Positions 1 to 48,300 of a stretch of DNA of 48,300 nt are shown piece after piece. Positions within the stretch are counted from its first letter, which is position 1. The number at the start of each line of letters is the position of its first letter. The notes beneath the pieces were generated by a model. It saw nothing but the letters and a program-made list of their open reading frames with translations. It had not been told where the DNA came from and did not search any database. The stretch is taken from sequence record SRR31156797_11191; one strand, given 5' to 3'. Both the position numbers and the translations under genes were made by a program.

Positions 1-50
1 TCCGGCCTCTCACGCCGGCAACAGGGGTTCAAACCCCCTTGGGGACGCCA
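1..50 (+). tRNA. tRNA-Glu (anticodon CTC), 3' portion; 5' end lies before the window
   Basis: Anticodon arm CCGGC-CT(CTC)AC-GCCGG, T-arm AGGGG-TTCAAAC-CCCTT, acceptor 3' strand GGGGACG plus encoded CCA at 48-50. Confidence 0.93.
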
Positions 51-60
51 TAAGAATTTC

Positions 61-95
61 AAGCGGTTACAGTGAATGCTGTAGCCGCTTTTTTC
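61..95 (+). terminator. Intrinsic terminator after the tRNA
   Basis: AAGCGGTTACAG-tgaatg-CTGTAGCCGCTT stem running into a T tract; a second weaker hairpin plus T run lies at about 113-151. Confidence 0.7.
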
Positions 96-387
96 GTTGC
101 GTATCACAGGCGCAAAAAGACCTCGGGGGTCAGTGCTTCCGGGGCTTTTTTCGTTGCTCACTTATTTCATTGCAGGCTGCATTCAGACCAACCCACAAAA
201 TCCGTCAAGCGATATTTACGGTTTCTTTCCAGCATTTGGCTGACCAGACCGTGTATTTGATCGACATCAGGCCATATTTCACTGACATGCCCCGCGCAGG
301 TGGCTCTCTTCTTTAAAACCCCGTGTTACAATTTCCCGGATTCCCGCGAATGGTGTTTGGGAACGAAATGCTCAGAGAGGTAACGCC

Positions 388-1782
388 ATGAGCAAACCAT
401 ATTCGTATCAACTGAAACACGACCAAAACGGTCGCATCTTGGAGAAAACCGAAACCGTGGCAGGCACCCCCGTCACCTGGAAATATTCCTATGACAAGGA
501 GGGGCGACTTTTCGAAGCGCACCTGGATCACAGGCTGATCTGTCAATGCTACTACGACAAAGAAGGTCGCCGACTGCGGGACTACCTGCCCGCCACCTGC
601 GGGTATAATTACCGTGACTTCCAGTACAAACTGGATAACCGGCTTCTCCATGCCGGAGACAGTACATACGTTCACGATGACAAAGGATTCCGCTCCATGT
701 GGTGCCGCAAGGGAACCTATCATCTCTATAAATATGCCCCGGACTACCGGCTGCTCAAAATGGAGGTCGAGGGGCAGGACCGCGTCTACACTTTCCGGCA
801 CGATGAGGACGGCCAGCGGGCCGCCAAATACCTGAACAAACAACTTGTCGAGGCCTACCACTGGCTCGACTTCATCCGGCTGGGAGCCTTTTATGACGGG
901 CGCATGAGCTACGAATTCGGCTATGAGGAAGGCGAGCGGTTGCCCTCGTCCATACGCCGTGAAGACGGCTTCACTTTCACGCTGCACTACGATCAGGTGG
1001 GTTCCTTGCGCGTTGTTGCCGACACGTCCGGCAACGTGATAAAGGAGGTTCTGTACGACCCCTTTGGTGGCATTATCGAGGACACTGCTCCGGGCCTTCG
1101 TGTACCCATCGGCTTTGCGGGTGGCCTGCACGACCATGACCTCGGCTTAGTTCGCTTTGGCTGGCGAGACTATGACCCCTTCACCGGCAGATGGACTGCG
1201 CCTGATCCCATCGGCGACAAGGGCGGCGACCCGGATTGGTATGGGTACTGCTTGGATGATCCGGTCAACGCCAATGATCCGACTGGACTTTTGGCCTTCC
1301 TGCTGCCCTTTGCCGCAGGCATGGCCGGGGCTACCGCCATCGGCAGTACCGGAGCGTATGCGGCAGCGAAAGTTGCTGATTGGTTCGGCTCGAAAACCGA
1401 TAAGGATTATGGGAAAAACAAGCCCACGGCCACCGAAGGCGTCCACAATGCCATGGATAAGGTCATAGGACTCAACGCCGGCATCGTTGGTACGGCTGGA
1501 GCGGCAAAGGCGGCTCCAGCAGTAGTTGCAACAGGAAAATCGATTATTAATCAAGGAAGTAAGGCTGTTAAAGCTATCGGCGACAAAGCAAAACAAGTCG
1601 CACGAAACCCAAAGGTGAGCAAGCTGGGCAATGCTGCTGGAGATTCTATCAACTCAGCACTGCCCACCGGAACACCTGCCCCTAGTAAAGCTGGATATGC
1701 AGGCGGCATATATGGACACTTGTTCGATGTCGAAGATCAGATAAATGAAGGAATCGGATGGATAAAAAAACAACGAGAATAA
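388..1782 (+). CDS. Short RHS/YD-repeat protein with RHS-associated core and variable C-terminal (putative toxin) domain
   Basis: YD repeats (YSYDKEGRL, YYDKEGRR), core motifs HYDQVGS, YDPFG, RDYDPFTGRWTAPDPIG and DPVNANDPTGL cleavage motif; GAGG RBS. Confidence 0.9.
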   Translation: MSKPYSYQLKHDQNGRILEKTETVAGTPVTWKYSYDKEGRLFEAHLDHRLICQCYYDKEGRRLRDYLPATCGYNYRDFQYKLDNRLLHAGDSTYVHDDKGFRSMWCRKGTYHLYKYAPDYRLLKMEVEGQDRVYTFRHDEDGQRAAKYLNKQLVEAYHWLDFIRLGAFYDGRMSYEFGYEEGERLPSSIRREDGFTFTLHYDQVGSLRVVADTSGNVIKEVLYDPFGGIIEDTAPGLRVPIGFAGGLHDHDLGLVRFGWRDYDPFTGRWTAPDPIGDKGGDPDWYGYCLDDPVNANDPTGLLAFLLPFAAGMAGATAIGSTGAYAAAKVADWFGSKTDKDYGKNKPTATEGVHNAMDKVIGLNAGIVGTAGAAKAAPAVVATGKSIINQGSKAVKAIGDKAKQVARNPKVSKLGNAAGDSINSALPTGTPAPSKAGYAGGIYGHLFDVEDQINEGIGWIKKQRE

Positions 1783-2093
1783 AATGGCTCCCCTTGCTCG
1801 GAGGGGGAGGTCTTTTTGTCTACAGCTTCTTTATGTCTCCAAAAGCAATGCGAGCATACGGAGATATCCCCGTGCCCGAATATGCAAATTGGGTATGGGG
1901 GGGACTCGGCCTGTTACTTGTTTGGTATGGAACCATAGGGCATAGGCTTCGCTACAATACGAAAAAAGGCCTCAAAATATGTCCATCATGTCAAAACCTT
2001 TGGCCCAACGACAAACAAAACTGTTCCTCATGCAATGCCCCTCTTGAGCCTCTGGAAGGCTTTTATGAACGACACCCGAAACTAAAAAAATAG
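1758..2093 (+). CDS. Putative immunity protein: two TM helices plus C-terminal zinc ribbon
   Basis: Overlaps the RHS stop; two hydrophobic segments; CPSC...CSSC; AAGGA RBS. Immunity role is inferred from position. Confidence 0.65.
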   Translation: MDKKTTRIKWLPLLGGGGLFVYSFFMSPKAMRAYGDIPVPEYANWVWGGLGLLLVWYGTIGHRLRYNTKKGLKICPSCQNLWPNDKQNCSSCNAPLEPLEGFYERHPKLKK

Positions 2094-2094
2094 C

Positions 2095-2138
2095 AAGAGG
2101 AGGGCCCGGTTTCTTTCCCCGGAGCCCTCCTCTTTTAT
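2095..2138 (+). terminator. Intrinsic terminator after the RHS-immunity pair
   Basis: AAGAGGAGGGC...GCCCTCCTCTT stem followed by Ts. Confidence 0.65.
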
Positions 2139-2371
2139 TCCCCAAACACATCCTCAAGCACGTTCTTCGTAACCCCTAAACGATGAAGATATCGAGTCGT
2201 GGTCATCGGATTTTTGTGCCGCAATATGGTCTGAATCGTGCCCCCCCTCTTTGGGATACTAAAAGAAAAATCAACGGTTTACATCAAAAGATGCAACCCG
2301 TTTTCTTATTTTATCGATGAAACCCCGCTGGCTCGCCTCTGTTTCCGGCTTTCAGCGGTAAGTCAAAAGCT

Positions 2372-3172
2372 CTACAGAAACGTCTCCGGCTCTTTCGGAT
2401 CGGAACACTTTTCGTACAGGAATGTATTTATCTCACGTATTTTTGGAGCATCCCAGAACCGGGCCTGAGTATGGCAGGCCTTGATGCATGCGCCACACCA
2501 AATACAGCCGGCCACATCGGTTTCAACACCCGTTTCGGTCACGCTCACGACCTGTGAGGGACACATCTGAGCGCACTCGCCACACAAGGTGCATGTATCT
2601 TTATCGGTAACCGGGCTGAACGTGGATGGCGGCATGCCATCGCGGTGGGGGGTGTTACCGGGGACTTCCAAAGTATCAAGCTGGTCCAGCGATGCAACGC
2701 CCTGTATTTTATCGTAAACCTGAGAACCAAAAAGGTGAGCCTTGTCAATGTCCTTGTCGTTTGGACGTCCGGGGGCAACCGGGAGTTCGGAAGAGGAATA
2801 GGAATGCTGTGCAATAAATGCACCTGCAGCGCAGGGAACAAACCCCAGTTCATCAGTCAGATTACGAAGCTCCAGCAGTGCGTCTTCATAGGCTCGGTTG
2901 CCGTATACGGCCACGAGAACGACGGGACGGCCTTTGCCCTGAATATACTGACGAAGACGCTCCACCGCCAAATTGGGAACCCTCCCGGCATATACCGGCA
3001 CACCAACGATTACGACCTCTCCGAGGGCTTTTACAGATTCACTTTCCACGGGAAATGTCAGGTCAGTGCGGGTGACAGAGTCAAAACCCATACCCTCGGC
3101 AACTGCCTCAACAACCTTCAAAGTCGATTTGGTGGGAGAAAAGAATATTATTTGTCCGGTGTTGTATTTCAT
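2372..3172 (-). CDS. Flavodoxin-like plus 2x[4Fe-4S] ferredoxin protein (EFR1-like)
   Basis: FFSPTKST and VPVYAGRVP flavodoxin-like motifs; CTLCGECAQMCP and CIWCGACIKAC; start moved to ATG 3172 behind AAGGAG. Confidence 0.85.
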   Translation of the reverse strand: MKYNTGQIIFFSPTKSTLKVVEAVAEGMGFDSVTRTDLTFPVESESVKALGEVVIVGVPVYAGRVPNLAVERLRQYIQGKGRPVVLVAVYGNRAYEDALLELRNLTDELGFVPCAAGAFIAQHSYSSSELPVAPGRPNDKDIDKAHLFGSQVYDKIQGVASLDQLDTLEVPGNTPHRDGMPPSTFSPVTDKDTCTLCGECAQMCPSQVVSVTETGVETDVAGCIWCGACIKACHTQARFWDAPKIREINTFLYEKCSDPKEPETFL

Positions 3173-3365
3173 GTTCAGCTCCTTATTTTTTTTGGGATAC
3201 TTATGCCTTTCGATGCATGAATGCAAACAACGTCCATTCACATGTTCCTGAGAAAAGGTCTCTATGCCTTTTCATATTCATGCAACGTTCAGCATCGCGT
3301 TCCTCAAAAACACCAAGGGCTGACCGTAGGCCGGTCTTTGCTATCAAGACCTTTCCTCTAGTACG

Positions 3366-4169
3366 TCACTCTCTATCAACAGACCTCAACGCCTCATAGG
3401 GGGCATCAATCTCAATGCCGAAATACGTCTTCAGGGCATCCATATATTCCTGCCCTTCAGGGAGTTGTATTTCGTTTTCCTGTCCATCCTGAAACAGGGT
3501 AAGCCTGTTGTTGAACAATGTGACCATGCCGCCCTCAAGAGGTTTCATGGCAACACGGGAGGTGGTGAAAAACGAATTGGAATTGGTTGACGTGTAATGA
3601 GCGCCATAATTGATGTCGCCCTGACAAACATGTTCCATGTCAAAACTGTAAAGATTCTGCCAGCCCCCTTCAGAACGCGCCTGAAGCATGTTTCCGAAAA
3701 CACCGCCGTCGACCAGACGAATATACTTCCCGCCGATCTCCTGAACCGAGTCCTGTTCAAGCAGAAAGGGACCACGTGGATTATTCTTTCCGAACCCCAC
3801 ATCCACTAGCCATTGACGGCCTTCTACATTCACAAGGGAAAGCTGGTGGCCTCGCCCGGAGGGTTGCCCTGACAAATGAACCCGAGCCAAAAGCGGACGG
3901 GCGTCAAATCCAAAAGCACGAAGTGCCATAAGCAACAAACCGTTTAACTCGAGGCAATAGCCACCACGAGGGCGGCGTACGAGTTTATCAAAGAGATTTG
4001 CAGGATCGAGGTCGACGCCTCGGCCTAGTTGGATGTCAAAATTCTCGAATGGGATGTTGTAGAATTGCGCCCGTTGCAAGGCGTGCAGCCCCTCCGTCGT
4101 CGGCAATATTTTTTCTGAAAGATGCAATCGCTGAAGGTACGCTGTCGAATCGAACTCGAAGACTTTCAT
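3366..4169 (-). CDS. Arylamine N-acetyltransferase
   Basis: IPFENFD, RGGYCLELN (catalytic Cys), GH (His), LVDVGFG (Asp); start at ATG 4169 behind AGGAG. Confidence 0.92.
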   Translation of the reverse strand: MKVFEFDSTAYLQRLHLSEKILPTTEGLHALQRAQFYNIPFENFDIQLGRGVDLDPANLFDKLVRRPRGGYCLELNGLLLMALRAFGFDARPLLARVHLSGQPSGRGHQLSLVNVEGRQWLVDVGFGKNNPRGPFLLEQDSVQEIGGKYIRLVDGGVFGNMLQARSEGGWQNLYSFDMEHVCQGDINYGAHYTSTNSNSFFTTSRVAMKPLEGGMVTLFNNRLTLFQDGQENEIQLPEGQEYMDALKTYFGIEIDAPYEALRSVDRE

Positions 4170-4401
4170 TTGCGGCTCCTGCTCTACGGAGGATAAATTT
4201 TCCCCTGACACTACATACTCATCCGGGTGGATTCAAGACGAAAGGATTGTCAGACCTCTTGTGCCTTGCTTAAAATGACCAAATCTACCGATATTATCGA
4301 GTTATCCTATCCATAAGAATCTCATGGAAACTAAACAAAAGAACCTATAAAATAAAAACGGCCACGAAAACACCCGTACACTTCTCCCAGCAGGAGTTCC
4401 T

Positions 4402-4881
4402 ATGAAGAACGTATATAGCTTTCAATCCAAAGCCCTTCTCATAGGCCTTGTCATTTTTCACGTATTCGCCGGATTTTTGGTAGGTCACTTTTTCCCGCCC
4501 GGTCCTTGGGTTGAACAACTTTCAAAGCCTTCTTTTTACCCTCCTCCTTTGGCTTTCCCTGTTGTCTGGTCGCTTCTTTATGCGCTCATGGGAGTCTCTG
4601 TTTGGCTTCTCTTGCAGTCTGACCGGCAGGGCAAAGGAAAAGTCCTCTTATTATACATCTCCCAACTGACAGTAAATTTACTCTTCACACCATTGATGTT
4701 CGGTCTGCGCAATGTGTTTTTGGGCTTTTTGGATGTCCTGATTCTATTACCATTATTGGTTGTAACGATTGTTGTGTTATACAAGTTCTCTCCAAGGGCT
4801 TCATTGCTCCAAATTCCATATCTCCTCTGGGTCGGTTTTGCTCTGACCCTCTCTTTTTCTCTATGGAGATTGAATTCGTAA
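4402..4881 (+). CDS. tspO: TspO/MBR family tryptophan-rich sensory protein
   Basis: W..QLSKPSFYPP..AFPVVWSLLYALMG and IPYLLWVGFA motifs; five TM helices. Confidence 0.9.
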   Translation: MKNVYSFQSKALLIGLVIFHVFAGFLVGHFFPPGPWVEQLSKPSFYPPPLAFPVVWSLLYALMGVSVWLLLQSDRQGKGKVLLLYISQLTVNLLFTPLMFGLRNVFLGFLDVLILLPLLVVTIVVLYKFSPRASLLQIPYLLWVGFALTLSFSLWRLNS

Positions 4882-4904
4882 AAGCTTTAATGCCGGAGGG
4901 CATC

Positions 4905-5876
4905 ATGAAAAAGCGGGAAAACCAAACAAACGGTAAAATCAAATTGGGAATTGCCAAATGTCTGCTTGGACATAAGGTGCGATACGATGGCTCTCAAAAA
5001 CTTGACCGCTTCCTGCGCGACACCCTCGGAGAATACGTTGAATGGGTGCCTGTTTGCCCTGAAGTCGAAACCGGCATGCCTGTTCCGCGGGAAGCCGTCA
5101 GGCTGGTTGGAGACGTTGATGCTCCGAGACTGGTTGGACGCAAGACCGGAGAGGATTGGACCGACCGTATGCAAAAATGGGGAAGCAAACGGTTGAAGCA
5201 GCTCGAAGAGCAAAACATCTGTGGCTATGTCTTCAAATATGGCTCCCCTTCCAGCGGAATGACTCGTGTGAAGGTATATGCAGACAATGGGATGCCCCGG
5301 CTTGAAGGAAACGGAATGTGGGCGCGCATGGTCATGGATCGCTTCCCTCAGTTACCATTTGAGGATGATGGGCGACTCCATGATCCAAGATTAAGGGAAA
5401 ACTTCATATCAAGAGTCTTCACGCTGAAACAATGGAGGGAAGCAATGGCCGCCGGGCACACGCCCGGAAAACTTGTCGAGTTCCATACAAGACACAAAAT
5501 GCTGATCATGTCGCACAACGAAGTGATATACCGCGCGATGGGAAAACTGGTCGCTCAAGCCGGGACCGACAAAACTGATGTTCTTTTCTCGCAATATTTC
5601 GAGATGCTTTTCAAGGCCCTTTCCTACAAACATACAGTGAAAAAAAACGTCAACGTCCTGACTCATGCCGTCGGTTTTTTCAAAAAGGATCTTACATCCT
5701 CCGAGAAAGTCGAACTACTGGAACTCATTGATCAGTATCAAAAAGGACTTGTCCCACTTATCGTCCCCATGACTATGATCAATCACTACGTCCGAAAATA
5801 TGGAAAGGAATATTTGGAAAAACAATATTACCTGCATCCATATCCGGCAGAACTCATGTTGAGGAATCATGTCTGA
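4905..5876 (+). CDS. YbgA family protein (DUF523 thiouracil-desulfurase-like plus DUF1722)
   Basis: KCLLGHKVRYDG, PVCPEVETGMPVPRE, SPSSG, EDDGRL, FHTRHK, YLHPYP; ATG 4905 behind GGAGG. Confidence 0.88.
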   Translation: MKKRENQTNGKIKLGIAKCLLGHKVRYDGSQKLDRFLRDTLGEYVEWVPVCPEVETGMPVPREAVRLVGDVDAPRLVGRKTGEDWTDRMQKWGSKRLKQLEEQNICGYVFKYGSPSSGMTRVKVYADNGMPRLEGNGMWARMVMDRFPQLPFEDDGRLHDPRLRENFISRVFTLKQWREAMAAGHTPGKLVEFHTRHKMLIMSHNEVIYRAMGKLVAQAGTDKTDVLFSQYFEMLFKALSYKHTVKKNVNVLTHAVGFFKKDLTSSEKVELLELIDQYQKGLVPLIVPMTMINHYVRKYGKEYLEKQYYLHPYPAELMLRNHV

Positions 5877-5971
5877 TAAGCAACAAAAACGTATTGGCAC
5901 TCTTGTTGTCACAGGAAGCTGTTAGCGGAGGACCTCTCTTGATGGACTTTGTCCGTAATGATCTAAATACT

Positions 5972-6008
5972 AACAAGGAGTTACAGCATATCACTGTAAC
6001 TCCTTGTT
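5972..6008. repeat. 15-bp perfect inverted repeat (terminator-like; each arm resembles an IHF site)
   Basis: AACAAGGAGTTACAG-catatca-CTGTAACTCCTTGTT. Confidence 0.7.
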
Positions 6009-6188
6009 CGCTTTTACAACTCTTCACAGTTCATCTCAATCCTTCTCCACAAGCCAACTCTTTGAAAAATACATCGGGTTTCCTTTTTTTTATTCATGCT
6101 AAGTCTTTTCAATTGTCGTTCTTTTTGTAAACATCCTTTCTTTCCGACGGGTACAGGCTCGCCATACTATATATTCAGGAGACTATTG

Positions 6189-7067
6189 ATGAACGCCAAA
6201 ATTGGACGTAATGATCCCTGCCCTTGCGGTAGTGGTAAAAAATACAAAAAATGCTGCATGAATACGACAAATTCTGAGAGTCTGAATCTGTCAGAAACAT
6301 ACTTCAAACGCTACAAGGTGCGCCTGAAAACGCCAGAACAGATCGAAGGCATACGTCGTTGCGGCAAGCTCGTCATGAAAACGTTCGATGCCATCAAAGA
6401 CATGATCAAGCCCGGCGTGCAGACCGAAGAAATCAACAAGGTCGTCCACGAATTCACCATCAAGAACAATGCGCGCCCCGCGCCGTTGAACTATCACGGA
6501 TTCCCAAAAAGCGTCTGTATCTCGCCCAACGAGGTCATCTGTCATGGAATTCCCGGTGAATACACACTCAAAGACGGCGACATCGTCAACGTGGACATCA
6601 CCTCCATTCTTGATGGCTACTATGCTGACTGCAACCAGACGTTCTTCGTGGGGACTCCATCCCCTGACGCCCGCAAAATTGTTGACGTAGCCCGTGAATG
6701 TCTGCGCCTTGGCCTTGAACAGGCCAAACCCGGCAATATCATCAATGATATATCCACCGCCATTCAGGTGTACGCTGAAAAACAAGGATGCTCGGTGGTG
6801 CGGGAATACATGGGCCACGGTGTCGGCATCGAATTCCACGAAGCTCCCAACGTTCCCCACTTCCGTTCTCAATGGGGCAACGTTCCCCTCACACCGGGTA
6901 TGACGTTCACCATCGAACCGATGATAAACCTCGGTAACAAGGAAGTTCGTGTTCTTGATGACGAATGGACCGCCGTGACCAAAGACGGCTCCCTTTCCGC
7001 CCAGTTTGAACAGACCATCGTCATTACCGAAGACGGTTTCGAAAGCCTGACGCCGTTCGAATTATAA
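6189..7067 (+). CDS. map: Type I methionine aminopeptidase with N-terminal SEC-C motif
   Basis: [59 protein letters not shown] 6189 behind AGGAG. Confidence 0.95.
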
Positions 7068-7090
7068 AATACTGAATTCAAAAAAATCAT

Positions 7091-7130
7091 ACCATCCCTG
7101 ATATACACATCAGGGATGGTTTTTTATTTT
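7091..7130 (+). terminator. Intrinsic terminator after map
   Basis: ACCATCCCTGAT-atacac-ATCAGGGATGGT plus T run. Confidence 0.8.
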
Positions 7131-7310
7131 TCATCCATAAATTCAACTCAGAAGCCTCAAATCATCCGCCCCGTATACCTTTGCACCTCTCGCGCAACTC
7201 CTTGTCTTCAGATTCTCCTATGGACTTTTCCTTTCAAACACCTGTATGTTTTTTCTTAATATTTATTGGAGTATCCAAAATTCGTTCTGCTTGAAAACCA
7301 TGGAGGTGTG

Positions 7311-8996
7311 ATGGAATTGTTACGGGCTAATCCGTTCATGGCACTGTTCCTTTCTCTGGCCTTTGGCTATCTGCTGGGGAAAATCAAATTCGGCAAATTC
7401 CAACTCGGGGGCATTGCCGGAACACTGATAGCCGCCGTCATCATCGGGCAGATCGGTCTAAAGGTTGATGAAGGCGTCAAAAGCATCTTCTTCGCCCTGT
7501 TCATCTATGCCGTTGGATACAGCGGTGGCCCACAATTCTTCAGTTCCATCAATCGCTCCACCATCAAACTGGTCTTTGCCGCCATCATGATGACCGTGAC
7601 AGGGCTACTGACCGTTCTTCTTTTCGCACAACAATTCGATCTGGGAGTCGGACTGGCTGCAGGACTGGCCGCAGGTGGCCTGACCCAATCCGCAATCATC
7701 GGCACCGCAGGAAGTGCAATAGACCTGCTGGGGTTAAGCCAAAGTGCGGTGAACAGCTTAAAGGTCGACATCGCGGTGGGCTACTCCGTGACATACATTT
7801 TCGGATCACTTGGACCGATCCTCTTTGTGACGGCAATTCTGCCAATGCTTTACAAGTGGGACATCCGCAAAGAAGCCAAGGCCCTTGCCCACAAACTTGG
7901 CGGTGGAGGTCTCGAACTGAATGAAGGCGAATATCTTCCTTTGTCCCGCATCGTTTCACGCGTGTATCGTGTTGCCGAAGGCGCACCGGTTGTCGGACAC
8001 AATCGCAACTTTCTGGAAGACCTGCACGACGACATGATCCGTGCTGAATCCGTCATGCGCAACGGCGTAGCCGCTGAGCTTGATGATACTTTCAGTTTCC
8101 AGCCAAACGACTTGGTCATGGTAACCGGCCTACGCACGGTGTTACAAAAATGCTCGCCATCCATAGGCCCGGAATACGAAGAAGAGGACGACCTTTTCAC
8201 GCTGGTTGAAGAATCCCGCAAAATATTCATAACCAACAAAGCCTTCCATGGACACACTCTTGAAGAAATCCAACACAGATGTGAAGGAAAGCACTACGGT
8301 GTATACTACACCTCGCTTACTCGCATGGGTCACGCCATGCCCCTGTTGCCCAAAACAGAAATCCATGTCGGTGACGAGATAACGCTCAGTGGTTCCAAAG
8401 AGGACCTCGACAAAGTGGAAAAAGCCATCGGCTACAAGTCCCCTTCAGTCCACGCCACGGAGTTCATGACCTTCGGCCTCGGCATGGTTGTCGGTTACCT
8501 GATTGGCCTTATCTCATTCCATGTCGGTTCTGCAGAAGTGACGCTCGGCAGTGGCCTTGGTTGTCTCGTCGCGGGTCTCGGTTTCGGTTTCCTGCGGATG
8601 AAGCACCCCCATTTCGGCGGCGTTGACTCTGGCGCAGTCAGTTTCCTGCAAAGCTTCGGTCTGGCCGTATTCGTTGGTGTCGTCGGGCTCAATGCGGGCG
8701 CAGAGGCCCTGACAACCATCCAAAAGCATGGGGTCACTCTCCTGCTGCTGGGAGTGGGCGTCACCATGATCCCTCAGTTCGTGACGTTCCTGTTCAACTA
8801 TTATGTATTGAAAATCAAAAATCCCGTCATCGCCCTTGGCGTGGTCACCGGTAGTCGAAGTGCAAACCCGGCTTTTTCCGCACTGCTCGACAAGACGCAA
8901 AACGCCACCCCCGTGGCTGCATTCACCGTGACCTACGCCATTGCCAACATCATGCTGACGCTCTGGGGTCCGGTCATCGTCACGATCCTCCACTAA
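7311..8996 (+). CDS. aspT: Aspartate:alanine antiporter (AAEx/YidE family, TrkA-C domains)
   Basis: GYSGGPQFF and AGGLTQSAIIGTA motifs, duplicated TM halves, adjacent to aspD; ATG 7311 behind GGAGG. Confidence 0.92.
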   Translation: MELLRANPFMALFLSLAFGYLLGKIKFGKFQLGGIAGTLIAAVIIGQIGLKVDEGVKSIFFALFIYAVGYSGGPQFFSSINRSTIKLVFAAIMMTVTGLLTVLLFAQQFDLGVGLAAGLAAGGLTQSAIIGTAGSAIDLLGLSQSAVNSLKVDIAVGYSVTYIFGSLGPILFVTAILPMLYKWDIRKEAKALAHKLGGGGLELNEGEYLPLSRIVSRVYRVAEGAPVVGHNRNFLEDLHDDMIRAESVMRNGVAAELDDTFSFQPNDLVMVTGLRTVLQKCSPSIGPEYEEEDDLFTLVEESRKIFITNKAFHGHTLEEIQHRCEGKHYGVYYTSLTRMGHAMPLLPKTEIHVGDEITLSGSKEDLDKVEKAIGYKSPSVHATEFMTFGLGMVVGYLIGLISFHVGSAEVTLGSGLGCLVAGLGFGFLRMKHPHFGGVDSGAVSFLQSFGLAVFVGVVGLNAGAEALTTIQKHGVTLLLLGVGVTMIPQFVTFLFNYYVLKIKNPVIALGVVTGSRSANPAFSALLDKTQNATPVAAFTVTYAIANIMLTLWGPVIVTILH

Positions 8997-9051
8997 TAAC
9001 AGACCATAATCACAATAAAGCTACTTACAAACTCGCAGGAAGGAGAAAATT

Positions 9052-10623
9052 ATGAGTCCCAAACTGAGTCCTTTTGAACTTAAAGACACATTGATCGAAC
9101 TAGCCGGAAAAGCCAAGAATCACATGATGCTCAACGCAGGACGTGGCAACCCCAACTTCCTCGCTATCCAGCCACGCCACGCCTTCATTCGCATGGGCGA
9201 ATTCGCCCTGGAAGAATCCAGCCGTTCCTACGCATATCTTTATGGCGGATTCGGCGGCGCGAGCGACAAAAAACACATCGGTGCACGGTTTAGCGAATTT
9301 CTCATTCGCAATGAAGACAAAAAAGGCACCCATCTCCTGCGCGCCGCTTTCTCATACATGAGGGATCAACTCGGTCTTGATTACGACGACGTGGTCTTCG
9401 AATTCTGCGAAGCCTATCTCGGTTGCAACTACCCGGTTCCGCCACGGATGCTCACCTCTATGGAAAAAGTCGTGCGCGAATATCTGGTCAAGGAGATGTA
9501 CGGAGGCAAAGCTGCCTTGAATGAATTCGACATCTTCGCCACCGAAGGCGGCACTGCTGCCATGACCTATATTTTCCAATCCCTGAAACGCAACCGCCTC
9601 CTTGCTGCCAAGGACAAGGTTGCTATTGTCACGCCGATCTTCACTCCATATCTGGAAATCCCGGTCCTGCCCGAATACGGACTGGAAGTCCTGACTCTTG
9701 AGGTTGAAGAAGAACTGGGATGGCAGTTGAGCGAAAAAGCAATCAAGCAGTTGGAAGACCCGGCCATCAAGGTTTTATACGTGGTCAACCCGTCCAATCC
9801 GCCGTCCGTGAAAATGAGTTCCAGCGTTCTTGAATCCGTCGCCAAACTGATCAAGGAAAAGCGTCAGGACCTCATGGTCATCACCGACGACGTATACGGC
9901 ACCTTTGCCGACGACTTCCTGTCACTGGCCGCCATGGTCCCGGAAAACACATTGCTCGTGTATTCCTTCTCCAAATACTTCGGTGCGACCGGCTGGCGTC
10001 TCGGAGCCATCGCTCTTGCGGAAAACAATATCTTCGACGAAAAGCTCGCAGCTCTCGGCAATGCTGACAAGGCAGTGCTGGCCGAACGGTATAGTTCGCT
10101 CACGGACGATGTCCCCGGCCTGAAATTCATCGACCGCATGGTGGCAGACTCCCGCGCCGTGGCATTGAACCACACTTCCGGCATCTCCCTGCCCCAACAA
10201 TTGCAGATGGCTTTCTTTGCCCTGTTCGCATTGGTGGACGGCCACGACGAGTACAAACAGGCCACCAAGAACCTCATTCGCCGTCGTTACGACCGCTTGA
10301 TGGGCAGCATCGGTGTTGAGACTGAAAAAGACGAAAACAGCGTTGAATACTACACCCTGCTGGATTTGCAGGTACTCGGTGAATACTTCTATTCCAAGGA
10401 GTTCGGCCAGTGGGTCGTGGATAACAATCAGGACATGGAATTCCTGTTCACCATCGCCAGAGAATGCGGCATTGTCATGCTACCCGGTAACGGATTCGAT
10501 GACTCTCACCCTTCGGCCCGAGTCTCTTTGGCTAACCTCACGGAATGGGAATACGAAACCATCGGCAAAATGACACGTCAGGTACTTGATGAAATGTATC
10601 AGACGTACAGTTCCAAAAAATAA
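9052..10623 (+). CDS. aspD: L-aspartate 4(beta)-decarboxylase, PLP-dependent
   Basis: LSPFELKD, LNAGRGNPNF, EGGTAAM, VNPSNP, DDVYGTF, YSFSKYFGATGWRLG (PLP Lys), RVSLANL. Confidence 0.95.
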   Translation: MSPKLSPFELKDTLIELAGKAKNHMMLNAGRGNPNFLAIQPRHAFIRMGEFALEESSRSYAYLYGGFGGASDKKHIGARFSEFLIRNEDKKGTHLLRAAFSYMRDQLGLDYDDVVFEFCEAYLGCNYPVPPRMLTSMEKVVREYLVKEMYGGKAALNEFDIFATEGGTAAMTYIFQSLKRNRLLAAKDKVAIVTPIFTPYLEIPVLPEYGLEVLTLEVEEELGWQLSEKAIKQLEDPAIKVLYVVNPSNPPSVKMSSSVLESVAKLIKEKRQDLMVITDDVYGTFADDFLSLAAMVPENTLLVYSFSKYFGATGWRLGAIALAENNIFDEKLAALGNADKAVLAERYSSLTDDVPGLKFIDRMVADSRAVALNHTSGISLPQQLQMAFFALFALVDGHDEYKQATKNLIRRRYDRLMGSIGVETEKDENSVEYYTLLDLQVLGEYFYSKEFGQWVVDNNQDMEFLFTIARECGIVMLPGNGFDDSHPSARVSLANLTEWEYETIGKMTRQVLDEMYQTYSSKK

Positions 10624-10642
10624 TTTATTCCGCCAAAAGGTC

Positions 10643-10678
10643 AACGGGCTACAGTGACAGCTGTAGTCCGTTTTTTTT
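10643..10678 (+). terminator. Intrinsic terminator after aspTD
   Basis: AACGGGCTACAG-tgacag-CTGTAGTCCGTT plus T run. Confidence 0.8.
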
Positions 10679-10783
10679 AAGGGATATTTCGGCCTCCAAC
10701 AGCACTTAATTCAACGCCGTCTGTTTACAGAAGATTCTCCGTATTGTATCTCGGCTAGAACTCGTACCGAGGAGCAAGACAGA

Positions 10784-11770
10784 ATGTATTCCAAAGACGC
10801 AAACCCGGAAAGAACCGTTACAGACCTTTCATACAGCTTGATCACATCAGGTTATTCCACCACAGGCGTCGCCAATATTGTTCTGAATTACGCCAAAAAA
10901 ATCACGGATAGCACTATTGGCTACGCGTCGGTTATTGATCCGCTCACCCGAAACAATATCTGTCATACACTCACGGGCATGATCGGCGATTCTTGTGAAA
11001 TCCCTCCCAGCAAAACCGGCATTGTTTTCCCGGTCGGAACAACCGGTGAATATCCAACCCTCTGGGGTCACGCGCTCAACACACGTACCCCTTTTTACAG
11101 CAACACCCCACACACGCATCCCGCCTCAACCGGGTTACCGTCCAACCACGTAACCATCGAACGTTTTCTCTCCGTCCCTGTCATGCTGAAAGACGACCTT
11201 TGCGGACAGATCAGTCTGGCAAACGCAACCCGTGAATATGATGATGACGATCTGGAAATCGTTTCACAAATAGCCCTGCTTTTCGCACACGCCCTGCAAC
11301 GCTTCCTGCTGGAAGACTCTCCCACTTTGAATATTCCGACGGAACAGCCCCTTGTTCAAAAAGAAACACCTTTCAAAAATACGGACACGGTAGAGGAACG
11401 GCCCCATAACATTCAAACGACCATCAAAAACAATCTCAAGCGGCTGACCACCCCGTACATAGAACAATTGATGCAGACCGAGCTGACCAGCACCCAACAA
11501 TTTCTACTCGAAAAACTTCAGGAAAATCTGGAAGGATGTGCATCGTCGCTCCTTTCTCATACACGGCTCCTAAATGTCACGTTCACGCCTCAAGAATTTC
11601 AAGTCGCGGTACTGATCAAGTCCGGTCTGAAAACTAAAGAGATATCCGACCAACTCGATATCTCCATCAATGCCATCAACTTCCACCGCAAAAACATCCG
11701 CAAAAAGTTGTCCATCAGCAACAAACAGGTCAACCTGCAAACCTACCTGCTTTCCCTCGAAGAATGGTAG
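10784..11770 (+). CDS. GAF-domain sensor with C-terminal LuxR-type HTH transcriptional regulator
   Basis: GAF motifs (LWGHALN, RFLSVPV, GQISLAN..REY); FTPQEFQVA..G.KTKEISDQL.IS..AINFHRKNIRKKL. Confidence 0.85.
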   Translation: MYSKDANPERTVTDLSYSLITSGYSTTGVANIVLNYAKKITDSTIGYASVIDPLTRNNICHTLTGMIGDSCEIPPSKTGIVFPVGTTGEYPTLWGHALNTRTPFYSNTPHTHPASTGLPSNHVTIERFLSVPVMLKDDLCGQISLANATREYDDDDLEIVSQIALLFAHALQRFLLEDSPTLNIPTEQPLVQKETPFKNTDTVEERPHNIQTTIKNNLKRLTTPYIEQLMQTELTSTQQFLLEKLQENLEGCASSLLSHTRLLNVTFTPQEFQVAVLIKSGLKTKEISDQLDISINAINFHRKNIRKKLSISNKQVNLQTYLLSLEEW

Positions 11771-11875
11771 GAGGAGACTACCAATCAACTCCTATTCATT
11801 CCCATTGTTCTCCCCCTAATACTCTCTATACTTCAGCATATCGAAGACTCACACTAACTTGATAGGAGTTGTGGT

Positions 11876-14596
11876 ATGCTAAGTAAAACCCTGATTGTAA
11901 ACGGGATTGCCAGAGACATCGTTGCTGACGGAGAGACGACACTTGCTGATATCCTGCGCAAAAATCTGTCCCTGACCGGCACCAAAGTAGGTTGTGACAC
12001 AGGCCATTGCGGAGCGTGCAGTGTCATCGTTGACACCAAGCTCATCCGTTCCTGCTCATACAAGTTCAAGCGGCTCAAACAGCACGCCACAATCACCACC
12101 ATCGAGGGTGTCGGCACACCGGACAACCTGCACCCCTTGCAACTCGCCTGGATTCTCCACGGCGGTGCCCAGTGTGGATTCTGTACCCCCGGTTTCATCG
12201 TCTCAGCCAAAGCACTTTTGGACCTGAACCCCAACCCGACCCGCGAAGACGTCCGCGACTGGTTTCAAAAACACAAAAATGCCTGCCGTTGTACGGGCTA
12301 CAAGCAACTCACCGATTCTGTCATGGACGCGGCAGCCGTCATGCGCGGAGACAAGGACATCAAAGCCCTGTCATGGGAGATGCCCGAAGACCAGCGTATT
12401 TGGGGAACCCGATATCCCAAGCCGTCTGCCGTGGCCAGAGTCACTGGCATGACCGATTTTGGTGCGGACAAGATTCTCAAGATGCCTGAAGATACCTTGC
12501 ATATGGCACTGGTTCAGGCAGAAGTCTCTCACGCAAACATCATCTCCATCGACACCGCTGAAGCTGAAAAGATGGAAGGCGTGTTCAAGGTTGTCACGCA
12601 TAAAGATGTACCGGGCAAAAATCGCATCACCGGATTGATCACTTTCCCCACCAACAAGGGAGACGGTTGGGATCGCCCCATCCTCTGTGACGAAAAAATC
12701 TTTCAGTATGGCGATGCTCTTGCCATTGTCTGCGCAGACACAGAAGCGCATGCAAAAGCCGCAGTCTCCAAAGTCAAGGTCGAGCTTGAACAACTGCCGG
12801 AATACATGAACGCACCGGCAGCCATGGACGATAATGCCATGGAGATTCACCCCGGCACACCGAATATCTATTTTGAACAGACTGTCAAAAAGGGTGAAAG
12901 CACTGAAGCCATCTTCCAAAAGGCTCCGGTCGTGGTTGAAGACGATTTCTACACTCAACGTCAGCCCCACATGCCCATTGAGCCAGATGTCGGGTTTGCT
13001 TACTTTGATGACGAAGAACGTCTGGTTGTCCATTCCAAATCCGTTGGCCTCTACCTGCATCACGCCATGGTTGCCCCCGGTATTGGTATCGAGCCAGACA
13101 AACTCGTCTTGGTGCAAAACCCCGCTGGCGGCACTTTCGGATACAAATTCAACCCGACCATGGAAGCACTGCTCGGTGTCGCGGCACTGGCAACGAAACG
13201 GCCCGTGGCTCTCTGCTATAGTTATGTGCAGCAACAGATTTATACAGGCAAACGCTCCCCTTGGTTCTCCCATCTCAAATTGGCCGCAGACACGTCTGGC
13301 AAACTCCTCGCCATGGATAGCGACTGGACTGTAGATCATGGTCCATACTCGGAATTTGGAGATCTGTTGACCCTGCGAGGCGCTCAGTTCATCGGTTCGG
13401 GCTACAACATTCCCAGCATCAACGGCATTGGCCGCTGTGTTGCCACCAACCACGCCTGGGGTGCCGCCTTCCGTGGTTTCGGTGCCCCCGAAGGGGAATT
13501 CGGTTCTGAAGTGCTCATGGATGAGCTGGCTGAAAAGCTTGGCATGGACCCACTCGAACTACGCTACGCCAACGTCTATAGAAAAGGGTCCACAACCCCC
13601 ACAGGCCAAGAACCGGAAGTCTATTCTCTGCCAGAGATGATCGACATCCTGCGCCCGATATACAAGGAAGCACAAACAAAAGCGGCGGACAACTCCACTG
13701 ACACAGTAAAGCGGGGCGTCGGCGTTTCCATCGGCATCATCTGCGCAGGACTGGACGGCCCGGACCATGGTTCTGCGGACATCGAATTGAACGAAGACAA
13801 CACCGTCACCCTGTACACGACGTGGGAAGATCATGGACAAGGCGCAGATAGCGGCACGACATGCACGGCACACGAAGCTTTACGGCCGCTCAAACTCATG
13901 CCGGAAGACATCCGTCTCGTTTTGAACGACACAGGACGTTGTCCTGACGGAGGTCCCGCCGGCGGCAGTCGTTCGCAGGTCATTGTCGGAAACGCAATCG
14001 TCGATGCATGTAAAAAACTGTTGGCAGGCCTGAAGACTGACGACGGAACTTTCCGCACCTATGACCAAATGGTGGAGGAAGACCTTCCTCTTCGATACAG
14101 CGGTTCATGGACCGCTCCAGCCGAAGCCTGCGGCCTTGACGGGCAGGGAAATCCCTTTGTCTTCTATATGTATGGTCTGTTCATGGCCGAAGTGGCCGTC
14201 ACATTGGAGACTGGCGTCACGGAAGTTGAAAAGATGACGCTAGTCGCAGACATCGGCACCGTGGGTAACAAGCTCATCGTCGATGGTCAGATGTACGGTG
14301 GCATTGCCCAAGGCATCGGCATGGCCCTGTTCGAAGACTTCGAGGACATCAAGAAGCACTCGACCATGCTCGGAGCTGGTTTCCCCTACATCAAACAAAT
14401 CCCGGACGATATGGACCTGATCTACGTGGAAACGCCTCGCAAAGAAGGACCTTTCGGCGCATCTGGCGTAGGGGAACTTCCTCTGACCACGCCTCACGCC
14501 GCGGTCATCAACGCCATCACTCAGGCATGTGGTGTCCGCATCACCAAACTTCCAGCCCGGCCTGAAAAAGTCCTTGCCGCATTGAAGAATCAATAA
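11876..14596 (+). CDS. mop: Molybdopterin-dependent aldehyde oxidoreductase (Mop/xanthine oxidase family)
   Basis: 2x[2Fe-2S] motifs (GCDTGHCGAC, QCGFCTPG, CRCTGY), GGTFGYKF, AFRGFG, GGSRS, SGVGELP; 906 aa. Confidence 0.93.
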   Translation: MLSKTLIVNGIARDIVADGETTLADILRKNLSLTGTKVGCDTGHCGACSVIVDTKLIRSCSYKFKRLKQHATITTIEGVGTPDNLHPLQLAWILHGGAQCGFCTPGFIVSAKALLDLNPNPTREDVRDWFQKHKNACRCTGYKQLTDSVMDAAAVMRGDKDIKALSWEMPEDQRIWGTRYPKPSAVARVTGMTDFGADKILKMPEDTLHMALVQAEVSHANIISIDTAEAEKMEGVFKVVTHKDVPGKNRITGLITFPTNKGDGWDRPILCDEKIFQYGDALAIVCADTEAHAKAAVSKVKVELEQLPEYMNAPAAMDDNAMEIHPGTPNIYFEQTVKKGESTEAIFQKAPVVVEDDFYTQRQPHMPIEPDVGFAYFDDEERLVVHSKSVGLYLHHAMVAPGIGIEPDKLVLVQNPAGGTFGYKFNPTMEALLGVAALATKRPVALCYSYVQQQIYTGKRSPWFSHLKLAADTSGKLLAMDSDWTVDHGPYSEFGDLLTLRGAQFIGSGYNIPSINGIGRCVATNHAWGAAFRGFGAPEGEFGSEVLMDELAEKLGMDPLELRYANVYRKGSTTPTGQEPEVYSLPEMIDILRPIYKEAQTKAADNSTDTVKRGVGVSIGIICAGLDGPDHGSADIELNEDNTVTLYTTWEDHGQGADSGTTCTAHEALRPLKLMPEDIRLVLNDTGRCPDGGPAGGSRSQVIVGNAIVDACKKLLAGLKTDDGTFRTYDQMVEEDLPLRYSGSWTAPAEACGLDGQGNPFVFYMYGLFMAEVAVTLETGVTEVEKMTLVADIGTVGNKLIVDGQMYGGIAQGIGMALFEDFEDIKKHSTMLGAGFPYIKQIPDDMDLIYVETPRKEGPFGASGVGELPLTTPHAAVINAITQACGVRITKLPARPEKVLAALKNQ

Positions 14597-14664
14597 GCAT
14601 CACTGCCAACAGGGAGGGGTATCAGCAAAGCCCCTCCCTCCATAAAACACGAGGTTATTGACTC

Positions 14665-15681
14665 ATGAAAACTGTTCCTGTTCAAAAAGCCATCGGCATG
14701 GTCCTATGTCATGACATGACACAAATTATACCCGGTGAAATCAAGGGACCAGCTTTCAAAAAAGGCCATGTCATTGCCGAAGAAGACATCTCCAAACTTT
14801 TGGAGATCGGCAAAGAACACATCTATGTGCTCAACATGGAAAAAGGACGCATCCACGAAAACGAAGCAGCTGAACGCATTGCCAAAGCAGCAACCGGACC
14901 GGGGATCACTCTTTCAAATGTCAGCGAAGGAAGGATAAACTTCATCGCTTCACCCGGTCTGCTCGATATCAACACCGAAGCCCTAAACCGCATCAACTCC
15001 ATTGAAGAAGTTGTTCTTGCTACCATGCACGATGGTCAGCAGGTCACGGAATCACATCCCGTTGCCGGAACACGAGTGGTCCCGCTGGTCATTGATGAAA
15101 AGAAAATAGAACAGGTTGAAGCGATCTGTGCCGAGTACCCATATGTGGTCGGTATTCGTCCATTCCAACATCACAACGTGGGACTGGTGACGACAGGGAG
15201 CGAAGTCTATCACGGGCGCATTACGGACAAATTCGGTCCAGTCATCCGAAAAAAATTTTCCACACTCGGCTCCTCAGTCATGGACCAGCGTCTGACCTCG
15301 GACGATCCAGCCATGACCCGTGACGCCATTCTCGCTTTCATTGCCGAAGGCGCTGAAATGGTCGTGGTAACTGGTGGCATGTCCGTGGACCCGGATGACC
15401 AGACACCTACAGCCATTCGAGCAACAGGAGCCGATGTCGTCACATACGGCTCCCCAACATTCCCCGGCGTCATGTTCATGCTGGCAATCAGGGACGGCGT
15501 ACCCATTCTGGGATTGCCCGGATGTGTCATGTATTACCGGGCATCCATTTTCGATCTCGTAGTCCCTCGTCTTCTGGCCGGAGAACATGTCACGCGGGAA
15601 ACAATCGTCGGCATGGGGCACGGCGGCTTCTGCGCAGGCTGTGACGTTTGCCGTTATCCAACTTGTCCCTTTGGCAAATAA
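14665..15681 (+). CDS. Molybdopterin-binding (MoeA-like) protein
   Basis: GMVLCHDMT, TTGSEV, TGGMSVDPDD, YGSPTFPG, GLPGC, C-terminal CAGCDVCRYPTCPFGK. Confidence 0.88.
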   Translation: MKTVPVQKAIGMVLCHDMTQIIPGEIKGPAFKKGHVIAEEDISKLLEIGKEHIYVLNMEKGRIHENEAAERIAKAATGPGITLSNVSEGRINFIASPGLLDINTEALNRINSIEEVVLATMHDGQQVTESHPVAGTRVVPLVIDEKKIEQVEAICAEYPYVVGIRPFQHHNVGLVTTGSEVYHGRITDKFGPVIRKKFSTLGSSVMDQRLTSDDPAMTRDAILAFIAEGAEMVVVTGGMSVDPDDQTPTAIRATGADVVTYGSPTFPGVMFMLAIRDGVPILGLPGCVMYYRASIFDLVVPRLLAGEHVTRETIVGMGHGGFCAGCDVCRYPTCPFGK

Positions 15682-15713
15682 CATTAAACTTGTGCTCTTC
15701 CCTGAAACAAAAA

Positions 15714-15746
15714 AAGGCCGACCAACAAGTATAGTTGGTCGGCCTT
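15714..15746. terminator. Terminator hairpin between convergent operons
   Basis: AAGGCCGACCAAC-aagtata-GTTGGTCGGCCTT preceded by an A run (T tail on the minus strand). Confidence 0.8.
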
Positions 15747-15762
15747 ATGAATTTGATATGTA

Positions 15763-16317
15763 TTAAGCGTTTTTGACGTAAAGAATGGACTGGGTACTCA
15801 TTTTCTTGATCACCTGCTTGCCTTTGGCCTCAGCTTGCATCAGAAGAATTTCCTTTTCGCCGAAACTGAGTGCTCCTGTCAGACAGACATCAACACAAAC
15901 CGGATCCAGACCGTGAGTCACGCGGTCATAACAGAGATTGCACTTGTGTGCGTAATTCTCTTCCTTATTGAACTGAATGACATTGTACGGACACTTGTCG
16001 ATGCACTCGCCGCAACCAGTACACTTCTCTGTGTCGATAAGCACGATACCGGTCTGTGGGTCCTTGGATATAGCATCGTATTCACATGCCTTGGCACACG
16101 GGTACTTCTTGCAGTGCTGGCACATGACGACCCAATAGTCTTCACGCAATTCAGGATAGGTTCCTTCCAATTTACTTTCTACCCGAAGATAATTTGCCAT
16201 GGCTCCGGGTTGATCATTCTCGTGGTCGATTATTTCGTGATGATTCCGGCAAGCCACGATGCAGGTCTTGCAACCGATGCAGCGGTCCAGATCCACCATA
16301 ATGCTGAGTTGTCTCAT
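15763..16317 (-). CDS. 4x[4Fe-4S] electron-transfer subunit (DmsB/PsrB/NrfC-like)
   Basis: CIGCKTCIVAC, CQHCKKYPCAKAC, CTGCGECIDKCP, KCNLC...PVCVDVC. Confidence 0.92.
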   Translation of the reverse strand: MRQLSIMVDLDRCIGCKTCIVACRNHHEIIDHENDQPGAMANYLRVESKLEGTYPELREDYWVVMCQHCKKYPCAKACEYDAISKDPQTGIVLIDTEKCTGCGECIDKCPYNVIQFNKEENYAHKCNLCYDRVTHGLDPVCVDVCLTGALSFGEKEILLMQAEAKGKQVIKKMSTQSILYVKNA

Positions 16318-16329
16318 TTCACACCCCTC

Positions 16330-18465
16330 TTATTTGTATATCTTGACTCGAGTCGAGACATGCGCCTCGCCGCCGCGCATATCCTGTTCGTCCAACGTGG
16401 AACCGGCATCGGCAATCAATTCATTGTCGCCTATCCACTTGCCGCGAGATGCCACCTTGCCCATGGTCTGACCAAATCCGTGAATGATGCCCGCGCAACC
16501 GGGAATAATCTTTTCAGTCAACATGACAGGGACCTCAACAGAACCTGTACCTGATGCCATGGTCACGGTATCGCCATCAGAAATACCGAGTTTTTTCGCA
16601 TCAAGAGGATTCAGGAGACAGGGGTTGGCGTCGAGACCGGATACGGGGTCACGAAGCTGTGCGTTATTCTGGGACCATGCGCCGGTATTGTTCAGGAAAA
16701 TGGTCCTAAAATTAACAAGAATGAATGGGAACTCATCTTCACCACGACGATATTCCAGCGGCAGTTTGGGACTGGGCCACTTCTGGTCAATGTCCTCGTA
16801 CATCTGCCATTCCAACTCGATCTTGCCGGATGGTGTATTGAATTTTCCGTTATCTTCATATTTACGAAAACCAACAGCTCCCGGCGACCAAAGACCACCG
16901 TTCTCTTGGAGTGTCTTGACGGACATACCCACACCGGACAATTCGATGTCGTAATATTCTACATCGTCCTTAAACGCGAAGTACTCGGGGAACATGCGCT
17001 GACCAAGCTCAATGAACACACGGTTGGCATGTCTGGACTCACCGATGGGATCAACAACTGGCTGACACAGCGCCGCACAATGACCAAAGTTGTACCACCA
17101 CGGCATGTAGAGTAATTCCCACCGCTCAAAGTTGGTCTGATCAGGCAGAACGAGGTCGGCCCATTTCATGGTTTCCGACGGCATAATCTCGGTCACGACA
17201 AGCAGTTCCAGCTTGTAGTCGCCATTCTCGTCCTTCATGGTCACGGCCTTACGCCATTCGCCTGACCCCATTTCGGACAGAGCCGGGTTGCACTCCGAGG
17301 CAAAGAAGACCTTGAGGGTGTCGTCCTTGATGGCCTGTGCCGCATACCACGTCGGTTGCAGGAAGAAGTTGTAATTATCAAATTTTTCCCTGTTATTACC
17401 TGACCGATGATAGCCAAGCTCTGTAACATCAGGTGCCGGAGGAACGGGTTCAACCGCTGCCATGGGTGCGATGTCTGGCAAGGGCTGCCCCCCTGGGTTG
17501 TCCAGATTGCCGGTAATGACAAGGAAGATGGACCAAGCGTGTCCCCAATCCATGGCGTTCCCGTACATGATGGATTTGAACGCGTCGATACAGGCACTGG
17601 GAGCCTCGGCAACCATCTTGGCGAGCTTGATGATATCCTCGGCCGGGACATCACAAATCTTGCTCATGGCTTCCGGTGTCTTGTCCTTGATGTATGCCAT
17701 CAGGCCGTCCATGTCGCCTTCACGAACCCACTTGTCACAGAACTTCTTATCATGCAGATCATTCAGCAACAGGTAGTTGCAAACTCCCAAAAACAGCGAT
17801 GCGTCTCCACCGGGCTTAATGGGAATCCACCAATCCGCCTTGGATGCTTCCGTACGATAAATGGGATCGATAACAATGAGTTTTGCCCCGCGCTCCTTTG
17901 CGTCGAGAATATAACTAGGTACTGCGGCATCATCCAGACAACCGAACGGATGACGACCGGACAGAATCATCAGGCCGCCCTTGGGCACCGTGTGATACAT
18001 GGGGGCGATGTGATGATTGGGAAAACAACCGAACGTATGCATCATGGCCATGATCTTTCCCGAATCGCAATGAGGCAGGCCGGTCGAGATGAAGCCTCCG
18101 GCAGCATTGACAAAACGCCACTTCGGATCGGTCACGGAATGTGGAAACATGGAATAGGTAAATTTGTGGGCCTCACCGCGATCACGCAGTTCGGTCAACT
18201 TTGTTTCCATGATGTCCATGGCTTCTTCCCAAGTAATGCGCTCGAACTTTCCACTGCCACGCTCCCCTACACGCTTCATGGGATGCTTGAGACGCTCGGA
18301 CGAATACAACGAAGTGATGCCAGCCATCCCTTTGACGCAGGCCTTGCCGCGTCCGCGAGGATTTCCCTTCACTTCCTTGACGACACCATTCTCTACACGC
18401 GCCAAAATGGCACATTCAGCTTTACACTGATAGCAGACAGTTGGAATCCACCCATCTTGATACAT
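16330..18465 (-). CDS. Mo/W-bisPGD (DMSO reductase superfamily) oxidoreductase catalytic subunit, no Tat signal; substrate unknown
   Basis: CYQCKAEC...CVKG Fe-S, RLKHPMKRVGERG, IDP...ADWWIPIKPGGD, SETMKWADLVLP, FNTPSGKIEL, LNPLDAKKLGI. Confidence 0.9.
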   Translation of the reverse strand: MYQDGWIPTVCYQCKAECAILARVENGVVKEVKGNPRGRGKACVKGMAGITSLYSSERLKHPMKRVGERGSGKFERITWEEAMDIMETKLTELRDRGEAHKFTYSMFPHSVTDPKWRFVNAAGGFISTGLPHCDSGKIMAMMHTFGCFPNHHIAPMYHTVPKGGLMILSGRHPFGCLDDAAVPSYILDAKERGAKLIVIDPIYRTEASKADWWIPIKPGGDASLFLGVCNYLLLNDLHDKKFCDKWVREGDMDGLMAYIKDKTPEAMSKICDVPAEDIIKLAKMVAEAPSACIDAFKSIMYGNAMDWGHAWSIFLVITGNLDNPGGQPLPDIAPMAAVEPVPPAPDVTELGYHRSGNNREKFDNYNFFLQPTWYAAQAIKDDTLKVFFASECNPALSEMGSGEWRKAVTMKDENGDYKLELLVVTEIMPSETMKWADLVLPDQTNFERWELLYMPWWYNFGHCAALCQPVVDPIGESRHANRVFIELGQRMFPEYFAFKDDVEYYDIELSGVGMSVKTLQENGGLWSPGAVGFRKYEDNGKFNTPSGKIELEWQMYEDIDQKWPSPKLPLEYRRGEDEFPFILVNFRTIFLNNTGAWSQNNAQLRDPVSGLDANPCLLNPLDAKKLGISDGDTVTMASGTGSVEVPVMLTEKIIPGCAGIIHGFGQTMGKVASRGKWIGDNELIADAGSTLDEQDMRGGEAHVSTRVKIYK

Positions 18466-18504
18466 AACGTTCTCCTGTTGTTATCGCAGAAAACACATTT
18501 TCAT

Positions 18505-18636
18505 TTACTTTTTATGACTATCTTCTTTAAAGCGGTATTTTTTTCTATACGCATTCCCGATGATCCAAATAAACGCCCATACAGCGATGAAGACGCCCCA
18601 GATCAACGGATTAAAAGGACTGTAATCGAAGTTCAT
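18505..18636 (-). CDS. Small single-TM protein, 43 aa (not in the ORF track): MNFDYSPFNPLIWGVFIAVWAFIWIIGNAYRKKYRFKEDSHKK
   Basis: AAGGAGG RBS; ATGA overlap with the FNT stop; hydrophobic helix followed by a basic tail. Confidence 0.75.
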   Translation of the reverse strand: MNFDYSPFNPLIWGVFIAVWAFIWIIGNAYRKKYRFKEDSHKK

Positions 18637-19610
18637 TCCACCTCCTTAAGTTCCCCGTCGGCAGCCATGAATTCATGACGTTTGCGGTACAAATCCTTGA
18701 GTTTGAGGGGGTCTGCCACCAACTGGAACACAACCGCCACGAAAAGCGTTCCACCAATAGCATTACCCATGATTGTAAAGAGTTGGTTATGTGCCCAGCC
18801 AAACTTGCCGAACCCCCAGTGCATCAGCACTGGAACGACGTTGTTCATACCGGAAACAGCCTCAACCCACATGTCTTGTTGAAAAAGCGGTACGGCCAAA
18901 AAGCCGATATTCGCTATGCAGTGTTCATTCATGCCTGCCACAAAGGCCAGAGGGCCATATGCTGTCAGGACGATTTTGCTCATATCATCATTGGTTTTCA
19001 TGAAAAGGATGGCTGCGGACTGCAGAGTCCAAGTACAAATTATACCCATGACAAAGATTTCCATGGCGGTCTCGCCGGTCTTTGCCAGGCCAATTTCATG
19101 GGCTCGCATAAGCCAAGGCAGGGCGTGATAACCGCCGCCTTTACTCATAATCCACATGAAGGTCATGGAGCCTATGAAATTACCAATATATCCCACAAAG
19201 ACACCCCAGACGAACTGTCGCCAAGTGATGCGATCCTGAAACACTCCAACCAACCCATAGGCCATGTCTGCCGTGACAAGCGTCATTCCGCTGAACATGA
19301 TAATGACCAACGAGAACATAAATACGAGTCCCATGAGCAGATTGGCCAAGCCCGGTGCCAAACTACTCGGTACCCCGGCAGAAACAGCCAATGCCAGCAT
19401 GGCACCGAAGCAAACAAATGCCCCTCCCGCAAAAGCGGAAAGTAGAAAGGCCAGCGGCCTTTTTCGCAGCATTCCCCACTTCTTGTCACATACGTCTGCG
19501 ACTTCCATCAGATGTTTTTCAGGACTCAAAGGCATCCAATTCTCCCATTCGAAGGGATACGCCTCTGATATAATAGCGCATCCCCTCACTCTCTCAGCAA
19601 TCGCTTGCAT
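18633..19610 (-). CDS. Formate/nitrite transporter (FNT) family channel
   Basis: AGGAFVCFG, GLVF, LVTAD (LFT-like), GNFIGS, GIICT, EHCIAN, GNAIGG; probable start ATG 19610. Confidence 0.9.
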   Translation of the reverse strand: MQAIAERVRGCAIISEAYPFEWENWMPLSPEKHLMEVADVCDKKWGMLRKRPLAFLLSAFAGGAFVCFGAMLALAVSAGVPSSLAPGLANLLMGLVFMFSLVIIMFSGMTLVTADMAYGLVGVFQDRITWRQFVWGVFVGYIGNFIGSMTFMWIMSKGGGYHALPWLMRAHEIGLAKTGETAMEIFVMGIICTWTLQSAAILFMKTNDDMSKIVLTAYGPLAFVAGMNEHCIANIGFLAVPLFQQDMWVEAVSGMNNVVPVLMHWGFGKFGWAHNQLFTIMGNAIGGTLFVAVVFQLVADPLKLKDLYRKRHEFMAADGELKEVE

Positions 19611-19816
19611 GGTTATCCTGTCTTTCCACCAGCCAGCGCCGTGCACTGCGCGCAGACGTTTTTCGTCGTCCACACAAATAAGAGCCATGGGCACAGAAAA
19701 AAGTTACCTGTATAAGGATAAAATATGAAAGTTTTATAAAAAACCTAACAAAAAAGGGGTGTTGAGAGGTGTCTTTTTTTAAAGGACAGAAAGAGGAAGA
19801 AAAGCGTGGTCCTTCT

Positions 19817-21178
19817 TCAACAAAATTCATCACAAACGAATTCATCAAGATCACACGAGGAAGACAGGACACCACTGGCAATGGCCAATTGCATAAACTC
19901 ATGAATACGCCCCCGATCAGGACTCAAATCATCAAATGTGACAATTTTTTCTTCAAGGACTTTGGCTGCAAGATCTCGAGATACGCCGGTATACACAGCC
20001 TGGGTTGCGGCACAGTAGTCAATATCCGTGTGAAGCTTGTCTCTGGCCTGATATAAAATACGGACATAATCACTCACCAGTTCAGGATAAGCATTAAAAA
20101 AGTCCTCACGAACGGCAACCACACAGCAGATATGTCCCGGCGCAATCTCCTTGGAACGAATCTGCACATCAGCTCCGCCTTCACTGAGGCACTTCGTACT
20201 CCACGGTTCGGCACAAAAAAAGGCGTCTATCAACTGTCGCTTCAAGGAACTGATGACGTAGGAAGGGTTGGTATCAGCAGTACTGACGTTGCCCCAATTC
20301 CCCGGTTGATCCTGGGCCAACTTGCCGAGCAGGACACGATGCGTAGAATATTTGCCAGGGACGCCCACAAGCTTCCCCTCCAACTTTTCTGCAGAAGTTG
20401 TCAACGAACTCCCATCGTGATGCCCATCCATGATGTATTTGAGCGGTGTCCCGGAATTGCACAACTGCATGGCCAGAGGTGCCATGATAAATGCCGCGTT
20501 GATTGTTCCCTGACGCAAAGCATTGGCAAGTGCGGTCCAGGACAGAAATCGCTTCATGTGGATCCGGGAATTGCGCCCCATACCAAGGCGATGGGCCACC
20601 ATACCCAGCAAATGATCCGATATGGGAAGATAACCGACCTTGATGGCGGGTTCACTGACATGCTTTTCCAACATACTAGAAAGTAATGGGCGAGCACTGT
20701 GCAACCGCTTGCGTACGGTTCCTCTTTTCAAAGAAAGGGCATCAGCAACTTCTCCCACTGAATAGCCGGATTCAAAATAAAGTTGGCAGACATCCCGCAA
20801 CGGCTCAGACAACTTTAAAATAGCCTGACTAGCCGTAGCGCGAAAGCACTTGGATTCATAACTCAATAAAGGGTCAAAAGACTTCGGGGCAAGAGGCTCG
20901 AAACGAGCCAGACTCTCCAGAGATATTTCTCGCCCTCGGACTCGCAACTGCCGATGACACTGAGACACGACTATCGCCTTGAGCCAAGCGGGGAAACGGT
21001 CCACTTCACGCAGTTGATCCAACCGGGAATAGGCTATGAGTAAAGATTCTTGAACAACATCTTGCGCCTCATCAGAGGAACCAAGCATACGGTTAGCATG
21101 AGCGAGAATGCCGGGCATCAACCCGGTAATAAGTTCGTTCATCCCGCGAACATTCGTCTGTTCTTCAAAGTATCCCAT
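19817..21178 (-). CDS. ECF sigma factor fused to a C-terminal NrtA/CmpA/NasS-type anion-binding domain
   Basis: Sigma2 DEAQDVVQE..FPAWL; sigma4 GYSVGEVADAL...GTVRKRLHSAR; then KVGYLPISDH, SWTALANAL, MAPLA, STH, AEPW, GHICCV. Start uncertain (21202, 21178 or 21142). Confidence 0.85.
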   Translation of the reverse strand: MGYFEEQTNVRGMNELITGLMPGILAHANRMLGSSDEAQDVVQESLLIAYSRLDQLREVDRFPAWLKAIVVSQCHRQLRVRGREISLESLARFEPLAPKSFDPLLSYESKCFRATASQAILKLSEPLRDVCQLYFESGYSVGEVADALSLKRGTVRKRLHSARPLLSSMLEKHVSEPAIKVGYLPISDHLLGMVAHRLGMGRNSRIHMKRFLSWTALANALRQGTINAAFIMAPLAMQLCNSGTPLKYIMDGHHDGSSLTTSAEKLEGKLVGVPGKYSTHRVLLGKLAQDQPGNWGNVSTADTNPSYVISSLKRQLIDAFFCAEPWSTKCLSEGGADVQIRSKEIAPGHICCVVAVREDFFNAYPELVSDYVRILYQARDKLHTDIDYCAATQAVYTGVSRDLAAKVLEEKIVTFDDLSPDRGRIHEFMQLAIASGVLSSSCDLDEFVCDEFC

Positions 21179-21461
21179 GGGTCGGACGCACTCCACGTTC
21201 ACTTAATCAACTATTCAGACCTATTACGTATAGCGGTATATCAAGAAAAATAATTAGTCGAGAAAAAACGAAGAACCAAAGTTGCCTTTCACTTTTTATG
21301 AAAAAAAGCAGGACACCAAAAGAACAGTTCAAGTCATTATTTCAGACATATAACGCCACTGTTTATGTCTTTTCATCGCGAATAAAAAATAAAATATATA
21401 ATATGACTAAAAGGTCTAGATGGATATCTTGAGCGTGAATAAAACTTTAAGGGAGTATCCT

Positions 21462-23522
21462 ATGGCGTTCAAAGATCTTTCACTGAAGATAAAAATCGGG
21501 GGAAGTGTTTGTCTTATCGTTTCCCTCATCCTCGTGGTGTACACAGCGATTGTCGTCTCAAAGACACAAACCATTTCTATTGATTCCGCCAAGGAAATAG
21601 CGGATGAGATGGCCAACCGGTATGGCAATCAAGTCAAAAACAACATTGAAAAAGCACTTGATGCGTCTATCACAACTGCCGCCATATTCGGAGGCATGGT
21701 CAAGGACCGTGATATCATCGATCGCACCATCATCGACGAAATCCAAAAACAGGTCGCTCTTTCCGATGACACATTCTATGGAATTCAGTCCTGCTTCGAG
21801 CCAAATGCTCTTGATGGCAAGGACGCCGAATTCCACGCGACAGGTGACCCCATGTGGGAACACATGAATGGTGCTTACGGCAACTATTGGTGGAAGGAAG
21901 GCGGCACACTGAAAGTCGTGAACCTTACCAAATATGATTATCCAAATACGCGCGCATGGTATAAAGGCCCTCGAGACAAGGATGGACCGTTCCTGACGGA
22001 ACCGTATTACACTGAGGTTGCCAAGACGAACATGTCCACCATCAGTGTCCCTATCCGGGAAAATGGTAAGTTCATCGGTATTGTCGGCATCGACTTTGTT
22101 TTGAGTGCTTTCCAGAAAATGGTCGATGGCATCAGGCCCATGGAAAGCGGTTACGCCTTCATCGCTTCAAATAAAGGCTACTGTGTGGCCCACCCGGACA
22201 GCAATATTGTTGGTAAAAGCATTGCCGAGGCTTTCCCGCCTGAGCTAAAAACCACCATCCTCTCTTCATTGGAAAATGGCAAAAAATTTGAAGGGTTTAT
22301 TGTATCACCGCTGGACAACATGGAATATCTTTTCGAATTACAGCCGATTTTGATAAACGGAACAGGTTCCCCATGGTCCATTGGTATCGCCATTCCCAAA
22401 GACAAGATTCATGAAGACGCCGACGCCTTCCTGTATCTGAGTGTTATCCTGACCATAGCCGCAATTCTTCTGGTCGTGGTTGTCGTTGTTCTGCTCGCAA
22501 GGGCCATCACCAGTTCCCTGATCAAGGCCGTCGAATTCGCCAAGGAAATTGCCGCAGGCAATCTCATGGCGCAACTCGATATCAACCAGAAGGACGAAAT
22601 TGGTGTCATGGCCTCAACACTCGCTGACATGGGTGCAAACCTCAGAAGTGTTGTCGGCGAAGTCAGAGGGGTAACGAACAATGTCGCCTCTGGATCAGAA
22701 GAACTGTCTTCCACCTCCATCGCGCTTTCACAGGGTGCAACCGAACAAGCGGCCTCCATTGAGGAAGTTTCCTCCAGCATGGAAGAAATGGCCTCCAATA
22801 TCAGCCAGAATGCTGAAAACGCTGCCCAGACACAAACCCTTGCGGACGGCGCTGCCAAACAGGCAGAAGAGGGCGGCGAAGCTGTATCCGAAGCCGTCAC
22901 TGCCATGCGGGAAATTGCGGACAAGATCAGCATCATTGAAGAAATAGCCCGACAGACCAACCTGCTCGCCTTGAATGCGGCCATTGAAGCTGCCCGCGCA
23001 GGCGAACACGGTAAAGGTTTTGCGGTGGTCGCAGCCGAAGTCAGAAAGCTGGCGGAACGTTCAGGTGTCGCTGCGGGTGAAATCAGCCTGTTGGCAACCG
23101 AAAGCGTAGACGTGGCTGACCGTGCAGGCGAACTGCTTGGCAAGTTGGTCCCGGACATCCAACGCACAGCTGAACTGGTCGAAGAGATCACCACTGCCAG
23201 CAATGAGCAGAATGCAGGTGCCTCCCAGATCAATACAGCGATTCAGCAACTCGACAGCGTTGTGCAGCAAAACGCCGCAGCCTCGGAAGAGATGTCTTCG
23301 ACATCATCCCAGCTGTCCGCTCAGGCCACACAGCTCCAGTCCACCGTCTCCTTCTTCAAACTTGATGAAGGCGGTTACCAGCAACCCAGGCAAGTCGTAG
23401 CAACCAGGAAGCCTGCACAAGCTCTGAGCACAACACAGTCTGCTCCTCAGGCTCCAACCCAGAGCGCACAAGGTGGTGTCGCATTGGAAATGAATGAGGA
23501 CGAAGACTTCGAACGGTTCTAA
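21462..23522 (+). CDS. Methyl-accepting chemotaxis protein (Cache sensor, HAMP, MCP signal, C-terminal DFERF pentapeptide)
   Basis: Two TM helices, WY..P...TEPY Cache motif, [37 protein letters not shown] 21462 behind GGGAG. Confidence 0.95.
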
Positions 23523-23618
23523 CAACAAGGAGCCGGATACCATCAACGATATCCGGCTCTCTTCCAACGGATTCAATTCTTTGGATGCCGAGACTCCCCG
23601 GCATCCAAAGAATAACGA

Positions 23619-23648
23619 AAAAGGCCCCTGCCAAAACAGGGGCCTTTT
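23619..23648. terminator. Bidirectional terminator between the MCP and cytochrome b genes
   Basis: AAAAGGCCCCTG-ccaaaa-CAGGGGCCTTTT. Confidence 0.8.
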
Positions 23649-23668
23649 ATTTTCAGAGATAAACCCAA

Positions 23669-24313
23669 TTACGCCTTCTTTTCCCATTCCTCTACTTCAA
23701 AGCCCTCGGGAACTTCTTCCCAACCGGAGAACATGGCCGCAATATGCGCGGTGACAGAATGTCCAGTGGTCGTCATGTAAACGTGAACAATAAGGAAGAT
23801 AAGGATAGAAAACCCGCCAATCAGATGCAACAAACCTATCACTTCAAGTGAGAGGAACGACAACCCCCAATTGGCCCAATCGTTGTATCCCCAGTACAGA
23901 AAACCGGTCACCATCTGGAATGGCAACAGCATGGCCGTCAATGCCAGATAGGTCAGTCGCTGCATGGGATTATGTTTTGCGCTCTTGGACTTGTGCACAG
24001 GGTGCTCTTCTCCCTTGAAGATGCCTGATCCATAATACATGGCCACCTCGAAAAGCTTCTTGGTGGTCGGAATATATTGTTTGTATTCGTGGGTTACGAA
24101 CATCCAAAAGGCAAAGAAGAAGAACATGCCGAGCCACAACAGCCCCAGGGTGTTGTGCAGATCAACCGCCCCCATGAAACCGAACAGCTCAAACGTACCA
24201 TGTACTTCAAAACCAGTGGCCAGAAGCAGGATAATCATGATGGCTTGAAACCAGTGCCAGAAACGCTCAAACTTGGAATACAGGTATATTTTTTTCATTG
24301 ATTGTTGACTCAT
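23669..24313 (-). CDS. Di-heme cytochrome b membrane subunit (PhsC/HydC-like), partner of the OTR
   Basis: ERFWHW, LH, HNPMQRLTY, LH...HVYM heme-b His pattern; four TM helices; 3 bp after the otr stop. Confidence 0.88.
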   Translation of the reverse strand: MSQQSMKKIYLYSKFERFWHWFQAIMIILLLATGFEVHGTFELFGFMGAVDLHNTLGLLWLGMFFFFAFWMFVTHEYKQYIPTTKKLFEVAMYYGSGIFKGEEHPVHKSKSAKHNPMQRLTYLALTAMLLPFQMVTGFLYWGYNDWANWGLSFLSLEVIGLLHLIGGFSILIFLIVHVYMTTTGHSVTAHIAAMFSGWEEVPEGFEVEEWEKKA

Positions 24314-24316
24314 GGA

Positions 24317-26038
24317 CTAATCCTCCTTCCTTCTGAGACCGGAGACAAAGCGCATAATGCCATGAATGATAACAGCCAATAATGCGGCTCCTGCGCCAAA
24401 CCACCCTGCGGAATCCACAAGCTGATACTTGTCCCGACCCGGCATATAGAATCCAGTCAGGTCCTTGAGTCGCCCTTCAGGATTATGGCACTGGGCGCAC
24501 TTCAGCGCGTTCTCGCGGGGTGCAACCATATGTGTGGTCGGGAAAGCGTAGGTCGTTTCCACAAACCCGAATTCACCACTGTATTTCTGTCCGGCATATT
24601 TCATGCCCACTTCAATGGATTTTTCCCAGTCAAACCCCTTCCAGTATGCAGTCTTGTCCTTCTTGTCGAAGGGGAAAAGATGCGGAATGACCATGGTCTT
24701 GTTGACCTTGTCATATGGAGACATGGCCCGATGCACTTTGAACGGCATGATGCGGGAATTCGGGTCTTTCCTGTCGCCGTTTGGCCGATTCAGCCAGACT
24801 TCCCCGGTAGGATCGATGGCATCTTCGGTGGTGACGTGATCCATGGTCCCGTCGAACCAATAATATTCAGGTACAACATCCTTTTCCCAGACAAACTCAC
24901 CCTTTTTCTTCAAAAATACCGGCTTACCATCTGGCCCCTTGATCTTGGCTTTACCGTCCATAAGTTGTCCTGCTTTGGACCAATCCCACCACATCTTGGT
25001 GGATTGGGCACGAGCAAATTCAGGAATATGGCATGACTGACACGCCACCTTGTCGGTATGATCATTCAACTTGGAGAACATACCGCCGCTCATGTGGGGC
25101 TGACTACCGTGGCAGGATTCACACATGATTTTGTCGCCAAGGTCATCCTGAAGCAGACTCTTGCGTTCCAAAGCCGCAGGCTTCTCATAAATACGCCCGG
25201 CGACATGGTGGTTGCGTGTAGTGTGACAACGGGTACAGGCAAAGTCCTGACCGCCGGACTCCTTGGTCCCCATATGGACATCAAGATTCTTGTCAGGTTT
25301 GACCAAGGAGGAATCAAGATCGCCGTGCTTGACCGCGTCAGCCCCACCACCAAAGAAATGGCAGGAACCGCAGTTCTTGCGTTCCGGGCGGCCAACGGAT
25401 TGGGCAACCTTGGCCCAGTCAGGTGCATAATAGGTCTTGCCGTTTGATTTGAAGACCACGCCCTTCTGCGTACCCGGATTTTCCGGGTCCTCGACATATT
25501 TGGCGGGATAACCCGCACCGGACGGAAACTTTTTGTAGGTTCCGGTTTTTTCGTGACAGACAAGACAGTCGACTTTTTCCTGAGAGGTAAAGTCAAAGCT
25601 GTTGTCCTTCCATCCATAACCGGCATGACATGATGTGCAACGAGCCTCGTTGCTTGCGGTGTTTATTCAAAAATTGTTGACGGATATTCCGCCCTTGCCG
25701 AACTTTGCCGGATTTCCGGCTTCGTCTTCATCCCGCCATGTCCAATGAATAGTCTGATGAAACTGCAAAGCCGCCTTGTTGTGACAACCAAGGCAGGCTT
25801 GCGTGACCTCTTCAGGTCGCATGGTCTTTTGTTTTTCCGGATCAAATTGCAGTTGTGCGAACTTGCTGTGATCAGCCGTAATTGTCTGAATCAGCGGTTT
25901 CGCCTTAGTCGCCTGAATGGCCAACGTTCTGCCCGGCGCGTTCTCGTGCTCCACTGCGGCCCATGCGCTCCCGGCATGAACCATCACGAACAACACCGCG
26001 AGGACCGTCAACAGCCATCGCCGATTGCAAATGGTCAT
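24317..26038 (-). CDS. otr: Octaheme c-type cytochrome, tetrathionate reductase (OTR) family, 573 aa, in-frame UGA at codon 124 (probable selenocysteine)
   Basis: Signal peptide, AGGAGG RBS, eight CxxCH (CLGCH, CTSCH, CLVCH, CGSCH, CTRCH, CESCH, CQSCH, CAQCH) in one frame; the only interruption is TGA at 25667-25669 in GKGGISVNNF*INTASNEARCTSCHAGYGW. Confidence 0.9.
25637..25653 (-). promoter_or_regulatory. Putative bacterial SECIS hairpin
   Basis: GCAACGA-GGC-UCGUUGC starts 13 nt after the UGA; the G-starting apical loop is 20 nt from the UGA. Confidence 0.75.
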
Positions 26039-26146
26039 GTTCAACCTCCTGTTACTCTCGGTACCCCTCCCCGGAGGCCCATGCGCTCCGGAAAAAACTT
26101 TCATCTGTCTATATGTGCATGTTTTCATGTTTGATGTCCATATTTC

Positions 26147-26160
26147 ATGAAATCGATCAA
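26147..26160 (-). promoter_or_regulatory. Degenerate FNR-type box upstream of otr
   Basis: TTGAT-CGAT-TTCAT on the minus strand (8/10 match to TTGAT-N4-ATCAA). Confidence 0.5.
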
Positions 26161-27168
26161 TCATCCCTTCACCGGGACTGTAACAGCACCTTGCATGGAC
26201 TCGGCTTGTGAATCGCCAAAGATTTTCGGAGTGAAGCGGACGTACCAAGCAGCTGACTGAACCTGAATGACATACGCCATGGCTATAACCAACGCGGCAT
26301 CCGACCCTTTTGTGCCAAAGGCATTAATGGCAATTGCCAATGCAATGGAAAGATTACGCATGACCGAGCCATAAACCAATGCAATAGCATCACCACGCGA
26401 CAAGAAAAACTTGCCCACCACAGTACTCAAAACAAAATTCACGCCGTAAATAATCACGAGCGGGACAAGGATATCGAGCAGTACTTCGGGAGCCGAGGCA
26501 ATAGTCTTTGCCTTGAGCGCCAAGGCCACGAACACGATGCCGAGAACGCCCAGCGTGGAAAGCGACGGAAACTTCGGCCCGATCTCTTTCTGAAATAATC
26601 CTTGACCATAACGGGCCACCAGAAACCATTGAGTGAAAAAGCCCAAAACCATGGGCAAAAACACAATGAAAAAGATCTGCCTGAATACGGCCAAAAGGCT
26701 TATATCAATGGTCGTCCCCATGAAGGCCTGCACATAAAAGGGTGTAGCCAAAGACCCCAGAATCAGACCGATAACAGTCATTTTGATGGCAGCAGACATG
26801 TTTCCCTTGGCAAAACCGGTCCACGAAATGGTCATACCACTCGTGGGTACCAGTCCGGCCAAGAGCAGACCGAGGGCCATGTATGGATTGTCTTTAAAAA
26901 AGAGGAGGCCGACGCCAAAGGCGAGGAAGGGAATCAGCCCGAAATTAATGAGCTGAGTAAGTATTTGCGCCTTGACGTCGCCCCCCTCGAAAACCTTCCT
27001 GATCTTGAGTGTGACCATCATGGGATAAACCATGAGGAAGGTGAATGGAACGATCATGGATTTAAGCCAGCCGGTATCGGCTGACACTCCGTAAGCAAAC
27101 CCGGCCACCATCATAACGGGGATGGCAACAACAAGGTTTTTTGATATTTTCTGAAGTAATGCGAACAT
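26161..27168 (-). CDS. SBF/Acr3-like (bile acid:Na symporter / 'arsenic resistance') transporter
   Basis: MVYPMM, PTSGMTISWTGFAKGN, MRNLSIALAIA; about 10 TM helices; ATG 27168 behind GAGGA. Confidence 0.85.
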   Translation of the reverse strand: MFALLQKISKNLVVAIPVMMVAGFAYGVSADTGWLKSMIVPFTFLMVYPMMVTLKIRKVFEGGDVKAQILTQLINFGLIPFLAFGVGLLFFKDNPYMALGLLLAGLVPTSGMTISWTGFAKGNMSAAIKMTVIGLILGSLATPFYVQAFMGTTIDISLLAVFRQIFFIVFLPMVLGFFTQWFLVARYGQGLFQKEIGPKFPSLSTLGVLGIVFVALALKAKTIASAPEVLLDILVPLVIIYGVNFVLSTVVGKFFLSRGDAIALVYGSVMRNLSIALAIAINAFGTKGSDAALVIAMAYVIQVQSAAWYVRFTPKIFGDSQAESMQGAVTVPVKG

Positions 27169-27189
27169 GAGTATTCCTCGCTTGAGCAA

Positions 27190-27408
27190 TCAGTCCTGAC
27201 CGGAGTCGCCCATTTCGGTTTCACGACATTCAGGATCGGAACAACACGGAGCCTCACCGTCACGGTACACAACCACTCCGTTACGCACCGGTTCCACGAT
27301 GAACCGTCTGGTACAATCTGAGCAATTGACGTAGAAAGGACGGTAGTCGCTGTATTCAGCGGTTTCCTGACCAACAGAACAATACGGGCAATGAACGTGG
27401 GCACTCAT
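27190..27408 (-). CDS. Small Cys-rich (zinc-ribbon-like) protein, 72 aa
   Basis: AAGGAGG RBS; CPYC, CSDC, CCSDPEC. Confidence 0.75.
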   Translation of the reverse strand: MSAHVHCPYCSVGQETAEYSDYRPFYVNCSDCTRRFIVEPVRNGVVVYRDGEAPCCSDPECRETEMGDSGQD

Positions 27409-27470
27409 GATGACCTCCTTGATATGTCTCAGTGTCGCCCTTAAAATAGACCTCTCCACGCTGGACGGCA

Positions 27471-27484
27471 TTGATCTCGATCAA
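27471..27484. promoter_or_regulatory. Perfect FNR-type operator TTGAT-N4-ATCAA
   Basis: TTGATCTCGATCAA between the divergent Crp/Fnr gene and the Cys-protein/transporter/otr operon. Confidence 0.85.
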
Positions 27485-27510
27485 CACAAACGACTTTTTC
27501 AGGATTTTTG

Positions 27511-28164
27511 ATGAAAAAAAATGAACTCAAGGACGCAATCCGGGATTTTCCGGTATTTGCCAAGCTCAAGGAAGAGCAGCTCGACCGACTGGCTTCACAT
27601 GCAGAAATCATGGAATTCCCCAGAAAATCACTGTTCTTCAGTGAAGACAAATCCGCTCAGGGCATGCATGTACTACTCTCGGGACAGGTGAAACTGTTCA
27701 AGATATCCGAAGACGGAAAAGAACAGACCATCTTTGTCTTCGGTCCGGGAGAGCCGTTCTGTCTCTGCTCCACCTTTTCCGATGGCAAGCTGCCAGCCAA
27801 TCTCGGAGCATTGGAGAACAGTCAGGTTCTATACATCACGCCGGATGAATTCGAACTGTTGGTCCAGGAAGACCCGTCCATCCTGCTCGTCATGATGCGG
27901 GTCATGTCCCGCCGTCTGAAAGAAGCCATGGACATGATCGATTCCCTATCACTCAAGCAGGTGCCGTCCCGATTGATGGCCTACTTCGAAAGCCGTCATC
28001 AGGAAGGACGCGTCACGCTTGATCTGTCGTATCGGGAACTCGCCAAGATCATCGGCATCACTCCAGAGGCCCTCTCGCGCACCCTGCATAAAATGGTCGA
28101 TGACAAACTGATCACAATGGATGGACCAGACATCTTGCTCACAGCTACAGACAAAAACGGCTGA
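27511..28164 (+). CDS. Crp/Fnr family transcriptional regulator (HcpR/Dnr-like)
   Basis: cNMP-like domain ([23 protein letters not shown]); [18 protein letters not shown] with ExxSR. Confidence 0.92.
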
Positions 28165-28205
28165 ACATCATAGAGTGGCACCAGTACCTATCAAAGGAGG
28201 GGACC

Positions 28206-29600
28206 ATGACCGAATTCAGGACGGAAACAGACAGCCTCGGACCGATTAATGTTCCGGCCAATGTATTATGGGGAGCGCAGACACAACGCGCCCTGACCCT
28301 CTTTCGGATTGGAAACGAACGCATGCCGCAGGAAATGATCGTCCCATACGCCATTCTCAAAAAGGCATGCGCGCTCGCCAACCATAAAAAAAAGCACCTC
28401 GACACAAAAACCAAAGACTTGATCGCGCGAGTCTGTGACGAAATCATCGATGGCCAACATCACGACATGTTCCCGCTTCCGGTCTGGATTTCCGGGTCCG
28501 GCACCCAATACAACATGAACGTCAACGAGGTCATAGCCAACCGGTGTTCTCAACTTGCCGAGCACCCCCTCGGGTCCAAGGACCCGGTCCATCCCAACGA
28601 CCACGTCAACAAAAGTCAATCAACTAACGATAACTTTCCGTCAGTCATGTATATGACTGTTGCTATTCAAACTTTTTCAAAACTTCTTCCGTCACTTCGT
28701 ATTTTGAAAGACACATTTTTCACCAAATCAAAAGAGTGGAAAGACCTCGTCAAAATAGGCCGCACCCACATGCAGGACGCGACTCCTTTGACACTGGGAC
28801 AGGAGTTTTCAGGATTCGGAACTATCCTCAAGGAAACCCTTTACAGACTCGATAACGCTTTGGGTGAAGTCTACTCCCTGCCACTGGGCGGCACCGCCGT
28901 TGGAACGGGTATCAACACCCATTCTGGATTTGATGAAGACGCCATTTACTTCATTTCCAAATTGACCGGACAACCATTTATTCCCGCAAGCAACAAATTC
29001 GCCTATCAAGGAAATCACGACGCGCTCGTGCAATTTTCAGCCACCCTGAAAACCTTGGCCGTCGCCCTGAACAAAATTGCGAACGACATTCGGCTGCTAG
29101 CCTGCGGCCCCCGTGCAGGTATTGCCGAGTTGATACTCCCGGCCAACGAACCCGGTTCATCCATCATGCCGGGCAAGGTCAACCCGACACAATGCGAAGC
29201 CCTGACCATGATTGCCATGCAGGTGATCGCCAACGACGCAGCTGTGACCATGGGCGGCACAAGCGGCGCGCTCCAGATGAACGCATACAAACCACTCATT
29301 ATCCGCAACGTACTCCATTCCATCCGGTTGCTGACTGATGGCATGCGCAGCTTTCGTAAGCACCTGCTGGAAGGTTTGGAACCGAACCAAGAATGCATTG
29401 AATCCAATCTCGAACAATCCCTGATGCTGGTCACGGCACTGGCCCCGACTCTCGGCTATGAAAAGGCGGCGTCCATCGCGCATCATGCCCATGAAAGCGG
29501 ACAGACACTCAAGGAAGCCGCTCTGGAACTCGGCTTGATCAGCGAACAGGAATTCGACCTTCTCGTGGTGCCGGACAACATGGTCAGTCCAAAAGACTAG
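28206..29600 (+). CDS. fumC: Class II fumarate hydratase
   Basis: [56 protein letters not shown]. Confidence 0.93.
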
Positions 29601-30199
29601 GCGGGACTCAGGAAAAGGGCGTATGCAGTCGCGCCCACCATGACCACCACCAGCAAACAGTTTACTCCGACCAAAATACGCCTGGACTTGAGTGTGCGCA
29701 TGATAGCGACACCGGCAAGCCCCCATGTGGAATGGAACAGGGCTTGAAAGGTCATGAAGGTGGGGACAAAAATAGCCATCTGCATCCAGAGCGGCACAGA
29801 CGGATCAGCCAACTGACTGAATCCAACAACAGACATGGCCCAACTTTTCGGGTTCAACGGATGCAAAACAACGCCTTCCCAAAAAGTAAACCGCTTATCA
29901 ACGCTGCCCACAGCAAGCTGCATGGTGAGCAACTTCCAGCCCAAATAACAGATATATCCCATGCCGCCGATCTTCATGCCCCACGCAATTTTCGGTGACG
30001 CCAGAAACAACCCGCCCAAACCAAGCCCTACAAAGACATTCAGGGCAAACATACCTGCCACGGTTCCAGCCAGAAATGGCAACGCGGAACGAAATCCCGT
30101 GGTTTGACCAATACCCATCATGGTCAGGTTGCCCACACCGGGCGTTCCGGTCATGACAATGGCAAAAAAGGCAAAGGCTGTGTATGTTTCCAAATTCAT
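29597..30199 (-). CDS. LysE/RhtB family translocator
   Basis: TPGVGN and LNPKSW motifs; six TM helices. Confidence 0.88.
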
Positions 30200-30266
30200 A
30201 ATAACTCCCTCAAGGTCAGGTGCCGACGATTACCAGCACACGGTTCTCCATGCTGCATGCCTATGT

Positions 30267-30310
30267 TTGACATTGTATGGTGTCAATGAATATATTGTCT
30301 GCATGACAAT
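30267..30310. promoter_or_regulatory. Probable MocR-type operator palindromes in the divergent promoter
   Basis: TTGACA-N8-TGTCAA (30267-30286) and ATTGTC-N5-GACAAT (30294-30310, overlapping the regulator start). Confidence 0.55.
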
Positions 30311-31667
30311 ATATTCACCGGCCATCACGGAAGGAACCGAGCCTCTGTACAAGGGGTTGGCAGACGCCATTGAGCAGGACATCGCAACGGGCAGACTTGC
30401 CCCCGGTGAACGGCTGCCCACCCACCGCGACCTTGCCGACGAGCTGGGTATGAATGTGTCCACCATTACACGCGGATATCGGGAAGCCGAAAAACGCGGC
30501 CTTGTCACCGGCACTGTCGGGCGTGGCACATTCGTGGCTTCGGATGCCACCACATCCACGTCACTTGTTTCATTCGAGCCAACCACACCGGGCATGCTGG
30601 AAATGGGGCTGGTTGCCCCGCTCCACCACATGGACCCGGATATCACCGAAGGATTTCGACGCATTGCCAGACGCAAAGACCCCACATCCTTCATGCGCTA
30701 CACCGATCCCCGCGGCCTGCCGTCACACCGCAAGGCCGGGGCTGCATGGGCCACACGATACGGATTGGAAACCGAAGCTGAAAACGTCATTGTCTGTGCT
30801 GGCGCTCAACACGCACTGACCTGTTGTCTGAGCGGGCTGCTTCGATCAGGTGACCGTATTGCCACAGACGCATTGACTTATCCCGGTATGAAAACCTTGG
30901 CCTCCATGTTGGGAATTCGTCTTGTTCCCATTGAAATGGACAGCGACGGTATGACCCCGGCCAGTCTGGACGCAGCATGTCGCCGTGATGAGATCAAAGC
31001 GGTCTACCTCATGCCCGGTGTACATAATCCGACCACCGTGACCATCCCTGAATCCCGACGGACAGAAATTGCCCATCTCGCACAAAAGCATGACCTGATC
31101 ATTATCGAAGACGATGCCTACGACCTGACGGACCTGACAGGCAACACGCCTGTGGCCAACCGAGCGCCTGAACGCAGCGTGTATATAGCAGGCATGTCGA
31201 AATCTCTTGCAGCCGGATTGCGTATCGCCTTCCTTGTCGCTCCCAGACACATGCTCAAACCACTGGCTCAAGCGGTTCTCAACACCATCTGGATGGCACC
31301 GTCACTCAATGGGGAACTGGCCGCCATGTGGATCAATGACGGCACGGCTGATCAGGTCGTGGGAAATAAACGCATGGCAGCCAGTCGCAGATACATGCTT
31401 GCCTGCGACGTGCTTGACGAATTTCGATTCAGGGGAAAACACAGTGGTTTCTATCTCTGGCTGGACCTGCCAGAGCCTTGGACAGGACAGGCTTTTGAAA
31501 AAGAAGCTCAACAGCAAGGAATCAACGTCTTCGGTGCAGAAAAATTTGCTGTTGGCGAATACGTGGCCCCGGCCTCAGCCCGCATTTCACTCACGGGAAC
31601 GGATACCCTCGCAGACCTTGAAAAAGGGTTGCTCGGAATACGCGGAATCCTCAACAACAGACCGTAA
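30303..31667 (+). CDS. MocR/GabR family regulator (GntR HTH plus PLP aminotransferase domain)
   Basis: PGERLPTHRDLA..LG.NVSTITRGY, GRGTFV, HNPT, IIEDD, SKSLAAGLR. Confidence 0.92.
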   Translation: MTIYSPAITEGTEPLYKGLADAIEQDIATGRLAPGERLPTHRDLADELGMNVSTITRGYREAEKRGLVTGTVGRGTFVASDATTSTSLVSFEPTTPGMLEMGLVAPLHHMDPDITEGFRRIARRKDPTSFMRYTDPRGLPSHRKAGAAWATRYGLETEAENVIVCAGAQHALTCCLSGLLRSGDRIATDALTYPGMKTLASMLGIRLVPIEMDSDGMTPASLDAACRRDEIKAVYLMPGVHNPTTVTIPESRRTEIAHLAQKHDLIIIEDDAYDLTDLTGNTPVANRAPERSVYIAGMSKSLAAGLRIAFLVAPRHMLKPLAQAVLNTIWMAPSLNGELAAMWINDGTADQVVGNKRMAASRRYMLACDVLDEFRFRGKHSGFYLWLDLPEPWTGQAFEKEAQQQGINVFGAEKFAVGEYVAPASARISLTGTDTLADLEKGLLGIRGILNNRP

Positions 31668-31673
31668 CAAAAA

Positions 31674-31703
31674 AAGGGCTTGCAAAAATATTTGCAAGCC
31701 CTT
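31674..31703. terminator. Terminator between convergent genes
   Basis: AAGGGCTTGCAAA-aata-TTTGCAAGCCCTT. Confidence 0.75.
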
Positions 31704-31724
31704 CAATATTTATCCACTCTACGC

Positions 31725-32366
31725 CTATTCCAAGGACTTGATGAAGGAATCCGCCTCGGCAATGGACTTGTCCATTTCCTTGATGAGCGATTCCACATCC
31801 GAATTTATGGTGGACAATTCGCCCTCCAATGCAGCGATGGCCTGAGCATTCAGATTGTGTTTGAGATAAAGCACCTGATCCTTGAAGGCAGCCAGCACGG
31901 GATACATCTTCTTTTCAGCCTTGCGCATGGCCCGAATCAACCCGTTGTACTTGCTCTTGGTTGCAGTCAATTTCCTCTGGCTGGACGCCCTCAACTTGGA
32001 ACTGGAGTACTGCGTAATCTCTTCGGCCCATTCATCGAACAGAGCCTCAGCTACATCTTCGACCTTGTCTATGCGCTTGCGAACATCGTCAGCGCGATCT
32101 TCACTCAACTCATATTCATCATTGAGCTTTTCATAGACGTCCTGCAACTTGCCGCCGTCAAAATTGACCACGGACTTGAACTGCTCCAACGCGGAGGCAA
32201 ATTGCTCCTTGGCCTCTTCCTGTGATTCACGAGCGTCTTCCACTCGATCTGTCATGATTTCACGCTTGTCATATCCCATTGATTCCATGGTGGAATAATA
32301 GGTTTTCGAACAACCGAAAGCACTGAAAAGAAAGAACAGGGACAAGGCAAACACACACCGCTTCAT
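31725..32366 (-). CDS. DUF2959 family coiled-coil lipoprotein
   Basis: Lipobox-like FGC; YYSTME..GYDKREI, EAKEQFASAL, LFDEW, DQVLYLKHNLNAQAI; ATG 32366 behind AAGGAG. Confidence 0.85.
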   Translation of the reverse strand: MKRCVFALSLFFLFSAFGCSKTYYSTMESMGYDKREIMTDRVEDARESQEEAKEQFASALEQFKSVVNFDGGKLQDVYEKLNDEYELSEDRADDVRKRIDKVEDVAEALFDEWAEEITQYSSSKLRASSQRKLTATKSKYNGLIRAMRKAEKKMYPVLAAFKDQVLYLKHNLNAQAIAALEGELSTINSDVESLIKEMDKSIAEADSFIKSLE

Positions 32367-32437
32367 ATGAAACTCCTTCATGGGATTATGCATAATTTTC
32401 ATGGATGGAATACAACAAACCAGGGAGGTCGGCAATG

Positions 32438-33331
32438 TCACGGAAGCTGAACAAGCAGTTTACGGGCACCGTTGACCAATGCATCGGTAAATCCGGCCAG
32501 CCGATCGGAGACCAAATTCCAACAATGCCAATGAAGTCGAACGGTAAACGCACACCCCGGCAACAAATCAATCAACTCGCCTCGTTCAACAAACTCCTCA
32601 GCGTGTTGCGCGGGCAACATACCACAGACTCGACCCGAGGCTATAACCGGCGCAAACTTCTCTGAAGATGGTAGATAAAAGGCTTCATACCGGCGAGGAC
32701 GTTGGCCCAAGGCTTGTGAAAAAAGGTCTCCATGCATGACATCCTTACGATTAAAAATAAGGATAGGAGCCTGCTCAACAGCTTCTAATGAAGCGCCATT
32801 ATGGAACCATTTCTTTTTGTAAGACGGAGTGGAATACAAATTGTAAACCATATCTCCAAGATATTCCACGCGACATCCCTGCATGGGGGTTGATCGATCG
32901 CTAATACAACCAAGTACATCGCCATCCCGCAATAAACCAAGCGTTTCAGCCTGATCATCCACACTCAAATCAAGCAGCACTGGCTCTGTATTGAGATATT
33001 GGTCAACTGCCGGGAAGAACCATGTTGCCAACGAATCCGCATTGATACCAACGGGTAACGTGGTAAAGCCATCCACTTCCTGCCCCAACCCCGGACCGAG
33101 ATCATCCTCAAGCCGCTTCACCTGCCGATAATGCTTGAGCATCTCCCGACCAGCAGAGGTCGGCTTTGGCGGCGAAGAACGCACCAACAACACACACCCG
33201 GCCTGCTCTTCCAGCAGTTTCAACCGCTGAGAGACAGCCCCCTGCGTCACATGTAACGCCTTGGATGCCTTCTCAAATCCGCCCTCACTGACCACTACGG
33301 CAAAAGCTTCCACCAATTTGTAATCTAACAT
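32438..33331 (-). CDS. argP: LysR family regulator ArgP
   Basis: LDYKL, FEKAS..LHVTQGAVSQRLK, INADSLATWF, LHWHCW; divergent from argO. Confidence 0.92.
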   Translation of the reverse strand: MLDYKLVEAFAVVVSEGGFEKASKALHVTQGAVSQRLKLLEEQAGCVLLVRSSPPKPTSAGREMLKHYRQVKRLEDDLGPGLGQEVDGFTTLPVGINADSLATWFFPAVDQYLNTEPVLLDLSVDDQAETLGLLRDGDVLGCISDRSTPMQGCRVEYLGDMVYNLYSTPSYKKKWFHNGASLEAVEQAPILIFNRKDVMHGDLFSQALGQRPRRYEAFYLPSSEKFAPVIASGRVCGMLPAQHAEEFVERGELIDLLPGCAFTVRLHWHCWNLVSDRLAGFTDALVNGARKLLVQLP

Positions 33332-33339
33332 GCACTATT

Positions 33340-33354
33340 ATTAGCATTTCTAAT
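33340..33354. promoter_or_regulatory. LysR box (T-N11-A palindrome) between argP and argO
   Basis: ATTAG-CATTT-CTAAT. Confidence 0.6.
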
Positions 33355-33507
33355 GAACCATGAAAACAATTAGTTTCACAAGGCCACAAACACCAGCTTA
33401 CATACCTCGCACAACACAACGACAACTCCCCTCAACCACAATCCGCAAAGCGGCACCAAAAAAATTCGGAAGGAAGAGGGGATGGGGTCCGGGGAAGGCA
33501 AAAATAT

Positions 33508-34119
33508 ATGACACCGTTTATTCAGGGATTTGGGATGGGAGGCGGACTGATCGTCGCCATTGGCGCACAGAACGCATTCGTCCTGACGCAAAGCGTACGT
33601 CGAAATCATCATTTGGCCGTGGCCGCATTATGTATATTATGTGACACGGTACTGCTCACCCTTGGCGTAACAGGCGTCGGCACAGTGGTCGCATCCAATC
33701 CGGCCCTGACCACATTCGCTCTCTGGGGCGGGGCAGCTTTCCTGACTTGGTACGGTTTCACATCCCTGCGATCGGCCATGAAAGGCGGCTCGATGGACAC
33801 GCAAGAAGAAACTGGTAAGGGACTCAAACATACCCTCATGCTCACCATGGCAGTGACCCTGCTCAATCCGCATGTCTACATCGACACCATCATTCTCATG
33901 GGCTCGGTCAGCGGGCAGTTCATGGTCCCTGACCGGTATATTTTCGGCTTGGGCGCAGCCACCGCTTCATTGCTCTGGTTTCTTGCCCTCAGCCTCGGAG
34001 GACAAATGCTCGCGCCGCTGTTCAAGCGCGATTTCACATGGCGCATACTCGATTCCGTGGTCTGCCTGACCATGTGGGCCATCGCAGCCACGCTCATCAG
34101 AAATGCGCTCACAGCATAG
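33508..34119 (+). CDS. argO: LysE/ArgO amino acid exporter
   Basis: LIVAIGAQNAFVL, LCD, VTLLNPHVYIDT. Confidence 0.9.
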   Translation: MTPFIQGFGMGGGLIVAIGAQNAFVLTQSVRRNHHLAVAALCILCDTVLLTLGVTGVGTVVASNPALTTFALWGGAAFLTWYGFTSLRSAMKGGSMDTQEETGKGLKHTLMLTMAVTLLNPHVYIDTIILMGSVSGQFMVPDRYIFGLGAATASLLWFLALSLGGQMLAPLFKRDFTWRILDSVVCLTMWAIAATLIRNALTA

Positions 34120-34201
34120 CAAGCTATGTTTATAGACAGAAGCTATTTATAGCGCACTATATAACTAGCTAACATTCCATAATAATGAAGAAAGCACTAA
34201 A

Positions 34202-34492
34202 CTATTCGTTTTCACTCTCATCCTGCCCCTTGAGCTGAAAAAGCTGTTCCCAATTGATGGGGCGAAGGCTCTGAAGATTCTTCCATTGCAGATAATCCCA
34301 CCCATCATCGGGGATGGTACTCACTTGCACTTTATTCACAAACTGCTTGTCTTCATCCCCGCAACACTTGCAGGCCCAGCCGCAAATATCGCACGTACAG
34401 CCTCCGGTTTTGACCATTTCCTTGGCCGTGCCAGATTTGTCGCAACACCCATCACATAGACGAAGATAACCGGGATCTTTTTTGTGTGCCAT
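34202..34492 (-). CDS. Hypothetical Cys-rich protein
   Basis: CDGCC, CTCDICGWACKCC; protein-like composition; fills the gap between argO and the cereblon-like gene. Confidence 0.65.
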   Translation of the reverse strand: MAHKKDPGYLRLCDGCCDKSGTAKEMVKTGGCTCDICGWACKCCGDEDKQFVNKVQVSTIPDDGWDYLQWKNLQSLRPINWEQLFQLKGQDESENE

Positions 34493-34583
34493 ATGCGAAA
34501 ATACGTTGGTCGAATCACCCGGTCAAGCGAACATGCTTCATTTTCCTGCCCCGGTGTCGTATAGGGGAAACAGGAGCAATCAA

Positions 34584-35021
34584 ATGACCCCGCACAGCAC
34601 ATGTCTTATGCCGCCGGTCAAGGCGTTACGTGACGATCTGGAGAAAAAACCAAAATCAGATCCTGGGCAAGCAGAACCAAAACAGGACCCGGCCGATGAG
34701 ACATCGGAGGGCCGGACTCGACTCCTGTGCAAAATCTGCCGTTCCCGCATTACCCGTCAGGATCTCGGTATGGAGGTGGATGGTAGCCACAGGCACGTTT
34801 TTTTCAATCCGCACGGTGACGTCTTTGAGTTGGGATGCTTTGCTTCCGCCAAGAATATCCTTCCTACCGGACCAAGAACCAATGAATTCACATGGTTTCC
34901 CGGTTTTGAATGGCAGGTGATAGCCTGTACCGGTTGCCTCACGCAATTGGGATGGCGATACACTGGACCGCACAGTGGTTTTTTCGGCCTGATAGTGGGG
35001 TTATTGGTCGAAGAACGCTGA
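34584..35021 (+). CDS. Cereblon (CULT/Yippee-Mis18) family protein
   Basis: CKIC...CTGC zinc site, FFNPHG, EFTWFPGFEW, LGWRY aromatic cage; ATG 34584 behind AGGAG. Confidence 0.88.
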   Translation: MTPHSTCLMPPVKALRDDLEKKPKSDPGQAEPKQDPADETSEGRTRLLCKICRSRITRQDLGMEVDGSHRHVFFNPHGDVFELGCFASAKNILPTGPRTNEFTWFPGFEWQVIACTGCLTQLGWRYTGPHSGFFGLIVGLLVEER

Positions 35022-35028
35022 ATTCGCG

Positions 35029-36231
35029 TTACGGCGAATCCTCCCGATGCGGTGGAGGGACATCAAACTCATCTTCAGACCGGAGCCATTGTTGCAACCG
35101 CTCATGACTTTCCTGAAGAGCCTTGTCGCGTTGCTCACGCGTCCGTACTTCATTCGCCTGCTGCTTTCTGTCATAGGACGACTGAAAAGCGTATTTGTCG
35201 ACATGCCCGAGGCGCACATTAAAATTTAGTCGAATTCCTGGGTCCAACCGCCAATCCCGTGAATCGCTCATAACCAACTGAGGAACCAAACTGGTATAAA
35301 ACCAATCCTTCCACTGCTTGCGATACTCCACTTCACCGACAACTTTATCCAAGTGAAAAGGTCTGTCCTCAGTTGATTTGTACCCGTTTTTTATGGAATA
35401 TTGCAAAGCCGTACGCGTGGTTAAAAAATGGTACAGAGAAAAATCCAAGTCATAATAATTACTTGGATCATCGTATTTAAATACGGCACTGCCACTTGTC
35501 CTGAACATATACTTGTGAGCCAAAAACCAGTCGCCCTCCAGCTTGGTCTTGAATTCGGCGGGCTCGTCCGTATACACACGAAACCGTTGTATCGCTCGAA
35601 TGTCCCAATCATCAAATTCCCACAACTCCACCCATTTCAGAGTGCCATATAATGCAGAATTTCCAAGACGCCATTTCACACCGCCGCCAGTACTGATATT
35701 CCGGGTCCGCGTTCGCTTAAAAAATGTTTCGACACCAAGATATGCATTGGTCGCGTCATCACCGGAATCTTCGCTCTCGACCTCTTCGACAGTGGATGAA
35801 CCAAACCCCTCATCATCATCCAGACTCGTCCCAAAATTAATCAACCATCGTTCGGTGTTAGGCAGTCGAAGTCGTAAATCAAGCAGAGAGTCAAAGTAGA
35901 ATCCTTTGTGATTATAAACCGGCGCCACCTTGATACGCAGATAGGTTTTATTAGATGTGGTTCGATACAATTCGTCATCAAAAAACGCATCCATCCAATT
36001 CGCTGTAGAGGTGACAACTTCCGACCATTCCTGCTGTTTTTCGTCAGTATATCCTTTTTCCTGCTCCACCATATCGAGTGGATCGACTGGAACTCTTTCT
36101 CCGCCAGGTTCCTCGATGCTCTTCCCTTCCTCCTGTGCGCAAGCCATCCCTCCGGCGCACAGGAGCACCAGAAACACAACAGATGATACCCACAGGTATC
36201 GCGCAGCTTTTCCGAATGGCAGAACGTTCAT
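35029..36231 (-). CDS. Hypothetical exported protein, likely outer-membrane beta-barrel
   Basis: Signal peptide; WMDAFFDD, LRLRLP; alternating aromatic beta-strand pattern. Confidence 0.7.
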   Translation of the reverse strand: MNVLPFGKAARYLWVSSVVFLVLLCAGGMACAQEEGKSIEEPGGERVPVDPLDMVEQEKGYTDEKQQEWSEVVTSTANWMDAFFDDELYRTTSNKTYLRIKVAPVYNHKGFYFDSLLDLRLRLPNTERWLINFGTSLDDDEGFGSSTVEEVESEDSGDDATNAYLGVETFFKRTRTRNISTGGGVKWRLGNSALYGTLKWVELWEFDDWDIRAIQRFRVYTDEPAEFKTKLEGDWFLAHKYMFRTSGSAVFKYDDPSNYYDLDFSLYHFLTTRTALQYSIKNGYKSTEDRPFHLDKVVGEVEYRKQWKDWFYTSLVPQLVMSDSRDWRLDPGIRLNFNVRLGHVDKYAFQSSYDRKQQANEVRTREQRDKALQESHERLQQWLRSEDEFDVPPPHREDSP

Positions 36232-36347
36232 CCAACCTCGTTCATTCTCTTATAATTCTACACCATTGTCTCATCACAGATACGATTGCCTGTCAATTAT
36301 GCCCCCACAAGGCTGGGCATCATGCGCCGATCATGATAGCAAACAGC

Positions 36348-37136
36348 ATGAGCTCGCTTATCACGGAACACCTTGTATGGTTTGACAAATATGCTCGCCG
36401 CCACGAAGAAAAAGCCAACGACATGGTTGTTGAACTGGTTCAAAGAAAACGAAGGCACACACTGCGGGTACTTGGCCATGTCCGTGGTATTCTCAAAACA
36501 ATTTCCATTCCGGCACGCCTGTCCAAACTCGCTGAAATCAGTGCAATTCTCCATGACGTGGGACGTTTCCCTCAACTGGTTGGCCGAGCAACCTTTGACG
36601 ATCAAACCGGATATAACCACGCTGAAGAAGGGGCTACAATCCTGCGAGACTCCAATAGACTCGACTCAATGCCAGCCGAGGAAAAGGAAATCATTCTTGC
36701 GGCCGTGCAGTACCACAATCGTGCGAAGATTCCGCCCAATCTAGCCCCAGATACCGCGTTGATCCTGAAGATCCTGCGCGACGCAGACAAGCTCGACGCT
36801 ATCCGTACAAACCTCCGGTACATGGGCCCGGACTCACCACATGGCAAAGCACTGAAGACCGGCCTCATCTGGCACAAAACTGAATATTCTTCCCATATCG
36901 CCAAACTGATTTTAAACAGGCAACTCATTCCGTATCAAGATATCAAATGGTCAAATGACTTCGTACTCTTTGTCTGTTGCTGGGTCTATGACCTCCACTT
37001 TTATTACACATACAAACACCTCGACAGATCAGGACAATTTGAACAACTTCTGACGTGGCTCCCAAATGAAAATTCTTTCCCAGCAATCAAAAGACAACTC
37101 CGCACCGACCTCTCTCAATTCATTGCAAAGGGTTGA
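36348..37136 (+). CDS. HD-domain phosphohydrolase
   Basis: KRRHTLRV, ILHDVGRF, NHA, YHN, RDADKLD; start approximate. Confidence 0.85.
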   Translation: MSSLITEHLVWFDKYARRHEEKANDMVVELVQRKRRHTLRVLGHVRGILKTISIPARLSKLAEISAILHDVGRFPQLVGRATFDDQTGYNHAEEGATILRDSNRLDSMPAEEKEIILAAVQYHNRAKIPPNLAPDTALILKILRDADKLDAIRTNLRYMGPDSPHGKALKTGLIWHKTEYSSHIAKLILNRQLIPYQDIKWSNDFVLFVCCWVYDLHFYYTYKHLDRSGQFEQLLTWLPNENSFPAIKRQLRTDLSQFIAKG

Positions 37137-37168
37137 CCCGCCTTGCCGCACCGGGATACATCCCTGCC

Positions 37169-37780
37169 ATGTCGGACCGTTACCTTATCCCTGCCAACTT
37201 CCATCGCGTAGAAGACTCCATCAAACGGAGTCGATTCATCACTTCCGTAGATCACACACCCGACACGGAGTCAGCCCGGGAATTCATCAATCGCATTAAA
37301 ACAGAATTCCCGGATGCCACGCACAATTGTTGGGCCTACGCATCAGGACCTCCCGGTGACACGGCAGCAGTGGGCTTAAGCGATGACGGAGAACCCAGCG
37401 GTACAGCGGGTAAACCCATGCTGAACATGCTCCTGCATGGCGGCATAGGAGAAATCGCGGTGGTCGTAACCCGGTATTTCGGAGGCACCAAGCTCGGCAC
37501 CGGCGGTCTGGTCAGGGCATACTCCGGCATGGTCAAGCTCGGACTGGAAACCCTGCCCACCAAGGAAATGGTCGAAACGGTCATCCGCTCAGTGACCATC
37601 CCCTACCCATCGGTCACATTGTTCAAGCGCATGCTTACCGACTTCGAAATTGAAATTTTGGCTGAAGAATTTACCGATACAGCAGGCTTTTCGCTGGAAC
37701 TACCAGAAGAACATTTGACGCAATTTATCGCCCGTCTCACCGAAATGACAGACGGAAGGGCAAAAGTAACCGAAAAATGA
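37169..37780 (+). CDS. yigZ: YigZ/IMPACT family protein
   Basis: IKRSRFI, ATHNCWAY, SDDGEPSGTAGKPML, VTRYFGGTKLGTGGLVRAY. Confidence 0.93.
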   Translation: MSDRYLIPANFHRVEDSIKRSRFITSVDHTPDTESAREFINRIKTEFPDATHNCWAYASGPPGDTAAVGLSDDGEPSGTAGKPMLNMLLHGGIGEIAVVVTRYFGGTKLGTGGLVRAYSGMVKLGLETLPTKEMVETVIRSVTIPYPSVTLFKRMLTDFEIEILAEEFTDTAGFSLELPEEHLTQFIARLTEMTDGRAKVTEK

Positions 37781-37875
37781 TGCGACAAGCAGTTGCGAAG
37801 AAATAGAAAAATGCGCTAGCCTAGACATGGCTAGATGCAATTCCCGGGGTAACAGCAAGGTTGAAAGCAGGTCTC

Positions 37876-38322
37876 ATGTCCAAACAGAAATTACGCGCCA
37901 TCTACAAGGAACTTTCTGATAAAATTGATACTTCACAAGAAGCCGCTCTGTTCGAGGTCAAAGAGCTAAAAGCCGACCTCAACGAACTCCAACGACACCT
38001 TTCCGGTCGGAAAAAAACAACAGATCTCCAGCCCGAAGACTTTCTTCGGTCCGCATATGATATCGCACAGCATCTCAGAGACATGCAGAAAAGGCGTGAG
38101 ATACTCGCAGAGATGCAGGATACTGCCGCCGAAACCGAGGCAGAGGCATATCTCCTCTCCAGAGGGGCCAAACTCCTGACCCGCCCGGTAGGTTGGCATT
38201 TCCAGACATCCAAGGAACGGTTCCTGCTCCATGCGGAAGATTCTGTGCAGGCCGCGGCCAAGCTGCGAAAACTCCTTTCAGAGGGTAAACGTCTGAAACG
38301 ACCCAAGAAGAAAAAGAAATAA
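37876..38322 (+). CDS. Hypothetical coiled-coil protein with basic tail
   Basis: Open frame, helical charged composition, co-oriented between yigZ and lemA. Confidence 0.65.
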
Positions 38323-38411
38323 CCAGACGATACGGTATGGCCCACCTTGACTTTTCCGAGGCGGGCCACATCTTTATGAAGATACACAACCCAAACCAAT
38401 GGAATACAATC

Positions 38412-39011
38412 ATGATCAAACGTTTTGCCTTCGTCCTCGTGGCCATGTTCGCAGCCACGACTCTGTCCGGCTGCGGATACAATCAGATGCAACAACAGGA
38501 AGAGGAAGTCTTCGGCGCATGGGCCAACCTTGAAGCCGTCCTGCAACGACGGGCCGACCTCATTCCCAACCTTGTCGAAACCGTCAAGGCAGCAGCAGCC
38601 CATGAGAAATCCACACTCACGGAGGTTGTTGAAGCCCGTGCCAAAGCCACTCAGGTCAAGCTCTCTCCCGAGATGCTGACCGACAAAAAGGCTCTGGCTA
38701 AATTCCAGGCTGCGCAGGGCGAATTATCCTCGGCTCTGTCTCGACTCATGGTCGTGGTCGAACGATACCCTGATCTGAAGGCCAACCAAAATTTCCTGGG
38801 GCTGCAGCATCAGCTTGAAGGGACTGAGAACCGCATCACTGTTGCCCGTCAGCGCTACAACGACGCGGTCAAGGCTTTCAACTTCTCCATCCGCAGCTTC
38901 CCGAACTCCTTGACCAACTCCGTGGCTCTTCATCTGGAGCGCAAGGAATTCTTCCAGGCCGACCCCGGCGCCAAGGAAGTTCCCAAAGTCAACTTCGGCA
39001 CCAATTCCTAA
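38412..39011 (+). CDS. lemA: LemA family lipoprotein
   Basis: [44 protein letters not shown]. Confidence 0.95.
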
Positions 39012-39023
39012 ACGGAGACAGAC

Positions 39024-39821
39024 GTGCGCAAATTCTACGCGACACTCCTTGGGGCGATCCTCGTTCTTGCCTTGGCAAGCGGGGCTTTCGCCTTGGATGT
39101 CCCGCCCTACAAAGGACGGGTCAACGATCTGGCAAACATGATGAATTCATCCACAGAACAAGCTCTGGAAGCACAGCTTGCGGAATTGGAAAAAACGGAT
39201 TCCACTCAAATGGCGATCCTGACCATTCCTTCGCTTGAAGGAGATTCCATGGAGGACTTCTCCATCCGCGTGGCCGAGGCTTGGAAGGTCGGCCAAAAAA
39301 AGACTGACAATGGTGTCATCCTGTTAGTCAGCAAAGCGGATCGCAAAACACGTATTGAGGTCGGTTACGGTCTTGAAGGAGTCCTCACCGACGTGCTGGC
39401 CGGACAGATTCTCGACAATGTGATTGCTCCCCGATTCAAACAGGGAAACTTTGACGCAGGCTTCAAGGACGGCGTGATCGCCATCACCAGCGCGGTACGC
39501 GGTGAATTTGTAGCGTCCAAAAGTCTCAAGCGGAAAAGCAAGCTCAACATATTCTCGATCATTGTTGTCCCCATGATCCTTATCGTCATGTTTACCGAAA
39601 AATTCGGCAGGGCCAGACGACAAGGTCAGATGACCGACAACCAGACCCTTGAAGACGCCCGACGTCATGGCAGAGGTTCAACCGCTGCCAATCTGCTCCT
39701 GCTCTCCATGCTTGGCGGCAGCCATCGCGGCGGCGGTGGAGGATTCGGCGGCGGTGGAGGCGGATTCGGAGGCTTTGGTGGCGGAGGTTTCGGTGGCGGC
39801 GGCGCAAGTGGTGGCTGGTAA
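39024..39821 (+). CDS. TPM domain (YgcG-like) membrane protein with Gly-rich tail
   Basis: RVNDLANM, WKVG..DNGV, RIEVGYGLEGVLTD, GGGFGGGGASGGW. Confidence 0.92.
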   Translation: MRKFYATLLGAILVLALASGAFALDVPPYKGRVNDLANMMNSSTEQALEAQLAELEKTDSTQMAILTIPSLEGDSMEDFSIRVAEAWKVGQKKTDNGVILLVSKADRKTRIEVGYGLEGVLTDVLAGQILDNVIAPRFKQGNFDAGFKDGVIAITSAVRGEFVASKSLKRKSKLNIFSIIVVPMILIVMFTEKFGRARRQGQMTDNQTLEDARRHGRGSTAANLLLLSMLGGSHRGGGGGFGGGGGGFGGFGGGGFGGGGASGGW

Positions 39822-39839
39822 AAAGGAAAGATAATTCAC

Positions 39840-40484
39840 ATGAAAAACTTAGCACAAACCTTCCTGACTCAAAAAGAACAGGATGCCCTTGTCCAATGCG
39901 TCAAAGACGTGGAAACACGCACTTCCGGTGAAATCGTGCCGGTCATTGCATCGACAAGCTACGATTATCGCCGTGCCGGACTCATCGGCGGGCTGGTCTT
40001 CGGAGTCGTTGCAGCCGTGTGTACTGCCACGCTTTTTGAGCAGACAGAAATGTGGGCCTTTCTTGTTCAGTTTCTCGGCTTTTTCCTGATCTTCAGCCGT
40101 CTCCTGAATGCTTTCCCGACCTTGAAAAAACCCTTCATATCCAAAAGGGAAATGCTGGAAGAGGTCAACGAGGCTGCTTTCACCGCTTTTTACCAGAATG
40201 GTCTGCATCATACTCGCGACCTGACCGGCATCATCATTTATGTCTCGGTCTTTGAGCGTAGTGTACAAGTATTAGCTGACAAAGGGATCAATGACACGGT
40301 TGATCCGACTGTTTGGAAAGAAGTTGTTGAGACAGTCACCAAAGGCATCAAAGAAGGCCGCCCAGGCGAGGCGCTCTGTCAGGGCGTGACTCAATGCGGC
40401 GAACTGGTCACTCAAAACTTCCCGATTAAACCAGACGATACCGATGAATTGCCCAACCTGATAATCGAAGGGGATGCACACTAG
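39840..40484 (+). CDS. TPM domain membrane protein
   Basis: ETRTSGEIV, TGIIIYVS..ER.V.VLADKGI, DELPN. Confidence 0.88.
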   Translation: MKNLAQTFLTQKEQDALVQCVKDVETRTSGEIVPVIASTSYDYRRAGLIGGLVFGVVAAVCTATLFEQTEMWAFLVQFLGFFLIFSRLLNAFPTLKKPFISKREMLEEVNEAAFTAFYQNGLHHTRDLTGIIIYVSVFERSVQVLADKGINDTVDPTVWKEVVETVTKGIKEGRPGEALCQGVTQCGELVTQNFPIKPDDTDELPNLIIEGDAH

Positions 40485-40564
40485 TCGCGATTTCACCCAA
40501 GGGTCACACGACCGCCATATGGCCGTAACGCCTTTCTGTTCCTGTCGTATACAGGAGGCCGGAA

Positions 40565-40732
40565 ATGCTCGCCATCGTTGTTGTCACTTCGCTTGTGATT
40601 CTTGTCGCAGGAATGACCCTGCTCCGTGTGATTGGGATATCCCATTCTCCCAACGCCGACATATTGATCCAGATGTATGAAGCTTGTCTGCGAAATGATC
40701 CCCATACCAAAAATAAAAAAAGCCCCGCCTGA
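40565..40732 (+). CDS. Putative small membrane protein, 55 aa (not in the ORF track)
   Basis: AGGAGG RBS; MLAIVVVTSLVILVAGMTLLRVIG hydrophobic N-terminus; stop lies within the terminator. Confidence 0.5.
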   Translation: MLAIVVVTSLVILVAGMTLLRVIGISHSPNADILIQMYEACLRNDPHTKNKKSPA

Positions 40733-40752
40733 CAGAATCAGGCGGGGCTTTT
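40719..40752. terminator. Bidirectional terminator
   Basis: AAAGCCCCGCCTGA-cagaa-TCAGGCGGGGCTTT. Confidence 0.82.
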
Positions 40753-40768
40753 CCGTCATTCTTCAATT

Positions 40769-41989
40769 TTAAAAAAAAGCACCCATAATAGTCTCGATCT
40801 GTTCGCTATACTGGGATACGGATTCTTCCAACAGGGGAAAAGAGTCCACGCCAAGCAAAGCCCACGCATCCTCATCCATCGCCGGCATAACGTACATACC
40901 ACTCAAAGCAATCTCGACCGCGTTAGCCAAATTATCCGCGATATGAATAATCGCCGGCTCCAACGGGTTGGGAAATTCCATCGGTTTGTGATGATAATTA
41001 ATCATGTTCGACAACCCTTCAGGGAACTTCCATGCTTCGAGCAACGGCGTGCTGACATCCGTATGAATAAATCCCATGACAGACATTTCGGCCTCGGTCA
41101 GCGGAATGGAGTTTTCACGCGCAAAAAGCATGGCCTCCGTGGAAGCATATGGCAACTTCTTGAACATGATAAGCCGCCCCACATCGTGCAACAGCCCACC
41201 GATAAAGAACCGTTCGGGCGACAGCCCTGTCTGAGTACCCGCCAAAATCTTGGCAAAAATCCCACAAGAGATGGAGTGTCTCCAAAAAGTCTCCATGTCC
41301 ATAAGTTCCGGCGGAATATCCTTGAAATAATTTATCGCCGAGATACCGAGGGCCAACGTAGACAGCTCTTTGGCTCCCACAAGGGCAACGGCTCGCGAAA
41401 TGGAGTCTATGGTTTGTGGAAAACCGTACAAAGGGCTGTTGACCAGCTTGAGAAGTTTTGCAGCCAGACTCATATCCGTACTGACGACCGTGGCTATACG
41501 ATCTGCGGAAGCTGAATCATCTTCCAGCACTTCCTTGATACGAAAGAAAATGTCCGGAAAGCTGGTCAATTCGGTTTCATGCCTGACCAATGTTTCGGGG
41601 GTTCCCATCCCCTTGATGTAAATATCTTCCAAATGCTCAACGCTATCGGCCCTGCGTTCACTGACGTCGGGCAATTCCCAACCCGCAGCGACCTGCTTGG
41701 CTGTCAGATCCAACGCGATACGAAACATTTCTATAGTTGGTTTAAAATCAGGGTTCACGTACAGGAAAAAGTCACGGACATATTTTTCAACCTCCAGCAA
41801 CTTCTCTCTGCTCAAATCGTTCGGATCAAGTTCAACGTCAGCCTCATCAACACCAACGCGCTTCAGCTGTTCGAGGTGGCGGTCCTCCAACTTGGTGCCG
41901 GACTTGAAAAGCAGCCTGCCGTCACTGGCAACCAAATCGGTAGCCAGAAGCATGCCTGCCTTCAACTCATCTAAGCGTGTGATACCCAA
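40769..41989 (-). CDS. HDOD domain signalling protein
   Basis: LAAKLLKLVNSPLYG, FWRHS, GLLHDVGRL, W.FPE..I.YHH. Confidence 0.9.
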   Translation of the reverse strand: MGITRLDELKAGMLLATDLVASDGRLLFKSGTKLEDRHLEQLKRVGVDEADVELDPNDLSREKLLEVEKYVRDFFLYVNPDFKPTIEMFRIALDLTAKQVAAGWELPDVSERRADSVEHLEDIYIKGMGTPETLVRHETELTSFPDIFFRIKEVLEDDSASADRIATVVSTDMSLAAKLLKLVNSPLYGFPQTIDSISRAVALVGAKELSTLALGISAINYFKDIPPELMDMETFWRHSISCGIFAKILAGTQTGLSPERFFIGGLLHDVGRLIMFKKLPYASTEAMLFARENSIPLTEAEMSVMGFIHTDVSTPLLEAWKFPEGLSNMINYHHKPMEFPNPLEPAIIHIADNLANAVEIALSGMYVMPAMDEDAWALLGVDSFPLLEESVSQYSEQIETIMGAFF

Positions 41990-42019
41990 AGCAACACCCT
42001 CCGACAGGGACCAAGGCCC

Positions 42020-42892
42020 CTATTGTTCCTTCTTGTACGCAATGGTTCCCGCCTGGAAAAGAGGCTTGAACGTCTGCGAGATCTTATGCAGTGACTCGGA
42101 GTGACCGACCATGAGATAACCGCCAGGCAACAGGTTGTCATAAAAAGACTGAACAACCTTTCGCTTCATGGTCTCGTCAAAATAAATAATTACATTGCGA
42201 CAAAAAACTATATGAGAACGGGGAATTCCTTGTACCGCCGTTGCATCCTTGAGATTCATTTGACGAAATTTGACCAGTCGCTGAACCTCGGGCCGAATTT
42301 TCCAGCCTCCCGGATCCTTGGTGAAATATCGTTTACGAATCGGGTCTGGCGTGGTTTTGAAGGAATACTCTCCATACACCCCTGCCTTGGCCCGCTTGAC
42401 CATCTCGTCAGAAAGATCGACAGCTGTGATAGTAATTTTCCACTTGGCTGTTTCCAGCCGCAACGTCTCAAGAAGTAAAATGGCAAGGGTGTAGGGCTCT
42501 TCGCCAGAAGAACACCCTGCAGACCAGATATTCAACTCCAGTCGACCAGCTTTCCGATGTTCATCGAGTTTTTCCCGAAGCACGTTGTCACGAAACGCTT
42601 CAAGCTGCTTCATGTCACGACAAAAACTCGTCTCATTGGTGGTCACCAACTCAAAAAGATGCTTGAGTTCCTCGCCTCGATCAAACTTCAAATACTTGAT
42701 GTAATCAGCAAAACTGGTCAATCCCAATTCGCCCAGACGCTTGGAAAAACGGCTTTCGAAAAGATACTTGCGTTTGACATCGACAAAGATGCCGCTTTTT
42801 TCATATATGAAATCACGCAGTTGCACGAACTCATCGTCCGAGATCCTGACGTTTTTTCGTAAGGTCGTCGATTTGGAGAACAAAGAACCCAT
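42020..42892 (-). CDS. cheR: Chemotaxis protein-glutamate O-methyltransferase
   Basis: TTNETSF, IWSAGCSSGEEPYTLA, FCRNVIIYFD, GHSESL. Confidence 0.95.
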   Translation of the reverse strand: MGSLFSKSTTLRKNVRISDDEFVQLRDFIYEKSGIFVDVKRKYLFESRFSKRLGELGLTSFADYIKYLKFDRGEELKHLFELVTTNETSFCRDMKQLEAFRDNVLREKLDEHRKAGRLELNIWSAGCSSGEEPYTLAILLLETLRLETAKWKITITAVDLSDEMVKRAKAGVYGEYSFKTTPDPIRKRYFTKDPGGWKIRPEVQRLVKFRQMNLKDATAVQGIPRSHIVFCRNVIIYFDETMKRKVVQSFYDNLLPGGYLMVGHSESLHKISQTFKPLFQAGTIAYKKEQ

Positions 42893-42990
42893 TCAATCCG
42901 ATCCTTTAAGAACCAATGCCTCTATCATGATAGAAGCTATTTTGAAAATTTAAGAGCTAAACGGTATATGTTCTTGTTTAAATAAACAAC

Positions 42991-44100
42991 TCATTTTCTC
43001 TGTCGTCGTGCAACTGCATCACGAACATACGACTGTACACGCTCTTCCCCTTCGAGAGCTTTCTCTGCGCCAAGAGCTAACGAAACCATCTCAATTTCAC
43101 CAGACTCTACATACACCGGTGCAAGATGTGAAACCTGTCGCCCAATCTCCGCAGTCAACGGTTCGCTTCGGGCCAATCCTCCAGTCAAAATCACCGCCGC
43201 CAAATCAGGCCCATCATCACCGTGGACCAAGGCAGGAACCATAGAGCACACAGAACGAGCCACAGCATAGGCAAAAGCCTTGAAAACCAGCTGGGCCGAT
43301 TCATCGCCCTCTTCAATACGAGCCACAATCTCACGCGGATCGTTCGTCCCCAAATGAGCAAACAACCCACCTCGTCGAAGAACAGCCTGTTCCATCTTAT
43401 CGAAACTCACTTCACCGTCACGCACCATGTGCAACACAGGAATCAAAGGGAGAGAACCGGTCCGTTCCGGTGTGAAAGGTCCTTCACCGTCCAACCCGTT
43501 CAGCACATCAACGACCTTTCCCTGCCGATGCGCTCCAATGGAAATACCGCCTCCCATATGACACACAATAAAATTGCCATTCTCATAGGCAATACCCAAT
43601 TTGTCTGCGACAATCCGGGCCATACCACGCTGATTCAAGGCATGAAACAAAGACCGCCGCCGGATGGCAGGCAGTCCGGTCAACCGGGCCTTATCCATCA
43701 TCTCATCGGTCACAACCGGATCAACCACGTAGGCAGGCACACCGTATTCTCGCCCGAAAGCTCTGGCCATAAGCCCACCGAGGTTACAGGGATGCTCTCC
43801 ATATCGGGCATTCCGCAAATCGTCTGCCATGTCGTCACACACTTCGTAAACACCGCCTTTTACGGGGTGCAACAACCCGCCACGACCAGCAACCGCACGC
43901 AGTTGAATTCCATCTCCACCAGCGGCTTTCAAAAAATCTCTTGTGGCCTGCACACGAAAATCAAACTGATCCGTTACTCGTGCAAAATCAGCAAGCTCAC
44001 TCTTACGGTGCTGGATCTCCTGCGCAGCCACGGATTGTCCGTTTTCAAACAGGGCTAACTTGGTTGATGTAGACCCTGGGTTAATCACAAGTATACTCAT
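42991..44100 (-). CDS. buk: Butyrate (branched-chain carboxylate) kinase
   Basis: ILVINPGSTSTK, GRGGLL, VVDPVVTDE, FHALNQ, HMGGGIS, GEGPFTPER. Confidence 0.95.
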   Translation of the reverse strand: MSILVINPGSTSTKLALFENGQSVAAQEIQHRKSELADFARVTDQFDFRVQATRDFLKAAGGDGIQLRAVAGRGGLLHPVKGGVYEVCDDMADDLRNARYGEHPCNLGGLMARAFGREYGVPAYVVDPVVTDEMMDKARLTGLPAIRRRSLFHALNQRGMARIVADKLGIAYENGNFIVCHMGGGISIGAHRQGKVVDVLNGLDGEGPFTPERTGSLPLIPVLHMVRDGEVSFDKMEQAVLRRGGLFAHLGTNDPREIVARIEEGDESAQLVFKAFAYAVARSVCSMVPALVHGDDGPDLAAVILTGGLARSEPLTAEIGRQVSHLAPVYVESGEIEMVSLALGAEKALEGEERVQSYVRDAVARRQRK

Positions 44101-45041
44101 GCGGAACTCCTGTGGGCCAACAAACTGGCAAGTGCAATGGAGTGAAATTTACTCGCATCCGAATCCCCTCGCGACGGGACCACCACCGGCACACGACTGC
44201 CCACCACAACGGCGGCCATAGTGCAACCAGACAGGGTGGTCAGCGATTTATACAAGATATTCCCCGCCTCAATATTGGGAGTGAGCAAAATATCAGCATT
44301 CCCGGCAACAGGGTCGTCAAACTGCTTGGTGGCAGCGGCATCCTTGGACACGGCAATATCAAGCGACAACGGGCCGAGCACTCTGGCGTCGCCGAACTCT
44401 CCCTGCCGAGCCATCTTGGTCAGGATATCCCCGTCAAGCGTGGCAGGCATCGCCGGATAATTAATTTTTTCCGTGGCAGCCAAAATAGCAGCTCTCGGCT
44501 CAGATATGCCCAATTTTCGTGCCACATCCAGCGCATTCTTCAGAATATCCACCTTACGTTGCAACGAAGGCGTAATGTTCACACCGGGGTCGGTCATGAT
44601 CATCAGCCGCCCATCTATCGGGGACTCAAAGACACCTACATGGCTTAAAATACGGGAAGGATGGGAAACACCGGTCTGCTTGTTCAAGACGGCCTTAAGC
44701 AAAGTCGCGGTCGGCACCAATCCTTTCATGATCAATTGGGCTTCGCCCTCACGAAACAACCGTACAGCCTCAGCCACCGCCTGCTCATCATCCGTGATAT
44801 GAATCGCTTGAAATCGTGAAATATCAAGGCCGCGTTCATCGGCGATGCGTTGTGTTTCTTCCACATCACCAATGAGAATTGGTTCAGCCACGCCGCGTTC
44901 ATAGGCCTCTACACCGGCACGAAGGACAAACCCTTCTGCTGACCGGGCAATGGCAACTTTGGGCATGGCGCCATTTCCCACAAGACTCAGGGCAGCCTGC
45001 ACCAGTCCTTCGAGGCTGGTTACGGGGGTAAATGCCGACAC
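44097..45041 (-). CDS. ptb: Phosphate butyryl/acyltransferase
   Basis: IMKGLV, LSHV, GPLSLDIAVS, PNIEAGNILYKS, PSRGDS; overlaps buk. Confidence 0.9.
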   Translation of the reverse strand: MSAFTPVTSLEGLVQAALSLVGNGAMPKVAIARSAEGFVLRAGVEAYERGVAEPILIGDVEETQRIADERGLDISRFQAIHITDDEQAVAEAVRLFREGEAQLIMKGLVPTATLLKAVLNKQTGVSHPSRILSHVGVFESPIDGRLMIMTDPGVNITPSLQRKVDILKNALDVARKLGISEPRAAILAATEKINYPAMPATLDGDILTKMARQGEFGDARVLGPLSLDIAVSKDAAATKQFDDPVAGNADILLTPNIEAGNILYKSLTTLSGCTMAAVVVGSRVPVVVPSRGDSDASKFHSIALASLLAHRSSA

Positions 45042-45521
45042 CTATTCGTCCCCTCGCTTGAGTGCGATCATGCCGGAACGACACATGGATTTGATTCCAT
45101 ACGGAATAAGCATTTGGATCAGACCATCCACACGCTCCTGATCACCGGACAATTCCACAGTGATAGTTTCCTGCCCCATGCCAACCACATTGGCACGAAA
45201 AACCTCAAAAATCTGCATGAGCTGACCAGTTTGTTCACGATCCATGGCCACTTTGACCATGACCAATTCACGGTCCACGAAATCCTTACGGGAGAGGTCG
45301 TCAATCTGAATTATTTCATCCAAACTATCCAGATATCGCTCGACCTTATCAATCGCTGCATCATCGCCATCTATACGAAGCACGATACGCGAAACTTCCG
45401 GATTTTCGGTCTCACCAGCGGCCAGAGACAAAATATTGGCATCATATTTCCCGCACTCCTGAGCCATCTGGGCCAAGACACCGGGTTCATTTTTGCACAG
45501 TGCAGACAAGGTGCGTCGCAA
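45042..45521 (-). CDS. ilvN: Acetolactate synthase small (ACT) subunit homolog, no adjacent large subunit
   Basis: NEPGVL, NILSL, SRI, RELVMVKV, FRANVV, RSG; TTG start behind AAGGAG. Confidence 0.8.
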   Translation of the reverse strand: MRRTLSALCKNEPGVLAQMAQECGKYDANILSLAAGETENPEVSRIVLRIDGDDAAIDKVERYLDSLDEIIQIDDLSRKDFVDRELVMVKVAMDREQTGQLMQIFEVFRANVVGMGQETITVELSGDQERVDGLIQMLIPYGIKSMCRSGMIALKRGDE

Positions 45522-45636
45522 GGGAATCTCCTTGATTTCGGTTCACGAGATATCGGCTTCAAACCGCAGTATCACATACCTCATACCACGGCTGATGAAA
45601 AGACCACGCTTTCAACTGGCAACAGGATGCAAGGAT

Positions 45637-47079
45637 GTGTATACTTCCTGCATTGTGATCCATTACTTACGAGAAAAACGGTGGTTTTTCATCACCTTGA
45701 TCATTCAAGCGGCCATGCTGCTTTCACCAGCCCCGGACGGAGTCTCTCCCGAAGGCTGGCGAGTCCTTGTCATGACCGTTGGCGCGACCATGCTTTTCAT
45801 CACCGAGCCAATCCCCCTGCCCGCGGTTGCTCTACTCATCATACTCGGACAGATATTCCTGCTCGGCATCGACTCCTCACTCGTCGCCAAGTCGCTCATG
45901 AAAGACTCAGTCCTCTTCATCATGGGATCACTCATGTTGGCCGTGGCTCTGGTCAAACAGAAACTCGACAAACGGCTCGCGCTACTTATTGTCAGTATTA
46001 CGGGATCGAATACATACCGTATCGCTTTTGGCATCTCCATATTTTCCGGTATATTGGCATCGTTCATCGGTGAACATACTGTGGCAGCCATGATGCTTCC
46101 AGTGGCTTTGTCCCTGTTGCAATTGGCTACTGATGATCCGGCCAAACGACGCGCTTTAGGTCTGCTCTTCCTCTTTTCCATATCATACGCCTGTGCCATG
46201 GCCGGTATTGGCACACCGTCTGGTGGAGCGCGTAACGCCATTATGATCGACTATCTGCGTGATTTCTTCTACGCCACGGATGATCCAGCGACCTTCAGCT
46301 ATTCTGTCAGTTATCTTGACTGGATGATATACGCCTACCCTATTTTTCTGGTGCAGTTGCCACTCATGCATCTCATCCTGAGGCACACCTTCAAGACGGA
46401 CATCACGGACCTCGGCCCTGCGGTGGAAAAACTCAAGGAACAGGTTGGAGATGAAGGATCGTTAAACGGTCGACACTATATGGCCATCCTCTTGTTTTTG
46501 ATCACACTTATCGGATGGGTCGGATTCTCTTCCGAAGTCGGCATGGGAACCATCGCTATCCTCGGTGCGGTCCTCTTCCTTGTCACCGGCCTCGTGCGCT
46601 GGCAGGATCTCAATTCCGGCGTCAACTGGGGCGTTGTCCTGCTCTACGCCGCGGCCATCTCCCTTGGCGTCCAAATGCGTGATACCGGTGCTGCGGCATG
46701 GATTGCCGGTGTATTCATGGACCTGCTCGCACCGCTTGGCATGGACAGCGGCATCGGATTGATGGCGGCGGTAATGTTGCTCACCACCTTTATCACCAAC
46801 ACCATGAGTAATGGCGCAGCCGTGGCGGTTCTCGGTCCCATCGTCCTATCCATTGCCGTGGGAACGGAAACCAACCCGTTGGCCGTGGGCATGATCACAG
46901 CCGTGTCCAGTGCATTCGCCTATTTCACAGTCATCGGCACCCCGGCATCCACCATCGTATATTCATCCGGATTCTTGCGGCCCAAAGATTTCATGGTTGT
47001 TGGCTGGCGCATGGCGCTCATGTCATTTGTCGTTTTGCTTCTCGCATCGAAACTGTATTGGCCCTTCATAGGGCTGTAA
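45637..47079 (+). CDS. DASS/SLC13 divalent anion:Na+ symporter
   Basis: TEPIP, GIGTPSGGARN, TNTMSNGAA, GTPAS; start approximate (GTG 45637 or 45655). Confidence 0.88.
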   Translation: MYTSCIVIHYLREKRWFFITLIIQAAMLLSPAPDGVSPEGWRVLVMTVGATMLFITEPIPLPAVALLIILGQIFLLGIDSSLVAKSLMKDSVLFIMGSLMLAVALVKQKLDKRLALLIVSITGSNTYRIAFGISIFSGILASFIGEHTVAAMMLPVALSLLQLATDDPAKRRALGLLFLFSISYACAMAGIGTPSGGARNAIMIDYLRDFFYATDDPATFSYSVSYLDWMIYAYPIFLVQLPLMHLILRHTFKTDITDLGPAVEKLKEQVGDEGSLNGRHYMAILLFLITLIGWVGFSSEVGMGTIAILGAVLFLVTGLVRWQDLNSGVNWGVVLLYAAAISLGVQMRDTGAAAWIAGVFMDLLAPLGMDSGIGLMAAVMLLTTFITNTMSNGAAVAVLGPIVLSIAVGTETNPLAVGMITAVSSAFAYFTVIGTPASTIVYSSGFLRPKDFMVVGWRMALMSFVVLLLASKLYWPFIGL

Positions 47080-47089
47080 GGAGTTGTCC

Positions 47090-48025
47090 ATGACACAGGG
47101 CGACAACAGAATACGCATACTCATCTGCATCGGCGGCGGACCGGATTCATTATCCAGCCTCAAATATGCCACTCGCTTGAGCAATCAAGGGTGTGCGGAC
47201 ATTGATTTGCTTTATGTTCGCCCTCTGGACAGTGGCCTCAAATCGGGTGGAATGGAGGTGCGCGTTGCCCGAGAGAACATGCTCGACTGGGGTTTGGAGC
47301 TTCCCGGCATGACCCACTTAAAGGCGGCTCGTGATCTACTTATAGAGCTTGGTGAAATCGCCCCGGATTCAAGTCGAGACTGGCATCACCGAGAACTCTC
47401 CGGCGATGCGGCAGGCGAATATGTCCGCGAATACGAAAACCCTTGTGGCGGTTCCATATCACTCCGACTCCGCACCGCCCCGGATGTAACCACTGCCGCC
47501 ATTGACGAAGCACAACAGAATAAGGCCGACATTATCATCGTAGGAGCTTCTCCCGAACCGGTTGAAGGGTTGCGAAAACTCCTCTCACCCAAGCCGCTCG
47601 CTCTCAAAATAGCGGCCCATTCACCCATCCCGGTCATAGTTGCACGGCAGTTAGAACCCGGCCGCGGTCATCTCGTCTGTGTGCAGGACACGGACCGATC
47701 CCGATCAATGCTTCCTGAGGCCATTCGGTGCGCCCACGCCTGCCAATGCCCGATTTCCATCATGTCCGTTGCCCCGGACGAATCAGGAATCAAATCAGCA
47801 CAAAAAGCCGTTGATGAAGCCGCCGCACTTTTCAAGGTAAACGGCATCACGCCACATGAAACACTTGTCGAAGTGGGTGATCCGGTAGAGACCATCATCA
47901 CCATTGGCTATGATTTCTCGCTCATCCTGCTCTCAGAATCGGAAAAGCCCTGGTTTGCCAAAGGATTCAGCGTTTCCCACGAAGTCGCCGCCAAAGCACG
48001 CAACTCTGTGATGATTTTGAAGTAG
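47090..48025 (+). CDS. Tandem universal stress protein (UspA) domain protein
   Basis: RILICIGG, ADIIIVG, IAAHSPIPVIVAR, GDP...I, VAAKARNSVMILK. Confidence 0.85.
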   Translation: MTQGDNRIRILICIGGGPDSLSSLKYATRLSNQGCADIDLLYVRPLDSGLKSGGMEVRVARENMLDWGLELPGMTHLKAARDLLIELGEIAPDSSRDWHHRELSGDAAGEYVREYENPCGGSISLRLRTAPDVTTAAIDEAQQNKADIIIVGASPEPVEGLRKLLSPKPLALKIAAHSPIPVIVARQLEPGRGHLVCVQDTDRSRSMLPEAIRCAHACQCPISIMSVAPDESGIKSAQKAVDEAAALFKVNGITPHETLVEVGDPVETIITIGYDFSLILLSESEKPWFAKGFSVSHEVAAKARNSVMILK

Positions 48026-48030
48026 GGTGT

Positions 48031-48300
48031 GCCTCCGGCGGCTGGGGGAAGGGGAAAGAGGGCACCCTTTGAAAAGGGCTTCCCTCTTTCCCCTTCCCCC
48101 AGACCCCCAACCCCTTTCTCCCTCCTAAACTTTTTGTTGCCGCTTCGCGGAAAATAAACAAACATACTTCTCTTTTTCTTCTTTTCATAAAACAACACAG
48201 TCCTTGATATGTAAGGCTTACATATCAAGGACTGTGTTTAATTACCCTTCGCCAAAGGCGACACAAAAAATTTAGGAGAGTCCAGAGAACCCTTTTCAAA
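48031..48300. repeat. Intergenic REP-like palindromic elements: two inverted copies around a 21-bp perfect IR
   Basis: GCCTCCGGCGG head; 21-bp stem 48042-48062/48082-48102 around CCCTTTGAAAAGGG; IR at 48194-48238; inverted partial copy from about 48257 to the window end. Confidence 0.75.

Follow-up and report, generated by a model that had tools for sequence, protein, structure and literature searches.

Organization of the Locus

The window analyzed here is the whole stretch of 48,300 nucleotides of sequence record SRR31156797_11191. It contains a five-gene locus whose host genome is that of a Pseudodesulfovibrio, a sulfate-reducing bacterium. As the original prediction stated, the five open reading frames are co-oriented on the minus strand, and they encode an ECF sigma factor fused to a binding domain, an FNT-family channel, a micro-protein, a Mo/W catalytic subunit, and an Fe-S subunit (Table 1). 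The spacing claimed for them is exact: the Mo/W and Fe-S genes are 12 nt apart, the micro-protein and Mo/W genes are 39 nt apart, and the FNT and micro-protein genes overlap in an ATGA. Each of the claimed domains is backed by a Pfam match. The further claim, that all five genes end at one terminator, holds in part: a strong, operon-ending hairpin lies directly 3' of the Fe-S stop codon, but the locus comprises two transcription units rather than one because, with the likely FNT start at ATG 19535, a 281-nt spacer follows the sigma gene. Unit 1 is the sigma gene, and unit 2 consists of the FNT, micro-protein, Mo/W, and Fe-S genes. This gene set (sensor-fused sigma factor, channel with micro-protein, Mo/W enzyme, and Fe-S subunit) is widely conserved and undescribed; a literature search found no published description of it.

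Table 1. Features of the five-gene locus (coordinates are those of the window)
Feature	Position	Strand	Basis
Terminator-like hairpin, intrinsic type	15714..15746	-	13-bp stem with 8 G-C pairs, then T-run
Four-cluster [4Fe-4S] electron-transfer subunit, DmsB/PsrB type, 184 aa	15763..16317	-	Fer4_11, 1.4e-28
Bis-PGD Mo/W catalytic subunit, Tat-less, 711 aa	16330..18465	-	Pfam; best PDB match PsrA 2vpw
Micro-protein, 43 aa, single-pass membrane, predicted FNT partner	18505..18636	-	Conserved ORF; complex prediction
FNT-family anion channel, 300 aa from proposed ATG	18633..19535	-	Form_Nir_trans, 149.5 bits; homologue lengths
Predicted ECF-type promoter	19681..19707	-	-35 GTAACTTTT 19707-19699; -10 GCTCT 19685-19681
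ECF sigma (regions 2 and 4) with cytoplasmic NrtA-fold 3UN6-like domain	19817..21178	-	Pfam, TIGR02937, structure match

Sensor-fused Sigma Factor and Predicted Operon Promoter

The sigma fusion, for which an alternative GTG start would extend the gene to 21202, has the Pfam domains Sigma70_r2, Sigma70 r4_2, and NMT1_2 and a TIGR02937 score above the cut-off. No membrane segment is visible in the sequence between the domains, and the AF2 model has a mean pLDDT of 83.9. The binding domain had been assigned to the NrtA/CmpA/CynA/NasS type. It does have the NrtA fold but is not of the plain type, belonging instead to a zinc-binding subgroup with invariant His and Cys motifs; its best solved relative is 3UN6, a zinc-binding protein of S. 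aureus (profile E 9.9e-42; Foldseek TM 0.87). The motifs DH, HH.GS, STH, FC.EPW, and H.CC are invariant in an alignment of 20 homologues (alignment A2), as is a vicinal Cys pair. The SsuA sulfonate-binding model scores the domain as well as NMT1_2 does. Of the 158 members of the sigma-fusion family found, 120 are listed, and each of these is named generically or not at all.

Between the sigma gene and the operon, the window has a predicted promoter with the layout GTAACTTTT-N13-GCTCT. The strict motif has 26 matches in 2.17 Mb of loci, all on the coding strand and just upstream of the operon, and in the nearest whole genome (3.7 Mb) it occurs once, at the module locus. Of 43 sigma-to-operon spacers, 31 contain a relaxed form of the motif and 12 leave its regular expression unmatched; none of 41 regions upstream of sigma genes contains it. 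The density of the motif is 3.0 per kb in the spacers as compared with 0.035 per kb overall, and of the 31 loci that have no sigma gene, 2 contain the motif. The position of this conserved ECF-type promoter exactly between both units and its co-occurrence with the sigma gene give comparative support to the proposal that the sigma factor controls the operon.

Channel and Micro-protein

The longest reading frame of the FNT gene encodes 353 residues from a GTG at 19694. Because homologues are shorter (292–317 residues, median 293) and the conserved promoter overlaps this GTG, this frame is too long, and the likely start is the ATG at 19535. The best solved relatives of the channel are LCIA and NirC (E about 7e-13), with FocA and HSC at about 1e-9, and the channel His and Thr are aligned.

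A micro-ORF lies between the FNT and Mo/W genes at all 32 FNT-bearing loci listed. The encoded protein, which matches no family in Pfam or NCBIfam, has the motif D-Y-S-P-F-N-P-x-x-W at its N terminus, a single hydrophobic helix, and a basic tail (alignment A3). Prediction of its complex with FNT gave an ipSAE of 0.90 as compared with 0.01 for the best control; the ipSAE mark is reached by 51 of 78 solved complexes and by 2 of 108 mismatched pairs. Contacts agree to at least 91% over three runs, with a pLDDT of at least 83 for the partner. The micro-protein is predicted to be a conserved partner that binds FNT.

Catalytic and Fe-S Subunits

The Mo/W subunit contains the Pfam domains Molybdop_Fe4S4, Molybdopterin, and Molydop_binding, and its best match in the PDB is Thermus thermophilus PsrA (2vpw, E 1.5e-61). 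Twelve such subunits from several phyla have a mean column identity of 77%, with invariant FS0 cysteines, Lys15, and Cys133 ligand. The open frame extends just 5 codons upstream of the ATG (716 versus 711 residues), so that no Tat signal is present; because there is no room for one and the N terminus is invariant, the enzyme is taken to be cytoplasmic. The Mo-ligand Cys and the position of PsrA His145 are kept, and PsrA Arg332 is replaced by Lys. The subunit failed the residue test for acetylene hydratase and that for formate dehydrogenase, in which the residue after the ligand Cys is Asp rather than His and the invariant Pro330 stands where the PLRGQ motif has its Arg. Its scores are below the cut-offs of the models for PhsA (237 versus 694 bits), Fdh-alpha (TIGR01591, 174.5 versus 666.25 bits), NasC (115.6 versus 1100), NapA (60 versus 930.55), and NarG (19.5 versus 1084.15); with the PhsA model, two paralogues from the nearest genome reach 450 and 438 bits. 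The enzyme forms a new, separate, highly conserved Tat-less clade with PsrA/PhsA as its nearest characterized relative, and the layout is, as predicted, unlike those of Nap, Nar, Nas, Fdh, Phs/Psr, Ttr, and Arr. Several database names for the enzyme read "formate dehydrogenase."

No signal peptide was found on the Fe-S subunit, and the DmsB, FDH-beta, and NrfC models each score it below their own cut-offs. At 13 of 50 full loci, in one clade, this subunit has a GltD-like NAD(P)H module fused to it.

Conservation and Channel Exchange

All five genes are kept in four congeners, and a fifth has the FNT, micro-protein, Mo/W, and Fe-S genes. The wider comparison covered 79 loci from Desulfovibrionales, Desulfobacterales, Syntrophales, Anaerolineae, Coriobacteriia, and Victivallales; the enzyme also occurs in a Promethearchaeota record. 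The Fe-S gene follows the Mo/W gene at 78 of the 79, the exception being a locus that ends 1 base past the Mo/W match. Fifty loci have full flanks, and 29 of these, in several orders, have the sigma-fusion gene directly upstream; the other 21 have the module without it. The channel is FNT at 21 of the 50, an HPP-family protein at 26, both at none, and neither at 3. On the enzyme tree, the channel type switches at least eight times, seven of the switches being forced by well-supported branches. FNT is interchangeable with an HPP-family channel in the module. The synteny of channel, sensor-sigma, and enzyme across orders and phyla, which the gene-neighborhood check of the original prediction called for, is far beyond chance.

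Comparison with Known Systems

The best sequence relative of the catalytic subunit is found in PsrABC/PhsABC (2vpw; Salmonella PhsA model NF012032), which have in common with the module the FS0 cluster, the Cys ligand of Mo, the His at PsrA-145, and a four-cluster beta subunit. In contrast to these systems, the module enzyme has neither a Tat signal nor an NrfD-type membrane subunit, has Lys for Arg332, and falls far below the family cut-off, and the module adds its own channel and its own sigma factor. The FocA-FdhF-HycB set similarly places an FNT gene beside a cytoplasmic Mo enzyme of about 715 residues and a small poly-ferredoxin, but the module lacks the Sec/Cys-His dyad, the Arg, and the hydrogenase, and FocA is no nearer a relative of its FNT than NirC is. 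SoeABC sulfite dehydrogenase, compared by description, is likewise a bis-PGD enzyme that lacks a Tat signal, faces the cytoplasm, and has an Fe-S subunit; the module lacks the SoeC membrane anchor, and SoeA is much larger.

On the regulatory side, NasS-NasT and the C-terminal domains of NrtC/CmpC provide examples of a cytoplasmic NrtA-fold anion sensor that controls a regulator or transporter (8wm7, 9uai, 9uak), whereas the module domain is joined in cis with an ECF sigma factor and belongs to the His/Cys-rich 3UN6 subgroup. One-component ECF sigma factors with C-terminal extensions and no adjacent anti-sigma gene include ECF41 (SnoaL), ECF42 (TPR), and the Cys-rich CorE type, according to the part of PMC8103513 available; the extension in the module is a whole periplasmic-binding-protein fold, which is absent from the experimentally studied types in that part.

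Proposed Mechanism and Substrate

We propose, with moderate confidence, that the locus is an inducible, self-contained module by which one small, monovalent anion of a weak acid undergoes redox conversion in the cytoplasm. The sigma gene would be transcribed alone, and its product would be a one-component regulator in which the ECF sigma factor is restrained by the fused, probably metal-containing NrtA-fold domain. Binding of the cytoplasmic anion to this domain would release the sigma factor, which may then fire the promoter recognized by comparison and so drive expression of FNT, its 43-residue membrane partner, the Tat-less PsrA-like enzyme, and the four-cluster Fe-S subunit. FNT, or HPP in other lineages, would link the enzyme with the external anion pool. 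The enzyme would carry out a two-electron atom transfer and, by way of FS0 and the Fe-S subunit, would give electrons to ferredoxin-type carriers or take them from these; in the clade with the GltD-like fusion, the direct donor or acceptor would be NAD(P)(H).

The leading, still tentative, candidate for the substrate is nitrite or a near relative among the N-oxyanions. For no other anion is there documented evidence of transport or response with both FNT and HPP proteins, and the solved structures nearest to FNT, NirC and LCIA, are a further point in its favor. Against it, we know of no bis-PGD enzyme with nitrite as its physiological substrate, and the substrates of the nearest relatives of the enzyme are sulfur, selenium, or arsenic anions. 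Formate and HS- also pass FNT channels, and to our knowledge the specificity of HPP proteins is established for very few members. In the portions of the two sources available, HPP proteins of cyanobacteria and chloroplasts are described as nitrite transporters and two HPP genes of Kuenenia as up when nitrite is limiting (PMC7438415), and a Desulfovibrio HPP gene beside hcpR1 is NO-induced (PMC5701242).

The principal alternative, which we regard as rather unlikely, is that the module acts on sulfur or selenium anions as a cytoplasmic polysulfide, thiosulfate, sulfite, or selenite oxidoreductase. It might reduce sulfane sulfur or thiosulfate, with HS- leaving through the channel, or oxidize sulfite in a SoeAB-like manner during disproportionation, and the Cys/His-rich sensor would detect reactive sulfur species. 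The similarity to PsrA and to the PhsA model, with the conserved Mo-ligand Cys and His145 position, agrees with such a role, as do the SsuA match and vicinal Cys pair of the sensor, the existence of a hydrosulfide channel subfamily within FNT, and the presence of sulfur disproportionators among the hosts (Desulfocapsa L035 and L036; D. sulfodismutans P0015). However, the PhsA score is far below both the cut-off and the scores of the paralogues, the PsrC/NrfD anchor and Tat signal are missing, and the module enzymes have Lys at PsrA Arg332. FNT channels are poorly suited to the divalent anions thiosulfate and sulfate, and we know of no sulfur anion that passes an HPP protein. Members of Anaerolineae, Coriobacteriia, and Victivallales carry the module as well, and the Promethearchaeota record has the enzyme; these groups are not known for dissimilatory sulfur metabolism.

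A cytoplasmic reductase of nitrate (or a chlorate-type anion) with product export seems less likely still. Leaked-in nitrate would be reduced, FNT or HPP would expel the toxic nitrite to periplasmic NrfA-type enzymes, and the sensor would read cytoplasmic nitrate as do NasS and the NrtC regulatory domain. Abstraction of an O atom from nitrate is standard bis-PGD chemistry, and the solved cytoplasmic NrtA-fold sensors matched either bind nitrate (9uai) or belong to the bicarbonate transporter Cmp. The ties of both channel families to nitrite fit this scheme, the tight channel-enzyme pairing suits a toxic product, and the NAD(P)H-linked variant resembles fermentative and assimilatory nitrate reductases. 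Nevertheless, the NasC, NapA, and NarG scores are far under their cut-offs, the conserved neighbors include no nitrate importer, and the Ni-CODH of R. flavefaciens (RfCODH), which is associated with the same binding-protein type, did not reduce nitrate.

A further reading, which we consider improbable, pairs a FocA-like channel with a cytoplasmic enzyme that would be a non-canonical formate dehydrogenase or would reduce CO2. A Mo enzyme the size of FdhF, with FNT and a HycB-like Fe-S protein as neighbors, resembles a formate-hydrogenlyase core, and the Fdh-alpha model aligns end to end. Escherichia coli FdhF is accompanied by GltD-type partners (the names AegA and YgfT), formate-trading syntrophs are among the hosts, and some loci have a sigma-54 activator, compare FhlA. 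Yet both catalytic FDH residues are replaced, the TIGR01591 score is low, PsrA clearly outscores every FDH, and module-bearing genomes already contain Sec-type FDH paralogues. Coincidental adjacency, in which the sigma fusion regulates something else and the small ORF is not a gene, might be suggested by the 21 full loci without the sigma gene but is already disfavored and highly improbable, given the upstream sigma gene at the other 29 in several orders, the confinement of the promoter motif to the sigma-operon spacer and its single occurrence in the nearest genome, and the micro-ORF at every listed FNT locus.

Probable Link to Clade-B Ni-CODHs

The clade-B Ni-CODH operons with NitT/TauT-type ABC transporters, such as that of RfCODH, resemble the module in having a 3UN6-like binding-protein type and a cytoplasmic two-electron metalloenzyme tied to anion uptake, the substrate being unassigned in both; in the module, the catalyst is Mo/W bis-PGD rather than a Ni-Fe-S cluster, and the binding domain is a sensor rather than a transporter subunit. 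The HPP channel type of the module is also found beside CooS with the clade-B change of Cys333 to a carboxylate. Among the nearest HPP relatives outside the module, CooS adjoins HPP in 17 of 24 loci, and all 17 of these CooS have Glu at the position of ChCODH-II Cys333, a replacement known as the hallmark of clade B (PMC13592312). The available parts of PMC6344411 and PMC13592312 name 3UN6 as the closest relative of the binding proteins whose genes adjoin those of clade-B CODHs. On the other side, hydroxylamine was turned over by RfCODH, the only member of clade B studied, whereas nitrate, carbonate, and CO2 were not, and the word nitrite is absent from the main text of that paper (PMC13592312). 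The Mo module and a clade-B-like CooS occur together in none of 19 congeners (module in 6, CooS in 3), which is not significant at these numbers. The two systems have in common a channel type, HPP, and a binding-protein type, 3UN6-like, and the anion of the module, whichever it is, is probably also the missing substrate of the clade-B Ni-CODHs.

Organization of the Module in the Window

All parts of the module are of known kinds, and the domain assignments originally made for each gene were confirmed with Pfam and NCBIfam. ORF coordinates likewise bear out the five co-oriented minus-strand genes and their close spacing, with intervals of 12 nt and 39 nt as well as an ATGA overlap. The original prediction had the set end at one terminator; a hairpin with a T-run does close it, but the genes form two transcription units, not one, because a predicted promoter lies in the spacer between the sigma gene and the operon. 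The FNT start was placed at 19535 rather than at the GTG of the longest ORF because the promoter motif overlaps that GTG, homologues are 292-317 aa long (median 293), and a GGGAGA ribosome-binding site is present. The Mo, Fe-S, and FNT genes also contain long antisense ORFs on the plus strand, at 17407-18678 (423 aa), 15835-16554 (239 aa), and 18675-19445 (256 aa), which in all likelihood only mirror the coding strand; comparable antisense ORFs misled a simple ORF caller in GC-rich relatives.

Features of the module in the window, with an example of an HPP-linked CooS cluster from another locus
Feature	Coordinates	Strand	Size or basis
Fe-S protein	15763-16317	minus	184 aa
Mo/W enzyme	16330-18465	minus	711 aa
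Micro-protein	18505-18636	minus	43 aa
FNT channel	stop at 18633; start placed at 19535	minus	homologue lengths, promoter overlap, GGGAGA site
Sigma fusion	19817-21178, or 21202	minus	453 or 461 aa
Hairpin with T-run, closing the set	15746-15714	minus	13 bp
Predicted ECF-type promoter, GTAACTTTT-N13-GCTCT	19707-19681	minus	dyad search of sigma-operon spacers
CooS-HPP-regulator cluster, scanned locus L146	3838-5838 (CooS), 5980-6744 (HPP), 6870-8537 (regulator)		conserved cluster, L122-L163

Two plus-strand genes converge on the module, one for an aldehyde-oxidoreductase-like molybdenum hydroxylase (11876-14596; 906 aa, the size of D. gigas MOP) and one for a MoeA-like protein (14665-15681), and both are kept beside the module in comparison genome G019. 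Divergent from the sigma gene is a plus-strand gene (21420-23522) for a methyl-accepting chemotaxis protein with a dCache sensor, kept near the module only in G019 and G005; it may respond to the same anion or stand beside the module by chance. A multiheme cytochrome c (PF11783, 380 aa) and a cytochrome b561-type membrane partner are encoded on the minus strand at 23669-25459, 2.5 kb from the module. The gene survey revealed nothing else in the rest of the window that is tied to nitrogen or sulfur metabolism.

Conservation of the Module and Exchange of Its Channel

The window is Pseudodesulfovibrio DNA. Its Mo protein is 100% identical to the counterpart in G001, the nearest comparison genome, and shares 98% identity with a protein named for P. 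nedwellii. Close orthologues (at least 63% identity) occur in 6 of the 19 Pseudodesulfovibrio genomes searched, and outside the genus, in other families of the order, there are one more orthologue (61%) and, at the end of a contig of genome G030, a fragment with 73% identity. G019, G005, G006, and G007 carry all five genes in synteny; G011 has the FNT, micro-protein, Mo, and Fe-S genes, and only the Mo and Fe-S genes are found in G025 and in a second copy in G019. This second pair (locus L010, G019:C1:1541600-1555732; 92% identity) is without channel, micro-protein, and sigma factor and adjoins a MoeA-like gene.

The gene neighborhood is conserved elsewhere, as the original prediction required, both in these congeners and in 79 loci of several phyla obtained from a pattern scan with one genome per species. 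Their hosts are Desulfovibrionaceae, Desulfomicrobium, Desulfocapsa, Desulfobulbaceae, Desulfobacterales, Desulfatiglandales, Desulfomonilaceae, Syntrophobacteraceae, Syntrophaceae, Anaerolineae, Coriobacteriia, Victivallales, and Chloroflexota, and in protein searches a Promethearchaeota-labeled (Asgard) record also carries the Mo protein. The Mo-protein family comprises at least 232 sequence clusters (90% identity) at E <= 1e-50. Among the 120 matches listed, which span bacterial phyla and include one Asgard-labeled sequence, identity is ~60% or more, and mean column identity is 77% over 12 Mo proteins spanning the host range. In 78 of the 79 loci the Fe-S gene comes after the Mo gene; the exception (L080) stops 1 base past its Mo match.

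The genes around this pair vary. Fifty loci have full flanks, the Mo gene being preceded by 3 kb or more and followed by at least 2.9 kb. In 21 of them an FNT gene is immediately upstream of the Mo gene, and in 26 an HPP-family membrane protein (PF04982) is encoded, either where FNT would stand or past the Fe-S gene; no locus has both channels, and three have neither. The sigma-SBP gene is immediately upstream in 29/50. In 13/50 the Fe-S subunit carries a GltD-like Fer4_20 and Pyr_redox_2 module, which points to direct NAD(P)(H) coupling. These GltD-carrying subunits (~665 aa) occur in one clade (L055, L063, L065, L074, and others), and two stand in tandem in L074. A maximum-likelihood tree was built from 46 Mo proteins (45 loci and the window; short-flank loci, truncated Mo hits, and sequences with internal stops were left out). 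It requires at least eight changes of channel type (FNT or HPP), seven of them forced by branches with SH-aLRT >=95, as compared with at least seven gains or losses of the sigma gene and one change for the GltD fusion. Because FNT and HPP have been swapped repeatedly around an unchanged enzyme, they would do the same job for it, and this exchange is the strongest evidence that they do.

Genes for chaperonin, HSP20, Lon protease, and M48 peptidase stand beside a few sigma-less modules (L089:4132-6343, L074:4242-7462, L071:6780-7763). Stress-gene neighbors (HSP20, Cpn60, Lon, M48 peptidase) were rejected as a functional lead, being near few sigma-less loci, with HSP20 in only two.

The Mo/W Enzyme and Its Fe-S Subunit

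The enzyme belongs to the DMSO reductase (bis-PGD Mo/W) superfamily, with Pfam Molybdopterin, Molydop_binding, and N-terminal Fe4S4 scores of 76.5, 54.2, and 35.8 bits, all above their cut-offs; Cys11, Cys14, Cys18, and Cys43 of the FS0 cluster and Lys15 are invariant in 12 Mo proteins. Because the reading frame is open only 5 codons ahead of the ATG and the N terminus (M-x-x-D-G-W-I-P-T-V-C-Y-Q-C) is kept in relatives, the enzyme lacks a Tat signal and is expected to reside in the cytoplasm. The Fe-S protein likewise begins directly at its first cluster motif.

Within the superfamily, where placement reflects HMM and PDB scores rather than a tree containing named references, the best solved relative is Thermus thermophilus PsrA (E 1.5e-61), ahead of acetylene hydratase (AH; 1.7e-32) and FdhF (2e-31), and the order is the same with a profile. 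Cys133 and His109 align with PsrA Cys173 and His145, and the invariant Lys297 aligns with PsrA Arg332 (T. thermophilus numbering); we take these three PsrA residues to be active-site residues and Cys173 to be the Mo ligand. The enzyme differs from Psr/Phs in lacking a Tat signal, and no NrfD-type membrane anchor (PsrC/PhsC) was detected with Pfam and NCBIfam in the window cluster or found in the annotated neighbor clusters. The curated PhsA model scores it at 236.9 bits against a cut-off of 694, two G001 paralogues reaching 450.7 and 438.5. Nitrate reductase models fall similarly short (NasC, 115.6 versus 1100; NapA, 60 versus 930.55; NarG, 19.5 versus 1084.15), and the enzyme is far under the cut-off of every NCBIfam equivalog. 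Residue tests place the protein outside two other families. For an FdhF-type formate dehydrogenase (FDH), Cys133 aligns with the Cys/Sec but is followed by the invariant Asp134 and not by His, and the catalytic Arg of the PLRGQNN motif aligns with the invariant Pro330; the FDH model TIGR01591 gives 174.5 against 666.25. AH reads C-Q-S-C-D, whereas the Mo family has an invariant C-Y-Q-C-K, which puts Lys15 at the position, right after the second FS0 cysteine, that we take to be that of the AH catalytic Asp; judged from the alignment, Lys15 at this position is of the electron-transfer type. Because the FDH and AH residue tests fail and the Nas/Nap and Psr/Phs scores are far below cut-offs, we consider the protein to be a redox enzyme of its own clade. 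Its database names are generic, or wrong where they read "formate dehydrogenase" or "thiosulfate reductase," and it represents, as far as searched, a new enzyme family.

The Putative Sigma-SBP Sensor

The sigma part has only regions 2 and 4 (Sigma70_r2, r4_2) and scores 67.7 with TIGR02937 (cut-off 42.9), as expected of an ECF (group 4) factor, and solved ECF sigmas align with residues 10-190 of the fusion. No membrane segment was seen in the sequence joining the sigma and binding-protein parts, and the AF2 model has a mean pLDDT of 83.9. Invariant in 20 homologues are D196-H197, H261-H262-x-G-S, S286-T287-H288, F-C330-x-E-P-W, and H357-x-C359-C360. The binding domain scores 67.4 with NMT1_2 (PF13379; cut-off 24.7). 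By family profile its best solved relative is the S. aureus protein 3UN6 (E 9.9e-42), followed by the CmpC and NrtC regulatory domains (~1e-19), TauA (1e-9), NrtA (2e-8), and SsuA (~1e-7); Foldseek gave the same order, with 3UN6 the top match (TM 0.87). By profile, CmpA is reached only at 9.5e-6 and NrtA only at the 2e-8 just given. In the alignment with 3UN6, the family profile matches its G-H-H-x-G, S-T-H, and C-C motifs, placing the domain in the 3UN6-like SBP subgroup. Passages of PMC6344411 and PMC13592312 characterize 3UN6 as a protein that binds zinc and whose function is not known, and as the nearest structural relative of ABC-transporter binding proteins encoded next to clade-B Ni-CODHs. 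They also present an AlphaFold 3 model of such a CODH-linked binding protein in which two Cys and one or two His coordinate a metal. Metal binding in the subgroup is taken from passages of PMC13592312, and the SAO-system preprint (10.1101/2022.07.06.499078) makes a similar point for the C-C motif of SaoX. At E <= 1e-20 the sigma-SBP family comprises 158 clusters or more, and all 120 members listed have generic names or none.

Predicted Promoter and Regulation

An ECF-type motif emerged when the spacers separating each sigma gene from the gene that follows it were searched for dyads. As a relaxed regular expression it is present in 31 of 43 sigma-operon spacers and in none of 41 regions upstream of sigma genes, at a density of 3.0 per kb in spacers versus 0.035 per kb over 2.17 Mb of loci (both strands), and only 2 of the 31 loci without an adjacent sigma gene contain it. 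The strict motif has 26 matches in the loci, all on the coding strand, 94-1309 nt ahead of the Mo start and before the first operon gene. In the 3.7-Mb G001 genome, the window-type pattern occurs once, at the module locus, and a reversed control gave no match. Because of this distribution, the sigma factor is probably not autoregulated and its regulon is probably the module operon alone, and the division into two transcription units follows from the same distribution. A short inverted repeat, GACG..CGTC (19650-19668, minus strand), lies in the predicted 137-nt operon leader just downstream of the promoter.

The FNT Channel and Its Micro-protein

The channel belongs to the FNT family (PF01226, 149.5 bits versus 34.6), and its pore Thr and the His of E-H-C-I-A-N align with NirC and FocA. 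No subfamily was assigned because the FocA and NirC equivalog models score under their cut-offs. It is distant from all solved FNTs, the nearest being NirC and the NAR1-type LCIA (E ~7e-13), versus ~1e-9 for FocA and HSC.

An ORF of 41-82 aa separates the FNT and Mo genes in all 32 FNT-bearing loci. Its product starts with D-Y-S-P-F-N-P-x-x-W, then has a single hydrophobic helix and a basic tail, K-Y-P-x-Y-P, and a stricter regular expression regained 27 of the 32 ORFs. No such protein was found in HPP loci by tblastn, and an ESM Atlas search gave a top score of 0.84, under the useful range. Complex prediction for the FNT and the micro-protein gave an ipSAE of 0.90 in three runs, as compared with 0.01 for the best control; this mark was attained by 51 of 78 solved complexes and by 2 of 108 mismatched pairs. 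The runs agreed in at least 91% of contacts, with a partner pLDDT of at least 83 and an interface on FNT residues 95-105, 156-161, and 242-283. These values are confidences of the model rather than measurements, and by them the micro-protein is predicted to bind the channel. Memory of a solved structure is an unlikely source of the score because none of the 13 solved FNT structures matched has a partner chain listed. The micro-protein would be a subunit for FNT channels, whose matched solved structures consist of the channel chain alone.

HPP, Clade-B CODHs, and the Anion

The transporter evidence points to nitrite. Passages of PMC7438415 report HPP proteins as nitrite transporters in cyanobacteria and chloroplasts and two HPP genes of Kuenenia as up under nitrite limitation, and in Desulfovibrio desulfuricans, according to a passage of PMC5701242, an NO-induced HPP gene adjoins hcpR1. 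A scan with an alignment of the module's HPP proteins identified 24 loci that lack the Mo module but have HPP genes of 44-69% identity; hosts include Desulfosporosinus, Pelotomaculum, Maridesulfovibrio, and Desulforhopalus. A CooS-type Ni-CODH (~677 aa) is encoded beside HPP in 17 of the 24, and a GAF sigma-54 activator is present in 19. All 17 HPP-linked CooS proteins have Glu at the Cys333 position and keep those of His93, His261, Cys295, Cys446, Cys476, Cys526, and Lys563 (ChCODH-II numbering). The Cys333 numbering and the exchange of this residue as the hallmark of clade-B CODHs are from a passage of PMC13592312. The main text of the CODH context survey PMC6344411 does not mention an association of HPP with CODH.

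Clade-B CODH systems thus have in common with the module both a 3UN6-like sensor or binding-protein fold and one channel type, HPP, and because both are shared, the simplest reading is that the module and the clade-B CODHs share a substrate. A passage of a 2026 structural paper terms the clade-B substrate unknown. RfCODH converted hydroxylamine, whereas nitrate, carbonate, and CO2 were not turned over (PMC13592312), and nitrite nowhere appears in the main text of that paper. Among 19 congeners, six have the module, three have a clade-B-like CooS, and none has both; by a hypergeometric estimate this zero overlap has a chance of ~0.3 and is not significant with so few genomes.

Four points stand against nitrite: we know of no bis-PGD enzyme that acts on it, the active site of the Mo enzyme is PsrA-like, the sensor has SsuA-like scores, and FNT channels also pass formate and HS-. 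Weighing these against the transporter evidence, we place N-oxyanions at the top, ahead of sulfur or selenium anions and, after these, formate. A joint reading, which we offer tentatively and hold to be rather unlikely as a whole, is that the PsrA-like Mo/W enzyme and the clade-B Ni-CODHs are analogous catalysts of one unrecognized anaerobe pathway, a two-electron conversion of a small weak-acid anion (e.g. O-atom abstraction from nitrite toward nitroxyl, N2O, or hydroxylamine, or conversion of another CO2- or nitrite-like anion). The anion would come through three interchangeable supplies, (i) FNT with its dedicated micro-subunit, (ii) HPP, and (iii) an ABC importer with a zinc-containing binding protein, and an ECF sigma, the first to sense its ligand directly via a fused binding-protein fold, would turn the pathway on.

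Significance of the Module

The original prediction, in which a channel imports a small anion that the fused sigma factor senses to induce a dedicated redox enzyme, holds in outline and has been refined in detail: at the level of architecture and regulation the mechanism is well supported by comparison across loci, with nitrite or another N-oxyanion as the leading candidate substrate. Passages of a review (PMC8103513) name only SnoaL, TPR, and Cys-rich domains as studied ECF extensions. Searches of the openly accessible full-text literature found neither the module cluster nor its enzyme clade described, nor any ECF sigma with an NMT1/NrtA-type extension. Within that scope, what is new is how the parts are combined, together with the clade of the enzyme, an ECF sigma extended by a binding protein, a micro-subunit for FNT, and the connection to clade-B CODHs. 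A sigma factor fused to a whole ligand-binding fold with a probable one-operon regulon would be a new sigma design, attractive for its mechanism and as an orthogonal sensor part. Because the sensor domain is soluble and the predicted promoter probably serves one operon, the substrate question is directly testable, and through the shared types of binding protein and HPP channel the module offers a handle on the substrate of the clade-B CODHs as well.

Follow-up and report, generated by a model that had tools for sequence, protein, structure and literature searches.

We found that an interrupted reading frame on the minus strand of the window (the whole 48,300-nucleotide stretch of DNA from sequence record SRR31156797_11191 that was analysed) is very probably one functional gene for a genuine selenoprotein, an octaheme cytochrome c of the tetrathionate-reductase (OTR) family with selenocysteine (Sec) at codon 124. 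From the comparisons of sequences described below, we put the probability of this reading of 26038-24317 (-) at about 0.93. The features of the gene are as follows.

24317-26038, minus strand: octaheme cytochrome c gene, tetrathionate-reductase family, 573 aa, with a TAG stop at 24319-24317
25958-26038, minus strand: putative signal peptide, approximately residues 1-27 (…HAGSAWA/AVEHE), assigned by eye from the translation
25781-25795, minus strand: CxxCH motif 1, residue 82
25694-25696, minus strand: Lys115 of the GK motif, likely counterpart of the catalytic-heme ligand
25667-25669, minus strand: UGA codon 124, probably read as Sec, aligned to Cys64 of 1SP3
25625-25639, minus strand: CxxCH motif 2, CTSCH, residues 134-138, 10 residues after Sec124
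25553-25567, minus strand: CxxCH motif 3, CLVCH, residues 158-162
25358-25372 and 25223-25237, minus strand: CxxCH motifs 4 and 5, residues 223 and 268
25109-25123 and 25028-25042, minus strand: CxxCH motifs 6 and 7, residues 306 and 333
24485-24499, minus strand: CxxCH motif 8, residue 514

The initial annotation had joined two listed open reading frames, 25667-26248 (-) and 24317-25459 (-), into a single frame with the TGA at 25669-25667 between them, and had given the read-through product as 573 aa. Both statements were confirmed by translating from the ATG at 26038 and reading TGA as U. The frame 26038-24317 (-) contains this single TGA and is otherwise open: U124 is the sole departure from table 11 across the 573 residues, and no second stop or frameshift was seen in the translated 573 codons. 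The sequence AGGAGG lies at 26050-26045, 6 nt upstream of the ATG.

The translated protein matched the NCBIfam family TIGR04315 with 591.1 bits (cut-off 375) and gave Pfam matches to Cytochrome_cB and multiheme domains. The TIGR04315 match is a single one that crosses the TGA, running from residue 55 to 531 and covering profile positions 1-440 of 440. The sole solved relative found was the OTR of Shewanella oneidensis, 1sp3_A (E 4e-111). In an ungapped alignment with 1SP3 the UGA codon falls on Cys64, in the context 'sinnfCv', the NNFC cysteine named in the initial annotation. All eight CxxCH motifs claimed there were found in the translation, and the two said to have been omitted from the listed frames, CTSCH and CLVCH, do fall between them. 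Among the 81 sequences of relatives, 78 have eight CxxCH motifs and the remaining three are cut by contig ends.

All 81 sequences have a GK motif within the 12 residues that precede the Sec/Cys column; the lysine is 9 residues from that column in 66 sequences and 8 in 13. We infer that Lys115 corresponds to Lys56 of the Shewanella enzyme, an equation that would require a one-residue indel relative to the 1SP3 alignment. The comparison indicates that Sec124 replaces the invariant non-heme cysteine of the family, Cys64 of the Shewanella OTR, which reportedly lies beside the catalytic heme. That heme is described as Lys-ligated (PMC13562315). A full-text literature search found nothing on the role of Cys64 or Lys56, and the passages of PMC8840924, PMC7096707 and PMC5146829 that cite OTR are silent on the cysteine.

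The codon at the Sec column was compared among 80 homologous loci (L022-L101) obtained from a scan of one genome per species. It was TGA in 15 loci, TGC in 40, TGT in 25, and no other codon was present, which is the alternation of Cys and UGA that a Sec site had been expected to show. Neither TAA, TAG nor a frameshift was found at the site in the 80 relatives. The closest full-length proteins in a large collection were Cys forms, P0002 (84% identity) and P0003 (80%); therefore, exchange of Sec and Cys occurs over short evolutionary distances.

The proposed downstream hairpin, GCAACGA-GGC-UCGUUGC, was confirmed at 25653-25637, with its loop beginning 20 nt after the UGA.

25637-25653, minus strand: putative SECIS hairpin, 5' arm 25653-25647 (GCAACGA), loop 25646-25644 (GGC), 3' arm 25643-25637 (UCGUUGC)

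A 13-nt spacer separates the UGA from the 7-bp stem with its GGC loop, and the end of the 3' arm lies in the codon for the first Cys of CTSCH, the heme-2 motif. Hairpins were searched for in all loci as an uninterrupted stem whose loop has G in its first two positions and starts 14-37 nt after the codon. A 7-bp hairpin was present in all 16 TGA sequences (the window and the 15 loci), with its loop 20-24 nt after the codon, versus only 1 of the 65 Cys loci; downstream conservation of the hairpin, proposed as a check on the Sec reading, was thus found. The longest stem in the other Cys loci was 6 bp in 2, 5 bp in 10, 4 bp in 21, 3 bp in 24, 2 bp in 5, and 1 bp in 2. The lone Cys locus with 7 bp (L040) has a nucleotide-identical hairpin behind a TGT codon. 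Its place within a Sec clade on the tree identifies it as a recent Sec-to-Cys replacement that retains a relic hairpin.

In 14 of the 16 TGA sequences the 17-nt hairpin is invariant, coding for (S/G)NEARC, and the flanking synonymous sites vary. The other two, L072 and L079, form their own clade and have a different 7-bp hairpin, CUGGUGC-AGGU/AGUU-GCACCAG, located four nt further on; a different sequence with the same structure at the same place is what would be expected of an RNA element. Cys forms mostly have NEPRC, with third codon positions varying freely; having Ala where these have Pro would seem to be the price in coding that the TGA forms pay for the RNA structure.

The nearest genome to the window (G001; one 3.7-Mb contig, scored as 100% complete, with 51% of the window's sampled words in common) provided controls. 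There the SECIS of selD combines a 7-bp stem and a GGA loop with a spacer of 13 nt; in those of three fdhA genes the spacers are 15 nt, the stems 8 bp and the loops GGC or GGG; and that of a fourth molybdoenzyme has a 12-nt spacer, 7 bp and a GUC loop. The hairpin of the octaheme gene is built like the selD and fdhA elements, in agreement with the bacterial SECIS geometry assigned to it initially. Unusual stability of the hairpin region was not found over 73 nt (z-score −0.57, with 50 of 200 shuffles folding as well), and the mean folding energy of nt 4-55 was −11.7 kcal/mol in TGA forms versus −11.2 kcal/mol in Cys forms (Mann-Whitney p 0.54). Because folding energy does not distinguish the hairpin, its significance comes from the sequence comparison. 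No Rfam family was matched in the window at the gathering score, and ARAGORN found no tRNA there.

Sec machinery had been named at the outset as a further check. All four genes are present in G001, with selA at 615 bits, selB at 398 bits, selD at 342 bits and tRNA-Sec at 81.8 bits, all over their cut-offs, and selD of G001 itself carries a TGA; these matches pertain to the nearest genome to the window. The search for selA covered 40 of the genomes from which the 80 loci come: all 15 TGA-form genomes and 25 of the 65 Cys-form genomes. It was over the cut-off in 14 of the 15 TGA-form genomes, the search of the metagenome-assembled TGA-form genome G011 finding none, and in 23 of the 25 Cys-form genomes. 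Because selA is nearly universal in the group, its presence does not discriminate Sec-form from Cys-form genomes.

These results bear on the alternative that survives best, in which an ordinary, selenium-free amino acid (Cys, Trp or Gly) is inserted at the UGA, or the genetic code of the organism treats TGA as a sense codon. Near-cognate read-through of UGA does occur in bacteria. However, TGA ends 10 of the 27 long frames in the window and is thus an ordinary stop codon in this organism, the hairpin resembles the SECIS elements of known type in G001, the Sec machinery of that genome is complete, and relatives lacking the UGA invariably have Cys at the aligned position, the residue that usually corresponds to Sec. 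We consider this alternative very unlikely.

The second alternative, to which we give even less credence, is that an ordinary Cys-type OTR gene has become a pseudogene by nonsense mutation. In its favor, gene callers give N-terminally truncated relatives of 355-447 aa that start after the UGA. Such public gene calls number at least nine among the best 120 matches, judged by length and coverage, and four were inspected. The initial annotation had anticipated that pipelines would call a pseudogene, which stands insofar as the relatives' gene calls begin after the UGA; on the other hand, RefSeq annotation of Sec in the family is on record, with WP_331457571.1 among its entries. Against a pseudogene is the recurrence of the same TGA at the same column in the 15 loci, which occupy at least five separate places on the tree, together with a nucleotide-conserved hairpin confined to TGA forms and a frame free of any further lesion.

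Comparison with G001 argues in the same direction. The TGA is not peculiar to one assembly, as G001 has the same gene with the same single TGA. The two differ at 38 of 1722 nt, with 1, 2 and 35 of the differences at codon positions 1, 2 and 3, respectively. This amounts to 34 synonymous and 3 non-synonymous codon changes, so that 570 of 573 codons specify the same amino acid. Before the TGA there are 16 synonymous and 3 non-synonymous changes, and after it 18 and 0, a pattern that points to purifying selection on both halves of the gene. The UGA is also spanned by contigs from DNA runs X2, X6 and X9, made on other samples; among the 40 differences listed for them, ahead of 46 further rows, none lies in 25608-25714 and third codon positions hold 38. 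Contigs from a metatranscriptome run (X17) cover 24716-24964 and 25223-25574, off the UGA; they may represent DNA carry-over and are not evidence of expression.

Least probable of all is the production of two proteins, a 123-aa monoheme cytochrome with a signal peptide and a separately initiated heptaheme protein: the listed frames can be read in this way, but the downstream part has no signal peptide and could not mature as a c-type cytochrome, two heme motifs (CTSCH and CLVCH) sit between the UGA and the first usable start, the TIGR04315 profile and 1SP3 align as one chain over the break, and 65 of the 80 relatives have one uninterrupted open reading frame.

The selenoprotein gene, as we read it, is followed at a distance of 4 nt by a gene for a cytochrome b561-type protein, and its own product ends in a predicted membrane helix.

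24338-24406, minus strand: predicted C-terminal transmembrane helix, approximately residues 545-567, containing His559
23669-24313, minus strand: cytochrome b561-type membrane subunit, 214 aa, PF01292, 94 bits

A C-terminal His motif occurs in 76 of the 81 sequences, and H366 of the alignment, corresponding to His559 of the helix, is invariant. A cytochrome b homologue lies downstream in 77 of the 80 loci (14 of 15 Sec forms and 63 of 65 Cys forms); at least two of the three loci without a match (L058 and L060) lie on contigs that end before the 3' end of the gene, and the third (L091) has room for it. The cytochrome b has four invariant His residues, and the subunit is likely to be the quinol-oxidising electron donor. 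The SBF-family transporter gene upstream (26161-27189) was considered as a partner in the module and rejected, since it adjoins the gene in only 2 of the 80 loci. A Crp/FNR-type regulator is encoded divergently at 27508-28164.

The last 380 residues of the octaheme protein were modelled in complex with the cytochrome b and two hemes. The complex scored 0.77 versus 0.00 for the best of three controls. In a calibration, from which this job differed in using its own alignments and including hemes, 58 of 80 solved complexes attained that score, as did 2 of 110 mismatched pairs. The runs agreed in at least 93% of contacts, with a partner pLDDT of at least 84, and the modelled interface consists of the C-terminal helix and the part of the protein around heme motif 8. 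The prediction supports binding of the cytochrome b to the C-terminal helix of the octaheme protein, although the score may reflect likeness to solved complexes of cytochrome b membrane anchors.

The distribution of Sec and Cys forms was examined on a quick maximum-likelihood tree (LG+G4, 80 rows, trait column masked, unrooted), from which L074 was dropped because of its length (<430 aa). At least six Sec/Cys changes are needed on this tree, compared with a mean of 14.8 after shuffling, and none of 500 shuffles gave a number as low. Six Sec forms, the window among them, make up a clade with full support, with records labelled Salidesulfovibrio, Pseudodesulfovibrio and Desulforhopalus. The occurrence of the identical hairpin at four separate positions on the tree suggests that Sec is old and has been lost repeatedly, a direction of change that we infer, since this tree has no root and was searched quickly.

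Taken further, this would mean that the membrane-anchored module of OTR and cytochrome b in sulfate reducers had Sec as its ancestral state, with Cys taking its place repeatedly. The nucleotide-identical SECIS at four positions, the relic in L040, and the drift of Cys forms from NEARC to NEPRC are the reasons for considering it; we regard this proposal as tentative and on balance doubtful. If it were true, the Cys64 position would be marked as a nucleophile, because Sec swaps only with catalytic redox cysteines, and the family would natively break S-S, S-Se or Se-Se bonds at a Lys-ligated heme instead of reducing nitrite. Next to MccSep, which is compared with the present protein below, the enzymes would then be a second class of reductase that combines heme and Sec, with a mechanism distinct from the first, and the long-standing question of OTR enzyme function would be settled.

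We propose that the selenoprotein could work as follows. SelB and Sec-tRNA(Sec) would decode UGA codon 124 as Sec, directed by the GGC-capped hairpin 13 nt downstream. The octaheme protein would be anchored in the membrane and face the periplasm, with Sec124 placed 9 residues after the conserved Lys and 10 before the CxxCH of the catalytic heme. Menaquinol would be oxidised by the adjacent cytochrome b561, packed on the C-terminal helix, and electrons would pass via heme 8 down the chain of hemes to the catalytic heme with its Lys ligand. There the selenolate of Sec124 may act as the nucleophile on a chalcogen-chalcogen bond; purely as conjecture, candidate substrates would be tetrathionate, polysulfide, thiosulfate or selenium species. 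The heme-selenolate active site named in the initial annotation would further imply ligation of iron by selenium. That a residue at a position of natural Sec/Cys exchange would be a redox-active nucleophile is what the sequence comparison argues.

Whether a Sec variant of this family had been described already was left open by the initial annotation. It has been catalogued: a 2026 review (PMC13188914) lists Sec-containing TIGR04315 proteins as "GenBank annotated", with one Sec per protein, in an entry that has '-' for the Sec motif and gives no position, SECIS or primary reference. A full-text literature search found no primary description of a Sec-form OTR. The selenoprotein type is therefore already catalogued, yet unstudied, and the gene described here is a further member. 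New here are the overlap of the nucleotide-invariant SECIS with the heme-2 motif, the coupled Pro/Ala difference, a Cys form that retains the hairpin as a relic, the finding of at least six Sec/Cys switches, and the conserved cytochrome b partner. Because gene calls are often truncated and lack the signal peptide, surveys of multiheme cytochromes and of selenoproteomes undercount these proteins. The source group is cultivable (Desulfovibrionaceae relatives), and the enzyme could therefore be purified and tested.

The protein resembles the Shewanella OTR (1SP3) in belonging to the TIGR04315 family and in having eight CxxCH motifs, the GK lysine motif, and a non-heme Cys position ahead of the second CxxCH. 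It differs in having the predicted Sec in place of Cys64 and one extra residue between the GK lysine and the Cys/Sec position. The crystallised Shewanella protein is soluble, whereas the present protein has the C-terminal transmembrane helix with its invariant His and is encoded next to a cytochrome b561 gene. The Shewanella enzyme is described as reducing nitrite and hydroxylamine in vitro and also acting on tetrathionate.

Respiratory formate dehydrogenases and NiFe hydrogenases are anchored by a PF01292 cytochrome b together with a C-terminal helix of the partner subunit. The present pair is like those anchors in its PF01292 subunit, its four invariant His residues, the single partner helix with a conserved His, and the packing predicted by the model. 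It is unlike them in its periplasmic partner, a multiheme cytochrome c, and in the presumed flow of electrons from quinol to the periplasmic enzyme.

The known selenoenzyme closest in design is MccSep (ExtKL, GSU2937-2936) of Geobacter sulfurreducens, a pentaheme polysulfide reductase with Sec at its active-site heme, where the Sec is the proposed nucleophile in S-S cleavage (PMC13510729). According to the same source, MccSep is a tetramer with a His/Cys-ligated active-site heme and no activity on tetrathionate; the substrates named there for the Shewanella OTR are nitrite and thiosulfate. MccSep belongs to a different family, because its profile, NF040886 (ExtKL), was not among the seven NCBIfam families that the present protein matched at E up to 0.01. 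Both are periplasmic multiheme cytochromes c with one Sec and, by analogy, may work similarly; they differ in having five hemes in MccSep and eight here, and a His/Cys-ligated heme there in place of the Lys-ligated one proposed here. The exchange of Sec and Cys at this invariant non-heme position points to sulfur or selenium chemistry, as in MccSep, whose structure was solved recently.

Three homologous loci are notable for the hairpin downstream of the Sec column, the codon aligned with UGA 124 of the octaheme gene:
L040:3244-3280, TGT codon and hairpin, Desulfatitalea MAG
L072:3079-3125, Sec-form locus with a different hairpin
L079:300-346, Sec-form locus with a different hairpin

The Sec column of L040 is TGT (Cys). 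This locus retained the 17-nt SECIS hairpin, nucleotide-identical, as well as the NEARC coding, and on the tree it was nested within a Sec clade. L040 appears to have exchanged Sec for Cys recently, its SECIS persisting as a relic. The two Sec forms L072 and L079 constituted a separate clade; their hairpin was CUGGUGC-AGGU/AGUU-GCACCAG with a spacer of 17 nt, and both encoded an extra Cys (NWC[R/S]C) immediately ahead of the heme-2 motif.

In L059, a Sec-form MAG locus, the OTR frame extended to 723 codons, reading past the usual stop, and lacked the membrane-helix tail; possible causes of this long frame are a frameshift, misassembly, or gene fusion. A search for selA in the 15 TGA-form genomes gave no match in the MAG containing L059, the sole such case.

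In G001, the genome nearest to the window, three fdhA genes are joined by a fourth gene for a molybdopterin enzyme whose frame contains a TGA:
G001:C1:2470023-2473778 (L105), molybdopterin enzyme with in-frame TGA

The context of this TGA is DHCART-U-HAPS, with a 7-bp hairpin 12 nt 3' of it.

The window contains the following additional features:
16330-19694 (-), 711-aa molybdopterin oxidoreductase with Fe4S4 domain, and formate/nitrite transporter family gene
19817-21202 (-), 461-aa ORF with sigma-70 regions 2 and 4 and an NMT1-like periplasmic-binding-type domain
23669-24313 (-), cytochrome b gene
24338-24406 (-), C-terminal membrane helix of the octaheme protein
26161-27189 (-), SBF (bile-acid/Na+ symporter) family transporter

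The 711-aa oxidoreductase, whose gene adjoins that of the transporter family member, had no in-frame TGA. The domain combination in the 461-aa ORF is an unusual fusion. The SBF transporter gene lies immediately upstream of the octaheme gene, an adjacency found for its homologs in just 2 of the 80 loci (L022 and L058).

The C-terminal membrane helix of the octaheme protein contains an invariant His, H559. Structural modeling predicted that this helix packs on the cytochrome b helix bearing H163 and H177, an arrangement that would resemble the anchor of NiFe hydrogenase and formate dehydrogenase.
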